From Candidatus Scalinduaceae bacterium (GTDB lineage Bacteria; Planctomycetota; Brocadiia; Brocadiales; Scalinduaceae): 64,000 bases of DNA. This document shows positions 1 through 64,000 of this stretch, one piece after another (within the stretch, counting starts at the first letter, position 1; each line of letters starts with the position of its first letter). The stretch lies in the NCBI GenBank assembly GCA_046759445.1, contig JBHICG010000001.1, positions 1-64,000 on the forward strand, read 5' to 3'. Under the pieces are notes generated by a model. It worked only from the letters and a program-made list of their open reading frames with translations. It did no database searches and was not told where the DNA came from. Position numbers and translations under genes: made by a program.

Positions 1-9
1 TAACTCATT

Positions 10-621
10 GATAGGTAAGCCACTGGTTTTACCAGTGAGACTATCAAAGGTTTTACCTTCAAGTATTTAGTATAATATTCCTCCTACTGGCTTGACGGTG
101 AGAGCAAACCAGAAAGGAGGAATAAATGGAAAAGTTTAATAGTTTATCACATTCGAGGTATGATTGTAAATATCATATAGTGTTTGTGCCCAAGTATAGG
201 AAGAAGTCATTGTTTGGTAAGATACGACAGTATATAAAAGGAGTTTTTCATGAGTTGGCGAGGCAGAAGGGCAGCGATATAGTGTCTGGACATATGGCAT
301 TAGATCATGTGCATATGTGCATATCTATTCCTCCCAAGTATGCAGTGTCTGAGGTAATTGGTTACTTAAAGGGTAAAAGCGCAATAGCGGTGGCAAGACA
401 ATATGGAGGTAAAAGTAGGAACTTCAACGGTGAAAGATTATGGGCGAGAGGGTATGCAGTGTCAACGGTTGGTTTTGAGCTTGAAAAGGTTAAAAAATAC
501 ATAGCCCAACAGGAGAAGCTAGAGAAAAATCAAGAAGAGGGTAAATTTTAAATTGGTTTGAATGGCTGTCTTTGAGACAGCTCATAACCGTCAAGCCACC
601 CCTTTATGGGGTGCGTTATGA
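10..621 (+). mobile_element. IS200-type (tnpA-only) insertion sequence
   Basis: Y1 transposase flanked by subterminal hairpins: cactggt-ttt-accagtg (21-37); gctgtct-ttg-agacagc (565-581); tcataac...cacccc-tttat-ggggtg...gttatga (582-621). Exact ends are approximate. Confidence 0.85.
126..551 (+). CDS. tnpA: IS200/IS605 family Y1 (HUH) transposase
   Basis: YHIVFVPKYR, DHVH HUH motif, LWARGY and KYIAQQ catalytic Tyr; strong SD aggagg. Confidence 0.97.
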   Translation: MEKFNSLSHSRYDCKYHIVFVPKYRKKSLFGKIRQYIKGVFHELARQKGSDIVSGHMALDHVHMCISIPPKYAVSEVIGYLKGKSAIAVARQYGGKSRNFNGERLWARGYAVSTVGFELEKVKKYIAQQEKLEKNQEEGKF

Positions 622-665
622 CTTACTAACGGTTGATGCTTTCACCAGAAAGGCGGTGATTGCTT

Positions 666-776
666 ATGACTACTATTAAGTGTAGGCCAGTTAGAATTGG
701 TAAACCTGGCCGAAAGGCCGTCAAGGTTAGTTCACACAAACGGTCAACACCAAAACCTATAAAGCGTAAATGCTAA
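666..776 (+). CDS. 36-aa highly basic peptide, hypothetical (not in ORF track)
   Basis: MTTIKCRPVRIGKPGRKAVKVSSHKRSTPKPIKRKC, preceded by SD-like aaggcggtga. Confidence 0.5.
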   Translation: MTTIKCRPVRIGKPGRKAVKVSSHKRSTPKPIKRKC

Positions 777-873
777 TATAGTTAATTTACCCACGCACCT
801 CTTGAATTATATATATTTTTTTTAAAAAGTCAAATTAGGACACTACCTAAAATGTCTTCTTTCTACTCTTAAA

Positions 874-1371
874 TCAATCCCTTATTATTACCATCATCCC
901 CAATGCAACCGCATCGAACATATTCTGGTGATATCTTTCCTTCCATTTCCTGTCCTGGCTAATATATACCTTCAGTTCTGGATATTTTGAGACTATTACC
1001 TTTGCAACCTCTTCTTTACTAGCTTTGCCGTTTCCGCAGACAAACTTCTTGACGGTATTTGGGGCATAGCTTAACACCTTAAGTCTTTTCCTTTTTCCAA
1101 TAGCCTTTATCTCATCCACAAAGACATTAAGAAGAGATGAATTCCTGTTATTTGCAAAGAAGGTCTTTTCAACCACCAAAATCTCGGGTTTGAAATCATT
1201 TATTAATCTATGGACTATTATCCTCCCTTCTTCCAGGGTCTCATGGGGTGATCTTTTCTTCTTAATCGCTTTAACGCCATAATGGATAAGTTTTCCTTTT
1301 TCTAGGAAGGCAACACCCATTTCTCTGGTGCCAGGGTCAATGGCCAGGATTTTTGTTTTTTTCTTTGACAT
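874..1371 (-). CDS. RuvC-like Holliday junction resolvase-fold nuclease, catalytic residues intact
   Basis: ILAIDPGT, ILVVEK, YAPNTVKKFVCGNGKASKEEV and MFDAVALG. Likely start MSKKK at 1371; the ORF extends to 1428. Confidence 0.85.
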   Translation of the reverse strand: MSKKKTKILAIDPGTREMGVAFLEKGKLIHYGVKAIKKKRSPHETLEEGRIIVHRLINDFKPEILVVEKTFFANNRNSSLLNVFVDEIKAIGKRKRLKVLSYAPNTVKKFVCGNGKASKEEVAKVIVSKYPELKVYISQDRKWKERYHQNMFDAVALGMMVIIRD

Positions 1372-1414
1372 ATTTTTTATGGGTAAGATAAAGAAGTTTC
1401 TCACCCATCTAAAG

Positions 1415-1915
1415 TTAATATTTCCCATCTAATTGATAAAAGCATATCGACCCCAATGCTACCGCCTCAAACATCCTGATGTGATATGGATTCTTTCGTT
1501 TTTTCTCCCTGTTATATTCATGAAATAGGTCTGGATATCTTGAAGCAATTATTTCGACCATCTTCTTTTTATTTATCCTTCCTTCCTGAGAAAAGAAGGC
1601 CTCCAATTCTTTTATTGAATACTCATAAACCTTAAGCCTCTTTCTCCTTGAGGATTCTTTTATCTTGGCCGCTAGCCTATTCAGTTTCAGAGAACTCCTT
1701 GAAGAATGGAGTTTTTTTATGGCCAGTGCATTAGGCTTATACTGCTCAATAAGACTGGAGACAATCGCCATGGCTCTTTCCACCTTTTCTTTTGACCGCT
1801 TCCCCTTAATGACCTTCACCCTCCAGTCCCTGAGCTCCGTTCCATGAAAGACAGAAATCCCTAAATACCTTGTCCCAGGATTAATTCCAATGACTGTTAG
1901 AATTTTTTTGACCAT
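1415..1915 (-). CDS. RuvC-like paralog with degenerate active site
   Basis: Aligns with the neighbouring RuvC, but has GINPGT (D>N), LAIKK (E>K) and MFEAVALG (D>E). Confidence 0.8.
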   Translation of the reverse strand: MVKKILTVIGINPGTRYLGISVFHGTELRDWRVKVIKGKRSKEKVERAMAIVSSLIEQYKPNALAIKKLHSSRSSLKLNRLAAKIKESSRRKRLKVYEYSIKELEAFFSQEGRINKKKMVEIIASRYPDLFHEYNREKKRKNPYHIRMFEAVALGSICFYQLDGKY

Positions 1916-2582
1916 ATTTCATAACTAAGTGATTAAATAAAGCTCCTCGACTCTTTTTGATCTTCTCATCAGGTATTTCCTTTACCTCACCTAAGACCCT
2001 CCTTAAAAGGGATTCAGGATATTTCTTGGAATAAGAGATGTATAGGGCAAGACCTTGATAGTCATTCAATGCTTCAGCCAAATCCAGGGCTAACAGCTCC
2101 TCTCTGCTGCTTGGTCTAAATCTTTTAAATTTAGTGTGGTTCGAATTCATAAATTTATTATCTTCGATATCGTTATTATTAATAATTGTCGTTATCTCGT
2201 TATCGTTAGTGTTCCTGTCCTTTACATCTGAGTTTCCTTTACTTGACATCAGAGTTTCTTGGGCTTTACACCTTGAGACTTTAAGCATATGATATACACA
2301 GTGATATCTGCTCCTTTTCTCTATCCTGATAAGTCCATTTTTATCTAAGAGCTTAATGGCCTTATTTACGGTGGCTCTTGAATAGCCAAGATGCTCTGCA
2401 ATATACTTTTGAGAGGGGAAACAGCTCTGCCTGCTATCAGCAAAAGAGGCCAGGAAGTTATAGACAGCAATGCCTGTAGCGCCTACCTTTGGTGTATACT
2501 CCTTGATTACGGCCTTGTGTATCCAGTACCAGTCACCATTTCTCAAGTCCCTGACCTCAATTTTTGTATTGGCCTCCTCCAT
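1881..2582 (-). CDS. HTH-domain replication-initiator-like protein
   Basis: CFPSQKYIAEHLGYSRATVNKAIKLL is an HTH_36-type phage/plasmid Rep N-terminus; Asn-rich linker; C-terminal KKSRGALFNHL. Confidence 0.7.
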   Translation of the reverse strand: MEEANTKIEVRDLRNGDWYWIHKAVIKEYTPKVGATGIAVYNFLASFADSRQSCFPSQKYIAEHLGYSRATVNKAIKLLDKNGLIRIEKRSRYHCVYHMLKVSRCKAQETLMSSKGNSDVKDRNTNDNEITTIINNNDIEDNKFMNSNHTKFKRFRPSSREELLALDLAEALNDYQGLALYISYSKKYPESLLRRVLGEVKEIPDEKIKKSRGALFNHLVMKYGQKNSNSHWN

Positions 2583-2585
2583 AGG

Positions 2586-2750
2586 TTAATAAAATTTCTT
2601 TCCCCAGACATGCTCACAGATGGTCTGAGCAAGTAAACCAAGATGTTTTCTCATCTCATCAATCTCTTTGTTCGTTAAATCAGGCATCTTTAAGATGCGC
2701 CGGTATTTCTCATAAATGTCGACCTTTTTGTTTTTGCCTCTACTGCTCAT
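2586..2750 (-). CDS. 54-aa hypothetical protein (not in ORF track)
   Basis: MSSRGKNKKVDIYEKYRRILKMPDLTNKEIDEMRKHLGLLAQTICEHVWGKKFY; fills the gap between the XRE and Rep genes in a tightly packed operon. Confidence 0.7.
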   Translation of the reverse strand: MSSRGKNKKVDIYEKYRRILKMPDLTNKEIDEMRKHLGLLAQTICEHVWGKKFY

Positions 2751-3051
2751 TTTGATCTTCTTTCTTCTCCTTTGCCTTTAAGACCCTCTCTTCTCTTTTT
2801 CGTAGATCAGCCTTAAGTAACCTCATTAGGTCAATAAACAGGGCATCCACCAGTGTTCGGTAAAGCAGGCTTAATTTAAAGATATTCAGTGAGCTCGGCA
2901 GGCATGCACCTTTCTCCCATCGGGATATCATGCTTGTGCTCCTTAGACCCAAAATCTTTGCCACATCCCTTTGCTTGAGGCCACTGATTTTCCTATACCT
3001 CCTGAGACAGTTAGGTATACTTTTGTAATTAATATCCTTCACTTTTCCCAT
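2740..3051 (-). CDS. XRE-family HTH regulator
   Basis: LRRYRKISGLKQRDVAKILGLRSTSMISRWEKG. Confidence 0.9.
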   Translation of the reverse strand: MGKVKDINYKSIPNCLRRYRKISGLKQRDVAKILGLRSTSMISRWEKGACLPSSLNIFKLSLLYRTLVDALFIDLMRLLKADLRKREERVLKAKEKKEDQNEQ

Positions 3052-3334
3052 ATGAAGAATTCATGATTAATACTTTCAGAGTATCAAAGAGTTGGATTGA
3101 AAGAAGAAGGGAGAAACTGCTTTTTTAGGTAAATTAGAGATTTTGATGGGGAAACAGTGGGGATAAAGTTGATTAAAAAGAAAAACCACCCGTTTTGAGG
3201 TGTAAAAGTAAATAGCATATCGAGAGGACTATTAAAATGAATGAATTTGCCAAGGAGAGTGTTGAAAGATATTCCGTAATCACGTAAGGTTAAGATATGT
3301 TTCTAACTAAAAACACTACTTTGAGCATAAAATA

Positions 3335-3372
3335 GAAAAGAGGTGCGTAATATAACAAGCGCACCTCTTTTC
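3335..3372. terminator. Putative intrinsic terminator
   Basis: 13-bp inverted repeat gaaaagaggtgcg / cgcacctcttttc downstream of the 3513..4112 gene. Confidence 0.6.
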
Positions 3373-3512
3373 CTAGTCGCTGATAAATTTTTTAAAAACT
3401 AAGTTGTCTCCAACATCAAAGGATTATTTTTTGTCCATACTTATGTTAAAAAAGGGTCATCTAAATAGATAGAGACGGCCCGTCCATCAAGAATTATTTC
3501 AACTGCTATTTA

Positions 3513-4112
3513 CTAAGGACTATACTGGCCAAACCCAGGCCCTGCCGGGCTTTTGTATAGTATCCCGTGTTGCCCTGCTGACGGATCATTGGATACTTCT
3601 TGAATTATAGCAAACGAACCCCAAATCACTGGGCCAATCTCAGTACCGTCTGCTGCATACCATACACCACCACTTTTAGTGGCGTCTGAAGGTGCTGCAA
3701 CAATTTTGATAAAGTAAGTCCATTTCCTCATCTTTCCATTAACATCAACTTTACCTGACTGGTGGTTTGTCAGCCAGGCGCCTGAACCTATATAAGTTGG
3801 ATATCCGTTATGTCTATCCAGCTTGTAATCCAAGTCACAATCCAAATTGCTCAGCCATGCATCATTCCACTTCATAATGAGGTCAACATCACAATAATCT
3901 CCACCCTCTACACGATCGAAGTCACAATATCTTCCATTGTACATATGGGCTTGGTAATTGTAGCCAAATTCATCGTATCCTGTGGTTAATGTCTCTCCAG
4001 TTGAAGCAAGTATTGTTCCGTCCTGAATAGTTGCGCAGCCCTGCGCTATTGATAACTTAGCGATAGAAACAGCTAATCCGAAAGCCAAAATAATTACGAA
4101 TACTTTCTTCAT
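3513..4112 (-). CDS. Secreted hypothetical protein
   Basis: Signal peptide, SD ggagg, Trp/Tyr/Cys-rich body. Confidence 0.8.
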   Translation of the reverse strand: MKKVFVIILAFGLAVSIAKLSIAQGCATIQDGTILASTGETLTTGYDEFGYNYQAHMYNGRYCDFDRVEGGDYCDVDLIMKWNDAWLSNLDCDLDYKLDRHNGYPTYIGSGAWLTNHQSGKVDVNGKMRKWTYFIKIVAAPSDATKSGGVWYAADGTEIGPVIWGSFAIIQEVSNDPSAGQHGILYKSPAGPGFGQYSP

Positions 4113-4327
4113 CGTAATTCCTCCTCTCCTGATAAAAATAATTATTTAAAAAACCTACCTCAAAAAAAACGCTTATTCGTAATCTTCACCTCCTTTCTTT
4201 ACTGACGCATGAAAGAGCATTAATTAGAAATTTGAATTTGAGAATTTCTCTTATATTTAACTCATTAATTGATTTTCTTTCTTCCGCATATCCTTCAACT
4301 ATAGAAAAGAATAAAAACTCGTAATCT

Positions 4328-5002
4328 CTAAGATGGATTACAATGCTTACAGGGAACACCTCCGGCCTCGCGTGCTTTTTGTGCTGAACTAAATTGTATT
4401 AAATCTTCTGTATTTAGTTCAGAACAATTGCGCTTGTGATATACTCTAGAATTTTTGGTTGTGTATACAGGAGGTTGTTGCTTCGTGGTTGCTACTACTT
4501 TTGATTTATTAGTTCTTGCTGTTTTAAACATTTTATCCCCCCACCTACCAGAGCTGGCTGATGTTACAATGCCTTGTGAATTAAAGGTAACCGCTCCTTG
4601 GTAAGCTGTAGCTCCAGTCGGCATTGTTAAGCTCGTAGCACTATTGACTGCCATAGCCGGTATCCATGCACCAGGAACAAGTGAGCCTATGATATGACTT
4701 GCTCCATATATCGGCAGTGTCGATAACATCTGAGAGTTGAGATCGTTACTGGTGTATGTCCACGTCTCGCTACCGTCCGAATTTCTTGATACACCATTTG
4801 GCTCTCCAAGCAACTGTCTGACTTCCTCTTTTGTTGTGACTCCTTCCTTAATCATGCTCATTATAGATGGGTCATTGATTTTCGCTGCACCGGTACCGGT
4901 AGTTGTTAAGCAGCCGGCAGTTAAAAAACTTCCTGCAATAAAAAACATGACAACTATCAGGATATAACCCAGTTTTTGCGCGCTAGTGTCTTTTCTTTTC
5001 AT
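4328..5002 (-). CDS. Lipoprotein with SmpA/BamE-like domain and C-terminal Ada-type Zn-binding domain
   Basis: Lipobox LTAGC; IKEGVTTKEEVRQLLGEP...ETWTY; VYHKRNC...AREAGGVPCKHCNP. Confidence 0.8.
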   Translation of the reverse strand: MKRKDTSAQKLGYILIVVMFFIAGSFLTAGCLTTTGTGAAKINDPSIMSMIKEGVTTKEEVRQLLGEPNGVSRNSDGSETWTYTSNDLNSQMLSTLPIYGASHIIGSLVPGAWIPAMAVNSATSLTMPTGATAYQGAVTFNSQGIVTSASSGRWGDKMFKTARTNKSKVVATTKQQPPVYTTKNSRVYHKRNCSELNTEDLIQFSSAQKAREAGGVPCKHCNPS

Positions 5003-5262
5003 CAGTAATCTCCTTTTTGTTTAATAGTATAGTATTCCCAACAAAAGCGCCGATGCCTCTAAAGCAAAAAATCTTTGATCAAATACTCCTAATAATCAGT
5101 ATACCTTTTATACTTATGAGATAGAAAAACATCTTAAAATTCAATATTAAATGCCTATAATTCTACATTAAATATAGATATATGTCAATATATTAAACAT
5201 TTGATGCTGTTCCACAAATATTGCAAATGAAATAGTATACGGAACAAATTCATGGAGGTATT

Positions 5263-5589
5263 ATGGAACAGTCTACAAAAGAGTTACTCGGTGAGAGGAT
5301 AAAGGAACTAAGGAAAATAAGGCGATTAACCCAAGATCAACTTTCGCAAAAGATTGACATAGACCCGAAGCACCTAAGCAGAATAGAGGTAGGCCGAAGT
5401 TTTCCTTCTCTTGATACACTTGAAAAATTAGCCAATGTCTTACAAGTGGAGCTAAGTGTTTTTTTTGAGTTTAGCCACAAAGCTAAATCATCAAGAGAGC
5501 TTAAGAAGATTATAAGTGAGTTACTCAAAGGTGCAGATGAGGATAAACTGAGGCTGGTAGTAAAGGTTCTGAAGGCATTGTTGAGGTGA
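5263..5589 (+). CDS. XRE-family transcriptional regulator
   Basis: LGERIKELRKIRRLTQDQLS...HLSRIEVG...PSLDTLEKLA. Confidence 0.92.
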   Translation: MEQSTKELLGERIKELRKIRRLTQDQLSQKIDIDPKHLSRIEVGRSFPSLDTLEKLANVLQVELSVFFEFSHKAKSSRELKKIISELLKGADEDKLRLVVKVLKALLR

Positions 5590-6002
5590 AAGTCACAGCG
5601 ACAATAGCACTATCTAATACTAAGACGAATTAGGCTAATGAACTATCCTTTGAAAAGGATTTTAAAGAAACCACCCTTTTGGGTGGTAATAGGTTTATGT
5701 CAAAGAGTAATGATATTTCTTCTTGATTTTCTTAGTTCGTAACTTTAGTCTTTTACTTTAAAAAGGCATTTCAACGGTTGGCCAATAAGCATTAATTCAT
5801 ATTTCAATTCGTGACGTGATCTTGAAAACAAGTTCATCATAACAAAGATTGTAATTATATATAAGCACTATAATGTTAATTATTTATTTTCAGACTTTCC
5901 AAAAGACAAATCCAATTGTCAAGAGGTTGATGAAAGATAAATACTCACTATTTACTACAATAAAAAGAAATGTTAGGCAAGAAAAATAAAATCATTAATA
6001 AA

Positions 6003-7490
6003 ATGAAAATTCTATTTCTCGATACAAATATTTTCATACAATGCCGTGATCTTGAACAGTTACCTTGGCCGGAAATATGTAGAGATGAAGAATATCTTTT
6101 ACTATTTATACCAAGGGCTGTCCAAGAGGAAATTGATCACCACAAACAAGAAGGGAATAGCCGAAGGGCTAAAAGAGCAAAAAAAGCTAGCTCTTTCATT
6201 AGACGAATAATACTTTCAAAGGATACTAAACTCGTTATAAGGGATTCAAAGCCAATTGTTGGAATTTCATTCACTCCACCGTTGAGCAATGATTGTCAAT
6301 TACCTGACTTTTTGGATTTATCACGACCAGATGACTGCATAATTGCTGAAATCATAAGATATAGAAATAAATATCCTGATCATGATGTTTCAATCCTTAC
6401 TCATGATACTAATCCCCTATTGACTGCAAAGCGTTGTGGCCTTTCATATTTTGTAGTCCCAGACAACTGGCTATTACCACCAGAACTTGACTCTAAAGAT
6501 AAGAAAATTATAGAGCTCGAAAACCGTATAAAAGAACTGCAGAGAAATTATCCTGTAATTGAAGTATCTTCGGTGGATGATTCTGGTAACGAGACTAATC
6601 ATTTTTCGGCCGAGGTGGTTCGATATAAATCCTTAGCTGAAAATGAGCTTGATGATTTATTAAATGAAGTTAAGAGGCGTTATCCTATGAAAACTCATTT
6701 TTCTGATAAACCACCTGAGTCTATAGTTAATCAATTAACAGGCTTAGCCGCAGTGCATAGTGTGTTTGGTTACAAACGAAAATTCATTCCGCCTACTGCT
6801 GAAAAAATCGAAAAATATCAAAATGAAGAATATCCTGCTTGGATAGAGAAAGTAAGGAAATATTTATTGTCATTACCTGAAAAATTTGAAGAATCTACTC
6901 GAAGTCTTTCTTTCTCAATAAAAGTTAACAATAATGGTAATGTTCCTGCTGAAAATACAATAGTTGAATTTAAAGCATTTGGGGGTATTTTTTTCAAACC
7001 GTCTTCAAATGATGATGAAAGTAATGAGAAAAATGATGCTTTAATATTTCCATCTCCACCAAAGCCGCCTGAAGGCCGCTGGATAACACAAAGAAGCCCC
7101 ATTTTTGATACGATGGAAGCGTTTAGAGCTTTCACTAAAGGTCATATAAGCCCTGTTTATGGCCCAATTTTAAAGGATATTCCGTTAATTCCAAAAGAGC
7201 GTGATAGGAACGCTTTTTATTGGAAAAATGGTAAACCAAGAACGCCTGTTAGATCATGGATTTTCGAGTGCGAAGAATTTAGACACAAAATTGAAACAGA
7301 ATCGTTTGATTTAACAGTCCTTATACCACTATCGGAAAAAGATATTTTAAGGGGTACGGTCGAATGTTCGGTTTCTGCAAAGAATTTACCAAAACCGATT
7401 AATTTTTACATAAATTTGGATATTACATATGTTGAAGGCGAAACCCGTGATGAAGTAAAAAATTACTTAATGAGCATTAAAGTTAAATAA
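6003..7490 (+). CDS. PIN-domain protein, integron-cassette borne
   Basis: LFLDTNIF, AVQEEID, PDDCII and LTHD acidic PIN residues, then a coiled coil and a C-terminal domain. Start taken as ATG 6003 because the core site GTTAGGC lies at 5972. Confidence 0.8.
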   Translation: MKILFLDTNIFIQCRDLEQLPWPEICRDEEYLLLFIPRAVQEEIDHHKQEGNSRRAKRAKKASSFIRRIILSKDTKLVIRDSKPIVGISFTPPLSNDCQLPDFLDLSRPDDCIIAEIIRYRNKYPDHDVSILTHDTNPLLTAKRCGLSYFVVPDNWLLPPELDSKDKKIIELENRIKELQRNYPVIEVSSVDDSGNETNHFSAEVVRYKSLAENELDDLLNEVKRRYPMKTHFSDKPPESIVNQLTGLAAVHSVFGYKRKFIPPTAEKIEKYQNEEYPAWIEKVRKYLLSLPEKFEESTRSLSFSIKVNNNGNVPAENTIVEFKAFGGIFFKPSSNDDESNEKNDALIFPSPPKPPEGRWITQRSPIFDTMEAFRAFTKGHISPVYGPILKDIPLIPKERDRNAFYWKNGKPRTPVRSWIFECEEFRHKIETESFDLTVLIPLSEKDILRGTVECSVSAKNLPKPINFYINLDITYVEGETRDEVKNYLMSIKVK

Positions 7491-7504
7491 CTATTCATTA
7501 TATC

Positions 7505-7577
7505 GCCCAACAACAGCTTCGAGAGGGACGCGGGTTACGCTGACACTACACCCACGCCCTCAAGCTGAGTGCTAGGG
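7505..7577 (+). other. attC site
   Basis: R'' GCCCAAC; cagctt(c)gag(a)gg pairs with ccctcaagctg leaving extrahelical bases; R' GCTAGGG (GTT>GCT). Confidence 0.75.
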
Positions 7578-7593
7578 TTATGGCGGGGAGAGG

Positions 7594-7773
7594 ATGGAAG
7601 ACATATTTATATGTCATAAATGTGGCAAAGAAAACAAATACAACTCATTAAGATTTGAAGAAGAAACACAAAAGTCTTTGATACTAGAGATGAAAATATC
7701 TAAAGAAAAAGAAATAATAATAAATTGCAACAAATGTGGTACTCCTAACAAGGTAAAAATTAAGGTTATGTAA
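7594..7773 (+). CDS. 59-aa Zn-ribbon protein (not in ORF track)
   Basis: MEDIFICHKCGKEN...INCNKCGTPNKVKIKVM with two CxxC motifs; SD ggggag; TAATG overlap with the next gene. Confidence 0.75.
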   Translation: MEDIFICHKCGKENKYNSLRFEEETQKSLILEMKISKEKEIIINCNKCGTPNKVKIKVM

Positions 7774-8198
7774 TGAAAAAAATAGAAAACAAAATGAGCG
7801 AAAGTTCAGTTAGTGGAAAACCTGCATCAAAGGAAGATGTTTTCTACGTTAGATGGGCTCAGGAATCAATAAAAAATAATATAGATACCACTAACAAAGT
7901 TCTTGGACAGTTGCTTAATCTAAATGCGGTGTTATTAGGTGGTAGCATCGTATTCGTAGATAAAGATCTTATGAATGAACAGTTTAAGGTGGCTGTAATA
8001 TTTCTGTTTTTAATAAGTATGATAGTTGCTTTTCTCGGCAATCTTCCTTATGAGGGAAAAGTTTACACAGATATTCCAGAAGAGATTAAAAATCACAAGG
8101 CAAGGGCACTTAAACATAAAAGATTTTTTCTATGGTTTTCGAGCTGTATCATGCTCACAGGTTTCTTAGTTGCATGTTTTGGCTTTGTCTTCAAATGA
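7773..8198 (+). CDS. Membrane protein, about 3 TM
   Basis: Three hydrophobic segments; coupled to the Zn-ribbon gene. Confidence 0.8.
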   Translation: MKKIENKMSESSVSGKPASKEDVFYVRWAQESIKNNIDTTNKVLGQLLNLNAVLLGGSIVFVDKDLMNEQFKVAVIFLFLISMIVAFLGNLPYEGKVYTDIPEEIKNHKARALKHKRFFLWFSSCIMLTGFLVACFGFVFK

Positions 8199-8204
8199 AA
8201 CAGG

Positions 8205-8332
8205 TCCTAACCAGTCACTGGACTTGAACGAGTGTTGCAGGTAACTTTTTTAGTTTTGTTTTTTTGTTTGCAAACTGTTTTTTTAACAAGCTGACATCAT
8301 ACAGGTATTCGTCAGTCAGTTTGTCGTTATTT
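8205..8332 (+). other. attC site
   Basis: R'' TCCTAAC; actg(g)act(t)ga(a)cgagt pairs with attcgtcagtcagt leaving 3 extrahelical bases; R' GTTATTT. Confidence 0.8.
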
Positions 8333-8503
8333 CTCAACCAATTCTCTTACTTTTTTTTCATACTCTCTCCCCATGTTACCATGACTCTTTCATACTTAAT
8401 CTCATCAAACACTAAAACATACTTTACAAGGATTTATATCTAAACTTATTGTAGTAGTGGGTTATTCAGTCGTATTGGCTTTCCTCTCCATTATGATTGT
8501 TTT

Positions 8504-10579
8504 TTACTCACTGTCGCCAAATAATTCTTCTATCACTTGCTTTGCATCTTTTTGTTGTCCTTTGCTTTTTTTACCAACACGTACTTTTTTTCTTACAACA
8601 CCTTTGCGTTTTAATACAAATAATACTATGAGACCAATACCAAAAACAAATATTATTAGTCCGATAGGAATTCTGGATTTCCGTTTTCCTGGTTCCTTTG
8701 TCGGTAACCTTTGAGAAATCTTTTCTCTAACCTCATTTACGTATCTATTCTCTGGATATTTAGCAACAAATTTCTTATATGCCCTTAAGGTATTTTTTTT
8801 ATGATAGTATTCGTAATTCAGTTGATCGATCCTGAGCCTTGCCACTTCTCTATATTCGCTTTCAGGATATTTCTTGATAAATTCTTCGTAAGCAGCGACA
8901 GTTCCAGTCTTCTTAACACTGTCAAAGACCAATTCCTCTATTCTGTTTCTTGCCGCTTGAGAAAGTTTTCCGTTAGGATGCGTCATTAGAAATTTTTCGT
9001 ATGATTTAATGGTATCTACGTCTTTAGCAACATTGAATTCCAATACCTCAATGCCATCAATGGCTTTCTGATAATGGTCACCTTGTGGGAATTTACTTAT
9101 AAAATCATGATATGCCTGTTTTGTGTTTACTTTGGCTGCAATATTAAAAGATAGTTCCTCAATTCTTGTCTTTGCCTCTTGCGCATACAAGCCATCTGGA
9201 TATTTTTGCAGATAATCCTCGTGCATCTTAATGGCTTCAACGTCATTATCAGCTTCATATGCTTTTTTAAAATATAATTCTTCTATCCTATTTTTTACGA
9301 GTTCAATACGCTCTTCATTAGTTTCATTTCCTAAATGTTCAACCAGTAATTCAGTATCTTTACTATTTAACAATGTAGTGAATTTTCTTTCATCAATCTT
9401 TCTTATCGCATCTTCAACATATTTGCCATTAGGATATTCGTCCAGATATTTTCTATACGAGTCTACAGTGTCTTTACTTTTGGCCTGCTCATATTTTAAG
9501 TCTTCAATCGTTTGCCTTGCATCAGTTACAAACTTACCTTGAGGATATTCAGCTGTGTATCTCTCCAAAGATGTAATATTCTTCTCATATTTGGCCTGAG
9601 CAAACGTCAATTCCTCAATCCGTATTTTGGCCTTTTCTAGAAAAGTGCTTTCAGGATTATTGTTTATCCAGGCCCTTAATCTATCAATATTATTAAGAAA
9701 GCCCTCATCCTGGAACGTTAGTTGATCTAACTTTAACTTTACTTCCTCTGCATATTTGCCATCAGGATATTTTTTCAGATACATTGAGTAACCACTAATC
9801 GTATCTTCCTCCTTAGCTAGCTCGTAATATATGTTATCGGCTCTTTCTTTGGCATCAGAAGCAAAACGAGAATCTGGATATAGGTCGACAAACCTTTCAT
9901 ACTGTGCTGCTTTCCCTGCAAGGCTAGTTTCAATAGCTTCTTTTTCTTTCTGTATAATCTTTAATACATCTTTTCCTCGAATCCATCCCAAACCAGTGGA
10001 AGGAACATTGATCTGGTACCAATTATCATTAAGGTTTAATAATCTAAATTCGTTCGTATGACTGGTTGTTTTATATATGCCATAGGAATATTTTTGTGGT
10101 TCTTTGAATACTTTTTTATACGGCTTAACAATTATGTAGACAGGGACCTTTGGTTTCTCTATCGATTCAAATTTCTTTAGAGTTGCCCGATCTATACTCT
10201 TTCTTGTATTTGTAATTAAGGTGTTAAATTCCTTTAATTCTTCACGAGTACCCGTTGGTGTTATACCTCCAGCTAAAGTAATAACGTTTTTGTACATGGA
10301 AATTGCTTTATCATAGTCATGCATTACATCTTCTAAGATGAGTCCTAGTTGATAGTATGGCTCAAGGTTTTCAGGTTCTTTTTTGATTGACTTAGTAAAT
10401 TCTGTAATTGCTGAAGCATAATCACCATCAGCCTTCAACTGTTTGCCATTTTTTATTAACGAACCACTAAGTAATTCTTTCAGAAAGTCTTGTGCCGTAG
10501 CGTGATTTTGTGAAATACAAAATGAAAGAATTGATAATAGGATAGATAATAGCAATGAAGTTGGTATGCGCGTTCCCAT
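8504..10579 (-). CDS. Exported TPR/SH3-like helical-repeat protein with C-terminal membrane anchor
   Basis: Signal peptide, TPR, WYQI...GWI SH3-like motif, many YxxYLxxYPxGxYxxxA repeats, TM helix and basic tail. Confidence 0.8.
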   Translation of the reverse strand: MGTRIPTSLLLSILLSILSFCISQNHATAQDFLKELLSGSLIKNGKQLKADGDYASAITEFTKSIKKEPENLEPYYQLGLILEDVMHDYDKAISMYKNVITLAGGITPTGTREELKEFNTLITNTRKSIDRATLKKFESIEKPKVPVYIIVKPYKKVFKEPQKYSYGIYKTTSHTNEFRLLNLNDNWYQINVPSTGLGWIRGKDVLKIIQKEKEAIETSLAGKAAQYERFVDLYPDSRFASDAKERADNIYYELAKEEDTISGYSMYLKKYPDGKYAEEVKLKLDQLTFQDEGFLNNIDRLRAWINNNPESTFLEKAKIRIEELTFAQAKYEKNITSLERYTAEYPQGKFVTDARQTIEDLKYEQAKSKDTVDSYRKYLDEYPNGKYVEDAIRKIDERKFTTLLNSKDTELLVEHLGNETNEERIELVKNRIEELYFKKAYEADNDVEAIKMHEDYLQKYPDGLYAQEAKTRIEELSFNIAAKVNTKQAYHDFISKFPQGDHYQKAIDGIEVLEFNVAKDVDTIKSYEKFLMTHPNGKLSQAARNRIEELVFDSVKKTGTVAAYEEFIKKYPESEYREVARLRIDQLNYEYYHKKNTLRAYKKFVAKYPENRYVNEVREKISQRLPTKEPGKRKSRIPIGLIIFVFGIGLIVLFVLKRKGVVRKKVRVGKKSKGQQKDAKQVIEELFGDSE

Positions 10580-10969
10580 TTATTTTTTCCAGCCTTCTAA
10601 ATTTCTTTCTCTGCAAGATTGCCTATAGAAAATAGATCAATAATATTGCTATCAAAATAAAACATTTTTTTCTTTTGTCAAATAAAACAAACTCTGATTT
10701 TAAATACACTTATATACAAAGAAATTTTTATACAAACTCTATTGAATTTAGGCTTGTTTTTAGTGTAAAAAAATGTTATCTTTCGAAATGGTTAGTTATA
10801 AAAATATGTAACTAATAAGTGCCTTGTCGATACTTTGTTGAATCTGCTGTAAAACACGATGATTAACTAGGTATTATATGGTTTTATCCGTGTGTTACTA
10901 GTTAGCATTTCAGTTTTTTAAATATAATAAATACATTTTTAAAGATTTACAAATATTAGGGCGCTTTAT

Positions 10970-12982
10970 ATGAATCAAAATATATACTGCTTCGTAAGTT
11001 GTGAAACTCGTGAAGAAATAATACAGAAACATCAAAATGATAAAGATGTAGTTTCCATTTACCACGTGTGTGGGCGCAGTCCTTGGTTTGTTATATACAG
11101 AATAAACTCAATATCCAATTTTTTAAAAAGAAATGATATTTCAAGATTAGGCATAAAGCATGTGGCACTTGCAGAGGGTAATAGAATTCTTGAATTGAAT
11201 GAAACGAATAATCTGAGCTTTGTATTTGCTACATATATAGATAATTTGATTAACTTTAAAAAAGAACTGTGTAAGCACATCCAAAAAAGTAAAACCACAT
11301 TCAAGATGCAAGATCATATACAATTATTTGGTGCCTTCAAAAATTTATTTATAATTAGTTCTAAGAGAGTCAGTGGCATAAACTCCTTTTTACAATTTTG
11401 CCAAGATCAAAACGTAACAACAAGTACCAAATGTGTTTTGGAAGTTGTTAAACCACCTGCAGATACACAGGTAAAAGAAAATGAAAATAATGTACACGAT
11501 TTGAAATTGTTTAAAGCAGAGCAATACTTTCAAGGGACTACTATTATGACTAACTATCACCTAAGAAATAGAGGTCTACATTTCATAACGTTGCAGAAAG
11601 AAAGCCAAGTAGAGGTTCTAGAGAATGAGTTAGGAAAAAAGTTTATCAATTTGAGCCGTAAAACAGAAATACCGAGGATGCTATGTTTGCCTGAGTTAGA
11701 TAAGACTTTACATGATAAAAAAGAATTATATCTTGAGAATGATTTAATTAACAGATATTCTGTAAAGTTAAGTCGTAGGGGGTGGTTAAAATTTTTATTT
11801 TTTTTCAAGGCGAAAGCTGGTAAAAAAAAAGCTCTGGAGAGTGTTCTGTGTGAAGAAATTTTGGGTGTTTCACAGTATAAATTTGCAAGAATTTTATATC
11901 ATATGACCGGTGAATATGATTTTATGATTCCGTTAGATTGTGCAGACATGCAGCATTTGAGAAAAGTAATTCGAGATTTCTGGCAATATAAACAAGAAAT
12001 ATCTATAAAATTCGAACATAATTTAATTATTCCAGATGAGATAAAACCAAAAGTTAGTTATTACCGTGAAAGACAGCTTCTAGCTTGCAAAGGAAATATG
12101 AGTGAATATGAACGAGGTCGTTTAATTGGTTTAAACCAATCCTCTCTGTCTATAAGAGCGATAAGTGAACTATTTAATCAGTCTCAGAAATCATTAGGTA
12201 CTACAGACTTGTTGGAAAACTCTATGCTAAGCATTACTGAGCCTTATCCTGATGAAACAGTTTCAACAGAGGAGGGATTGCTGAAAATGATAGACTTGTA
12301 TATAATTCGCGCATTATTAATAAATGCAACGTATTTTGAAGAATTTGAAACTAAACTCAAGAACAAGCTTTTGCCAGAACTAGAAAAACATCAGATTACA
12401 AAAAAACCATTTTATGAGCGTGAAAGATATAGCCCAAGAGACGACTTTTTATTTCATTCGATATCTCGTGAAAAAGAAATTTCACAAGGGCATGTGAAAA
12501 ACTATATAGAAGATTATAATAACCTCAAGGAAAAAGGGATTTTCCCAAATATAGAATTTAATGATGATGTATTAATCAATACACTTCATAGAATAGAGTG
12601 TGAAAATCCTGATCATCGCAACGAAATAGCAAAATATATATCAAAAGAAATAGAAAACTTTGATTTGATCTCAAATATCTATTTGCCTATACGTAGCCCT
12701 TCTATATTGTTATGCATATTAAGAACACTTAATAATAAAAAACTGAAGAAATTCATAACGGATCTATATGGGCAAGGATGCAAAAGAATTGAGTATAACA
12801 TTATTCTTAGGCAGAATTACTACTCTGAGAAATTGTATGGTAGTATAAGGTGTAAACCTTGCTTTTATTTTGCAGACAGTTTGGGAAAGAGTCCTGGTAG
12901 AATTAAGTGTGGGAATTGCATAAGATATTTAGCTCCTCGATATAAAGGTTCTGCTTTACAAATAGAGGATGCAACATTATAG
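10970..12982 (+). CDS. Multi-domain protein with Lrp/AsnC ligand-binding-like repeats and C-terminal Cys cluster
   Basis: ILYHMTGEYDFMI and SIYHVCGRSPWFV resemble AsnC/RAM beta-hairpins; CKPC...CGNC at the C-terminus. Confidence 0.55.
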   Translation: MNQNIYCFVSCETREEIIQKHQNDKDVVSIYHVCGRSPWFVIYRINSISNFLKRNDISRLGIKHVALAEGNRILELNETNNLSFVFATYIDNLINFKKELCKHIQKSKTTFKMQDHIQLFGAFKNLFIISSKRVSGINSFLQFCQDQNVTTSTKCVLEVVKPPADTQVKENENNVHDLKLFKAEQYFQGTTIMTNYHLRNRGLHFITLQKESQVEVLENELGKKFINLSRKTEIPRMLCLPELDKTLHDKKELYLENDLINRYSVKLSRRGWLKFLFFFKAKAGKKKALESVLCEEILGVSQYKFARILYHMTGEYDFMIPLDCADMQHLRKVIRDFWQYKQEISIKFEHNLIIPDEIKPKVSYYRERQLLACKGNMSEYERGRLIGLNQSSLSIRAISELFNQSQKSLGTTDLLENSMLSITEPYPDETVSTEEGLLKMIDLYIIRALLINATYFEEFETKLKNKLLPELEKHQITKKPFYERERYSPRDDFLFHSISREKEISQGHVKNYIEDYNNLKEKGIFPNIEFNDDVLINTLHRIECENPDHRNEIAKYISKEIENFDLISNIYLPIRSPSILLCILRTLNNKKLKKFITDLYGQGCKRIEYNIILRQNYYSEKLYGSIRCKPCFYFADSLGKSPGRIKCGNCIRYLAPRYKGSALQIEDATL

Positions 12983-12986
12983 CACA

Positions 12987-13973
12987 ATGAAAACAGCCAT
13001 CATTGGTATAAATTTAGATTTTATAGAATATTTAACTATTGAAAATAAATTTGTCCAAGACAATGATAGGAGAGAAAAAGCCATTAGAAAATTAGAAAGT
13101 GTTTACAGTAAAGATATCAGTATACTAAAGAATGATTATGAACAAAAACTTAAAGAAAGCTTTGCTGAAAAATACATGGAGCTTTTGTCTATAATTGCAA
13201 AAGAGATCGTCGAAGCAAAAGTGGAGTTTGCAGTCTTTCCGGAATATACTTTGCCACAAAGTTTTCTACATCCTCTACTTAATCAATTGCAAGAAATTGA
13301 AGAAAACGCTTGTTTTGTGCTCGGCACACATCTTGATAGAGATAATTTCAATGTTAGCCCAATTGTATTCCTTAACAAAAGTGAAAATACAAAAAAGATA
13401 TACTATCAATACAAAAACTATTTATCTCGAATAGAAAACGCAATTGGTTCAGCTAAAAGATCTGGCTATGGTATTCTTAAATTTCATAATGTGGGCTCTT
13501 GTAAATATAATTTTGAAGTTTTGATCTGTTCCGATGCTTTTTGCAATATCCAACCTATCATAGGAGATATTGATTTTGTAGCATTACCATGTTTCAACCC
13601 TTCTGCAATGTTTATAGGTCATGTTCAAGATGAGCTGAAATTATTCAAACGTATTAAAGGTGAGCTAAAAAAATACAATGTTATTGGACTATATTCAAAC
13701 ACTATAAATGAAGGTGACTTATGCTCGCAATACTTGGTGGAAGACTTATGTAGAGTTCCACCCTTAGATACGACGAAAACACATAGCCCATCCGCTATAA
13801 AGGAAGGTGCAACAGAAAATGATTCTCAGGCCATTGAAATGGTACCAACCGAGAACAAGATGTTTAAAGGTATCACATATAGAATTCAGTTTGCTAAAAT
13901 TGATGTGAAAAAGCTTAGGAAATTGAGATTTTCTACTAAATCTCGTTGGGAGAAAAAAGACGAGTTGTCCTAG
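12987..13973 (+). CDS. Carbon-nitrogen hydrolase (nitrilase-fold) protein
   Basis: Catalytic triad motifs FAVFPEY, YQYKNYL and VLICSD; likely start MKTAIIG just after the upstream stop. Confidence 0.75.
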   Translation: MKTAIIGINLDFIEYLTIENKFVQDNDRREKAIRKLESVYSKDISILKNDYEQKLKESFAEKYMELLSIIAKEIVEAKVEFAVFPEYTLPQSFLHPLLNQLQEIEENACFVLGTHLDRDNFNVSPIVFLNKSENTKKIYYQYKNYLSRIENAIGSAKRSGYGILKFHNVGSCKYNFEVLICSDAFCNIQPIIGDIDFVALPCFNPSAMFIGHVQDELKLFKRIKGELKKYNVIGLYSNTINEGDLCSQYLVEDLCRVPPLDTTKTHSPSAIKEGATENDSQAIEMVPTENKMFKGITYRIQFAKIDVKKLRKLRFSTKSRWEKKDELS

Positions 13974-14188
13974 GAAGATAGGATTACGTATGTAGTATAT
14001 ATAAGTTGAAGTGGATAGATCATGACTTTAAGAGAGATTATGACATCTCTGATTTGCCACTATTAAAGATTGATATGTGAATTTTTAAACAAATACACTT
14101 TTTCAAGTGGCAAATACCGTTATTAGCATTTTATTTATAGATAATCCTTTTTTCAATTTGTTTAAAAAATCCTTCAAAAGGTTGCCGC

Positions 14189-15766
14189 TTATCTCTTTCC
14201 CACCAAAGACTCAACTAACCCTTTAATTACCATATACTGTTCTGAAAGGGTAAAGTTAATAATCTGTTCGAAAACATCCTCTTTGGTGACCCCAGTAGGA
14301 TGATTTTCGAACACTCTTCCTATATCTTCTTTGAGTAGAAATGAGAAAGGAGAGTTCAGTTTTACATCTACTATCGCCTTATTTTGCACATAAATCTTGT
14401 CAAAGACAGCCTTAATGAGATTCTTTCTCTGTTCATAGTTGAACCTCTGATGGAGATATAAGAGCATACTGGCCACTGTGATACACTTATCAAGAAAATC
14501 CAAAGGATCATCATAGTCCACTTCAAGTTGACTGAGTCTTGATTCTGCCTCTTTCTTTTTCTCTGTATATTTTTTATCCATCCTTTCATAGATATCCCTT
14601 CGAACTTTCCCTTCTAACATCTCATCTAATAGTTTAATCTCCTTATCTTCCAAGTCTTCAATGATTTTTTTTGAGTTTTTTATCTCCTTTTGCGCGATTT
14701 TCTTTCTCTTCTTAGCAATCTCCTGCATCTCTACCTTCAAAAGCTCTAAAAGCTTTTTGGATGGTTGTAATCTTTCATAAAGTGCCTCTAATTGACTGTC
14801 AAGGAGCTTTACAGGGGTATAGGGTTGAGAGCATTTCTCTTTGTGTATATTAGGCAGACAGCGATAATAACTTCCTCTAGGGTGGATTTCACCTGTTAAC
14901 TTTCTATTACAGAACTGACAATAAGTAATACCTCTTAAGAGGAATTCTAATTTTCCTTTCTCTCCTGTATCCACACTCCTTTTCTTCAAAACCTCTTGTA
15001 CCCGGTAGAATAGATCTTTAGGAATAATAGCTTTGTGTATTCCCTTGTACTCCTTTCCCTGCCATACCAGCCTGCTGATGTAGAATCTTTTTGTTAAGAG
15101 TTTCTTCATTAATTCTGGACTGTAAATTCTGCCGTATCTTGTCTTCAGCCCTCTTGAATGCATTTCCTCAGCTAGGGTATTAAGCGAATAATTGCCAGTC
15201 GAAAAAAGCTCAAAAGCCTGTCTGACTAAGGGAACTGTCTTTTGGTCAGGCAGATGCTTGCTTCGCCCGTCCTCTCCTTTGATACTTTTGTAGCCAATAG
15301 GAGGCTTGTGGGGCCACTCTCCTTTTTTGAGTTTAGCCAGATTAGACTTCTTGATCTCCTCCCCTAGGTTGGCACTATACCATTCAGAGATACTAGCAAT
15401 AATATTTTCAAGGAGATGTCCTACAGGATTATCGTCAAAAGGTTCTGTGACCGAGGCAAGCTTAATCCCTTTCTGTTTTAGGACGGCCTTGATAGTAGCA
15501 TAGTCTATAAGATTTCTGGCCAAACGGTCTATCTTATGGACAATAACTATGTCTACACCTTTGTTTCCCTTACAATGTTGAATAAGGTTCTTTAATTCGG
15601 GACGATTTGCTGTTGTAGCTGATTCACCTTCATCAACATAATGACCAACAACCTTCCAACTATTCCTTTTGGCGTATTCTCTCATTGCTTCAATCTGGGC
15701 TGGTATGGAGAGGTCTTTTTGTGCTTGTTTGTCCGTAGAGACACGGGCATAGAGAAGGCAATTCAT
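14189..15766 (-). CDS. Large serine recombinase
   Basis: YARVST, VHKIDRLARN, recombinase domain, Zn ribbon YCQFC...YYRC, coiled coil. Confidence 0.95.
   Translation of the reverse strand: MNCLLYARVSTDKQAQKDLSIPAQIEAMREYAKRNSWKVVGHYVDEGESATTANRPELKNLIQHCKGNKGVDIVIVHKIDRLARNLIDYATIKAVLKQKGIKLASVTEPFDDNPVGHLLENIIASISEWYSANLGEEIKKSNLAKLKKGEWPHKPPIGYKSIKGEDGRSKHLPDQKTVPLVRQAFELFSTGNYSLNTLAEEMHSRGLKTRYGRIYSPELMKKLLTKRFYISRLVWQGKEYKGIHKAIIPKDLFYRVQEVLKKRSVDTGEKGKLEFLLRGITYCQFCNRKLTGEIHPRGSYYRCLPNIHKEKCSQPYTPVKLLDSQLEALYERLQPSKKLLELLKVEMQEIAKKRKKIAQKEIKNSKKIIEDLEDKEIKLLDEMLEGKVRRDIYERMDKKYTEKKKEAESRLSQLEVDYDDPLDFLDKCITVASMLLYLHQRFNYEQRKNLIKAVFDKIYVQNKAIVDVKLNSPFSFLLKEDIGRVFENHPTGVTKEDVFEQIINFTLSEQYMVIKGLVESLVGKR
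14265..14313. repeat. Putative att (attP-like) site: imperfect inverted repeat around a tRNA-3'-end-like core
   Basis: tgttcgaaaacatcct - ctttggtgaccccagt - aggatgattttcgaaca; minus-strand core TGGGGTCACCA. Confidence 0.6.
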
Positions 15767-16257
15767 GAAAGAGTATTAATTGAATTAAGATATGACTTAG
15801 TGGATAGTGGATATTTATTCAAGCATAGATGAAAATAAAGTCAATGCCTGATAAGGTGGTATATGATGGGAGAATTTGCTGAAAGAAGTGATTTTGGTGC
15901 GCCCTGGTATACAACGTTAGAACTTTTTTTGAGAGGTTGAGTGAGGAAGCTGGTATTGTTAGAGACAACTTGGCTAAGTTGAAAGGAATCCAATCTAATA
16001 GAGTCCGCTCATTGAAGTTCTGTGCAATCGAAGAATAGATTTTAAAAAATAATTGATGTTTTAGATCGCCTTGTTTAACATGTATATGTAAAAGTAATTG
16101 AGTTAGGGAAAAAATTGCAACCTGATAGTTTGAGCGATGAAGAAATAAGAAAGATATTTGAGCAGCATATAGAGCTTAATATATTAAGTTACATTGATCT
16201 CTTTTTTCTTGTGGTTATTTCGTTATACAATTATATTGTGGGCAAGGGGGGAAACGA

Positions 16258-17097
16258 ATGAATGATGAAACCTATGAACATAAAATAATCGCGAGGCTTA
16301 TTGTGTCGATTGCAATAGTAGCAATTATTGCACTTATTGTTGTTTATGTATATACGGAGTATAATGAAAAATATCGTATTTACAAACTATTATATAATGC
16401 GATTCCAAGTGCAGTAGTTGCTTTAGCTGCAACACCGATTTTATATTTTTTATTTATAAAAAGAAGATTTATGTTTTCAAAATCAAATGTAAATCTTGAT
16501 AAAGATATTATCAGTAATAAAATTATAAAAGAAATATCTATGGAAAGATTCTCACAAATAATTAATTTTCACGAATCCTATCGCCATATAGACTGGCATA
16601 AACTCTTAAAGGAAAGTAGTTCAACTATTGATATAATTGTTTACTACTACGATTCTTGGGTTAATAGTAATTATGACGATATTACTTCGTTCTTTAGAAA
16701 ACCAGGTACTTCCATGAGAGTTTTTGTAGCTAACCCTAATGATTCTTTTATTTTTTCTACAATACACCGACTTTTCCCAGATTCTGGAAAAGAAGCTATA
16801 AAGGAAAAAGTTTCCAAAACAGGAGAGCGTTTAGCAAAAGCATTGAAGACAGCAGGTGGAGATTCTGAAAGACTTGAGTTTTATTATGTACCTCATATAC
16901 TAAATTACTCAGCACAATGTATAGATGGAAAAATTCTCATTCTCTCAATTTTTGAAATGTTTCGCGAATCAAGAATTGATTCCCCTGCTATATTAATCGA
17001 CCTAAGCAAATCCAAGCATATAACTAACTTTTGGCACAAGGAATTAAAAGGCATTCTAAACGAGTCGGAAAAAGTGGATATTAAGTTAAGTAGCTAA
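16258..17097 (+). CDS. 2-TM protein with C-terminal DUF5919/PLD-like alpha-beta domain
   Basis: Two N-terminal TM helices; IDWHKLLKESSSTIDIIVYY...MRVFVANP pattern. Confidence 0.6.
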   Translation: MNDETYEHKIIARLIVSIAIVAIIALIVVYVYTEYNEKYRIYKLLYNAIPSAVVALAATPILYFLFIKRRFMFSKSNVNLDKDIISNKIIKEISMERFSQIINFHESYRHIDWHKLLKESSSTIDIIVYYYDSWVNSNYDDITSFFRKPGTSMRVFVANPNDSFIFSTIHRLFPDSGKEAIKEKVSKTGERLAKALKTAGGDSERLEFYYVPHILNYSAQCIDGKILILSIFEMFRESRIDSPAILIDLSKSKHITNFWHKELKGILNESEKVDIKLSS

Positions 17098-17136
17098 AAA
17101 CACATTAACTCAACCATCAGTGGATTTTATCTTAAA

Positions 17137-17163
17137 AAAGGAGATGCCTTTGACATCTCCTTT
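17137..17163. terminator. Terminator between convergent genes
   Basis: Stem aaaggagatg / catctccttt with A and T tracts. Confidence 0.7.
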
Positions 17164-17185
17164 GTTCCTTTCTACCTTTTTGTTT

Positions 17186-18214
17186 CTAAAAAGAACTTCT
17201 CTCCATAAGGGATAAAGCTCTATCCCCATTTCTCTCTTCATCTAAATTCTTAAACTTCTCTCTTGGAAGGGCTATCAATTTGCCGCCCAGTCTCTCAAGT
17301 TCAATACTTTCCTCCCAACTCTCCTCCATCTGTGCTGCCCTGGTCACGGCATTGGCAATGCCATATTTATCATACTCAGGTTCTGCCCCAAAGGCCATAA
17401 GGATGTTTTCCTTCTGTGTCTCACTCAACCGGTAATGTTCAACAACATTGTTTATCACTCTCTGGGGATTATTGATCTTAATCTCTGTCGTCTCCCGTAA
17501 GGTCTGGATTATATTCCCAAACTGCCCAAAGAGTTCCCTGATAGATCTTCTTATAGAAAGGTAAACCACCTCATCAAGCTCGCCGTCTCCATTGCCAAGA
17601 TGTACCTGTCTGGTCTTAAACTCTTCAATGACCATTCCATTGGAACACTGAACTCTAAATAGTCTCGGTTCAATCCTTAACGCCTTGTGTCCAGTTTCAG
17701 AATTAGTAAGGAGAAACCCTCCGATTAACAGGTCGTCTTTGTGTCTGACAAAGTCTCTTAACCTATTGCTCTTTACCTTGACATTCACCTCTATCTCAGA
17801 GAGAAAGCAATCCTCTACTTCAGCATTATGGGCCTGTAGCTCGTTCAAAGAACAGTAAAGGATATCAAGGTGATCAATGACCTTGTATCTGTCACTGAGT
17901 AGGGCCCTGACAGAGCCATCAAGTCCCCGAATAAAAAAGTCTTTTTCAGCCTTCTTTATCCATGTATTTACGTTCCTGGCCAGAAGCTCAGGGGACTCGC
18001 TTTCCATCTTATGGTAGTACTTTGTTGGTATTTCCAGCCTTTCGGCTATCTGACTGTGACAAGGCTTGGTGATTGAAAAATGGTTATCACCGTTGATTCG
18101 AAACCCTACCTGATTTTCTGACAATACCATCTCTAATTGAGATGAATTGATCCTCTTATCCCACTTGAGTGGTTTTTGCCTTTCCAGTTCTTCAATTAAA
18201 GTCTGTAATTTCAT
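17186..18214 (-). CDS. DUF932-like mobile-element protein
   Basis: RALLSDRYKVIDH, GFLLTNSETGH and RVQCSNGM motifs. Confidence 0.8.
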   Translation of the reverse strand: MKLQTLIEELERQKPLKWDKRINSSQLEMVLSENQVGFRINGDNHFSITKPCHSQIAERLEIPTKYYHKMESESPELLARNVNTWIKKAEKDFFIRGLDGSVRALLSDRYKVIDHLDILYCSLNELQAHNAEVEDCFLSEIEVNVKVKSNRLRDFVRHKDDLLIGGFLLTNSETGHKALRIEPRLFRVQCSNGMVIEEFKTRQVHLGNGDGELDEVVYLSIRRSIRELFGQFGNIIQTLRETTEIKINNPQRVINNVVEHYRLSETQKENILMAFGAEPEYDKYGIANAVTRAAQMEESWEESIELERLGGKLIALPREKFKNLDEERNGDRALSLMERSSF

Positions 18215-18386
18215 CTCTCATACTCCTTTCTGGATTTGGTTGTTTAGGTTCAGTCTCTGTACCCTCCATTCCATCTAAGACATTCCCTAAAATCTCATTG
18301 ACCAAGGTGGTCATATAAATGCCTCTTGCCTTGGCTATTTCATAAATCCTGGGAATCAACTCAGGATTTATCTTTGGACTGTACAT
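18192..18386 (-). CDS. Small RHH-like DNA-binding protein
   Basis: MYSPKINPELIPRIYEIAKARGIYMTTLVNEIL; SD ggaggg. Confidence 0.65.
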   Translation of the reverse strand: MYSPKINPELIPRIYEIAKARGIYMTTLVNEILGNVLDGMEGTETEPKQPNPERSMRDEITDFN

Positions 18387-18518
18387 AGCTCCCTCCTAAT
18401 ATTTGTTTTTTAATGTACCATTGTTTTTGGCAGAAAGTATCTATCTCCAGTGTAAGGAAGCTATGGAGAAACAAAAAGGAGGGTATATTTACCGCTTGAG
18501 TCAAATACACCTTAGCCC

Positions 18519-18547
18519 TTGACAACCATCCATAACTCACTTAAACT
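18519..18547 (+). promoter_or_regulatory. Sigma70-type promoter of TA operon
   Basis: TTGACA - 17 nt - TAAACT. Confidence 0.65.
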
Positions 18548-18660
18548 GTAAATAGTTAAGGGTACATTTAGGGTCGATAGAATCCTGTGTAGGAGGGTAA
18601 AATAAAGGGCTTATGCTAAAATATCAATTAACAAAATTTATAAAAGGAGGAACAAAGAAA

Positions 18661-18933
18661 ATGGTAAAAAGGGTGAATCTTGACAGCGTCGATGAAAAGA
18701 TAAGAAAGTTTTTAAAGAAACTAAAGGTAGAGGAAGATCAGTATATCTTGGAAATATCAGGTAAGCCTTTAATCGGTGTGGTTCCACCTTGGCAGGTGGG
18801 AAATGTAAACCAGAAAAAAGCTGATCTTCTCTCACTGCTAAAGGATGTCTGGGCAAAAACCAGTGACATTCCTGAAGAAAAGGTTGAAAAAGAAGTAGAG
18901 GATGCAGTAAAGGCAGTGAGGAAGAGCCTATGA
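18661..18933 (+). CDS. Antitoxin (Phd/YefM-like)
   Basis: YILEISGKPLIGVVP; ATGA overlap with the PIN toxin; SD aaggagg before MVKRV. Confidence 0.75.
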   Translation: MVKRVNLDSVDEKIRKFLKKLKVEEDQYILEISGKPLIGVVPPWQVGNVNQKKADLLSLLKDVWAKTSDIPEEKVEKEVEDAVKAVRKSL

Positions 18934-19361
18934 TTAGGGCTGTGCTTGACACCAATGTCATTGTTAGTGGAGTCATAAAAGAAAATGGGGTACCAGGGAA
19001 ACTATTAAAGTCTTTTTTAGAGGAGAACAAATTTCTTTTAATAACATCATTGGAAATTTTAAGAGAAGTAGCTTTAGTTCTGAAATATCAAAAAATACGA
19101 AAGATTCATGGATGGAGTGATGAAAAGATAGTAGCATTTCTTTTAGGACTCCATGCAGTTAGTTTAGTAACAGAGGGTAAGGTTAACGTTGAGGTGGTTA
19201 AAGACGACCCTGATGACAATAAGTTTGTCTGTTGTGCTCTCGAAGGAAACGCTGACTACATTGTAACTGGTGATGCTCATTTAAAACAATTGGGGGAATA
19301 TAAAGGGATAAAGATCATTACTCCCCGCTCTCTCGAAGAGAAATTAAAGGCCAACTTATAA
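18930..19361 (+). CDS. PIN-domain toxin (VapC-like)
   Basis: AVLDTNVIVSG...E...DPDDNKF...YIVTGDAHL. Confidence 0.92.
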   Translation: MIRAVLDTNVIVSGVIKENGVPGKLLKSFLEENKFLLITSLEILREVALVLKYQKIRKIHGWSDEKIVAFLLGLHAVSLVTEGKVNVEVVKDDPDDNKFVCCALEGNADYIVTGDAHLKQLGEYKGIKIITPRSLEEKLKANL

Positions 19362-19557
19362 ATCGGTTGGCTTTTTTTAGGTTAAATTTTAAGATTGTCC
19401 ACTGTTTGAAGGGGTTTGTTTTTTATAGCTTGTATCAAATTAGCCTGCTTAAACATTTTTACCCATATCCCTTAAACTGTAAATATATAGTACAAGTGAT
19501 AAAATATAAAGGTTTATGAGAGGATACAACTCAACAATTAAAGAAAGGGAGTCAAAA

Positions 19558-19797
19558 ATGGGAAGAACGATTAAGGTAAGATTTTCCAAGGGAGTAATCA
19601 AGCCTTTAGAGAAGGTTGATGTAGCTGAAGGAAAGGAGATTGCTGTTACAATAAAGAATCTAGGGGAAAAAGAGAAAGTTAGAAAAGCCCTCAAAATTCC
19701 GCTTCACTTGGTTAAAGCAGAAACGCTTTTGAAATATACAGGATTAATTTCTATTGGTGGTGATGCTGTAAAGGAGTCTAAAAACTATGATAAGTAA
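19558..19797 (+). CDS. AF2212/DUF104-like antitoxin
   Basis: TIKVRFSKGVIKPLEKVDVAEGKEIAVTI. Confidence 0.85.
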   Translation: MGRTIKVRFSKGVIKPLEKVDVAEGKEIAVTIKNLGEKEKVRKALKIPLHLVKAETLLKYTGLISIGGDAVKESKNYDK

Positions 19798-19813
19798 AGT
19801 TATTATCGATTCT
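19787..19813 (+). pseudogene. Truncated VapC-like toxin stub (MISKVIIDS)
   Basis: SD aaggag at 19771-19776; ATG overlaps the antitoxin end; PIN beta1-Asp motif, followed directly by the SD of the next antitoxin. Confidence 0.6.
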
Positions 19814-19827
19814 AAGGAGGGTCAGAC

Positions 19828-20064
19828 ATGGCCAAAAAAATTAGAGCACGATTTTCGAATGGCGTATTTGAACCTTTAGAAAAAATAAATATACTAGAAG
19901 GCGAAGAATTGGAAGTGACCATTGAGGAAAAGCCCACTAAAGCTGAGGATGAGTCTTTTCTTAAAGCCGCAGGAAGTTGGAAGGGGTTAATTGACGCAGA
20001 AGAAATGATTAAAAACATTTATGCTGACCGCCTCATATCCACTAGAAAGGAACCGAGATTATGA
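19828..20064 (+). CDS. AF2212/DUF104-like antitoxin
   Basis: KIRARFSNGVFEPLEKINILEGEELEVTI...AAGSWKG. Confidence 0.88.
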   Translation: MAKKIRARFSNGVFEPLEKINILEGEELEVTIEEKPTKAEDESFLKAAGSWKGLIDAEEMIKNIYADRLISTRKEPRL

Positions 20065-20087
20065 AACCCTCTTTTCTTATTGATACA
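20061..20087 (+). pseudogene. Truncated VapC-like toxin stub (MKPSFLIDT)
   Basis: ATGA overlap with the antitoxin; PIN LIDT motif; the frame then runs antisense into the ATPase gene. Confidence 0.65.
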
Positions 20088-20102
20088 GAAAAGATTAAAA
20101 AA

Positions 20103-21431
20103 TCAAGAAAACAACCTTCCTTGATTGGTTTGTTTTTTTTCCTCAAAATGGCTTCTATAAAGGATTTCCTTTTCCACTTCCTTCCTTGGCCTTCCATATC
20201 TCTTTCTCGACAGCTCAATAAGCTCATCTTTATAAGGCATCCCTCTTTCAGGCGGAAGAAGGGTGGTTGCGCTGAAGGGCTTTGAGGTAACCCCGTCAAT
20301 CATTAATTTTAGATAGATGTGATAGTTGGGAAGGTTGACCAGATCAGCCTCTCCAAAGACTGGATAGAATTCTCCGGACAGATATTTAGCATCCTCAGCC
20401 CCTATTCTAAAGGAGATGATGGTTCCCACATTGCCAAAGACGGCTGCCCTTATCTTTTCATCAAGCTGTTCAATGTATTGGTGTGTAAGGGTCAGACTCA
20501 ATCCATATTTCCTTGCTTCAGACAGAATATCGGCAAAAGATAAGGTGAGAAAATTGTGGAACTCATCCACATAGAGATAAAACGACTTTCTCTTGTCCTC
20601 AGGCAGCTCTGCCCGGCTCAGTGCAGCCAATTGAATCTTGGCAACCATCATAGCCCCCAAAAGAGAGCCGTTGTCTTCTCCGATCTTACCCTTGGCCAAA
20701 TTGATTATCAGAATCTTTCCCTCATCCATCACCTTCCTCAGATCAAAAGTGTTTTCCCTCTGGCCTACTATGTTCCTTAATGGGATACTGGTTAAAAACT
20801 GGCCTATCTTATTCAAGATAGGAGAGACGGCCTGTGACCTAAACCAGGCCGAATACTTTTCAAACTCAAAGAGCCAAAACTCCCTTACATGCTGGTTGGT
20901 GATGCTTTCTAATACCATCCCTCTGAATTCCTTGTCGGTTAAAAGTCTCGGCATATCCAGGAGGGTGCTTTTTGGATATTCCAGGAGGGTTAAGATGGAG
21001 TTTCTCAGGATATGCTCTAGTCTAGGCCCCCAGAACTCAGACCAAACCTTTTTTAAGACCGAGATAAGGCCTGAAGCTACCAAATGGTGATAGTCTAGAT
21101 GAACCTCCTCTAAAGGATTAAAGGCAACGGGATACTTTATATCCGCTGGGTTGAAGTATATAACGTCTTCAATCCTGCTTTTTGGAATAAAGCTAAGAAT
21201 ATTTTCAGCCAAGTCCCCATGCGGGTCAATCAGTGCTATCCCATTTCCTTCCTTAATATCTGAGATGACCATGTTTTCAATCAAGGTAGACTTGCCAACC
21301 CCGGTCTTTCCAACCATATACATATGGCCTCTACGGTTCTTCTCCTTAATCCCGAATCTTTTTCTAATATCCCGGTAGTTGGTTACGGCAAAGGGGGTGA
21401 TCTGATCTTTGTCATTGTCTAATCTATTCAT
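20103..21431 (-). CDS. VirD4/TraD-like coupling-protein ATPase (HerA/DUF87-like)
   Basis: Walker A GKTGVGKST, LIDPHGD, Walker B LYVDEFHNF, SEARKYGL, AVFGNVGT; no TM region. Confidence 0.88.
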   Translation of the reverse strand: MNRLDNDKDQITPFAVTNYRDIRKRFGIKEKNRRGHMYMVGKTGVGKSTLIENMVISDIKEGNGIALIDPHGDLAENILSFIPKSRIEDVIYFNPADIKYPVAFNPLEEVHLDYHHLVASGLISVLKKVWSEFWGPRLEHILRNSILTLLEYPKSTLLDMPRLLTDKEFRGMVLESITNQHVREFWLFEFEKYSAWFRSQAVSPILNKIGQFLTSIPLRNIVGQRENTFDLRKVMDEGKILIINLAKGKIGEDNGSLLGAMMVAKIQLAALSRAELPEDKRKSFYLYVDEFHNFLTLSFADILSEARKYGLSLTLTHQYIEQLDEKIRAAVFGNVGTIISFRIGAEDAKYLSGEFYPVFGEADLVNLPNYHIYLKLMIDGVTSKPFSATTLLPPERGMPYKDELIELSRKRYGRPRKEVEKEILYRSHFEEKKQTNQGRLFS

Positions 21432-21584
21432 TCATAAATCATAAATCCTCACTTATGCCATTTAAAGACGGGAAAAGCTCTCTTTAAGGACAAATTAGCC
21501 CTTCTTGTTGTGTTATCCAGAGAAGATAGACTTAAAGCAGAATATTTAGAACCTTTAAAACCAAATATAAAGGAGGTGATAGTT

Positions 21585-21959
21585 ATGTTGAAGAAAGTAA
21601 GATGTGCCGAATTTAGAACTGGTAGTGGAAATCTTATTTTTAGTGTGGATATCTTTGATAAGGAGGTTGTTCAAGAGAACGAATCAAATGCTTCAACAGG
21701 CCACAAGCAAGAGGTAAGAGAGAAAAAAGGGCAGAACAACAACCAAAACAACGGGGATCTGATGACCGATGCACAGAAGAGATATCTTTTTAGACTTTTG
21801 GCTGACCAAGGGTTTGAGGAAGACAAGGCTCACGATCGCCTAAAAGAGCTTCTTCATGTTGATTCCTTAAAGGAAGTGACAAAGTCTGAGGCAAGCAAGA
21901 TGATTGAGCGTCTGCTTGAAGAGAGTAAAGGAGGTGAAGATGATAGACCACCTTTCTAA
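21585..21959 (+). CDS. Hypothetical protein with C-terminal helical motif typical of phage recombination modules
   Basis: SD aaggaggtga; MTDAQKRYL...VTKSEASKMIERL. Confidence 0.7.
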   Translation: MLKKVRCAEFRTGSGNLIFSVDIFDKEVVQENESNASTGHKQEVREKKGQNNNQNNGDLMTDAQKRYLFRLLADQGFEEDKAHDRLKELLHVDSLKEVTKSEASKMIERLLEESKGGEDDRPPF

Positions 21960-22707
21960 TAGCCAGATTTATCTCTATTTGCAGTGCAGTCTCAAGTACA
22001 AGTTCCAGTATATTGACGGGCTTCCAAAGCCCTTTAAACCTTCGGGTCTCGCCTTTGGAAGTGCCGTCCATTCAGCCCTTTCATGGTTTCATAAAGAGAA
22101 GATGAATGGAAATGGGGTCTCTTTAGAGAGGTTTTACAAGATCTTTAATGCAGACTGGTACAGCCAGAAGGTGGATACTGATATTCGCTACAAGAATGGG
22201 GAGGCAGATATGAATCTGGTGGTTATGGCAAAAGAGATACTCGGCCTTTATTTTCAAAAGCCCATTAAAGAGGTAAAGGGTTCTGAGATTCACTTTGTAG
22301 TACCACTGCTAAATCCCTCTACTGGTGAGGAGCTTGGGATAAACCTTGAAGGCTTCATTGATCTTATTGAAAAGGACGATACTATCGTGGAATTTAAGAC
22401 CTCAAAACAGACTATGAACCAGGGAGACGCTGACGATCTTCTACAGTTGACCACTTACGGCTATGCCTATGAGATGCTTTATCGGAAATCTCCAAAGCAA
22501 CTTAAGGTAATCGACTTTGTCAAGACCAAAAAGCCTAAGATGATCGTTCTTAAGACAAAGAGACGTAAAGCTGACTACCAGAGATTCTTTTACCTTGCCA
22601 GTCATGTCCTAAAAGGGATCAGGTCTCAGATATTCTTTCCAAGGCAAAGTTTCTTGTGTAAGGACTGCGAGTACGAGGGGCCCTGCAAGGTATGGGAAGG
22701 AAATTAG
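21940..22707 (+). CDS. PD-(D/E)XK nuclease (RecB/Cas4-like, Fe-S staple)
   Basis: HLSNSQI...C, FGSAVH, GFIDLI...VEFKT, QLTTY and CKDCEYEGPC. Confidence 0.9.
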   Translation: MIDHLSNSQIYLYLQCSLKYKFQYIDGLPKPFKPSGLAFGSAVHSALSWFHKEKMNGNGVSLERFYKIFNADWYSQKVDTDIRYKNGEADMNLVVMAKEILGLYFQKPIKEVKGSEIHFVVPLLNPSTGEELGINLEGFIDLIEKDDTIVEFKTSKQTMNQGDADDLLQLTTYGYAYEMLYRKSPKQLKVIDFVKTKKPKMIVLKTKRRKADYQRFFYLASHVLKGIRSQIFFPRQSFLCKDCEYEGPCKVWEGN

Positions 22708-22715
22708 TTCTTTAC

Positions 22716-22747
22716 AAAAAGGAAGTAGAAAATCTACTTCCTTTTTT
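22716..22747. terminator. Bidirectional intrinsic terminator
   Basis: aaaaaggaagtaga-aaa-tctacttccttttt. Confidence 0.85.
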
Positions 22748-22855
22748 ATTTTTGACTTTTAGAGTAGGGTGTCATGCTTAAGCTCCTTGCATCACCGTTC
22801 AAGACTCCCCTAGTAAGTGGGTACTGTATTCACGAAGACAGATCACTATCGTTAT

Positions 22856-24361
22856 TTACTGAGTCTCCGCTCTAATCCGCTCGTCGGGGTCCAGTAGCTG
22901 TCCGGGGTCACCTGAATTGCGCCAAATATGTGTCATTTTCCATTTCACATAATCTGGTAGTTGGTCTTTAGCATTAGGACCTGAGGTAACTACAACCGAC
23001 TGTCCAGGTTGCAATTGTACGTCTCTTGTGAATGTAAACCGTTGATTACCCTGTACGCTGATGAGTGTCCAACCTCTGAGGTTTACCTCGCTACCACCTA
23101 CATTGGTGATAGTTGCCTCTTCAGTAACTAGATTTACTTTTAGCGTTAGCGCAGGTCCACTTACTGATCCCGTAGTATCATCTGATTCAAACCACACTGG
23201 CGCCAACCAAGCACGATCTACTTCGACACCATCATCGTCTGTTTCTGTAATTTTGAAAAAGAAGTACTGATTGCCGCCATCGTATGAAATTCCGTCTAAG
23301 GTGACCGTACCGTTGCCAGAAGCCTCGAATTGTGCAACAACGTCAGCCTCTTCAGGTCCACCTAAATGATCAGCGTACACGTCTATAGTGTAGAGAGCAA
23401 AAGGCTCGTCATCGTCGTTCAAATCTATTTCAATGCTTAGTTCACTTCCCGGATTGGGTACTTGGTTACCTTGGAACCTCGTTCCCACTAGCTCACCGTT
23501 GACTTTAGCAATAATTTGCAGGTTGCGGTCTTCGGTAGCATACACGTGACGAGCCCGCAACGCCTTTAAAATGTTAGACTTAGTCAATGATGTTGTTACG
23601 ACACCCGTCCGGGTATCAGCAGCACTACCCCAGTTTGTGCGGTGGTTGTCTTGATCCGCTGTGGGAGCAACGTGAAGGCCAAGGTTAAGGTAGCGCAAAA
23701 ATTCACTCTCTGAAGGTTGACCAGGGTGAGGTCTATCGTGGGAAGGACCGTTTATAATGTTGATAAGTTGAGCATGGGCGTCCAACTTGGTGCGCCAAGT
23801 TGTAAAGCTACCAAAATCGTCAATACCATACTCTTTATCGTTGGGACTACTACTTTGAGCTGGGTGATTGAGTAGAATCAGGGCAGGCTGGCCTTGGGAG
23901 TCTAAATGGCTAGGCAACCATGTGTTCAAAAGATCATCCCACTCACCGTTGGGAACATCACTTGTGTCAATAACTGCTCCTACCTCGAAGACGTTGGCGT
24001 GGTTACCGGAACTGATACTGGAGAACTCTTGTCCATATATTGCGACGAAACGACCATCTTGTGTAAATCGTTCTGCTGTAGAGATGAGTGAGTCTGGGAA
24101 ACTGCCCGAGTAGAGCTGGTGGTTAGTGGCAATCCGGCTTGGGGCACGAGGATGGTTATGCTCTGTAATCGCTAGGAAATCTAAGCCTGCTATGTCGCGT
24201 GCGTGGGTGTATGCCATCTCCGGTGTGCCTGAGCCGTCGCTGTAGGAAGTGTGAGAATGGAGATTGCCAAAGTAGACTTGAAGGGATTGAGCCCAGGCCA
24301 CTTGATAGACAGTCATCATGGGAAGAACAACAAGGATCGTGAAAATGGTGTAGAGTTTCAT
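22856..24361 (-). CDS. Secreted PHP-fold (CehA/McbA-like) metallohydrolase with lamin-tail domain
   Basis: Signal peptide; GNLHSHTSYSDG, AITEHNH, NHP, DNH; LTD motif VNLRGWTL...IWRNSGD. Confidence 0.85.
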   Translation of the reverse strand: MKLYTIFTILVVLPMMTVYQVAWAQSLQVYFGNLHSHTSYSDGSGTPEMAYTHARDIAGLDFLAITEHNHPRAPSRIATNHQLYSGSFPDSLISTAERFTQDGRFVAIYGQEFSSISSGNHANVFEVGAVIDTSDVPNGEWDDLLNTWLPSHLDSQGQPALILLNHPAQSSSPNDKEYGIDDFGSFTTWRTKLDAHAQLINIINGPSHDRPHPGQPSESEFLRYLNLGLHVAPTADQDNHRTNWGSAADTRTGVVTTSLTKSNILKALRARHVYATEDRNLQIIAKVNGELVGTRFQGNQVPNPGSELSIEIDLNDDDEPFALYTIDVYADHLGGPEEADVVAQFEASGNGTVTLDGISYDGGNQYFFFKITETDDDGVEVDRAWLAPVWFESDDTTGSVSGPALTLKVNLVTEEATITNVGGSEVNLRGWTLISVQGNQRFTFTRDVQLQPGQSVVVTSGPNAKDQLPDYVKWKMTHIWRNSGDPGQLLDPDERIRAETQ

Positions 24362-24468
24362 TTGAGCCTCCTATATATTTATTCTTACACAAAAGAGTTG
24401 AAAGGGTTAAAGCTGTGATTTCATATTTTTTTCACACAATCTCTCAGCCTACTACTAACAATTAAGCT

Positions 24469-25587
24469 TTATAATAGTTCTAATTCCAATGCCTGTAGGA
24501 TTCGGTTTAGACCAATGCCATAGGTCAAGTCCTCTACCCCTCTACTTCTTCCAATATCTGTAGGCCAGCCTCCCCAAAGTAAAGCTACAGGGCGGTCTTT
24601 GTTTGTATCATCAGTATCAATCAAGATAGCAGAGCCTGAATCACCAGGCGCACTAAAAACTGTACTTGTGCCGCGCGGAGCAATTAAAAGGTCAGTATAA
24701 AAGTTTGCAGGCTCCACATTAATATTGCGGTCTATAAATTCCTCTTCTCCACCAATTCCATAACCAAATGCTATTATCGTACCCAACTGAAGGCCTGTGG
24801 TTCGCCCTAGTTTTTTCACAGGCATGCCGATTATGTCCATTGAATCCAAATCGATTTCAAATGGAGAACCCATGGGACCAATTCCCAGCACATCATTTCG
24901 CATATGACTGCCCAAACCTTCATCTGCAACTGCAAATGCTGAATCTGTTCGCACATACGCAAACTTCTCATCAAGGCCTTTGAGCCATTCATCATCCGGC
25001 CTATGTTCCATGACCCTGCGCGTAACGCCAACGCGTATTGCATTCTGGCGGTATCCTGGAATGTAAAGTGAGTGTCCAGAATGAAGTCCAACATGTTGAT
25101 TAGTTAGAAAGCCGATTAATTTATTATCATTTTTTGATCTAACAATGTATCCAAGGGTGCCAACAAAAGTCTCCAATTGCCCGCTTGAAACGTCAGCAGC
25201 GCCAACTTGTACACCAGGTCCTATAAAATCCATTTTGCCGTTTAACCATTGCAAAGTTTCTATAATTTCTTGGTTTTCTGCGCTTAGTGAAGGAGTATTT
25301 TTAGTTTTGTTTGGCACTGTCGTTACAATTACATCAGTAGGAGACTCCAGCTTACCGTCACGTGAAGTTAGTTTTGAGGGAATTACAGCATTTTCTGAAA
25401 GAAGTGCTCTGTGGATCTTATGAGGAACGTACACAATGATGCACGGATCGCCAGTAAGCTTATCAGTTGCATCAAAGTTTTTTAATCCTAGGGCAGTACC
25501 CTGAGTGCCAACAATAGCATTTAAAAAATCACGCCTGTCTGCACGAATCTGCGCAAGCTCTTTTAGAGTTGTTGCTTGTTTTGCCAT
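24469..25587 (-). CDS. Trypsin-like serine protease (Nal1-like)
   Basis: Triad motifs LTNQHV, TDSA and PGDSGS; KLGRTTGL; N-terminal CIIVYV...TDV prodomain; no signal peptide. Confidence 0.85.
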   Translation of the reverse strand: MAKQATTLKELAQIRADRRDFLNAIVGTQGTALGLKNFDATDKLTGDPCIIVYVPHKIHRALLSENAVIPSKLTSRDGKLESPTDVIVTTVPNKTKNTPSLSAENQEIIETLQWLNGKMDFIGPGVQVGAADVSSGQLETFVGTLGYIVRSKNDNKLIGFLTNQHVGLHSGHSLYIPGYRQNAIRVGVTRRVMEHRPDDEWLKGLDEKFAYVRTDSAFAVADEGLGSHMRNDVLGIGPMGSPFEIDLDSMDIIGMPVKKLGRTTGLQLGTIIAFGYGIGGEEEFIDRNINVEPANFYTDLLIAPRGTSTVFSAPGDSGSAILIDTDDTNKDRPVALLWGGWPTDIGRSRGVEDLTYGIGLNRILQALELELL

Positions 25588-25599
25588 TTCCTTCTCCTT

Positions 25600-25926
25600 T
25601 CATGTAAAATGTCTTCCATAATTAGCAGCTAGCTCTGCTATTTTTGAAGCAACATCTATAGATACTCTCAATGTTCTCGCTAATTTCTCAATTTTAGTGT
25701 TATCCTTCTTGGATTGTTCTATGAGGCATCTGATTTCTTCTGATTCTTCAGAGCTAAAAGTATGAAAATCGTATTTAGTCCTTCGCAGAAGTTTATTAAT
25801 TGTCACAATTTTAGACAATGCCTCATTAATTTCCTCTAGGGCATCTTCATCGACAGTTCCCTCAAGTTTCTGATTCAATTTCTCCGCCCATCCTTCAATA
25901 ATAGTCAATAAATCCGTATCGTCCAT
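25600..25926 (-). CDS. Hypothetical alpha-helical protein
   Basis: 108-aa ORF 12 nt upstream of the protease. Confidence 0.7.
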   Translation of the reverse strand: MDDTDLLTIIEGWAEKLNQKLEGTVDEDALEEINEALSKIVTINKLLRRTKYDFHTFSSEESEEIRCLIEQSKKDNTKIEKLARTLRVSIDVASKIAELAANYGRHFT

Positions 25927-26078
25927 CCTATGCTAGTGAAGCTTTTATTTCAGCAAGAATTTATGTATTATTCACTCACTGTGTTCATATTTGAGCACTT
26001 TGTAGGTTTTATATTACCTAACTTAATTTTTTTAAACATTTTAATGCCGCTTTAAATAAAATATACTATGGGGCAAAT

Positions 26079-27434
26079 TTAACCATGGTCTTGAATATTC
26101 TGGAAAAACTGTGAATTGAGTTTTCCTTCTTCTTGTAGAATCATAATCCCTGCAAGAGTACCCTCTATCGTAGCCTTGAATACCTCACAAAATACTTGTG
26201 TAGGAGGTCCCAATTTTCTCGATTCAGAAAAATTGATGCCATAACAGCTAAAACAGAGATTTCCAGCCCAACAGCTGCTACATTCTCTAAAGTGAGATTT
26301 TGGTTTAGTTTTAAATGTATTGCATATCAGATTAAAGTTTTCAGAATTGTTATCAGTATTTGCGCCGATCTTTCCCAACACATATCTGTCATCAAGTAAT
26401 AAATAACATGGATAGACAGAACCATTGGGCATAACTGTATATGATGATTGCGCAGCAGGGCAGATATATTTTCTTGTACCTCGTCTAGCTATTGTTGAAA
26501 ATACCTTAAAAACATATGATAATACAATCGGATTATCAGTAGCAAGAGAGGTGAGGGAATAAACCGCGGCTTCTTTAAATTGCTCACTCAACTCAAGTAC
26601 ATTTTCATCTTGGGCATAAAAATTTGCCATAAAATCTGTACCATGTTCCAGTGAAATAGCACAATTTTTCACGCCCAGAGCTTGGAAATAGCGAATCAGA
26701 TCTACTATTGAAAAATTATGCTTTAAGTGTTCCCTTCCGTAAGTCGCTTCGACTCCAAATTTCATCTGGCGAGCGATCAGATTCTCTATGGATGAACAGA
26801 CCAGATAGTGTGTCGGCTCGTTGGTGAGCGTTCTTCGCAGTCTGTCATGTATTAATGAAGGCCCGTCAATACTTACCGTAGGTACAATACGGTGTTCCCG
26901 CAGGAAATCAGCAATATCACCAGTGATTCTAGTGCCATTTGTAATTAACATGAAAGCCTGAAGAGTTACTTGCCTGCGCTTCATAATTTTGATTAAATCT
27001 TTAATACAATCTATTGCGAGTAGTGGTTCTCCTCCGAATAGAATTATTTTTTTGACCTTTTTTTGGTGATGTTCAAAAAAATCGAAGGTTTGATCAATAA
27101 ATTCCGGAGTCAACGTCTGGCTGCCAAGATAGGAGGTTTTTGCAAAGCAGTAATTGCAGTTTAAATTGCATCTGTTTGTAATGAGAAGATTTAGTTCTAC
27201 TCCATCTGTTTCAGTCAAAACAGAACTTTTAAAATTAAAAGCTTTATCTTTAAAAATAGATTTTAATTTTGCGTTATACGGATCGTCTTCTTTTAATACA
27301 AATAGTTTCTTATCTATTTTTAGAAAACTCTTATAAACGTCATAAGGAACAGTAACTAATGAATTAGAATGTTTTTCAAAAGCAAACTTTGTTGTTAAAT
27401 ATGAAAATGTGTGAAAAAGATAATGCGCCATCAT
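26079..27434 (-). CDS. Radical SAM/SPASM peptide maturase-like protein
   Basis: CNLNCNYC, FGGEPLL, SIDG; SPASM CPAA...VYPC...CSSCWAGNLCFSC...FC; RRE-like N-terminus. Confidence 0.93.
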   Translation of the reverse strand: MMAHYLFHTFSYLTTKFAFEKHSNSLVTVPYDVYKSFLKIDKKLFVLKEDDPYNAKLKSIFKDKAFNFKSSVLTETDGVELNLLITNRCNLNCNYCFAKTSYLGSQTLTPEFIDQTFDFFEHHQKKVKKIILFGGEPLLAIDCIKDLIKIMKRRQVTLQAFMLITNGTRITGDIADFLREHRIVPTVSIDGPSLIHDRLRRTLTNEPTHYLVCSSIENLIARQMKFGVEATYGREHLKHNFSIVDLIRYFQALGVKNCAISLEHGTDFMANFYAQDENVLELSEQFKEAAVYSLTSLATDNPIVLSYVFKVFSTIARRGTRKYICPAAQSSYTVMPNGSVYPCYLLLDDRYVLGKIGANTDNNSENFNLICNTFKTKPKSHFRECSSCWAGNLCFSCYGINFSESRKLGPPTQVFCEVFKATIEGTLAGIMILQEEGKLNSQFFQNIQDHG

Positions 27435-27538
27435 TTCCCTTTTTTAGTCCATTATCCCTCAAAGCATTTTGGAATATAAAAAAAGAGCAAGCAAAGAGTA
27501 CTTATTTACCTTAATCCAGTTAAGGTTATTTCATTTAT

Positions 27539-27739
27539 TTACGTTGAACCATTGCAGCAATTATTACACGCTACTTTTTCAAGCAATTGAGCTGCTCTCG
27601 AAAGTCCTGAGGCGTCAAGCTCTTTTATTTTATCTATTCTAAGAGCAACCGCTTCAATCACGCCTCCTATCATACCCCTTGTTACAGCTAATGCATTTCT
27701 CTCAGCTTCTTCTGGTTTAAGCAAAGTTAGGTCTGCCAT
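27539..27739 (-). CDS. Putative RiPP precursor peptide with Cys-rich C-terminus
   Basis: SD aaggagg; 66 aa ending ACNNCCNGST; directly upstream of the rSAM gene on the same strand. Confidence 0.75.
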   Translation of the reverse strand: MADLTLLKPEEAERNALAVTRGMIGGVIEAVALRIDKIKELDASGLSRAAQLLEKVACNNCCNGST

Positions 27740-28394
27740 GTCTGTTCCTCCTTTCTCTCTTGCTTGCTCTATTATTGATATAGTTTTTCAGAATTAAATA
27801 ACGCAGTTTGCACTGTTGTCTAATAAACAGTAAATATTATTTAATACCATCCCTTCCCTAATTTATAATAGAGTTGAATTGTTCTCACCATGCATTTATT
27901 AGGACTCTCTTTTTATTATTTTTTTGTTTGCAAAACTTCTACTTCTTCAAATCCAAGCACTGCATAATATCCAAATGATGGAGCCGTAGCAGTTAACTTT
28001 AACGGATCAAAATCTTTCGTTGATGTTTTAGGGGAACAAAAGCTTTTACTACTTTAATCTGTAGCATATAAATCCTTGTACGTTTAAAGGTCCTTTACTT
28101 TTCATAGTCTGATCGCCAATGTTTTACCCTTATTGCGAGTGATTAAATTGTTATGAAGCATAATAGGGCAAATATGATGCCGAAATTTTTATGAAAACTG
28201 CAATTTTTTAACTGCTCACTAGTTAAACACTTATGAAATCTAACCAAATTCCAATATTACATTTTGTTATGAACCTATAACATTTTTTGTTATTTTGTTA
28301 TAATGAATTAATAAAGCTCTATTTCCTCAGATTAATGCAAGTTTTAAAATCCTTGTGTTTAATCCTCAATAATCAAACAAGTCATTTATCAATT

Positions 28395-28706
28395 ATGATA
28401 ACCAACCCCGACTGGCTCAAACCTAAAGAAAAACCCTACTTTCATCAAATCTCACTGGTCTGTATAGAGAAGTTAGTTGAATGTATGGAAAGTTTTGAAA
28501 TAGGAGAGCTTGACGATGATACTTGCTCTGAAATAGAAAAGCAGATTCTTACTGATGAGATCGACGATCCAGAGTTTCTTGAATTTGCTATAGAGAACTT
28601 TACTGAATTACTTTCTTATATCGAATCTGGAAGAGTAAATATCCGGATACACAGGGATGTAACAGGTGAGATGTGGTTTGGGGTGGATTATGTTGGAGAT
28701 TCGTAA
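28395..28706 (+). CDS. Acidic hypothetical protein
   Basis: MITNPDWLKPKEKPYFHQ...; the upstream ORF extension from 28287 looks non-coding. Confidence 0.65.
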   Translation: MITNPDWLKPKEKPYFHQISLVCIEKLVECMESFEIGELDDDTCSEIEKQILTDEIDDPEFLEFAIENFTELLSYIESGRVNIRIHRDVTGEMWFGVDYVGDS

Positions 28707-29261
28707 TCCTATGCTTATACATAAATGCGATATCTGTAAAAAAGAAATCAAAGACAAAGAGGTTCTAGTTGGGTATGGACGCTTTATACAACAATTTTCC
28801 TTTTGCTCCGTTGTGGAAAACCAATTGTTGATTTCCTCCAAAAACATTGGCAAGTAGGAGATAGAAAAAATAGGAACAAAAAAAGAAAATAAAACAAACA
28901 CTATCGAAGTGACAAACGCTCCATCACTCTTGAGGTCACAAATTGTGATATCCAATAAAAAATACAGCAATATTTACTGCATCTAAAAGAGGCACAGAGT
29001 TTATCTTGGAGTTCTTGCAATATTGTGGTTTGCGGCTTTCGGTTTTTCTATACCGACACCTTCGAGACAAGAGGCTCAATTCAAAAAAGTTTTATCCACA
29101 ATGCTTATTGACAACTTCAGCTTAATTCTGTACTTTAATATTACATTTTGGATAAAACTCCATATCGTTAGACCAATAATAATATTAATTTAAATAAGCT
29201 ATAATAGTAAGCTGTAAGTAAAAACACAATTCTGATTACAAGTTATTCTTTGACATGAACT

Positions 29262-29726
29262 ATGGATACGGTTACGAACAATAACATAAAATTCCTTAGG
29301 CTTGCTCTGAAAGAAGCTCGAAAGGGGTACGAAGAAGGAGGCGTCCCGGTAGGAGCCGTAATTGTTGAAAACAGTAAGGTAATAGCATCAGGTTATAACA
29401 AGCGAGTGCAAAAAGGTGATCCAATCGCCCATGGCGAAATAGATTGCGTTAGAAATGCGGGACGTAGGTCGAGATACGACAAAGTCACATTATACACCAC
29501 CCTTGCTCCATGCATGATGTGTTCAGGAACGATTGTTCAGTTAGGGATAAAGAAAGTCGTAATAGGAGAAAATGAGAACTTTTCTGGAAATATAAAGTTT
29601 CTTGAAGATCACGGTATTGAAGTGCAATTAGTAAATGATACTGAATGCAAAAACCTAATGAGTAAATTCATTAAAGAACACCCAGATTTGTGGGACGAGG
29701 ACATTGCAGGGAACAAAAATGTTTAA
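29262..29726 (+). CDS. Zn-dependent nucleoside/cytosine deaminase
   Basis: HGE and PCMMC motifs; C-terminal W-x-EDI of FCY1-type cytosine deaminases. Confidence 0.9.
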   Translation: MDTVTNNNIKFLRLALKEARKGYEEGGVPVGAVIVENSKVIASGYNKRVQKGDPIAHGEIDCVRNAGRRSRYDKVTLYTTLAPCMMCSGTIVQLGIKKVVIGENENFSGNIKFLEDHGIEVQLVNDTECKNLMSKFIKEHPDLWDEDIAGNKNV

Positions 29727-30183
29727 CATTTACAGCCAACTCCCAGCTGGTCGTAAAGATGTGGAAAAGCATATTGAAGCACTCTCAAAGATGACACGTG
29801 ACAAGGACCATAGAGCATTGTTTGATCATCTATATGACTGTCTTTCAATACTAGATGGTAAGTCTGCTTCCTTGTTATCGTTCAATTCAATAATTATTGC
29901 AGTCTTCGCAATTTTTATGACAACTACGCTTAGCAATTTTGAGTTTATAATTGCAAATATAGGCATAATACTGGTATTAGTATCATCTATATTGCTATTG
30001 GTTGTTGTATGGATACATTGGTCGACAACGAAGGATTTTGATGATCTAAAGCTACATGCGATCACTCTCCTATACGTTAGACGCACGAGGACAATAAAAT
30101 ACAGGTTTTCTTGGTACTTTTCTATATGTTCCATAGGTTCACTCGTGTTGTTTATTATTGTAAGGTTTGTTGCACGTATTTAA
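29719..30183 (+). CDS. 3-TM membrane protein
   Basis: ATG overlaps the deaminase stop; LDGKSASLLSFNSIIIA followed by TM helices. Confidence 0.75.
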   Translation: MFNIYSQLPAGRKDVEKHIEALSKMTRDKDHRALFDHLYDCLSILDGKSASLLSFNSIIIAVFAIFMTTTLSNFEFIIANIGIILVLVSSILLLVVVWIHWSTTKDFDDLKLHAITLLYVRRTRTIKYRFSWYFSICSIGSLVLFIIVRFVARI

Positions 30184-30589
30184 ATGTGTAGATGCAGAAA
30201 AGGCCATTTTTGTTATAAAGAATTGTGTAGGATTTACTTGGAAAAAGAAAGATGATACGGATGTTGTGGAGAGTAAAAATAACACTTCCGTAACCACTAA
30301 AGAAGAAAATGGAATGATTAATTTAATTGATTTAATTGTCTGTGGGCTTTCGAGGCCCTCGAGGTAGATAGACTATATTAATGAAAAAAGGATAATGGTT
30401 GCGGAATGAGAAGTCAACAAAAAAATTGGCTGTATAAAAATTATACAATTTTCTCAAAACAAAACCACTCTCCAACTGTCGCCTTCCACATAAAAAGACG
30501 ACATTCTGCCATTTCCATTTCTCATAACCCGTTATTTCTTCATCTGTGGAAAAAGGATATTGCGTTATTATGTCGCAATCCTTATAGTA

Positions 30590-30676
30590 ATGCGACATGA
30601 CCATCTTTCAACAATGCAAATCTACCTTAATCTTTCACCAAAGGATGTTGTGCGGGAGTTTAATGAGAAGCGGTAG
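30590..30676 (+). pseudogene. C-terminal remnant of a tyrosine recombinase
   Basis: RHDHLSTMQIYLNLSPKDVVREF resembles box II (GH-x-x-x-x-T-x-IY). Confidence 0.55.
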
Positions 30677-30760
30677 TGTTATGAGTTAGAAAATTGTCAC
30701 TTTTCTAAAGTCTAATGCGAAATTCGAATAATTGTTCAATCCAAGAAGGAGAAATAGACA

Positions 30761-31075
30761 ATGGCAAGCATGAGCAAACACGAGCGAGCACTGTCTTACG
30801 CGAAGCGCCTAAAAGCGGCTGAGGACGTCTATGCCGAAGCTAGAGCTATCCGTCGGGAGGTGAACTCCCTTGTCTGGTCGGAAAGTAACAAGCCACTCCC
30901 TCTTGACGAGAAGATCGCCATTCTGGAAGAGGCGAAACACATTATACTTAAAGGCAAACGTGATCAAGCCGGTCGCATAATCATTGAGGCCGGTGACAAT
31001 AGTGGAATTATTGACGTCATCACTAATATTGAACAGAATTTGAAGATCGAACGGGATTTGGAGGCGGAGACATAG
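30761..31075 (+). CDS. Hypothetical protein, cassette-borne
   Basis: SD aaggag; visibly more GC-rich than its flanks. Confidence 0.8.
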   Translation: MASMSKHERALSYAKRLKAAEDVYAEARAIRREVNSLVWSESNKPLPLDEKIAILEEAKHIILKGKRDQAGRIIIEAGDNSGIIDVITNIEQNLKIERDLEAET

Positions 31076-31077
31076 TC

Positions 31078-31575
31078 ATGGAGTTCTACGTCATATTAAT
31101 CTCAGGCTTCAGCTTGGTCGTCTCCACTATCGCTCTTATTTTCTCCATTATCTCAAATGCAAAGTCGAACCGACTGAAACACGAGAATGTTCGCCTCGCA
31201 AATGCAATGGTCGAAACGGACATTCGGGCTACGATTGGGAATGAGACGGCACGCGTTAACGAGGTTGCCATGAAGCTCAACACCCTGATAGCCAAGCAAA
31301 AGACAGAGGAGATAAAAGACCATGAACGGCATGAGTTGAAAAGCCTCAAGAAGAACTTGACGGCTGCGATCCAAGGAATGCTAAATGCATACGAGGAGGC
31401 GTGCTCCAAGTACCTGGACGGGAAGATCGACAAGGAAAGGTTCAGGAGAACATACCACGTGGAAATCAGGAACCTTCTTGAGGCGCAGGACTTGAAGCTT
31501 TTCTTCGCCCCCCACACCTCCAGCTATAGAGCTATCATCAAAGTGTATAATGAATGGGAAAACCTAGAGAAGTAG
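31078..31575 (+). CDS. N-terminal TM plus coiled-coil hypothetical protein
   Basis: Starts 2 nt after the previous stop; LNAYEEACSKYLDGKIDKERF. Confidence 0.8.
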   Translation: MEFYVILISGFSLVVSTIALIFSIISNAKSNRLKHENVRLANAMVETDIRATIGNETARVNEVAMKLNTLIAKQKTEEIKDHERHELKSLKKNLTAAIQGMLNAYEEACSKYLDGKIDKERFRRTYHVEIRNLLEAQDLKLFFAPHTSSYRAIIKVYNEWENLEK

Positions 31576-31578
31576 ATG

Positions 31579-31648
31579 TCCGAACACCTCGCTGAACCCG
31601 ACCGGATAGCGCTGGTGGCTTCCCCAGCGAGTGAGCTATGCGCTAGGA
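31579..31648 (+). other. Degenerate attC-like site
   Basis: R'' TCCGAAC right after the stop; ctcgctg/cagcgag stem; R' GCTAGGA. Confidence 0.5.
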
Positions 31649-31825
31649 GAATAAAAATGTAGCTGTAAACTCCGCATTGTTCAAAATAACTCTATTGCTT
31701 TCTCTTTAACAAGTTAAAATCGAAAGTCTTGGTCTCAAAATTCCTTGCATTTTGATTTGAAGATTTATATTTCTTGATTACAATTCACAAAGATATCAAA
31801 GACACTTCTGCGGAGGCTTTGATAA

Positions 31826-33343
31826 ATGGAAAAGGTAAAACCGGTTGGTATCTGGATTCGTGTATCTACCGAAGACCAGGCCAGGGGTGAAAGCCCAGAA
31901 CATCATGAGAAACGTGCCCGTTTCTATGCTGAATCTAAAGAATGGAAGGTGAAAGAAGTTTATCACCTTGAGGCGGTCAGCGGCAAATCGGTCATTGGCC
32001 TGCCTGAAACCCAACGGATGCTTAAGCATGTTAGAAATGGTCATATCACAGGTCTCATCTTTTCCAAGCTTGCCCGCTTAGCCCGCAATACAAGAGAGCT
32101 TCTCGAATTTGCTGATATCTTTCAAGAATATAATGCAGATCTAATCTCTCTTCAGGAATCAATTGACACATCAACCCCGGCGGGACGGCTCTTTTACACC
32201 ATGATTGCAGCTATGGCCCAGTGGGAAAGAGAGGAGATTTCTGAACGTGTGGCTGCCTCTGTTCCTATCAGGGCCAAACTCGGTAAACCCATTGGTGGTC
32301 AGGCCTCATATGGCTACCAGTGGAAAGACAGAAAATTAATCCCTCATCAAGATGAGGCCCCCATAAGAAAATTGCTCTATGAACTCTTCTTAGAGCACAA
32401 GAGGAAAAAGACCGTAGCTCGAATCCTCAATGAGAGAGGATACAGGACACGAAATGGATCAAAGTTTACAGATACAACTGTTAAGAGACTCCTGCAAGAC
32501 ACCACAGCCAAGGGAATGCACAAAGCCAATTACACTAAGAGCCTTGGTGATAACAAAAAATGGATAGTGAAGCAACAGGAAGATTGGGTTTTTACTAAGG
32601 TAGAACCGATTGTCTCTGAGGAGTTGTGGAATCAGTGCAACTCTATCTTAGATGAGCAAGAGAAAAATAATAAGCGACCGTCTCGCAATGTCGTTCATCT
32701 CTTCACAGGTTTTGCCTTCTGCGCTTGCGGTCAGAAGATGTATGTTCCTTCCAATTCTCCGAAGTATATCTGCCGGAAGTGTCGAAACAAGATAGGCACA
32801 GAAGACCTAGAAGAAGTATTCCACAAACAGCTCAAGACCTTCTTTTTCTCACCTAACGAGATTTCTAATTACTTAAATAAATCTGATAATGTAATAAAAG
32901 AAAAAGAAGAACTTCTTAAGTCACAAGAACAGGAAAAACACAAAATACAGATAGAAATGGATAAAGTATACAAGCTATATATAGATGACCAGATCACACC
33001 AGAAGGCTTTGGCCACAAATACAAACCTTTAGAAGAAAGACTAAAGCAGACAGAAGATCAGATACCAGAGCTCCAGGCTGAGATTGATTTCCTTAAGATT
33101 CAGTACCTTTCAAGTGATCAGATCCTGAACGAGGCCAAAGACCTATACAGCCGTTGGCCAGAACTTGAATATGAAGAAAAACGAAAAATCGTTGAAAGCA
33201 TTACTGATAAAGTTATTGTCGGAAAAGAAGATATAGCAATTAACCTCTGCTACCTACCTTCCTCTTCTGAAATCATGGCAGGTGGGCAACGCAACTTCAC
33301 GGATTCATTGCACACACCAACATTATCTCTGCTGGAAAAGTAA
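31826..33343 (+). CDS. Large serine recombinase (comM-targeting)
   Basis: [19 protein letters not shown], Zn ribbon CACG...CRKC; the 3' end reads through the junction into antisense comM. Confidence 0.95.
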
Positions 33344-34361
33344 CTGAACTCGTTGCCCTTGAAATAGTAATCTTGTCCGTCTCTAATGGTTGTCGCAATA
33401 CCTCCAGTGTTTTTCTGTTAAATTCCGGCAATTCATCTAGAAAGAGAACTCCATGATGGCTTAGGCTAATTTCCCCTGGGTGTGGATTACTGCCACCCCC
33501 CACTAATCCTGCAGTGCTAATAGTATGATGAGGACAGCGGAAAGGCCTTAAGGCTACCAATGATTGGTCTGAATCCAAAAGCCCTACTGTGCTATATATC
33601 ATAGTCGTTTCAAGAGCCTCCTCAAGGGTTAATTCAGACATTATTGTAGGGAGCCTTTGTGTCAGCATCGTCTTCCCCGAACCCGGTGGTCCAATCATAA
33701 GCACATTATGATTACCAGCAGCAGCAACCGTAAGCGCACGTTTAACATGCTCTTGACCTTTAACATCCAAAAAGTCCATCTCATAATGGGACAACCTATT
33801 AAAAACATCCTCAAGGTCTACGGAAAATGGAGAAATAGATAATTCATTTGTTAGAAAGCTTACCGTATCAGATAATGTCTTTACGGGAATAACATCTATA
33901 CCATCTACAATAGCTGCTTCGGCTGCATTATCGGCAGGAAGAATTAATCCTTTCAATCCTGCCTCTTTACATTTCAGCGCCATTGATAAGCAACCCCTTA
34001 CCTTTCTTACCCTTCCATCCAATGCAAGTTCGCCTATTATGCCATATTCCTGTACCTTGTCTGTTTTTATCTGGTTTGTAGCTACAAGAAGACCAGTTGC
34101 AATTGGCAATTCAAATGACGGACCTTCCTTTTTTCTATCCGCAGGAGCCAGGTTAATGGTGACATTCTTTAAAGGAAATTTGTAACCGCAATTTTTCAGC
34201 GCTGCCTTTACCCTATCTCTACATTCCTTAACTGCTGCGTCAGGTAATCCAATAACTATCGTTGAAGGTAATTGACCTTTTGCAACATACACCTCTATCT
34301 CCAGCATATAGGCTTCAATTCCGTAGACGGCAATGCTTTTTACCTTTCCAAGTCCGGCCAT
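33297..34361 (-). pseudogene. comM: ComM/YifB Mg-chelatase-like ATPase, 5' fragment interrupted by the island
   Basis: ChlI-type N-terminus, [24 protein letters not shown]; stops at CAMNP where CPCG normally follows. Confidence 0.93.
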
Positions 34362-34455
34362 TGGTTTTTATTCAAGAAATATGTATGTTTATATATTGAT
34401 GTGTAACAGAAGCATGAAAACTGAAGATTGTTATAGCAAAATTAATCTGAAAAAA

Positions 34456-35940
34456 TTACTTTCTCCATGTTATAGGCAAGAAGATAAGGATAACGGCGTA
34501 TATTTCAAGCCTACCTAATAACATACAGAATATTAGGACCCATTTGCAGGGATAAGCAATCTCACTATAATTTTTTGTTGCACCTACGTCAGCAAGGGCA
34601 GGACCGATATTGTTCATCATGGATGCTACAGCGCTAAATGAGGTAACTACCTCTGTACCAAAAACGGTCAGGACAAGAGAAAAGATACCAAATAAACCAA
34701 GATATATTACAAAAAAACCCAGTGTGTTGGTGAGTATATCTTCACTAACCGGTTTACCGCTAAGCTTAACATGCATTACGGCCCTTGGCCTGAGTAGGTG
34801 AACTAATTCCCTTACACTAGATTTGAGAAGTAATAATATCCTCGCTACCTTCATGCCTCCTGCAGTTGAACCTGCACATCCCCCAATAAACATAAGAAAG
34901 ACAAGAAAGAAACGACAAAAATTTGGCCAACTATCAAAATCTGCAGTACAATAACCAGTACTAGTTGTTAAGGAAACCGCCTGGAATGCAGCATATCTTA
35001 ACGCACCACCTATGCTTTCATATTTATGTTCTTTTACGCCTCCATTATAAAAAGATGATTCAAAGAAAAATAAAGCAAGTGTCACAAAACAAATTGCACA
35101 TAATAACAAACCGACAAAAAAACGTAATTCTGAATTGCCTAATATTCTTCTGAACCTTCCCGTTACAAATTGGTAATGAATCACATAGTTGCAAGCCGAT
35201 ATAAAAATAAAGACCATAATAACAATCTCGATAAATAAACTATCGAATGCTGCAATGCTCTGATTTTTTGTAGAAAACCCACCAGTTGCAATTGTCGTAA
35301 AGGCATGACAAACAGCATCAAATGGTTCCATACCTCCAAGCCAAAAAAAAGGAATTACGATGGCAGTAAGGGATAGATATATCATCCACAGTATTTTTGC
35401 TGTTTGGGCTATACGAGGTTTTATCCTGTCTGTTGTAGGGCCAGGCGCCTCAGCACTAAATAACTTATGACCTCCTACACCAATAGTAGGAAGAACTGCG
35501 ACAAAAAACACAACGATACCCATTCCGCCAAGCCATTGAGTCATGCTTCTCCAAAAAAGGATGCTATGTGGCAAAGCTTCAATGTCATTGAAAATACTGG
35601 CGCCTGTGGTAGTGAGACCACTCATAGACTCAAAATAGGAATCACAGAAGGTATTACACACACCTGACAACCAATAAGGCAAGGCGCCAAAAAATGCACA
35701 TGACACCCACCAGAATACGACAATCGCAAAACCTTCCCTGACCGTAACATCTTCATTCCTATATTTAATAGAATATTTTAATGCTAAACCAACTGTACCT
35801 GATGCAATGATTGCAACGAGAAATGCCCATATCTCTTCCTTTGTGCCATAAAAAAGAGACACACCAAATGGTATGAACATTATACAGGAAAGAAGTATTA
35901 CGAGGTTTCCTAAGGTATGCAGCACCAAGGGTATGTTCAT
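34456..35940 (-). CDS. trkH: Trk potassium uptake membrane protein
   Basis: FESMSGLTTTGA, TGGFS, GGCAGSTAGGMK and LGRLE. Confidence 0.96.
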   Translation of the reverse strand: MNIPLVLHTLGNLVILLSCIMFIPFGVSLFYGTKEEIWAFLVAIIASGTVGLALKYSIKYRNEDVTVREGFAIVVFWWVSCAFFGALPYWLSGVCNTFCDSYFESMSGLTTTGASIFNDIEALPHSILFWRSMTQWLGGMGIVVFFVAVLPTIGVGGHKLFSAEAPGPTTDRIKPRIAQTAKILWMIYLSLTAIVIPFFWLGGMEPFDAVCHAFTTIATGGFSTKNQSIAAFDSLFIEIVIMVFIFISACNYVIHYQFVTGRFRRILGNSELRFFVGLLLCAICFVTLALFFFESSFYNGGVKEHKYESIGGALRYAAFQAVSLTTSTGYCTADFDSWPNFCRFFLVFLMFIGGCAGSTAGGMKVARILLLLKSSVRELVHLLRPRAVMHVKLSGKPVSEDILTNTLGFFVIYLGLFGIFSLVLTVFGTEVVTSFSAVASMMNNIGPALADVGATKNYSEIAYPCKWVLIFCMLLGRLEIYAVILIFLPITWRK

Positions 35941-35960
35941 ATTGAAACTAACTAATTTTC

Positions 35961-36024
35961 AATCCCCCTTAGTCCCCCCGCTTCTTGCTTTCGCAAGAAA
36001 GCAGCGGGGGGAAATAGGGGGATT
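35961..36024. repeat. GC-rich REP-like palindrome
   Basis: Long hairpin aatcccccttagtccccccg...cggggggaaatagggggatt between trkA and trkH. Confidence 0.7.
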
Positions 36025-36064
36025 TGTTTTTAGTCACAAAATAAAATTTATAGAATAGGAGATT

Positions 36065-37417
36065 TTATCTTTTCTTACTGAAAAGAGCCTGAACCCTTTC
36101 AATAGCATCCGGCAAGGTAAAAACAATAACACTTTCCCCGGGATTAATAGCATTAATGCCTTTGGGGAGAAGCATATTACCATTTCTTACAATAGCGCCA
36201 AGGATAGAGCTTTTGGGAAACCGGACTTTATTTAGACGCTTTTTTACGATTTCAGAGCCTTCTTCAGCAACCAGTTCAATTGCTTCTGCTTCGCTATCAC
36301 CCAATTTAGCTATTGATAATATCTGACCTCTCCTTACGTGCTGGAGTATAGCGCTTGCCGTAACCAGTCTTGAGTTTACGGCTACATCTATATTAACCTG
36401 ATTGATTATGGGTACAAGTCCGGGTTCTTTTGTTAGAACTATAGTCTTTTTCGCGCCATGCTTTTTTGCTAATAAGGATGTAAGTAAATTAGTCTGTTCA
36501 TCTTCGGAAAGTGCAATAAAGAAGTCTGCATCTTCAATAGCAGCTTCTTTAAGTATGTCTATGTCTGTAGCACCACCATGTAAGACTATGGTATCCTCTA
36601 ATTCAGCAGCAGCCATTTCTGCCCTATCCTTCTTTGGTTCAATCATTGTCACATTAATCGAACTGTTTTCAAGCTGTTTAGCAAGCTGTAAACCTATTCG
36701 ACTTGTTCGATATATAATTACCCTTTCTACCTCATCTGCTCTTCTATTAACCATTGGCAAGAAATACGGTAGTCCCATTTTTGATACAAGTACAAATATA
36801 TCATCATCTGGTAACACTTCGGTATTATCTGTGGGTATTATCATTTCATCCTTACGTTGAATATATACTATTAAGAATGAATCTGTATATTCAATACCCT
36901 CCAGTTCTGAGAATTTTTTACCAGCAATTGGGGCATCCTTGGGGACATGAAAACCTCTTAAAAGAATATCCCCTACTGGAAAATCAACTGCGAAAGTTGC
37001 CCCTGGTGTCTCTATAATCTTAACAATCGAATCCACAATGATCTGCTCAGGATTTATCATGTGGTCAACACAAAATCCGTTCTGCTTAAATATTGAGTCT
37101 TTGCTTGTAAACTCACTGTTTCGAATCCTCGCAATCTTAATCTTATGACCATATTGATTAGCAAGGATACAAACAATAATATTTACCTCATCACTGTTTG
37201 TTACGGCCAGTACCATTTCCGCCCCTTTTACTCCGGCAGATTCTAATATACTTGGAGAACTGCCATTTCCGGCAATTACAAACACATCTAATTTTTCTGT
37301 AATCATCTGAACCAGTTCGGGATTTTCCTCAACAACAGATATGTCATGGCCTTCCTTCGATAGCTGTTTTGCAATGTTAAACCCTACAGCACCAGCTCCA
37401 ATTATAAGAACTTTCAT
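36065..37417 (-). CDS. trkA: Trk potassium uptake NAD-binding subunit
   Basis: GAGAVG Rossmann motif, tandem RCK domains, adjacent to trkH. Confidence 0.96.
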   Translation of the reverse strand: MKVLIIGAGAVGFNIAKQLSKEGHDISVVEENPELVQMITEKLDVFVIAGNGSSPSILESAGVKGAEMVLAVTNSDEVNIIVCILANQYGHKIKIARIRNSEFTSKDSIFKQNGFCVDHMINPEQIIVDSIVKIIETPGATFAVDFPVGDILLRGFHVPKDAPIAGKKFSELEGIEYTDSFLIVYIQRKDEMIIPTDNTEVLPDDDIFVLVSKMGLPYFLPMVNRRADEVERVIIYRTSRIGLQLAKQLENSSINVTMIEPKKDRAEMAAAELEDTIVLHGGATDIDILKEAAIEDADFFIALSEDEQTNLLTSLLAKKHGAKKTIVLTKEPGLVPIINQVNIDVAVNSRLVTASAILQHVRRGQILSIAKLGDSEAEAIELVAEEGSEIVKKRLNKVRFPKSSILGAIVRNGNMLLPKGINAINPGESVIVFTLPDAIERVQALFSKKR

Positions 37418-37482
37418 TTATAAATTCCTTTATTAAAAAATTTCTCATTTAAAACTCTTACACCCAATTGAACAAAAAATTA

Positions 37483-39606
37483 TTACCCTATTGCATATGA
37501 AAGTTTATTGTTTTGAGGTAATAGTGTTTTTATACTCTTTTTTCTTAAATCATAAAACTTAGACCTTAATTCAGAACCACCCATATATGGATCTTTCTTC
37601 TCAAATTCATCAACAAGTTCTCTTACTCTTCCATAGTCTCCCCTCTCAAAATACTCCTCAAGAATCTTATAAATTTCATGCCACCACAAACGATTATCTG
37701 TTAATAAATTCTCAATCCATGATGAAAAAAAGTTTAGGAGTTTATCATGTTGTTTTGCCTCTCTCAGACAATGTACAAGTTCATGTTTTATCTCCATATC
37801 ATTTTCAAAATGTACAACAAGTCCTTCATATATTAAAATCGCCTTCTGGCAATTATCAAGTAAGAAATATGACTTTGCCAACTTTAATTTACTTTGCCAC
37901 AATGCATGACTATATTCCAGTGTATTTTCAAAATTATCAATTTGTTTTTTTAATATTTCTATAGCCCTTTCATAATCCTTTCCTACATAAAAGGCATTAG
38001 CAATATTGTTAAGCGCTTCAAATTTCTTACAATCAATAGATAATAGTTCGTTCGCAGCTACTTCTGTCACTCTACTATCTCTATCCTTAAGTAGCTTGAT
38101 CAAGGGTTCTACTGCACTCTCATCACCTATCTGACCCAAAGCCGTTGCCGCGGATTCACGAACACGAGCACTTTCATCGGACAGCAATGTTATCAGAGGG
38201 GAAACTGGCCTTTTAACACCTATTTTACCAAGACTATCAGCCGCATACCATCTGACCCTTTCTTCTGAATCCCCTAGGGAATTAATCAAAGGATCAATTG
38301 CTCTTCTATCCTGAATCTTGCCAAGAGCAACAATTACAGATTCTTTTACCCTTGAATCTTCATTTGAAAGTAAGTTAATCAATGGTTCTACTGCCTCATT
38401 AGCTCCTATCTCTCCAAGTGATTCTGCTGCTATACACACCACACTTTTTTTACTATCATTTAAAGCTGATAGTAAAGGAACTACCGCCTCTTGCTTGCCT
38501 AATTTACCCAAAGCATTTGCTGTAGCTTCCCTAACCTTCACCTCTTTATCATGTAACGCTAATATTAAAGATTCTAATCCTGACACATCACCAATTTCTC
38601 CAAGTGTTTTTGCCGCAAGTACACGTATTTCTGTATTATCATCTGAAATTAAATCAACAAAAATTTTGACCACCTCAGTTTCTCTATGTTTTGCCAGTTC
38701 TCCAGCAGCAAAAATCCTTACCTCATCATATTCGCTCTTTATTGCATCAAGCAACTGTTTAATATCACCTTTCTCTTTCCTCGTTTTTAAAATCGTTATA
38801 GTCTTTCGAGCAATTTCATCACTTAACATGTTGTTCTGTTCTTTAAGTTTCCTTAAGTCTTCCTCCAACTCATCAACTATATCTTCTAACCATTGTTCCC
38901 TCGTTTTAACTTTATTTCTATCCCACCACTCTTGCCAAAAAGCTGTAGTATTACCATCAGACTGTTTCGTAACCTCTACTAATGCATTCTGGGCTGCAAT
39001 TCTTAGCTCTTCACTGTCAGAATCTAACAAACTAATTAGTGGTTCCACAGCTTCACGTGAACGAGTTTTTGCTAAAGCGCTTGCAATAAGGATACGAGAG
39101 TTAATGGGATCTTTAGCATTTAAAAGTACTGCGATCATCGTTTCTATCGCCGCATTTGTCCTTATATTTCCCAACGCATTAGCAGAAGCGATTTGTATGG
39201 ATTCATTTTCACTTGCAAGTAATTCAATCATACAATCTATTGCTTTATCGTCTTCCGCAAAATCAAATGCCTTAATTAGAGAAATACGCACATCGTCATT
39301 TTCCGAATTTCTGAGAATATAAATAAGTGAGTCATAGATAACGGGTTGGTTAAGCCCTAATAAAGAAATGATAGCTGAGCTGCGTATTTCGGGGTCTTCT
39401 GAATATAATAGTTTCATCCACTCATCAATCTTTATTCTAAACTCAGACGATATTTCTTGAGAGATTCTACTATTAGCTTTAATGTCTTCGGCGCTAACGT
39501 CTTTATTTTCAAATGATACTAAGCCATAAGAAAATATATTTATTAAAACTAAAAAAGAAAAATAGGGTCTTTTCATCCAATTTATACGTTGAGGAATAAA
39601 AAACAA
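37483..39606 (-). CDS. HEAT-repeat (PBS lyase-like) protein
   Basis: Many VRxxAAxALGxIG repeats. Confidence 0.9.
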   Translation of the reverse strand: MFFIPQRINWMKRPYFSFLVLINIFSYGLVSFENKDVSAEDIKANSRISQEISSEFRIKIDEWMKLLYSEDPEIRSSAIISLLGLNQPVIYDSLIYILRNSENDDVRISLIKAFDFAEDDKAIDCMIELLASENESIQIASANALGNIRTNAAIETMIAVLLNAKDPINSRILIASALAKTRSREAVEPLISLLDSDSEELRIAAQNALVEVTKQSDGNTTAFWQEWWDRNKVKTREQWLEDIVDELEEDLRKLKEQNNMLSDEIARKTITILKTRKEKGDIKQLLDAIKSEYDEVRIFAAGELAKHRETEVVKIFVDLISDDNTEIRVLAAKTLGEIGDVSGLESLILALHDKEVKVREATANALGKLGKQEAVVPLLSALNDSKKSVVCIAAESLGEIGANEAVEPLINLLSNEDSRVKESVIVALGKIQDRRAIDPLINSLGDSEERVRWYAADSLGKIGVKRPVSPLITLLSDESARVRESAATALGQIGDESAVEPLIKLLKDRDSRVTEVAANELLSIDCKKFEALNNIANAFYVGKDYERAIEILKKQIDNFENTLEYSHALWQSKLKLAKSYFLLDNCQKAILIYEGLVVHFENDMEIKHELVHCLREAKQHDKLLNFFSSWIENLLTDNRLWWHEIYKILEEYFERGDYGRVRELVDEFEKKDPYMGGSELRSKFYDLRKKSIKTLLPQNNKLSYAIG

Positions 39607-39808
39607 ATAATGCTAAACACTTCAAAAAAATTTAAATGTAAACATATGCCACAATTATTCTTTATTAAAAATCCATACTATCAAAACTTCTTTTTAGCGT
39701 CAATATAAAACAATCTGGAAAGATTGACTTGAACATTTTTATCAAACTTGTTAGTATGATGGTTTTAAATAAAATAGACAAAACTATCCCCTATAAATCT
39801 TCAAAAAT

Positions 39809-40468
39809 ATGAAGATAATTTCTTTTGGTGATATACATGAGGATATCACCAAACTAATACTTTTGAAGAATGAGCTGGAAGATGCGGACCTTATAATAAT
39901 CTCTGGTGACTTAACCAACTATAATGGCAAAAAAAAAGCTGAAAAAATAATAGAAGAGGTAATGAAATACAACAACAGCGTTTTGGCTCAGCTTGGGAAT
40001 TTAGATAAGTTTGAAGTTAATGATTATTTAAACGAAAAAGGTATTAACCTTCACAGAAATGGATACATAAAAGATGACATAGGAATCTTCGGAGTTGGTG
40101 GATCAAACCCAACACCATTTGGAACACCTACTGAATTTAGTGAAAGTGAAATTGGAAATTTCTTACTTGAAGGCTTTGAAAAGGTTAGAGAAGCTAAATT
40201 TAAAATAATGGTACCTCACATGCCGCCAAATTGCACAAAGGTTGATGTAATTAGAAATGGAGCGCATGTAGGTAGTAAAAGTGTCCGTGATTTCATAATA
40301 AAATATAAACCTGATATCTCATTAAGTGGTCATATACATGAAGCAAGAGGAACAGACAAAATAGGAAGTACATTAATCTTCAATGCTGGCATGTTTCAAG
40401 AAGGAGGTTATATAAAGATTGTTAAACAAACAGATAATCTGACTGCTGAATTGAAGATGCTAATTTAA
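39809..40468 (+). CDS. Calcineurin-like metallophosphoesterase
   Basis: GDIH, SGDLT, GNLD and GHIHE motifs. Confidence 0.92.
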   Translation: MKIISFGDIHEDITKLILLKNELEDADLIIISGDLTNYNGKKKAEKIIEEVMKYNNSVLAQLGNLDKFEVNDYLNEKGINLHRNGYIKDDIGIFGVGGSNPTPFGTPTEFSESEIGNFLLEGFEKVREAKFKIMVPHMPPNCTKVDVIRNGAHVGSKSVRDFIIKYKPDISLSGHIHEARGTDKIGSTLIFNAGMFQEGGYIKIVKQTDNLTAELKMLI

Positions 40469-40734
40469 CAAAGATAAAAGCAGGATATGGAGGTTCCCTG
40501 AAATCTATGCAATGCTAAAGACAATTGATGCTTCGAAAGGTAAACTCTTAAAGTATTGCCAGAGTACAGATCCAAATACTAACTATACAGTAACATTTAC
40601 CAGCAAGGCATTCTATTATTAGAGCAGTATCTGTAAATCCTATTAAAGACCATATGAATTTATGCATCCTATTTTACAATTGAATGCTAGCTTAAATGGC
40701 TATAAATCTTTTCAATTTATACGTTGGAGTTTGA

Positions 40735-41562
40735 ATGATGAGCTGTAGATACTTCTCAAAGGTTTTTCTTCTAATACTCTCTGTTCTCTTTATCAATAGT
40801 TGTTCAAGTTTTCATAATTCTGTCAAGGAAGTCCCATTTAAAGTTGCAAAAGAGGGTCAAGATATTATCAGTGCCAGAATTAAGAGACCAAATGAATATA
40901 TTATTGCGTCTGGTGATACCATAAACATATCCGTCCATAACCATCCTGAATTAACTCAAAACAAGATAACAATCCCTCCATCAGGAAAGATTACGTACCC
41001 TTTTATTGGCAATTTGCAGGCTGGTGGTTTAAGCATATTCCAGTTGAGAGATAAAATTAAGAGTGAGTTGACAAAAGGATATATACCGAACCCTGAGGTT
41101 TCTGTGAATATTGATAATATGATTAGCAGAAAGGTCTTCGTACTTGGAGAGGTGAAAAATCCAAAGATGTTGTATATTAAGGGCGAAATGGACGCAATCG
41201 AGGCCATATCCCAGACCGGTGGATTTGCGCGTACTGCAGGAAAATCAGTTGTCTTTCTTATACGACATTTAGAAGACAATAAGAGAATAATGGATGTCCT
41301 GGATTTGAAGGGTTTTTTTAAATCCAAGGATTTTGCACAGAATGTGACGTTACAAAGGGGTGATATATTATATGTCCCACCAAGTCGCATGGCCAGCGTA
41401 AGTCAATTTATGTCACATATTTCTTCTATCATCGCTCCTATTTCTCCTAACTTTTTTGATGCAGTTGTACTGACTCCAAACGTCTTAGACGTTTTTAATG
41501 TTGGCGGTAGGGAGGGACCTGGTGCTGGAATTCCTATTGTCCAATCAGTTGGTGGTGATTAA
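40735..41562 (+). CDS. Polysaccharide export lipoprotein (Wza/OPX family)
   Basis: YIIASGDTINI...G.ITYPFIG, VFVLGEVKNP, SLBB-like domain. Confidence 0.9.
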   Translation: MMSCRYFSKVFLLILSVLFINSCSSFHNSVKEVPFKVAKEGQDIISARIKRPNEYIIASGDTINISVHNHPELTQNKITIPPSGKITYPFIGNLQAGGLSIFQLRDKIKSELTKGYIPNPEVSVNIDNMISRKVFVLGEVKNPKMLYIKGEMDAIEAISQTGGFARTAGKSVVFLIRHLEDNKRIMDVLDLKGFFKSKDFAQNVTLQRGDILYVPPSRMASVSQFMSHISSIIAPISPNFFDAVVLTPNVLDVFNVGGREGPGAGIPIVQSVGGD

Positions 41563-41613
41563 TCATACATCCCTAAATTTTATATATAACTTGTTTTCTT
41601 AAAAAGCTACTAA

Positions 41614-43887
41614 ATGGAACTAAGAGAGTATCTACGAATAATTTTAACCCATAGAAAGTTAATTATATCCTTGACTCTTGTCACAACAATAGTCGCTACT
41701 CTAGGTGGTTTTACAAAAACTTCGGTATACGAGGCAACGACTACAATCCTGATTAAATCAGCCCTTTCACAGCCACAATTTGCAGTCCCAGGTTTAGGAT
41801 TTACTACTGAACAAAATATCCAAACAAAGGGAGAAACATTAGGCATGATATTAAAGAGCAAGGCCGTCGCGGAAAAGGTTGTAGACATTCTGGAATTAGA
41901 TAAAAGCCTGGGCAAAAAAAAAATACAAAAGGAACCGCCCAGGATTATTTCTATTATTAAGGGGATAATTTCTGTTCCTCGGAACCTTATTGGATTTTTA
42001 AAATATGGGAAAGTAAAAAAGCAAAAAACAGACCCTAGATTGGGTTTAATACAAAGCATACAGGGTTCCATCTCGACTGAACTGTTGCCCAAAACTTCAG
42101 TGATTAAAGCCTCGGTTGTTTCAGGCGATCCTAAATTGGCCGCTGACATTGCAGATACCGCAGCTAAAGTCTTTGTAGACCACATTAAAGAGATGAACTC
42201 GACGGAAGCCAGAGTTGCAAAGGAATTCATTGCTGAACGGATAGTGGGAGCAGAAGAATATCTCGAAAATACTCAGGATGCTTTACGGCAATTCATTAAG
42301 GAAGAAGGGGTTGCAGACCCTGAAAGTGAAATGCCTCCGATATGGCAGGCACTCGTTAATTTTAAGAGTGATTTAAAGAGAACAGAAGCAGAGATTGAAC
42401 AAACCAGGATAAATTATAATGAAATTAGCCAAAAATTATCAAAACACGATAAGACCCTTAAAAAGTCAGCTACCACAATTATTAATCCATTAGTTCAAGA
42501 GTTAAAGGCAAAGTTAGCAAATTTAGAGACAAAACGTTCAAACTTCTCTGTAGACTATGGCCCACTACACCCCAAGATTTTATCTTTAGAGAAAGAAATC
42601 AAGAAAACCAAGTTTAATTTAGAGTCAGAGGTGAAAAGGGTTGTACAGAGTGAATTGACTGAGGTAAACCCTATTTATCAGGAACTGCTCTCGAATTTGG
42701 TATTTAAAGAAATAGATATATCCGTTCTCCAGGAGAAAAAGAAAGCCTTTGTCAAAATTATAAAAGGTTTCCCGTCAGAGCTCAGGATATCAGCCGAGAA
42801 AACAATTAAATGGGAATCATTATCCAGCTCAATAGCTTTTGCTCAAAAGAACCTGGATTCACTAAAGGAGCAGTTGGAGAAAGCGCGTATAACAGAAGCC
42901 CAAAAGCTAAGTGAAATGAAAGTGATTGATACTGCCATACCCCCTTTATTACCCAAAGGGCTCCCTAAGATTGGGTATACTATTCTGGGCCTTTTAGTGG
43001 GTTTGATGGGTGGCATCGGGTTGGCTTTTCTTCTGGAGTATATAGATGATTCTATAAAAACCATTGAGATGATAGAAGATGAATTAAAGCTTCCCGTTTA
43101 TGGAGTTATTCCTGAGATTAAATTACAAGCAAAAAGAAAAAAGAAAAGAAGAAGAGACATTACAGAATCTTATGAGATATCTATGCTGGAAGAAAGATTG
43201 GTGACTCATACAGACCCAAGATCTCCAATAGCAGAGGCATATCGTTCCTTTAGAACGAATATCCAGTTTGCCGATATCTCCGAAAAAACAAAGATTTTAC
43301 TTGTTACAAGCTCCCTTAAAGCCGAAGGAAAGACAACTACCGTAGCAAATCTGGCTATAACTATGGCTCAATTGGGGAATAGAATCATCTTGATCGATGG
43401 AGACTTGAGAAATCCCATGATTCATTCAATCTTTGGCAAACAAAAAGAGCCTGGTTTAACTAATTTAATCGGGGGATTTACCAACTTAGACAAAATTATT
43501 ACAGCCTCAGGGATTGAAAATCTGGATATTATCCCTTCAGGTCCCATACCCCCCAACCCATCAGAATTACTCAGTTCTAAAGGATTAAGCGAGTTGATTG
43601 ACAATATTAAAGCAAATTATGATTTCATACTTTTTGATTCACCACCAATCATTGCGGTTACCGATGCAGTTATATTAAGCTCAAAGGTCCATGGGGTTTT
43701 TCTGGTAGTTAAGCAAGGTAAGACCAGCAAACATATCTGTTTGCGAGCAAAAATACTCCTTGAAAAAGCAAATGCAAATCTACTTGGTTCGGTCTTAAAT
43801 AATGTGAAGGTTGAAAGCAGATATGGGTATGAATATTATTATCAATATTATTATGGGGAGAAAAAGAAGAGCCAAAAAAGTGTATAA
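41614..43887 (+). CDS. Polysaccharide co-polymerase / BY-kinase (Wzc family)
   Basis: Two TM helices, EAYRSFRTN, AEGKTT, DSPP and Tyr-rich tail. Confidence 0.93.
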   Translation: MELREYLRIILTHRKLIISLTLVTTIVATLGGFTKTSVYEATTTILIKSALSQPQFAVPGLGFTTEQNIQTKGETLGMILKSKAVAEKVVDILELDKSLGKKKIQKEPPRIISIIKGIISVPRNLIGFLKYGKVKKQKTDPRLGLIQSIQGSISTELLPKTSVIKASVVSGDPKLAADIADTAAKVFVDHIKEMNSTEARVAKEFIAERIVGAEEYLENTQDALRQFIKEEGVADPESEMPPIWQALVNFKSDLKRTEAEIEQTRINYNEISQKLSKHDKTLKKSATTIINPLVQELKAKLANLETKRSNFSVDYGPLHPKILSLEKEIKKTKFNLESEVKRVVQSELTEVNPIYQELLSNLVFKEIDISVLQEKKKAFVKIIKGFPSELRISAEKTIKWESLSSSIAFAQKNLDSLKEQLEKARITEAQKLSEMKVIDTAIPPLLPKGLPKIGYTILGLLVGLMGGIGLAFLLEYIDDSIKTIEMIEDELKLPVYGVIPEIKLQAKRKKKRRRDITESYEISMLEERLVTHTDPRSPIAEAYRSFRTNIQFADISEKTKILLVTSSLKAEGKTTTVANLAITMAQLGNRIILIDGDLRNPMIHSIFGKQKEPGLTNLIGGFTNLDKIITASGIENLDIIPSGPIPPNPSELLSSKGLSELIDNIKANYDFILFDSPPIIAVTDAVILSSKVHGVFLVVKQGKTSKHICLRAKILLEKANANLLGSVLNNVKVESRYGYEYYYQYYYGEKKKSQKSV

Positions 43888-44218
43888 AAAACAAATACCT
43901 GGACAGGGGAAGATCCTTAGAAATACCAGTTCGTACCATCTCCATAGCAGGTGGCCTGCTTAGCCCTAAAAGGGTATTTTATTTGCCCTCCGTTTGGGGA
44001 ATACGCAGAAACTTATTTTTTTCAGGAATGATTAAGATTCGCTTCCCTAAAGAGATTACTCAAATCTGACTCATTTATTTCCTGATCTTGTTTATTTTTC
44101 TGTATTTTTCGCTTCGTCGAAGCCCACTGTACTCACATAATATTCTTTTGCCTATAGGGGGATATCTCAGAAATTCTAATCCAATAGACTGTAAATTTCA
44201 AACACTATCACTACACTC

Positions 44219-45010
44219 TTGCCTTTTAACAAAGATTCAAGGGGGCTGAAAAGGAGATATGAAGCCATTAGAACATCTCAAGAAAATGAAACTATATATC
44301 TATCTATTGTTATTCCTGCCTTTAATGAAGAGGAACGGATTAACAAAACTATTTCAAAAATAGAATCATATCTAAAAACGCAAAACTACTCCTATGAGAT
44401 TATCGTTGTAGATGATGGAAGTAAAGATAATACAGCGACCATAATAAGGGATTCTGCAGATTATAATCATAATGTTTACCTTTTGCAGAACAAGGAAAAT
44501 AAAGGCAAGGGGTATTCAGTAAAAAGAGGTATGCTGAAAGCGCGGGGGGAATATATTCTTTTCTCTGATGCAGATCTTTCAACCCCTATCAAAGAAGTTG
44601 AAAAACTCTTTCCTTTGTTTAATAGGGATTATGATATAGTTATTGGGTCAAGGGGGTTAACAGAATCAAATATTGTAGTACATCAACCTTTTTACAGGGA
44701 GAATATGGGACGTATTTTCAGTAACTTAGTTCAACTTTTGACCGTAAAGGGGATAAAGGATACTCAGTGTGGATTTAAATGTTTCCGTGGAGACGTAGCT
44801 CGTGATATTTTCAATAGACAGACCATGAGTGGATTTTGTTTTGATGTTGAGGTCTTATACATTGCCTCTAAATCTGGTTATAGAATCAAAGAAGTACCAA
44901 TTATTTGGTATAATTCCCCGAAGTCTAAAGTTAATCCTCTAACAGATCCTCTTAAAATGCTCCTTGATTTATTAAGGATAAGATTTAATTCTTTTAAACA
45001 TATTTATTAA
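44219..45010 (+). CDS. GT2 glycosyltransferase (dolichyl-phosphate glucosyltransferase-like)
   Basis: SIVIPAFNEE, VDDGS, FSDADLS and DTQCGFK; start uncertain. Confidence 0.92.
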   Translation: MPFNKDSRGLKRRYEAIRTSQENETIYLSIVIPAFNEEERINKTISKIESYLKTQNYSYEIIVVDDGSKDNTATIIRDSADYNHNVYLLQNKENKGKGYSVKRGMLKARGEYILFSDADLSTPIKEVEKLFPLFNRDYDIVIGSRGLTESNIVVHQPFYRENMGRIFSNLVQLLTVKGIKDTQCGFKCFRGDVARDIFNRQTMSGFCFDVEVLYIASKSGYRIKEVPIIWYNSPKSKVNPLTDPLKMLLDLLRIRFNSFKHIY

Positions 45011-45035
45011 ATTCCTTCAAGGATGGACAGGTAAT

Positions 45036-46409
45036 ATGCTTGCTAAAAGAGAGTCAAGATATCACTTTGTAGGGCTGGGTGGTATTGGTATGAGCGCACT
45101 AGCCCAGATTATCAAGGCTCAAGGGCATTTTGTAAGTGGATCAGATAGAGGATATGACAATAATCAAACACCAGAAATATTCAGCAAGCTGGAATCACAA
45201 GGAATTAGGCTTTGTCCTCAAGATGGTTCGGGTATTTACAACTCAACAGAATACGTCGTTACTTCCAGTGCAATAGAAGAGGATAATCCTGATTGGAAAA
45301 TGGCGAGGCTACATAATGTTAAAACTATCAAAAGATCAGAATTGCTTGGCAGTTTATTTAACCATAAACATGGAATTGCAATTGGTGGAAGCAATGGCAA
45401 AACAACAGTATTCGGAATGATATCATGGATTCTTAATACAGCTGGCCGTGATCCCACAATAATTGGAGGCGGATATATTAAAAATTTTATCACAGACCGG
45501 TTTTTAGGCAATGCCAGGCTTGGAGCTTCAGATACAGTCGTAATTGAGGCAGATGAGAGCGATGGTAGCCTTGTTAATTATGTGCCTAAGGTTTCGGTTA
45601 TTACGGACATATCTAAGGACCACAAAACAATTGATGAGTTGCAAAGTTTATTCAGTAAGTTTGCCCAAAACACCTCAGACACAGTAATAGTAAATGGGGG
45701 GTGTATTCGTTTCATAAAAATTAATGGCAAACCTAAAACCATTATCAGATATGGGGAAGGCAATGAAGCGGATATCAGAGTTTCTCAAATTTCCTGTAAT
45801 CCTTTTGGCTCAAGGTTCGAAATAAACGGAAGCAAATTTGAGATCAATATTCCAGGCACATATAATGTCTTTAACGCACTTGCAGCTATAGCTGCAGCGC
45901 AAACGGAGGAAATTCCTGATGATGAAATAAAAAGGGCTTTGAGTACATTTAAAGGTATTAGAAGGCGCATGGAAACTGTAGGTGAAAAGAATGGAATAAA
46001 AGTAATAGACGATTATGCTCATAACCCAAAGAAGATACAAGCGTCAATTGATGCAGCAAGAATGAATAACGTAAGATTAATAGTAATATTTCAACCGCAC
46101 GGTTATGGTCCAACAAGGTTTCTGAGGGAGGGTTTTGTATCTACTTTTGCCAAAAATCTTTTACCTTCTGATATTTTGTTTATGCCGGAGATTTTCTATG
46201 CAGGTGGTACAGCAAACAAAATAATATCATCACAAGAAATTGTTAATGATTTGAAAGATAGGGGCATCAATGCTTTCTTTGTTCCAGAAAGAAAGGATAT
46301 CATTAACGAAGTTAAGCGGGAAGCCAATCCTGGTGATAGCATATTAGTTATGGGCGCAAGAGATGATTCATTAACTAATTTATGTAATGCAATACTAAAT
46401 AGTTTATAG
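45036..46409 (+). CDS. murC: UDP-N-acetylmuramate--L-alanine ligase
   Basis: GLGGIGMSALA, GSNGKTT, EADESDG, DDYAHNP and FQPH. Confidence 0.9.
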   Translation: MLAKRESRYHFVGLGGIGMSALAQIIKAQGHFVSGSDRGYDNNQTPEIFSKLESQGIRLCPQDGSGIYNSTEYVVTSSAIEEDNPDWKMARLHNVKTIKRSELLGSLFNHKHGIAIGGSNGKTTVFGMISWILNTAGRDPTIIGGGYIKNFITDRFLGNARLGASDTVVIEADESDGSLVNYVPKVSVITDISKDHKTIDELQSLFSKFAQNTSDTVIVNGGCIRFIKINGKPKTIIRYGEGNEADIRVSQISCNPFGSRFEINGSKFEINIPGTYNVFNALAAIAAAQTEEIPDDEIKRALSTFKGIRRRMETVGEKNGIKVIDDYAHNPKKIQASIDAARMNNVRLIVIFQPHGYGPTRFLREGFVSTFAKNLLPSDILFMPEIFYAGGTANKIISSQEIVNDLKDRGINAFFVPERKDIINEVKREANPGDSILVMGARDDSLTNLCNAILNSL

Positions 46410-46488
46410 AAATGGCTTACTTAAATCTTAACCTTCAATCCCTGAGCCATCTTTATCTCCTTACTATAGTTAGAGCGTTATTTAAAGA

Positions 46489-47082
46489 TTATTTCATTTT
46501 TGCAAGTTCAAAGACAAACTTAAATCTTTCCCCTTCAGGAGAAGTAACCAATAAGGTTGCTTCTGAATTTGGGTCTATATCTTTTATAGGAAATTTATAC
46601 ACACATCCTGCTACATATAGTGGTGAATCAGGATAAAAAGCGCTAGGTTCAGCATGATCTGGAAGATACGCGTAGACAGGATATATAGTTTTATCTTTGG
46701 AATAAAGAATCGCGTTATAACCTCTGGCAAATTCCATATAATCACCAAAGACCGATACCGTAAATGTCATACTTTCCTTTATACGTAATGCCCTTAATAT
46801 TTCACCTTGAGACAATTCCCTCCTCTCAATGGCGGCTTTCCTTGCTTTAAAAGCAACATTATGATAAGCAGTATATAAAGTACCCCAACCAGTTTTTTCC
46901 CCAAGATAAACAACCCAGGGTTTTATGAATTCTTTTAAGCTTGTTCTTCTATTCTTTTTCCCATATTCTATTGCCTCATTCATCTGGCTGCTCGTCAAAT
47001 TGAAAGACATACAATAGGTTGTTTTACCAATCAAAGTAACAATAGCACAAAATGTTAAGGCAATTATTGCTTTTTTACTCAT
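46489..47082 (-). CDS. Exported hypothetical protein
   Basis: Signal peptide; co-oriented operon. Confidence 0.8.
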   Translation of the reverse strand: MSKKAIIALTFCAIVTLIGKTTYCMSFNLTSSQMNEAIEYGKKNRRTSLKEFIKPWVVYLGEKTGWGTLYTAYHNVAFKARKAAIERRELSQGEILRALRIKESMTFTVSVFGDYMEFARGYNAILYSKDKTIYPVYAYLPDHAEPSAFYPDSPLYVAGCVYKFPIKDIDPNSEATLLVTSPEGERFKFVFELAKMK

Positions 47083-47097
47083 TCATTTCCCTCCACC

Positions 47098-47832
47098 CTA
47101 AAACCCTTTTTCCTTTTTTACTTCTTCGTAAGCCTTATTGATTATTTGGAACTTATCGTTGGCTAATTTAACAAATTCATCTCCCAAATGAGAAACTCTG
47201 TCGGGATGGTATTTTTTGGAGAGACTTCTATATGCTTTTTTAATATCTTCAATAGATTCATTTCTACTAACACCTAAGTTCTTATAATGTTTATCATGAT
47301 CGACACAAAACTCTCCTCGAATCTCAAATGCATCAACCGCATTAATTTCTAAATATCCTATAACCCTGTTTATCATCCTTTCTTCATTTGGATGCAACAC
47401 CCTATCAGCATATGCTACTAAATATACAATCCTCAATAATGAAAGCCTTTCTTCATAATTAGAATATCGTTTATATTCGTAACATACATCTTGCATATTT
47501 AAGTCTACTCTAGAGGTTTGCTTTATTAAGTTTCTAATAAATATTAGGTTCTCTCCCTTAAAGCCGAAATTTACGAATGACCTTTCTATTATATTGATTT
47601 CATGCGTACTTAAATGTCCATCTGCTTTGGCAATCGATACAAGTATCCCAACCAAGTGTGTTATGAAATTTAAAGATCTGTTGTAATCACTAATTGGTTC
47701 TTCTGTGGTTGATTCGCTCAAAGTAGTTCCGTCAAAGAGGTTGCCGGTTATCGCACCAAGGATTGCACCAAATGGACCTCCAAATAGCCATCCCACACCT
47801 GCACCAATTGCTTTGCCTTTCCATTTTGCCAC
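47098..47832 (-). CDS. djlA: DjlA-like co-chaperone (TerB plus J domain)
   Basis: Gly-rich N-terminal TM, AKADG, HPD motif. Confidence 0.85.
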
Positions 47833-47846
47833 GATCCAAATCTCCT

Positions 47847-48611
47847 TTATTTTCTTTGGATAAGGGATGATTTTAGTTCTTTTTGTATTTCTTTTTCTTT
47901 GATCCTATCTTGTGCAATTTCTATATTAAATTTTGCTTCAAGTTTGCTGGGATCGAGAGCCAGAACTTCCTCCCATTTTGAAATCGCTTCTTCATATTTT
48001 CCCTGTCTGTAAAACTGGATTGCTTTATCTAACAAGTCTTCGACAAGAGATGTTACTCGTTTCTCTTTAGTTTCTTTTATAAGGCTTTCTCTGCTCTTTT
48101 CCGTGTCGTTCGTTTTCTTTCCGATATTTGTTGTTCTAGCAACACTTGTTTCTACTTTAGTGGGTTTAGAATAAAGAGATTCTAGTTCTTCAAGTTGAGC
48201 TTTAATTTCATTTTTATCCGTTTCTACTAAAACCAGCTTCTGTCTAATTTCTCGAAGCAAATTCCTGGTTTCTAGTAATTCTTTTTGTAAATTGGCATGT
48301 TCATCATTCCTTAATTCTAATGTAGTTTCAATTGATACTTGTTTATTTTCCATTTTTGCATACTCTTTGTTTAGCCGTTCTTTTTCTAATTTTAGTTCAC
48401 TAAACTTCTTCTTAAGTTCACTGTTTTTTGCATTTAAACTTTCCATACTATTGGATAGTACATCAACTTTTTTTTCCAAGATATTGATTCTTTTTTGCTT
48501 GCCAAAAGTAAATCTTTTAAACTGAAACTTAGAACATCCTGCATTAAACAATCCAAGAGCAATTATTACTGTTGTAAATACATGCCAATATTTTAGATGT
48601 TTTTTAATCAT
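47847..48611 (-). CDS. Coiled-coil/TPR lipoprotein
   Basis: Lipobox NAGC; coiled coil; C-terminal TPR. Confidence 0.8.
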
Positions 48612-48787
48612 GGATTTTCTCCCCCTTTTGGAGAATTTTTGTTTAAGGTATTATAGGTTATTTTTTTGAGATATTAGAAGAACAGTTAGTGTTTTCAAGT
48701 TAATTGTTTATGTTCCTACACAGTTACTATATTTGTGTTTCTATGATTCTTTTAAAATATATTATGTTTCTTATAACGCCTTTTCTG

Positions 48788-48979
48788 TCAAGTAACTTTT
48801 TTATCAGAATATTTCAAGATTGCTAATTGTGATATAGCCAGTTCCTCAATCTTTCTGGTTTGGTGTAAAATGTGTTCCCAGTCTTTTTTAGTTCCTGTTG
48901 CATAGCCGTCTTTCAAACGTTTATCTAGTTTTTTCAGGTCAAGCTCAAGCAATTTGAGCCTGTTCTTAAGTTCTTCCAT
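48788..48979 (-). CDS. Small hypothetical protein
   Basis: 63-aa helical ORF. Confidence 0.5.
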   Translation of the reverse strand: MEELKNRLKLLELDLKKLDKRLKDGYATGTKKDWEHILHQTRKIEELAISQLAILKYSDKKVT

Positions 48980-49354
48980 TAAACGATTGTCACAGAATTT
49001 TTACAATTTATAGAATTACAAAGTTTTCTTTAGGACATGCTTTTAACATGGAATATTTGTGAAATAGTAGAGAATTTGTGATGATTTTATAGGAATATTT
49101 CTCATTTGTGAGAACTCTTTGTCGAAACCATCCTTAAGACAACTCCCTGCCTTGACTTCCTTTCAGTATTGTGCTGCAATAAGCAGAAATGGACACAATG
49201 TCAGCACTCTTCATTCTATTTGTGAGTGAAACATATTAAGTTCTGTCACAATAAAAAAAGCAACAGGTACGGCAAGTTATTCTACTTAACAGTGAATTAA
49301 TGTCAAATGATTTCTATTCTTGACTTATCCATAGACTAGGGATATAGTTAAGGC

Positions 49355-50812
49355 GTGTCACAATTAGAAAAGCAGATTGTTAATGTAATAAGGAATTACA
49401 ACCTTTTTAGTGCGAATGACAGGCTTTTATTAGGTGTTTCTGGTGGACCTGATTCAGTTGCCTTACTTAGTCTTGTCTTTAACCTGAATCGTACAAATAA
49501 CAATTGTTCTGAACTTTTTATAGCACATCTAAATCACTTACTTAGGGGAGAAGAGTCAGAACAAGATGAGCAATTTGTGAAATATCTATCTAAAAGATTT
49601 AAACTACCCATTATTGTTGAAAGAAGGGATATTAATGAGGTTGCCCGTAAACAGAAACTGTCCCTGGAAGAGGCTGCACGAAAAGAAAGATATAAATTCC
49701 TGGAAAACGCTGCACAAAAAGTGGGAGCTAATATTATTGCTGTAGGACATACTGCTGATGATAATGCTGAAACTATTTTACACAGGATAATTAGAGGTGC
49801 CGGAATTTTAGGCCTCAACGGTATAAGACCCAAACGTAAACTTACTTCATTTTCAACAATTGACCTTGTTCGCCCTCTACTATTCTCGTGGCGCAAAGAT
49901 ATCATTGCTTATCTGAAAGAAATGAACCTCGCCTACAAGATAGATTCAACTAATCTTGAAAAAGATAAATTTAGAAGCAGGATTCGAGTGGAGCTTATTC
50001 CGCTGCTTGAAAAGAATTACAATCCTTGTATAAAAAAATCACTGGTTAAGTTAGCCGAAATAACTACGCAAAACTATGATTTCTTAAATTCACATACGGA
50101 TAGTTTATTCAAAAAAACTTCTTTAAACAGGCAAGAAACAGATAAAGTATTCAAAGAAGTTATACTAGATATTCCTAATCTGAAAAAAATTCCTGTAATT
50201 TTACAGCAGATTATTATTAGAAAAGCAATGGTTAGGTTGAATATACCTCTTAAGAAATTCGGCTTTAAAAATTATAAAAATACTCTAGATCTTATTAAGC
50301 ACAAAAGAAAATTAATAAGCAAAGATATTAAAGGTTATTTAAATATCAGGATAGATGATAACAAATTACGGCTTACCAATAAGAAGTATCATATTGAAGA
50401 AAAACCCGTTCTGGAAGAAGTTAAACTTCAGGTACCAGGAGTAACAAAACTGGATGAAATGAAGTATAAGGTTAAAATGGAAATCAGAGAAATAAAGAAC
50501 GGTTTTTTAGAAGAGCTTAAACGGAGCAAAACTAAGTATGTTGAAGCGGTTGATTTTAATAAGATTAACATACCACTTACTGTAAGGATGAGAAGACAGG
50601 GAGATAAATTTTGGCCATTAGGTTCTGGGGGCACTAAAAAGCTAAAGAACTTTTTTATTGATAATAAGATACCAAGGATGGAAAGAAATACAGTTCCAAT
50701 AGTAACAATGAATGGTCAACCTATATGGGTTGTAGGATGGCGGATTGATAACCGTGTCAAGATTACCAAAGAAACAAAGAAACTTTTAATAATGAAGGTT
50801 GAAAGGTGTTGA
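49355..50812 (+). CDS. tilS: tRNA(Ile)-lysidine synthetase
   Basis: SGGPDS PP-loop, HTADDNAET and TilS C-terminal domain. Confidence 0.97.
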   Translation: MSQLEKQIVNVIRNYNLFSANDRLLLGVSGGPDSVALLSLVFNLNRTNNNCSELFIAHLNHLLRGEESEQDEQFVKYLSKRFKLPIIVERRDINEVARKQKLSLEEAARKERYKFLENAAQKVGANIIAVGHTADDNAETILHRIIRGAGILGLNGIRPKRKLTSFSTIDLVRPLLFSWRKDIIAYLKEMNLAYKIDSTNLEKDKFRSRIRVELIPLLEKNYNPCIKKSLVKLAEITTQNYDFLNSHTDSLFKKTSLNRQETDKVFKEVILDIPNLKKIPVILQQIIIRKAMVRLNIPLKKFGFKNYKNTLDLIKHKRKLISKDIKGYLNIRIDDNKLRLTNKKYHIEEKPVLEEVKLQVPGVTKLDEMKYKVKMEIREIKNGFLEELKRSKTKYVEAVDFNKINIPLTVRMRRQGDKFWPLGSGGTKKLKNFFIDNKIPRMERNTVPIVTMNGQPIWVVGWRIDNRVKITKETKKLLIMKVERC

Positions 50813-51383
50813 ATGTTTTATTGCACAAAATTTTTTTTAGAAATAAGAATATACTCTTGACTTTTGTGTAATAATGTTATATACATGAAAGTTCTGTCAC
50901 CCATTCCAAATGTACCCCATGTTGCTTTGTCTACGGCGATAAAGCCTCGGAATGCTGTTCGATCCAAGAATTATATCTTCACGTAACCCTCCAGCTCGCT
51001 CACCACATATTTTAAGTACGGTCGTAAAGTGGATACCAAATAATACTTTAATACTCTTTTTGAATTACTTCCTTTTAATACTGTTTAATTTTATAGCTTT
51101 CTGCCTATTTTTCGTACATGAAATGCATATCAAATATAAAGCACTGTACAACATCTAAATCCGTAAGTACTATTGCATCAGCATGTTTTGAAAGTTTAAA
51201 CTAAAAATAAGATACCTGGTATCTTATTTGCGATCTATCAATTCAACTCAAAAGAATTTAAATATTTCCATGAAAAATTGCAGCTAAATTATGAGAATGG
51301 ATGTGTTATAGCACAAGTAAACATAATTAAGTATAGAAGACTCATTAGTATCCCTTCATTAATTTAATAAAGAGAAGAAAATT

Positions 51384-51578
51384 ATGAAAACATTCAGACA
51401 TGTTGTAAGTTGTATTACTTTTTTGATAATTATGGTATTTATTTCGGGTTGTTATACAGCTAATAAAAGCCATAATACTGCGCACAATCGCGCATTGAAA
51501 AAGGATGTGGAATTATTACATAAGGATTTAGATTCTTTTCTGGGCACAGCAAAGCCTTCCATGCTCAGTGAAAGATGA
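51384..51578 (+). CDS. Small lipoprotein
   Basis: Lipobox ISGC. Confidence 0.7.
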   Translation: MKTFRHVVSCITFLIIMVFISGCYTANKSHNTAHNRALKKDVELLHKDLDSFLGTAKPSMLSER

Positions 51579-51598
51579 ATACCTTAGTGTAATAAATA

Positions 51599-52576
51599 TT
51601 GACTTTGCACATTATAATGAGCTCCACGTTTTGTATAATTACTGGACCAACGGCTAGTGGCAAGACTGGGATTGGTTTTAATGTTGCGCAGGAAATTGAA
51701 GGTGAAATAATTTCTGCCGATTCAATGCTTGTTTATCGAGGCATGGACATCGGAACTGCAAAACCATCCTTGGATATGAGGAAGGCTGTTTCCCACCATT
51801 TAATCGACATTGTTCACCCATGGGAAAGTTATAACGTTGGGAAATATGTCACGGATGCTGAAGATGTCATAAGTAATCTTATTAAGAAAAAGAAGATTTT
51901 TCTTATTGTCGGTGGCAGTCCCCTTTATATAAAGGGAATTATTAATGGAATTTTTAATAGCCCTGAAGCAGACTGGAACATTCGTGAAGAATTGAAAAAG
52001 CTTGCAAAGGAAAAAGGAAATATCTTTGTTCACGGTGTTCTTCAAGAAATAGATTCTATCACAGCACGGAAACTCAATCCAAATGATCTACGACGTGTAA
52101 TACGTGCTATAGAGATATATAAAAAAACCGGCAAACAAATGTCATTTCTTCAAGAACAATACAAAAAAGAAAGTAGAAAATATAAATTTAAGATTATATG
52201 CATAACAAGAACGAAGGAAGATCTTTACCAAAGGATTGACAATAGGGTTAAAACAATGTTTGAAAGAGGGCTTATTGATGAGGTTCAATCTTTATTAGAC
52301 AAACCACGGGGATTAGGTAGACAGGCAAGGCAAGCACTTGGTTATAAGGAAGTTATTCAATATCTCAATGGTGAGTGTACTTTAGACGATGCCGAAGAGA
52401 AAATAAAATTAAATACACGTAGATTTTCTAAAAGACAAATGACCTGGTTTAGAAGTTTTCCAAATGTTCAATGGCTGGAGGCAGATGAAAATAAAAGTTC
52501 AAATGAAACTTCCGAAAAAATAATTCTGGAATTAAAAAGGTATCATAAAGGCACATACATGCCTATGCATAATTAG
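51599..52576 (+). CDS. miaA: tRNA dimethylallyltransferase
   Basis: GPTASGKT, DSMLVYRGMDIGTAKP and KRQMTWFR. Confidence 0.97.
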   Translation: MTLHIIMSSTFCIITGPTASGKTGIGFNVAQEIEGEIISADSMLVYRGMDIGTAKPSLDMRKAVSHHLIDIVHPWESYNVGKYVTDAEDVISNLIKKKKIFLIVGGSPLYIKGIINGIFNSPEADWNIREELKKLAKEKGNIFVHGVLQEIDSITARKLNPNDLRRVIRAIEIYKKTGKQMSFLQEQYKKESRKYKFKIICITRTKEDLYQRIDNRVKTMFERGLIDEVQSLLDKPRGLGRQARQALGYKEVIQYLNGECTLDDAEEKIKLNTRRFSKRQMTWFRSFPNVQWLEADENKSSNETSEKIILELKRYHKGTYMPMHN

Positions 52577-52827
52577 TATCTGACAGGCAAAGGAGACGAA
52601 TAAAATATATAATGTGAAAAAGTTATTTTTGACATCCGTTTTGTTAGGTTTATAACTTATAATAATTAGAGATCCTCTTTCTAAGGATATGCAGTTTTTA
52701 ACGTTATGATAAAAAATCTTTTTGAAGAGATTGGCATTCCTGCACGTAGCTTGAATTATGCTCAAATAGGATTATTTTTTATTTTACTAAGCAATTTTAA
52801 TTTTATTTAGATAATTTTCTTAATGAT

Positions 52828-54468
52828 ATGAAGTTTGAAAATCTTTACAAAAAAGGCTTGAGTCATATCAAACTGTCCAGAGATAAAAGCGCATGGGGCT
52901 TGGCAATTGGTGATAATGAAATAAAGGCCGTTAAGGTAAGGTCCATTAACGGGGAATTGCTTATAGAAGTGATCGATAGAATCAATTATTCAACTGTTAA
53001 CCAGGGGACTACATCTATAAAGTCAGAACAAATTAAAGATGCAATAGTCACTTTTACAAAACGGAATCTAATAAACAAATCAGATAAAATAATTGTTTCC
53101 CTCTCTGGCAAAATGGTACTGTCAAGGTTTGTTTCACTCCCACCAATGAAAAAAAGACGCATTGTGGAAGCCATAAAATACGAATTGCGAAAACAGATCC
53201 CATTTCAACCTAACGAAATTGTTTGGGATTCCCACAGGTTCGAAGATAACACAACAAGAGGCAAAGGAACTGAAGTTGGCATATTTGCCACTAAAAAAGA
53301 AAACATACATGATCTTTTGCCTAGCCTGGCTCCAATAAAGATGAACCTGGAAGCAATTCAAATTACGCCTATTGCAATTTATAATCTTGCAAAGTTAAGC
53401 CTTGACTCAGATGAAGATGTCTTTGTAGTAAATGTTGAAAAGGATAATACTGATTTCATAGTTGTTGGGAAGACGAAATATTGGAATAGAAGTATTCCTA
53501 TTTCAGAAGTAAATATAGACCTTGTGCGAGAAATTCAGAGATCAATGGGATATTATGTTTCTCTCTCAAAGGGTACTAAGCATGAAAATATTTTCTTAAT
53601 GGGAGAAGTATTTGAAGATGAACAAAAAGTAAAATTTATTGAGGAAAGCCTAGAGGGTAAAGTTACTTTTCTAAACTTATTAGAGAAAATTAGTATATCT
53701 AAAGATGTTGATCCATCGGTTTTAAACAAAAAGACGATCCAGAGCTTTGGAACGGCACTTGGTCTCGCAATACAAGGTCTGGGCCTTAGCAAGATCAATA
53801 CTAATCTCCTACCCTTTGAGTACATTATAGAAAGGCAAGTGCCCAGGCAAAGAGCGCTTGCTGGCGCTATTACAATTTTAATTTTTTTGAGCTTGCTTAC
53901 ACAAAGTCTTAAAGATTACATATCATGGAGAACGCTTTCTAAGTCTTTAGAAACGATTAACACAACACACAATGAAGTTAAGAAATGGGAAAGGGTTTAT
54001 AGAAATATAGGGGAAAAAGTTAAGGAAGAAGAAAAGAAACTGCAAATTCTGGCGTCAATAGGTACTCAAGGAAGTTTCTGGATAGAGGCAATCCGTAAAG
54101 TTATAGATATCATGCCTGAAAAGGTTTATTTATTAAGTCTGGAATCATTCAGGGATTTACCTTATGCTGATAAAGAAAATACTTCCAAAAAAGAAGGTGA
54201 ATCAAAAGAGGTATTGATTATGAGCATTAAGGGAGAAAGTTATGATCCCAGGATGTCATTTTTAAAAGAAATGGTTAGAAAACCACTGGAAAATTTAAAA
54301 TTATTTGACCAACAGGCCCCTGCATTTAGGAATGTTGAGTTTGTGCAAGGTTCTGTACATAATGTTGATTCATTTATCAAGAAAAGTGATTCCGAAGTTT
54401 TCAATATTTACCAAGACATTCGGCCAATTGCCTTTGAAATAAGATGGATAGTAAACACTATAAATTAA
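52828..54468 (+). CDS. pilM: PilM-like actin-fold assembly protein fused to a PilN-like domain
   Basis: RFVSLPP...YELRKQIPF, EIQRSMGYY, ALGLAIQG, INTNLLP followed by a TM helix. Confidence 0.8.
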   Translation: MKFENLYKKGLSHIKLSRDKSAWGLAIGDNEIKAVKVRSINGELLIEVIDRINYSTVNQGTTSIKSEQIKDAIVTFTKRNLINKSDKIIVSLSGKMVLSRFVSLPPMKKRRIVEAIKYELRKQIPFQPNEIVWDSHRFEDNTTRGKGTEVGIFATKKENIHDLLPSLAPIKMNLEAIQITPIAIYNLAKLSLDSDEDVFVVNVEKDNTDFIVVGKTKYWNRSIPISEVNIDLVREIQRSMGYYVSLSKGTKHENIFLMGEVFEDEQKVKFIEESLEGKVTFLNLLEKISISKDVDPSVLNKKTIQSFGTALGLAIQGLGLSKINTNLLPFEYIIERQVPRQRALAGAITILIFLSLLTQSLKDYISWRTLSKSLETINTTHNEVKKWERVYRNIGEKVKEEEKKLQILASIGTQGSFWIEAIRKVIDIMPEKVYLLSLESFRDLPYADKENTSKKEGESKEVLIMSIKGESYDPRMSFLKEMVRKPLENLKLFDQQAPAFRNVEFVQGSVHNVDSFIKKSDSEVFNIYQDIRPIAFEIRWIVNTIN

Positions 54469-54519
54469 GTATCGTCTCATTCTTGTAAAAACGAACCAAA
54501 AAAAGAAAACATATTTAAA

Positions 54520-55353
54520 ATGAATATACCTGATATTAGGAAAAATAAATTTTGGATTGTTGTAGCCGGTGCAATCATTTCCATGGTAATTCTTTATTTT
54601 CTTTTTGCGAATCCTTATAGGTTAAGGAACGTTAGGAAGGCTGAGCTAATAGAAAATAAATTAACTCAATTAGATTTATATGCAAGAAAGGGTTTAAAAA
54701 TTATCAATAAAAAATGGATCGAAGCAGGAAAATCCGAATTACATACAATCGAAAGAGAACAGTTAAAATACACCAAATTGCTAAAGGAAAAAGATAGCGA
54801 TCTCGAAAAGCCCTTTACTTCTGCCAAAGGTGATGTGATGAAGGATGAGGCTTTATGGAAAAAAAATTATATGCAAAGAGTAAACCTCATTCTTGACAAC
54901 TTTGCAAAGAGTAAGATATCTTTCAACAGCGATGCGCTACCATTTAAAAAGTGGGGAAATGAAATTCCTACTCGGGACAAAATTGCTGAGGAACAGAAAA
55001 AATTCTGGATTGTAGAAGAATTGTTAAACATAATACAAAAGAAAGGTTTAAGAATCAGCAACCTTGAAAGTATCAATTTCAAACAAGAGGGTTTTTCTTC
55101 CAACAATTTCCATTCTGAATTCTATGACATTATCCCATGTACAATAAAATTAAGAATGGACACTGAAGACGTGCTTTTTTTAATTAATGAATTGTCACAA
55201 TCTAAATTCTGTTTTGAGATAGTGTCTGTTAATATGAACGGGAAGCTAAATATTCTGAGATCTGTAAAATTATTAGAAGAATTTAAGAGTATTCTGCCAG
55301 ATACTATGGTAAATGTTATTATCAAAGCACATACTATAGATTTTAAAACATAA
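54520..55353 (+). CDS. PilO-like membrane protein
   Basis: N-terminal TM, coiled coil, position in the pil operon. Confidence 0.6.
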   Translation: MNIPDIRKNKFWIVVAGAIISMVILYFLFANPYRLRNVRKAELIENKLTQLDLYARKGLKIINKKWIEAGKSELHTIEREQLKYTKLLKEKDSDLEKPFTSAKGDVMKDEALWKKNYMQRVNLILDNFAKSKISFNSDALPFKKWGNEIPTRDKIAEEQKKFWIVEELLNIIQKKGLRISNLESINFKQEGFSSNNFHSEFYDIIPCTIKLRMDTEDVLFLINELSQSKFCFEIVSVNMNGKLNILRSVKLLEEFKSILPDTMVNVIIKAHTIDFKT

Positions 55354-55366
55354 GGGGAATTACATA

Positions 55367-56248
55367 ATGGAGATAGCGCCAAGAGAAAAGATATATGATT
55401 ATTCATATTATATAGCTTTGTCATTGGTTTCAATATATCTTATATATAACGTTATAAGCATTCTTTTTATGTCTCGCCATAAAGAAAAGTTGCTACAGTC
55501 AAGAATTATGAGTACTGTTGGCGCTATAGAATCTAACTTAAAACATGCGAGTCCAGCAAAATTAGAAGGGGAAATTGTGGCATCCCTTATAAAAAATATT
55601 CCAGGTTCACCTAAAGTAGAACCTATTCAAAGGGCTTCAATTTTTGCAGGCCCATTAACAGATGATGAGATAAGCGGTGGAGAACAAATCTTAGAGGAAA
55701 CAAAGGAAGTAGTTCAATTTGAAAAGATTGACATACCACTTGCCACAGAAATTGTTTTTAAAGGCGTAACCAATGAACTTGTCCTCATAAAAGTGCGGAG
55801 AAAGATAAATGAACAATGGCATGAACATGGCTTTCCAATGAGGAGTGGCGAACGGATAGGTGGAGAAAAGATTATAGCAAATAAAAAGGTTAATTTCACA
55901 ACAAATAGTATCCTTCAAGACATAATCCACAAAGCTCAAAGGCCAATAACCTTAATGAAAAAGGAGGTTATACTAGATGAAGAAGGGGAATTTGTTGGGA
56001 TCAGGATGGTACCAGGTGAAAAATTTATGAAATCTACCTCTAAAATCGTTTATAAGGATGAGGAAGGTAGCACAAAGGAATTATGGTTGGGGGAAACCGG
56101 AATCATTACAGAAGAAAGACCCAAAGAAGAAGCTAAATGGTATGAAGACCCTGTTGCTACTGTAAAGTCCAAATACGAAGATGTAGCAGAAACTTTAAAA
56201 TCTACACAAACAGAAAACAAAACGGAAGTTAAGAAAACAAAGAAATAA
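55367..56248 (+). CDS. Membrane-anchored hypothetical protein (pil operon)
   Basis: N-terminal TM; between the PilO-like gene and the secretin. Confidence 0.7.
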   Translation: MEIAPREKIYDYSYYIALSLVSIYLIYNVISILFMSRHKEKLLQSRIMSTVGAIESNLKHASPAKLEGEIVASLIKNIPGSPKVEPIQRASIFAGPLTDDEISGGEQILEETKEVVQFEKIDIPLATEIVFKGVTNELVLIKVRRKINEQWHEHGFPMRSGERIGGEKIIANKKVNFTTNSILQDIIHKAQRPITLMKKEVILDEEGEFVGIRMVPGEKFMKSTSKIVYKDEEGSTKELWLGETGIITEERPKEEAKWYEDPVATVKSKYEDVAETLKSTQTENKTEVKKTKK

Positions 56249-56292
56249 TAATAAATTATATAATTAAAATTATAATTTGAAAGGGTAAAAAC

Positions 56293-58581
56293 ATGAAAAC
56301 TATTTTAAAAATAATCCCCGTAATTATGCCGGCTCTCTTTTTGCTTATTTTCTTAAGTGCATGCAAGACAACATCAAATCAAGTATCAAGTAAAGACGAG
56401 GTTAAAAAAGTAAAGGTTAAAAATGTAGAGTTAAGTAAAGCGGCTGTAACCAATAATCCTCAATCTCAAAAAAAGGCTGAGGAAGGAGGCAAGGAAAACA
56501 GGTTTAGCAGTCGGGAAAATGAAGAAAAAAAAGTAATTTTAGTCAAAGAAGGCGGAGAGCAGACAAATCCGTCTAACGTAATAAGAAAAAGGGGTATCAA
56601 GAGGAAGAATAACAAAATAATTGTTAAGAATCAGACTAAAAGTACTTCCAAAGCAACTATATCCGTTGAGGTTAGAAACCAGATGATTCAGGATGCAAAG
56701 CGTGCCACAAAAGAACGAAGGTACGAAGATGCAATCAAGATAGCTGATACCATACTAAAGGATTTACCTGATGATAAATCAGCGCTTGCCTTAAAAGAAA
56801 ATGCACAATTACTTCTGGAAGAAAAAAGGCATAATGTAGTAATGGATCAATTAGAAAAACTCGATGCACAAGAGCGGAATGTGTATTTCGAAAATCTACG
56901 AGAAAAATCAATCCCCTATAATGACCTAGTAAAGTATACTACAAAGGATAAATGGGAAGATATCAAGAAAAGAGCTCAGAAAGAAGATCCAAGTAAAAGG
57001 CTTGATGAGAACAGGGAACATACAGAAAGATTACAGTTGGTACCATCTCCTGCTGAAAATCTTCTATCACAAAGGATGAAAAATGCATTAAGTAGAAAGA
57101 TGTCAATTGAGTTTATAGATACTCCACTCCGCGACGTAATAGCATTTTTACAAGAAAAGACAAAAATAAATTTTGTTTTAGATAAAGGCGCAGCAGCCAC
57201 TAACGTGAATTTAAAACTTAATGATGTTCCCGTTAGTGTAATATTAGAATACATCCTGCCAAATGGAATAGATCGCGTAGTAAAGGATAACGTAGTACAT
57301 ATCACCCTGGAACCTTTGGAGATGAGGGTATATGACGTTCGTGATTTGCTGATAAATTTAGAAGACAGGCAAGGTGCGCTAGTTGCTCAGGCTGTAACTC
57401 GAACTGAAGAGGGACTAGCTGCCGTAGGAGAGGACAAGGATACCTTTGACCGGGTAAAGGAGATAATTGATTTGATAACTGGCACCATAAAACCAAAGTC
57501 ATGGACATTAAATGGCGGTAGAGGTATGATAGCAGCACGAGAGGGTATGCTGGGTGACATAGTTGTAACACATATTCAAAGTGCACATAAACAGATAGAA
57601 GACCTTCTTTCATCTTTGAGATCTTCTACAGACCTTCAGATATCTATTGAGGCTCGGTTTATTGCAGTTTCAGACGATTTCCTGGAGGAATTAGGGAACA
57701 ATATTCTTGATTTCGATACAACTAAAGAGCACGCCAGTAGGACTAAGCCTAAAGGCAGCGAAGGTATGAATCCTGCAGGTGGTGTAGCAGGTGGTATCTT
57801 CAGAGAAGGTACTGAGCCGCTCTCAAAACTTCCAATACCATTCGCAGGCACTAGCATAACTCCTGGAGGAGCAGGATTAAATCTCTCTTACCAGATACTC
57901 AATGGTTTCTTTCTTAAGGGGTTCTTGAGGGCCGTTCAGGAGAGCGAAGAGGCTGAGACACTAACTGCCCCAAAGATAACTCTATCTAATACGCAGCGAG
58001 GGACAATAAAGGTAGTTACAACATTTAATTTCATAGAAAGATTCGAAATTGTAAGCCAGACACCAGAACCAATCATACAGGAAATAGACGACGGTACCAC
58101 ATTTAATGTAAGGCCAATAGTCAGCGCTGACAGGAAATATGTATATCTAGAGGTTCATCCAATTATCACTAGAGTAACGTTCACCGAGAGGGATTTTGAA
58201 ACCACTGCAGCAGGTACGGGAGGGACATCAGGGGGGGAAAAGGCAGTAAACAAAATACAACTTCCACAAACCGTTAAGCAGGAGTTATCAGTGACGGTAT
58301 GCGTTCCTGATAAAGGTGTCCTTCTGATAGGTGGATTGGGCTCAAGGTCAGAGACGAAGACGTCATCAGGCACTCCATTCCTCTCCAAAATTCCCATCGT
58401 AAAGAGATTATTTTCCAGTAATAAAATTGACCGAGATATTAAGACTTCAGGCAATCTGATTATCCTGATAAAACCCACCATCTTGATGAGGGATGAAGAA
58501 GAAAACCGTGCTTTCGCATTAAACAGGAAAGACATAGAACTCAGAAGGAAAGGGGTAGAATTTAGAAACCCTTTGAGATAA
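56293..58581 (+). CDS. Secretin (PilQ/GspD family), lipidated
   Basis: Lipobox LSAC; RVYDVRDL, QISIEARF, PFLSKIPIVKRLF and ILIKPTI. Confidence 0.92.
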   Translation: MKTILKIIPVIMPALFLLIFLSACKTTSNQVSSKDEVKKVKVKNVELSKAAVTNNPQSQKKAEEGGKENRFSSRENEEKKVILVKEGGEQTNPSNVIRKRGIKRKNNKIIVKNQTKSTSKATISVEVRNQMIQDAKRATKERRYEDAIKIADTILKDLPDDKSALALKENAQLLLEEKRHNVVMDQLEKLDAQERNVYFENLREKSIPYNDLVKYTTKDKWEDIKKRAQKEDPSKRLDENREHTERLQLVPSPAENLLSQRMKNALSRKMSIEFIDTPLRDVIAFLQEKTKINFVLDKGAAATNVNLKLNDVPVSVILEYILPNGIDRVVKDNVVHITLEPLEMRVYDVRDLLINLEDRQGALVAQAVTRTEEGLAAVGEDKDTFDRVKEIIDLITGTIKPKSWTLNGGRGMIAAREGMLGDIVVTHIQSAHKQIEDLLSSLRSSTDLQISIEARFIAVSDDFLEELGNNILDFDTTKEHASRTKPKGSEGMNPAGGVAGGIFREGTEPLSKLPIPFAGTSITPGGAGLNLSYQILNGFFLKGFLRAVQESEEAETLTAPKITLSNTQRGTIKVVTTFNFIERFEIVSQTPEPIIQEIDDGTTFNVRPIVSADRKYVYLEVHPIITRVTFTERDFETTAAGTGGTSGGEKAVNKIQLPQTVKQELSVTVCVPDKGVLLIGGLGSRSETKTSSGTPFLSKIPIVKRLFSSNKIDRDIKTSGNLIILIKPTILMRDEEENRAFALNRKDIELRRKGVEFRNPLR

Positions 58582-58620
58582 ACACGTAAACATAATTGTC
58601 ACAATTTGGGAGTTGCAAAA

Positions 58621-58977
58621 ATGGCCAAAAAATATAGTTTAAACACAATACTATTGGGAGTAATTATAACGCTGCTTGTATTAACACTGTTTAAAAATTC
58701 GCCGAACTATGTCATTGCTACGGGTGACGGCGGTGCAACCGCAAGGCATATATTCGGATTAGTAGGCAACCAGCAGGCAAACAGGGAATCTTTTTATCTG
58801 GTTGATACTAGGCGAGAGGTCATTATGGTTTATGAATATGGTGTGCAGGGCGAGGGATTGGGGTTGGTTACAACAAGGAGTTATAAATATGATAAACTTT
58901 TGGAACAATATGGTAGAAATTACTTCGGACCAAAAGTTGATAAGATTAAAGAAGAAGTAGAAAAAACAATGAAATAA
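58621..58977 (+). CDS. Hypothetical exported protein
   Basis: Hydrophobic N-terminus; likely start MAKK. Confidence 0.75.
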   Translation: MAKKYSLNTILLGVIITLLVLTLFKNSPNYVIATGDGGATARHIFGLVGNQQANRESFYLVDTRREVIMVYEYGVQGEGLGLVTTRSYKYDKLLEQYGRNYFGPKVDKIKEEVEKTMK

Positions 58978-59118
58978 AAAATCATTATCGGACGTACATA
59001 TTTGAAAGACTGCCCAGTTTTTACTTAATTTATTCGTAACCAGTACTTACCTCGAATGAAAACTTACAAGAGACAGAAACCAATCTCAAAATAAAAAAAA
59101 TATGTTTTATTGCACTTC

Positions 59119-59406
59119 TCAAATAGCTTCAATTTCAAGACAATACTTGTTTTCCTTGACCTCTACGTTTATTTTGTATTTCATCCCAACTTCCAGAAAA
59201 TCTAAAATGCCCTTGGTTATTTCATTCTCGCTCAGGATTTTTTTGTTCTCCTTAACCGCAGTAAGGTCATCAGTAGGGCTATCAGGTTCGTTCTCGTCAT
59301 AATCATCATGCGAATAATATTTATCTTCTTCGTATAGCCCACTGTGCCACATAGAAACAGAATCCTGATGTGACCTGAACCAATAACCCTCGTAATTTTT
59401 TTTCAC
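59119..59406 (-). CDS. Acidic hypothetical protein
   Basis: SD gggagg before a GTG start. Confidence 0.7.
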   Translation of the reverse strand: MKKNYEGYWFRSHQDSVSMWHSGLYEEDKYYSHDDYDENEPDSPTDDLTAVKENKKILSENEITKGILDFLEVGMKYKINVEVKENKYCLEIEAI

Positions 59407-59607
59407 CTTTACCTCCCTTCTTTTTATGATTTAAAAATTCTAAGTAACAGAAGGTTAATCATACATTATTGAAAATTCAAGTGAAAAAAGCAAAGAGGTA
59501 AAGTAATTATGAATTGACGACTTTAGGTAAAGCTTATATAATAGCAAAAAATTTTGCATCTGACACAAGATATCATTATGTTAATCTATAAAAAGAAGTA
59601 TATATGC

Positions 59608-59684
59608 GGCGGTGTAGCTCAGTTGGTTAGAGCAGCGGAATCATAATCCGCGAGTCCGGGGTTCGAGTCCCTGCACCGCTACCA
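59608..59684 (+). tRNA. tRNA-Met(CAT), elongator type
   Basis: Acceptor GGCGGTG/CACCGCT, D-arm, anticodon stem GCGGA/TCCGC with CAT, GTTCGAG T-loop, encoded CCA. Confidence 0.96.
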
Positions 59685-59717
59685 TTATTTTTCACAACAT
59701 ACTTTTTTATTCCATAA

Positions 59718-59869
59718 AATGACTATTGAGTTTACTCCGAACAATATTTGCAGAACACTTGTTTTAATAAGGTATTAAGAATAATTAAACAAGAATTGAG
59801 GCCAAAACACATAAAGTATTTAAAAGCAATAAGTTACAAAATGTTTTAGGAGTTAACTCAATAGTCATT
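59718..59869. mobile_element. 152-bp MITE
   Basis: 21-bp TIR aatgactattgagtttactcc / ggagttaactcaatagtcatt (1 mismatch) flanked by the 8-bp direct repeat ttccataa. Confidence 0.85.
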
Positions 59870-59989
59870 TTCCATAATAGCAAAATTTAGAAAGTCTTGG
59901 TTTGTATGACGCAAAGCAAAAAAGGGTTAGAATAATTCAAATCAAATATTTTTTGTTGACTTAAATGTACCAAGATAATAATATTTGCG

Positions 59990-60463
59990 ATGCCACAAAG
60001 ATTTCTAGTAGATTTAAGAACAATAGACATAAATAAAGTTGAAGTTGATATCGAGGGAATTAGGGCCGTAAATCCGCATCGTTATGAGATAGAACAGTTA
60101 AGCGGAATAAATAGATATGATCCTGATAACAAGATTATCATCGGATACAAGGATGTAACAGACGATGAATTCTGGGTACGTGGACATATTCCTGGTCGCC
60201 CCCTTTTACCCGGTGTGTTAATGGTGGAGGCTGCTGCGCAATTGTGCACTTACTATTACAAAAGAGTATTAAAAGATGATAGATTTCTAGGCTTCGGTGG
60301 CATTGACCGTGTAAAGTTTCGAGGCAAGGTTTTACCAGGTGATAGACTTATCATAATAGCAAAAAACACTGAATTAAGAGCAAGAAGGGCTATCTTTGAT
60401 ACACAGGGTATAGTAAATAGTAAACTTGTATTTGAGGGTGTAATAATTGGTATGGCAGTATGA
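59990..60463 (+). CDS. fabZ: 3-hydroxyacyl-ACP dehydratase (FabA/FabZ hot-dog fold)
   Basis: NPHRYE, GHIPGRPLLPGVLMVEAAAQ and KFRGKVLPGD. Confidence 0.85.
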   Translation: MPQRFLVDLRTIDINKVEVDIEGIRAVNPHRYEIEQLSGINRYDPDNKIIIGYKDVTDDEFWVRGHIPGRPLLPGVLMVEAAAQLCTYYYKRVLKDDRFLGFGGIDRVKFRGKVLPGDRLIIIAKNTELRARRAIFDTQGIVNSKLVFEGVIIGMAV

Positions 60464-60520
60464 TTAGGGTTTGTGAGATATATAGAAAATTGAACATTTT
60501 TTTAAGAAAGGAGTAACTGA

Positions 60521-60790
60521 ATGAATAAGCAAAGTTTAATTGAAGCTGTAGCAAAAGATTTGGGCACTTCAAAAGCCCAGGGGGAGAGAACCGTAAATGC
60601 TGTATTGAACGGTATTAGCATGGGTTTGAAAAAAGACAAGAATGTGCAATTAATAGGATTTGGAACCTTTTTGGTAAAGAAAAGAAAGGCCAGGAAGGGT
60701 AGAAATCCTCAAACAGGTGAAACTATAAAGATCAAGGCCAGCAAGACAGTTGGGTTCAAGGCGGGTAAAAGATTCAAGGAAATGGCTTGA
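60521..60790 (+). CDS. hup: DNA-binding protein HU
   Basis: MNKQSLI...GFGTF...RKGRNPQTGE. Confidence 0.96.
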   Translation: MNKQSLIEAVAKDLGTSKAQGERTVNAVLNGISMGLKKDKNVQLIGFGTFLVKKRKARKGRNPQTGETIKIKASKTVGFKAGKRFKEMA

Positions 60791-60991
60791 AACTTAAATT
60801 TACCCATTTTCCCAGAGACTTCCAGCCCCAATATAAAGCGTTTTTACACCCACAAGGGAGCTATCCACTCACCGTTTTGGCAGTGAATTCTGTTCCAATT
60901 TATATGATCTGAGATATTTTGGTACTGTACGCTCTGTATATAGCTCAGTTGAAATAACATCTACCAATAGTTGATTGGGGGTATTTCCCCC

Positions 60992-62330
60992 TGTCAAGGC
61001 AAATAGAAAATGTCAGGTTTTTGGCAAATTAAAAATGTCAGTAAATTAGTCAAGTTGTAAATTAACATAAGTTAGTAAGGAGACAAGGTAAAGGCCGTCA
61101 ACATGTTGCTGCTACGAGCAATGATGACTTTTGTTTATTCTTGTGTACTTGTATATGCTTTAATTCCTGCTCTTTGAAAAATATATGTATTGAACCGTCG
61201 AAGTGTTGGTGCACCATGGCTTTTGCTTTAACAAAACTGATCCGGTAATTGCTGGGCAATATCTGACATGTCATTGCCTTGTAGCTTATGGTATTGTCAG
61301 ATGAGACGGTTCTTTTTTCTTTTATACAGACGATATTGCTTAGATCTAAATCCTTAGGCAATGCTCTATATGTGGAGTTTTTTTCTTTGGGTAAGCGAGC
61401 AAATCTACTATTGTACTTAGGGATAAAGGTGTTTGTGAGATAGCGACTGGCTGCCCGTAGCGTAGATACCTTATGAAGCCTTAACTCAGAGCAAAGCCTG
61501 TCTTGAGACGTACCCCAAGCCCTTTCTACTCTGCCTTTGGCCTGTGGAGAATTAGCGTGGATCATCTTTACTCCCAATTCGCTTAAAGCCCTTGCTATTT
61601 GAGTCTGATCATAGTCTCCTTTTGGTTTATAATGAAGTCCTTCATGCCTGGTGGTCTTAAATTTAGAATATCTATCACAATAAAAGCTTAAGGGTATACC
61701 ATTTGTCTCTACTATCTGCTTTAAAACGCCCATATTCTCATTGCATGAATCAGACAAAGCAAATCTCGCTCCTGGGGCAAGCCAGAGGTCGCGTCATCTA
61801 TGCCGCCTATTAGAATAATCTGGGGCCTCTACCCTCAAGCCAGTCATGATCTGATGTATCAAACTGTATCATCTGGCCTTCTCTGGCTCGCGGTTCCCTC
61901 CATTGCATATGCTTACTGCGACTTTTGCATTTGGTATGAAAACCTCTCTTTAGAAGGATCTGCCTAAGTGATTCTTTTGATATCTTTATCTTTTCTTCTC
62001 TATTTAAATATTCAGTCATATGAGTAATGTTAAACCCTTTGTATTTAGTATTATAAAGATGAACTGCTTTATCTTGAACGTCTTGAGTCAACCATCTGGC
62101 TCTTTTTGTACCTCTTGATTTGTGCAATATACCCTTGTACCTTCTTGTTCTACCATGTGCTTAATGCGGTATATCTGACGTTCGGATAACTTTAAAATAT
62201 TACTTACTTCTTCAACTTTTAAATATCCTTACCTAAAGGTACTACCGCCTATTACTTCTGTTATTATCTTGTACTTGTTAAGCTCTTTCATCGTCAGGTA
62301 ATACATCTCTCATCTTGGTCTTTGCCTACA
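60992..62330 (-). mobile_element. Decayed ISNCY/IS1202-like element with frameshifted DDE transposase
   Basis: Fragments MYYLTMKELNKYKII, QFDTSDHDWLEGR and ANSPQAKGRVER; end tgtcaaggcaaa with two 19-bp subterminal repeats (60998-61016, 61023-61041); degenerate other end tttgcctaca (62321-62330). Confidence 0.85.
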
Positions 62331-62546
62331 AAGATGTGTATTTAGAGATTACTTATAAACATAATTTTAAAGAAATATTAATTCAATAGCTAATGGCTTT
62401 TTTAAATACAATCACTTTGATTCCGATAAATGTATAAAGAGTATAACATTTATATTTAAAATTGTAACGTTTGCCTATAAAACGGTCTAATTGGTATCCT
62501 TTAATTTGCTTTATCCCTACCAAAATTGTTATAAAGGAGATTTGAC

Positions 62547-64000
62547 ATTAGATATCTAATATTATTAGCAATAGTAGCGGCCTTAACTTCTGGTGCAAAT
62601 AGCTGTCGACTTAATATCAAACCACCACCTGAGAACGCTTCTGAAAATATTAGCTATGATATTGATGATTCAGTAATACAAATACCTCTCAGTTTGGAGA
62701 CAAGTGTTCTAACTGCACATATTAAAAGAAAACTACAAAAAGAGCCCTTACTTGATGAACAATCTAATGAAATTAAAGCATCCCTTCTGGTTAAAGAAGA
62801 AGGAGACTTAAAGAAAGTAACTATTCCTGGCCACGTCGAGATAAAACATCGTGAAAAAAAGGTACGAAAAACAATGAAGGATTGTGCTCATGTTGCCGGG
62901 GATCCTCTTAAGTTAGAAGAATGCCTTAAGGAATTCAAAACTATATTGGTGCCTTACAAAGTACGGCACCAAGAGGTAAAAAAAGAAGTTAAAAGAATTA
63001 TAGACAAAACTTTACCAACTTCAGTATGGATCAATCTAACTGCAAATGTGGATGATCTTGATATTTCATTGCAGGAGAATAACTTTCGCGCTACTGTGGA
63101 CATAAACACTAATATTTCCGCTAAAGCTCAACAAGGAATTCTTGGTCCTAAAATGGATGTTAGGGGAAGCTTAAAATGTAATAGGAAGATAAAGGTATCT
63201 ATGACTGGAACAGTTAACATAACATCGGATGGTCAATTCAATCTATCAATAACTAATGAAGATATTAAGATAGAGAAACTTTGTGTTCCAAGCGCAGTTG
63301 AAGGGATCAGAGTAGCCACATATCTCGATCAACAGCTAATTATTGCTAAAGAAGCTATTCGTAGTAAAATTAAAAAGGTGTTTGATAAACTTCTTGATAA
63401 ACAGAATAGCAAGTTAAATTTCAGAGATGATATTGAGAAAGCACTTAAAACACTAAATTTGGTGCACCAATTGTCAGATAAAATTTGGCTAATTCCAAAT
63501 GTCAAATCAGCTTTTATTTCCCAAATAAAAGGTACTAATGATAGTGGTCACAATAAGCTTACTGCTGAGGTAGGAGTTATTGTTAGTCCTGAAATAGCTT
63601 ATGCAAATACTATAAACAAAACATTTCCTGAACCTATGATTAATTGGGGTGTGAAGAAACATAAAAGCGTGGTATTTCTAGCTATAGAAGGCAAAGCAAA
63701 AATATCAACAATTGAAGAGGAATTAAAAAAAGCTATAGATAACTTTATAACTATAGACAACTATGTAGCTGATAAATATGTGGATAAGGCTTACGGAACT
63801 GGTAAAGTAAGGCTTTATCCCAGCGATAAAAAAGTCACTATAGCGATAGAAATTGTTGAGAAAAAGAATGAGGAAGTAAAAGTCACTATTTATCTACAGG
63901 GAACTCCAAAATATTTTCCAGATAGAAATAAGTTTGCTTTAACGGATGTTGATTTTACAGTAGAAACCTATAATACACTAATTAATGTTATTGAATGGAT
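62547..64000 (+). CDS. DUF4403-like lipoprotein, runs off the window end
   Basis: Long open frame (I)RYLILLAIVAALTSGANSC...SVIQIPLSL...IWLIPN; SD aaggag but ATT at the start position. Confidence 0.6.
   Translation, partial: MRYLILLAIVAALTSGANSCRLNIKPPPENASENISYDIDDSVIQIPLSLETSVLTAHIKRKLQKEPLLDEQSNEIKASLLVKEEGDLKKVTIPGHVEIKHREKKVRKTMKDCAHVAGDPLKLEECLKEFKTILVPYKVRHQEVKKEVKRIIDKTLPTSVWINLTANVDDLDISLQENNFRATVDINTNISAKAQQGILGPKMDVRGSLKCNRKIKVSMTGTVNITSDGQFNLSITNEDIKIEKLCVPSAVEGIRVATYLDQQLIIAKEAIRSKIKKVFDKLLDKQNSKLNFRDDIEKALKTLNLVHQLSDKIWLIPNVKSAFISQIKGTNDSGHNKLTAEVGVIVSPEIAYANTINKTFPEPMINWGVKKHKSVVFLAIEGKAKISTIEEELKKAIDNFITIDNYVADKYVDKAYGTGKVRLYPSDKKVTIAIEIVEKKNEEVKVTIYLQGTPKYFPDRNKFALTDVDFTVETYNTLINVIEW

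Follow-up and report, generated by a model that had tools for sequence, protein, structure and literature searches.

The window, by which we mean the whole 64,000-nucleotide stretch of DNA that was analysed, contains two adjacent genes that appear to encode a small precursor peptide and a radical SAM (rSAM)/SPASM enzyme (Table 1). Translation of the upstream open reading frame (ORF) gives the 66-residue peptide MADLTLLKPEEAERNALAVTRGMIGGVIEAVALRIDKIKELDASGLSRAAQLLEKVACNNCCNGST. The peptide ends in CNNCCNGST, and its sole three cysteines (positions 58, 61, and 62) all lie in these final nine residues. A leader of approximately residues 1-57 runs into the core A57-C-N-N-C-C-N-G-S-T66, and no follower comes after the core. 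The initial annotation of this DNA had described just such an arrangement, a 66-residue peptide with its three cysteines at the very end, directly upstream of an rSAM/SPASM gene, and both the ORF calls and Pfam agree with it.

Table 1. Features of the peptide/enzyme locus and of the two genes that follow it; coordinates are those of the window.
Feature	Coordinates	Strand	Basis and remarks
Shine-Dalgarno-like GGAGG	27747..27751	minus	Read from the sequence; 7 bases ahead of the peptide ATG
Predicted precursor peptide gene, 66 aa	27539..27739	minus	ORF call and match to a family profile built without the window peptide
Predicted 451-aa peptide maturase of the radical SAM/SPASM type, with three domains arranged as in CteB	26079..27434	minus	Pfam, NCBIfam, PDB sequence search, and model
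Predicted N-terminal RRE-like leader-binding domain, residues 4-76	27207..27425	minus	Predicted topology, CteB alignment, and complex model; no Pfam sequence match
CxxxCxxC radical SAM cluster motif (C89, C93, C96)	27147..27170	minus	All 22 aligned homologues have the three Cys
SPASM region, seven invariant Cys (C325, C343, C385, C388, C394, C397, C416)	26187..26462	minus	Seven-member clade alignment
Acidic protein, 108 aa, no family	25600..25926	minus	152 bases after the enzyme gene; cassette membership doubtful
Nal1-like serine protease, 372 aa	24469..25587	minus	Pfam Nal1_C (E 2.6e-33) and NAL1_N; two genes downstream of the enzyme

A spacer of 104 bases separates the peptide gene from the enzyme gene on the same strand. 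This spacer shows no significant fold (z -0.8; 40 of 200 shuffles were equally good), and there is therefore no evidence for an attenuator; no terminator-like sites were found between the cassette genes, nor was a second copy of the peptide found in its own genome. By length alone a 66-residue ORF is unremarkable in DNA of 35% GC, where the ORF listing gives 89 ORFs of at least 30 residues in 10 kb. The two sequencing runs that contain the locus are both of DNA and may represent the source sample; no RNA run with it is listed. The peptide ORF stands above chance because it matches a profile of 25 relatives built without it and because ORFs of this type occupy the same position upstream of related enzymes. 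On these comparisons, we take the window peptide to be a real, conserved gene.

The downstream product matches the Pfam families Radical_SAM (E 3.9e-19) and SPASM (E 3.8e-5), the latter over residues 325-389 with 24.3 bits against a cut-off of 21.5. Its cysteine triad C89/C93/C96 and its seven invariant cysteines between residues 325 and 416, the C-terminal multi-cysteine motif for two auxiliary clusters, place it among the SPASM-domain radical SAM enzymes. The Cx2Cx5Cx2C spacing already pointed out from the window alone is present as C385-x2-C388-x5-C394-x2-C397 and is common to all seven aligned members of the enzyme's clade. In the SPASM half of that alignment no more than seven cysteines are invariant, which fits one open auxiliary-cluster site, as for CteB; an open site on the auxiliary cluster of CteB is reported in passages of PMC6231123. 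The clade itself is well delimited (n=7, support 100/99). The window enzyme sits within it on a long branch, at a place that is weakly supported (81/32), and P0004 is the other deep-branching enzyme of the clade.

In NCBIfam, the enzyme falls below every curated family cut-off. PapB comes closest, with 161.7 bits against a cut-off of 340, followed by nif11 (116.4 bits), QhpD (113.6), SCIFF (107.9), and CcpM (105.4), all five being families of Cys-peptide maturases; anSME (91 bits), GggB (85.7), and RumMC (70.3) score lower. PapB is also the top-scoring curated family for all seven clade enzymes (121-162 bits). Thioether chemistry has been demonstrated for the PapB, QhpD, and SCIFF maturases. 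A sequence search of the PDB returned CteB (5wgg) as the best solved structure (E 1.5e-38).

We then turn to the peptide. With the window peptide as sole query, a word-index search returned only the peptide itself, an exhaustive phmmer search of 1.84 billion representatives returned itself and one irrelevant 490-residue protein (E 1.8e-4), a single-protein scan of species-representative genome contigs returned nothing, and the ESM Atlas returned generic helical look-alikes only. The peptide family is visible only by way of the enzyme's relatives. A scan of species-representative genomes identified four closest enzyme relatives (E 9e-52 to 1e-61; next best 1e-33), and directly upstream of every one of them lies an ORF of ~60-75 residues with the same core, the endings reading ..ACNNCCNGSTG.., ..AMNNCCNGSTG.., ..ACNGCCNGAG.., and ..ADNGCCNGGGG... 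When 160 fetched loci were scanned in six frames for CC[ND]G, 13 matches appeared, with leader-like context in only those four. Four relative species is a lower bound, and the patterns used for the genome scan would also miss the enzyme of a more distant fifth pair, in G213, whose peptide has the core PNCGGFGCG, unlike NxCCNG. The similarity of the G213 peptide to the family is borderline (hhalign E 2e-4, probability 46%), and BLASTP gave no alignment between it and the window peptide. Conservation of the peptide beside rSAM homologues, which the initial annotation had named as a check, was thus seen in the four closest relatives and in the more distant G213 pair. Among the matches listed for generic rSAM patterns in metagenome contigs, there were only distant enzymes (best 5e-25).

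A profile search yielded 31 peptide clusters in all, the window's own counted (30 further), which make up an unnamed family that we label in this analysis NxCCNG peptide/rSAM pairs. Against the 25-member profile built without it, the window peptide aligned in hhalign with a probability of 97.6% (E 4.7e-12; 46 columns, 39% identity). Both the CC pair and the Gly after the core are present in 31 of 31 peptides. The residue between them is Asn in 30 and Asp in one (P0050, at the place of N63), and an Asn stands two residues ahead of CC in 30, the exception being P0063 with Ser in place of N59. The pattern N-x-C-C-[ND]-G therefore describes 30 of the 31 clusters, the remaining one reading S-N-C-C-N-G; the window's N59-N-C-C-N-G64 conforms. 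At the position of the first cysteine (Cys58), by comparison, the family has Cys in 19 peptides, Asp in nine, and Met, Tyr, or Asn in one each. The CxxCC motif first proposed for this peptide should therefore be corrected to the conserved core N-x-C-C-N-G, since the first of its three cysteines is replaceable. Tails of 7-19 residues, forming an acidic follower, succeed the core in the 29 other peptides that match the regular expression, and the window peptide stops two residues past Gly64. The window copy is a deep-branching, follower-less family member, and sequence comparison indicates that the window pair is a divergent representative of a rare two-gene family spread over several bacterial phyla.

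The structural predictions bear on how the two products might meet. The enzyme model (pLDDT 88.6) superposes in VIA-align over residues 4-434 on residues 1-450 of CteB (5wgg) with Z 34.2, rmsd 2.9, and 394 aligned residues, making CteB the best solved match by fold as well as by sequence. The second-best structural match is anSME (Z 30.0), with an alignment that starts at residue 77 and has no counterpart of the N-terminal domain. By sequence and predicted fold, the enzyme is CteB-like over its full length. Residues 5-64 of the model form three strands and then helices, with pLDDT of 55-72 over residues 31-80. The RRE-like N terminus suggested by the initial annotation agrees with this predicted fold and with the CteB alignment, but not with any Pfam sequence match: for the first 80-93 residues of five of five clade enzymes, Pfam returned zero families, even at E 10.

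In a model of the enzyme/peptide complex, ipSAE reached 0.70 against 0.02 for the best control, with at least 58% of contacts shared between runs and a partner pLDDT of at least 63; the modelled complex resembles solved CteB-CteA complexes, and the passing score may reflect that likeness only. Among solved complexes, 116 of 157 reach the ipSAE mark, as do 2 of 215 mismatched pairs. Confident leader contacts fall on enzyme residues 25-61, and peptide residues 38-41 pair with enzyme residues 26-29; the core was left unplaced. A leader placed on the N-terminal domain next to strand 3 resembles the mode described for CteA in passages of PMC6231123. Seven leader positions are invariant in an alignment of five peptides, and six of them (G26, A30, I38, L41, L46, and A50, but not A57) are inside the confident interface. 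The modelling supports docking of the conserved leader on the enzyme's N-terminal domain. These data also bear on whether the small ORF is a substrate, or a gene, at all. The enzyme's chemistry is known only by inference, which leaves some room for an enzyme that acts elsewhere; set against the profile match (E 4.7e-12), the position kept in four of four close relatives, the strong ribosome-binding site, and the complex model, this reading is highly improbable and close to refuted.

Beyond the enzyme gene lie the acidic 108-residue protein, which has no Pfam or NCBIfam family at cut-off and no PADLOC match, and the Nal1-like protease. PADLOC gave no defence-system match for the peptide, the 108-residue protein, or the protease, and for the enzyme only generic viperin-like rSAM similarity. 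Both neighbours could belong to the pathway, in a four-gene cluster whose protease removes the leader: all four genes share one strand, the enzyme gene, the 108-residue gene, and the protease gene being separated by 152 and 12 bases in turn, no terminator-like site was found between the first two of these, and a trypsin-like protease would fill the missing role of leader peptidase. We nevertheless consider this quite unlikely. Next to a 65%-identical protease homologue in the genome G011 there is no clade enzyme, and the matching place holds no ORF of at least 60 residues and no 108-residue homologue. That homologue is followed by a gene read as SNase-like, and the window protease likewise precedes a gene of nuclease type (PHP/CehA plus LTD), so that protease and nuclease may form a module of their own. 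No such protease occurs in any of the four main-family loci, which consist of the two cassette genes only and lack both an export gene and an obvious leader peptidase. The Nal1-like protease, which the initial annotation does not mention, thus probably belongs to another module and not to the cassette.

The cassette is carried on a mobile island. Among the neighbours scanned between 16.2 and 33.3 kb, none matched a transporter family, and many matched no family whatever. The initial annotation had likewise seen no transporter and had suggested that the product may be intracellular; the first statement stands, but that absence is the one ground for the second and proves little. Transporters are absent from the four related loci as well.

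We regard it as somewhat better than even that the two genes form a cassette whose product is made on the ribosome and then modified by the enzyme, in the following way. After translation of the 66-residue peptide, its leader (approximately residues 17-54) would dock on the RRE-like domain at the N terminus of the enzyme, in part by adding a β-strand to it. The C-terminal core would then reach the active site. There, reductive cleavage of SAM would lead to abstraction of a hydrogen atom from a core residue, whose carbon would then bond to sulfur from Cys61, Cys62, or both; the auxiliary cluster with a free coordination position probably holds the thiol. The likeliest acceptors would be the β-carbons of Asn59 and Asn63, both near-invariant, on the pattern of NxxC peptides and ranthipeptides, and the outcome would be one or two very small thioether rings within N-x-C-C-N. 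Most likely, we infer, the enzyme uses the paired cysteines to form one thioether cross-link or two. The window core, ACNNCCNGST, contains no aromatic residue and therefore offers no substrate for cyclophane or Lys-Trp chemistry.

The nearest known systems fit this proposal in part. CteB, which matures the SCIFF peptide CteA in Clostridium thermocellum (PDB 5WGG, 5WHY; TIGR03974), shares with the window enzyme an RRE-like N-domain, a radical SAM core, and a SPASM domain. The window enzyme nonetheless reaches only the 107.9 bits given above against the SCIFF maturase cut-off of 425, at ~21% identity, and whereas SCIFF peptides have six cysteines, the window peptide has three, with the core NxCCNG, and matches no NCBIfam model at E 0.01. 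PapA, the substrate of PapB (freyrasin, a ranthipeptide; NF047865), carries repeated Cys-X3-Asp motifs, in contrast to the window core with its single motif, no repeats, and no Asp or Glu partner. PMC9413430 describes PapB as forming thioethers from Cys to Asp or Glu residues. Against acceptors of that type, the window core has neither residue, and an Asp just before N59 occurs in only 9 of the 31 family peptides. The NxxcB/NxxcA system of streptococci is likened to ours by motif alone, the window core also holding an N-x-x-C (N59-N-C-C62). According to passages of PMC9389541, NxxcB joins Cys to the β-carbon of Asn in NxxC and tolerates Ala, Gln, or Asp in place of that Asn; the streptococcal NxxC systems are described in an Rgg/SHP quorum-sensing context, and genes of that kind do not flank the cassettes of this family.

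Several points weigh against this proposal. A ring that closed between N59 or N63 and C61 or C62 would span just one to three residues, which is unusually tight, and the invariant Gly64 fits an α-thioether equally well. The enzyme lies below every curated cut-off, Ser replaces N59 in P0063 and Asp replaces N63 in P0050, and the related G213 pair has another core. The same cassette might therefore carry out sactipeptide chemistry, joining a Cys sulfur to an α-carbon, most likely that of Gly64. Gly follows the core in every family peptide, the core of the G213 relative is Gly-rich (CGGFGCG), and Cys-Gly sactionines made by the divergent rSAM enzyme StsB are described in passages of PMC10288494. 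On the other side, a ranthipeptide maturase, PapB, tops the NCBIfam ranking and the sactisynthases GggB and RumMC score lower, a ranking that is weak evidence for chemistry; passages of PMC10288494 also call full-length similarity an unreliable predictor of rSAM chemistry. We place the sactipeptide version on the unlikely side and retain β-carbon thioethers as the preferred reading.

Neither the peptide/rSAM pair nor its NxCCNG motif was found in curated libraries or searchable papers, though the kind of system is already known. NCBIfam and Pfam contained neither the family nor the peptide motif, a search by motif strings of the literature outside subscription journals gave nothing relevant to the peptide or to NxCCNG, and one supplementary file of PMC10288494 contained none of four motif strings; the family may still stand in the precursor spreadsheets of that paper. 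The earlier remark that this precursor belongs to no named family is thus borne out, as neither the peptide nor the enzyme falls within a curated family and the motif strings gave no relevant paper in the literature searched. Among the main sources of new peptide chemistry are radical SAM/SPASM enzymes that have a leader-binding domain, and sequence does not allow their reactions to be predicted. On present evidence, the NxCCNG pair is one more uncharacterised member of this large, busy class, with an unusually short and strictly conserved core, in which two adjacent cysteines are flanked by Asn and followed by Gly, and a need for only two genes. A product with both cysteines linked inside five residues, if such it is, would be unusually compact for a cross-linked peptide motif.

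The cysteines might also be modified without any cross-link, by anSME-like oxidation to formylglycine, by epimerisation, or by conversion into a different sulfur-containing group, and the peptide might thereby come to bind metal or act like a cofactor. In favour of this, anSME ranks second among the structural matches and has an NCBIfam score of 91 bits, vicinal thiols beside carboxamides would be a plausible metal site, and the four main-family loci are bare of exporter and obvious leader peptidase, as expected for an intracellular product. However, anSME lacks the N-terminal domain that here aligns with that of CteB and is modelled on the leader, and each of the five families that score best consists of Cys-peptide maturases; we find this reading unlikely. 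A product other than an antibiotic does have a precedent in QhpC, matured by QhpD for quinohemoprotein amine dehydrogenase (TIGR03906). In QhpC, a small polypeptide kept intracellular as an enzyme subunit, QhpD installs several Cys-to-Asp/Glu thioethers. QhpD is the third-best family for the window enzyme, below its cut-off of 453, and unlike the QhpD systems the window cassette has no amine dehydrogenase genes nearby. If the NxCCNG product stays in the cell, it would add to a short list of peptide-derived cofactor-like molecules.

A more far-reaching picture, improbable though far from negligible, joins several of these strands. The cassette would be a unit of two genes that suffices by itself, and its product would be intracellular and no secreted antibiotic. 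This product would be a very tight knot of two thioethers that spans N-x-C-C-N, or else a Cys-derived metal-binding or cofactor-like group, as with PQQ or mycofactocin. Horizontal transfer would have brought the unit into four phyla or more, and in this marine bacterium of anammox type an integrative element would carry it as cargo; the unit would also belong to a wider superfamily that shares the leader and the docking domain while its cores vary, from NNCCNG to the PNCGGFGCG of G213.

The cassette pairs a short peptide ORF with a radical SAM enzyme ORF that begins 104 bases downstream of it, and a GGAGG sequence lies seven bases ahead of the peptide's ATG. The peptide has three cysteines in all, at positions 58, 61, and 62. 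The enzyme carries C89-x3-C93-x2-C96 together with seven more cysteines that are invariant across its clade, C385-x2-C388-x5-C394-x2-C397 included. ORF coordinates, Pfam matches, and cysteine positions and spacing all agree with the initial annotation, which had described a 66-residue peptide with a C-terminal cysteine trio beside a radical SAM enzyme with a Cx2Cx5Cx2C motif.

Features of the window and of the loci compared with it (window positions unless a locus or contig is named)
Feature	Position	Strand	Remark
Peptide ORF	27539-27739	minus	66 aa; C terminus ...EKVACNNCCNGST
Radical SAM/SPASM enzyme ORF	26079-27434	minus	451 aa; Pfam Radical_SAM and SPASM
108-aa protein		minus	after enzyme gene; no family in family scans
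Nal1-like serine protease	within 22856-25587	minus	after 108-aa gene; family match
PHP/CehA-type hydrolase	within 22856-25587		follows protease; signal peptide, lamin-tail domain
506-aa protein	5970-7490		N-terminal PIN_4
Large serine recombinase	14189-15766	minus	
DUF932 protein	17186-18214		
Small ORF and PIN_3 pair	18613-19361		
TraD/TrwB-like coupling protein	20103-21431		between the two recombinase genes
Deaminase-like and membrane protein genes	29262-30183		
Large serine recombinase	31826-33343		
yifB/comM, profile positions 3-370	33231-34337	minus	
yifB/comM, profile positions 344-499	contig C61 11066-11530 (L175 1642-1992)		adjoins XRE-like gene
Protease homologue and SNase-like gene, same-family genome	L180 789-2613		
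Related enzyme, same-phylum genome	L183 1426-2790	minus	454 aa
ORF upstream of that enzyme	L183 2902-3108	minus	68 aa; C terminus HVPNCGGFGCG
Main-family cassette with ribH-nusB	L014 3399-4747		ribH-nusB upstream
Main-family cassette with ribH-ribBA	L015 5662-7354		ribH-ribBA downstream, converging

Taken alone, the peptide looks like an orphan; as a query it found no relative besides itself, either in a word-index search or in an exhaustive phmmer search of 1.84 billion representatives, and no second copy was found in its own genome. Evidence that the small ORF is a gene comes via the relatives of the enzyme, the nearest of which are ≈30% identical to it. In an alignment-based scan covering a single genome for each species, 481 such relatives came up, four of them set apart (E 9e-52 to 1e-61; next best 1e-33) and hosted by a Terracidiphilus MAG, a Lewinellaceae MAG, a Desulfovibrionaceae MAG, and an unclassified bacterium. 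Upstream regions were examined for these four alone, and all four have a small ORF with a matching core directly upstream of the enzyme gene, which is the conservation beside radical SAM homologues that the initial annotation had named as a check. The four peptides share the leader ..YLGYLDA.LEKKD.I..LSLEELTK.A.. and carry the cores ACNNCCNGSTG, AMNNCCNGSTG, ACNGCCNGAG, and ADNGCCNGGGG. A six-frame search for CC[ND]G gave 13 matches over 160 loci (1.29 Mb), with leader-like context in only these four peptides.

A five-peptide profile retrieved 31 clusters from 5.8 billion proteins, the window's own among them, and every named member is a "hypothetical protein." The CC pair and the glycine after the core are present in all 31; the residue between them is asparagine in 30 and aspartate in one. 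An asparagine stands two residues ahead of CC in 30 peptides, the remaining one reading CSNCCNG. The CxxCC pattern proposed earlier holds for its CC pair, but its first position is cysteine in only 19 peptides, aspartate in nine, and methionine, tyrosine, or asparagine in one each. Because this position varies while N, CC, N, and G hold, the conserved unit is N-x-C-C-N-G.

To avoid circularity, the window peptide was kept out of an independent profile of 25 of the 30 other peptides, from which P0040, P0049, P0058, P0060, and P0063 (extended, truncated, or oddly called ORFs) were also omitted. It matched this profile with a probability of 97.6% (E 4.7e-12, 46 columns). It is a divergent family member: in the five-peptide alignment it is 30-36% identical to the other four, whose leaders are 50-67% identical among themselves. 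Of the 30 peptides that fit the motif regex, it alone lacks a follower; the other 29 have 7-19 mostly acidic residues after the glycine.

The enzyme reached no curated family in NCBIfam: the PapB ranthipeptide maturase came closest (161.7 bits versus a cut-off of 340), followed at 105-116 bits by nif11-type, QhpD, SCIFF, and CcpM maturases, each far under cut-off. The enzymes of the four relatives and P0004, a deep-branching clade enzyme, likewise reached no NCBIfam cut-off, and the relatives' peptides gave no meaningful match there (a single chance match, E 0.071). Neither NCBIfam release 20 nor Pfam holds a model for the peptide, and the enzyme reaches no curated family model, in keeping with the initial annotation, which had not recognized the precursor as SCIFF or another named family. 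In openly accessible literature, queries on the motifs and related terms turned up nothing relevant, and one supplement of a large rSAM-RiPP compendium (PMC10288494) does not contain the motifs. The NxCCNG pairs form a well-supported rSAM-peptide family, open to test and so far uncurated, whose vicinal-cysteine core is unusual; it is one among many such families awaiting study.

Phylogenetic analysis of 22 homologues placed five enzymes of the main family (to which the four set-apart relatives belong) in one clade with P0004 and the window enzyme, with support of 100/99; the window enzyme's place as sister of the main family is weakly supported (81/32), with long branches flagged. The best solved relative by both sequence and fold is CteB (5wgg, E 1.5e-38), which Foldseek ranked top (TM 0.73-0.80) for an AlphaFold2 model of the enzyme (22 input sequences, mean pLDDT 88.6). 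VIA-align matched model residues 4-434 to residues 1-450 of the CteB chain (Z 34.2, rmsd 2.9, 394 residues), whereas anSME (Z 30.0) could be aligned only from residue 77. Since, of these two, only CteB covers the N-terminal 76 residues, these are predicted to be the counterpart of its peptide-binding domain. The RRE-like N terminus noted earlier is compatible with the predicted fold; by sequence, the domain had no Pfam match in any of five clade enzymes tested.

Three runs of complex prediction, using both alignments, SAM, and three clusters, gave a median ipSAE of 0.70 versus 0.02 for the best control, passing a mark that 116 of 157 solved complexes and 2 of 215 mismatched pairs attained. Contact overlap between the runs was at least 58%, and partner pLDDT was at least 63. 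In the model, enzyme residues 25-61 (with 312-318 and 427-448) form a confident interface with peptide residues 17-54, with residues 38-41 of the peptide running beside the enzyme strand formed by 26-29. The interface takes in G26, A30, I38, L41, L46, and A50, which are six of the seven positions of the leader that do not vary among the five aligned peptides. Because this is the docking mode described for CteA on CteB (PMC6231123), some of the score may stem from resemblance to a solved complex. The peptide core had no confident placement.

The invariant groups of the core comprise a pair of neighboring thiols, two carboxamides, and one glycine; because no aromatic residue is present, cyclophane or Lys-Trp chemistry is ruled out. 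The five best-scoring curated families for the enzyme are all Cys-peptide maturases, and thioether chemistry has been demonstrated for PapB, QhpD, and SCIFF maturases. With just seven invariant cysteines available for two auxiliary clusters, one cluster iron would be left free, as in CteB, where the substrate cysteine is described as binding it (PMC6231123). NxxcB is reported to join Cys to the Asn β-carbon in an NxxC motif, with Asp also accepted there (PMC9389541); the window core has this motif in N59-N-C-C62, and the sole N63 substitution in the peptide family is Asp. Overall, we lean slightly toward thioether formation by the enzyme. The core groups, the top-scoring families, the seven-cysteine count, and the NxxcB precedent lead us to favor, tentatively, one or two thioethers that would link the C61/C62 sulfurs to Asn side chains. 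The main alternative is a Cys-to-Gly α-thioether, with cysteine chemistry without cross-linking ranked after it.

A homologue of the Nal1-like protease, 65% identical, occurs in the same-family genome G011, with neither a clade enzyme nor a counterpart of the 108-aa gene in its surroundings. Because it adjoins a nuclease-type gene there, read as SNase-like, and the window protease likewise precedes such a gene, we read protease and nuclease-type gene as a module probably separate from the cassette. This gene order, seen in both genomes, may be a conserved pair. A scan of 22 ORFs flanking the cassettes of the four main-family loci gave no match to transporter or RiPP-type protease families and left seven ORFs without any family match; no neighbor is common to all four loci. 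Nor did the window neighbors scanned match any transporter family, in line with the initial annotation. In two of the four main-family loci the cassette adjoins a lumazine synthase gene, an arrangement that may be coincidental or inherited from a common ancestor.

No member of the enzyme clade turned up in the two same-genus genomes searched or in 58 other relatives (best 1.4e-28). A search of 400 further genomes from the phylum gave one match, in G213 (E 2.8e-48), an enzyme 30% identical to the window's with a small ORF directly upstream. The leader of that peptide aligns weakly with the family (E 2e-4, probability 46%), whereas its core, PNCGGFGCG, differs from NxCCNG; the pair hints at a wider superfamily sharing the leader, in which this may be a third core type.

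The cassette is flanked by two large serine recombinase genes, and the yifB/comM gene abutting the one at 31826 ends at position 370 of a 499-position profile. Together with the coupling protein gene and the split yifB/comM, this gene content marks the cassette as cargo of an integrated element. The split points to insertion of an integrative element into yifB; the element's other end would sit on C61, and the element may extend across the start of the contig that carries the window. Positions 14189-21431 would be mobile-element cargo, possibly of two nested or tandem elements. PVC-type pilus families are among the window's matches, and the 506-aa protein has no recognized domain beyond PIN_4. 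The cytidine/dCMP-deaminase-like gene (TadA-like, 93.9 bits, under cut-off) shares 23 bases with the gene of a multi-pass membrane protein whose PycTM-like match is weak (E 5e-4), and the two could form a small defense-type pair on the island.
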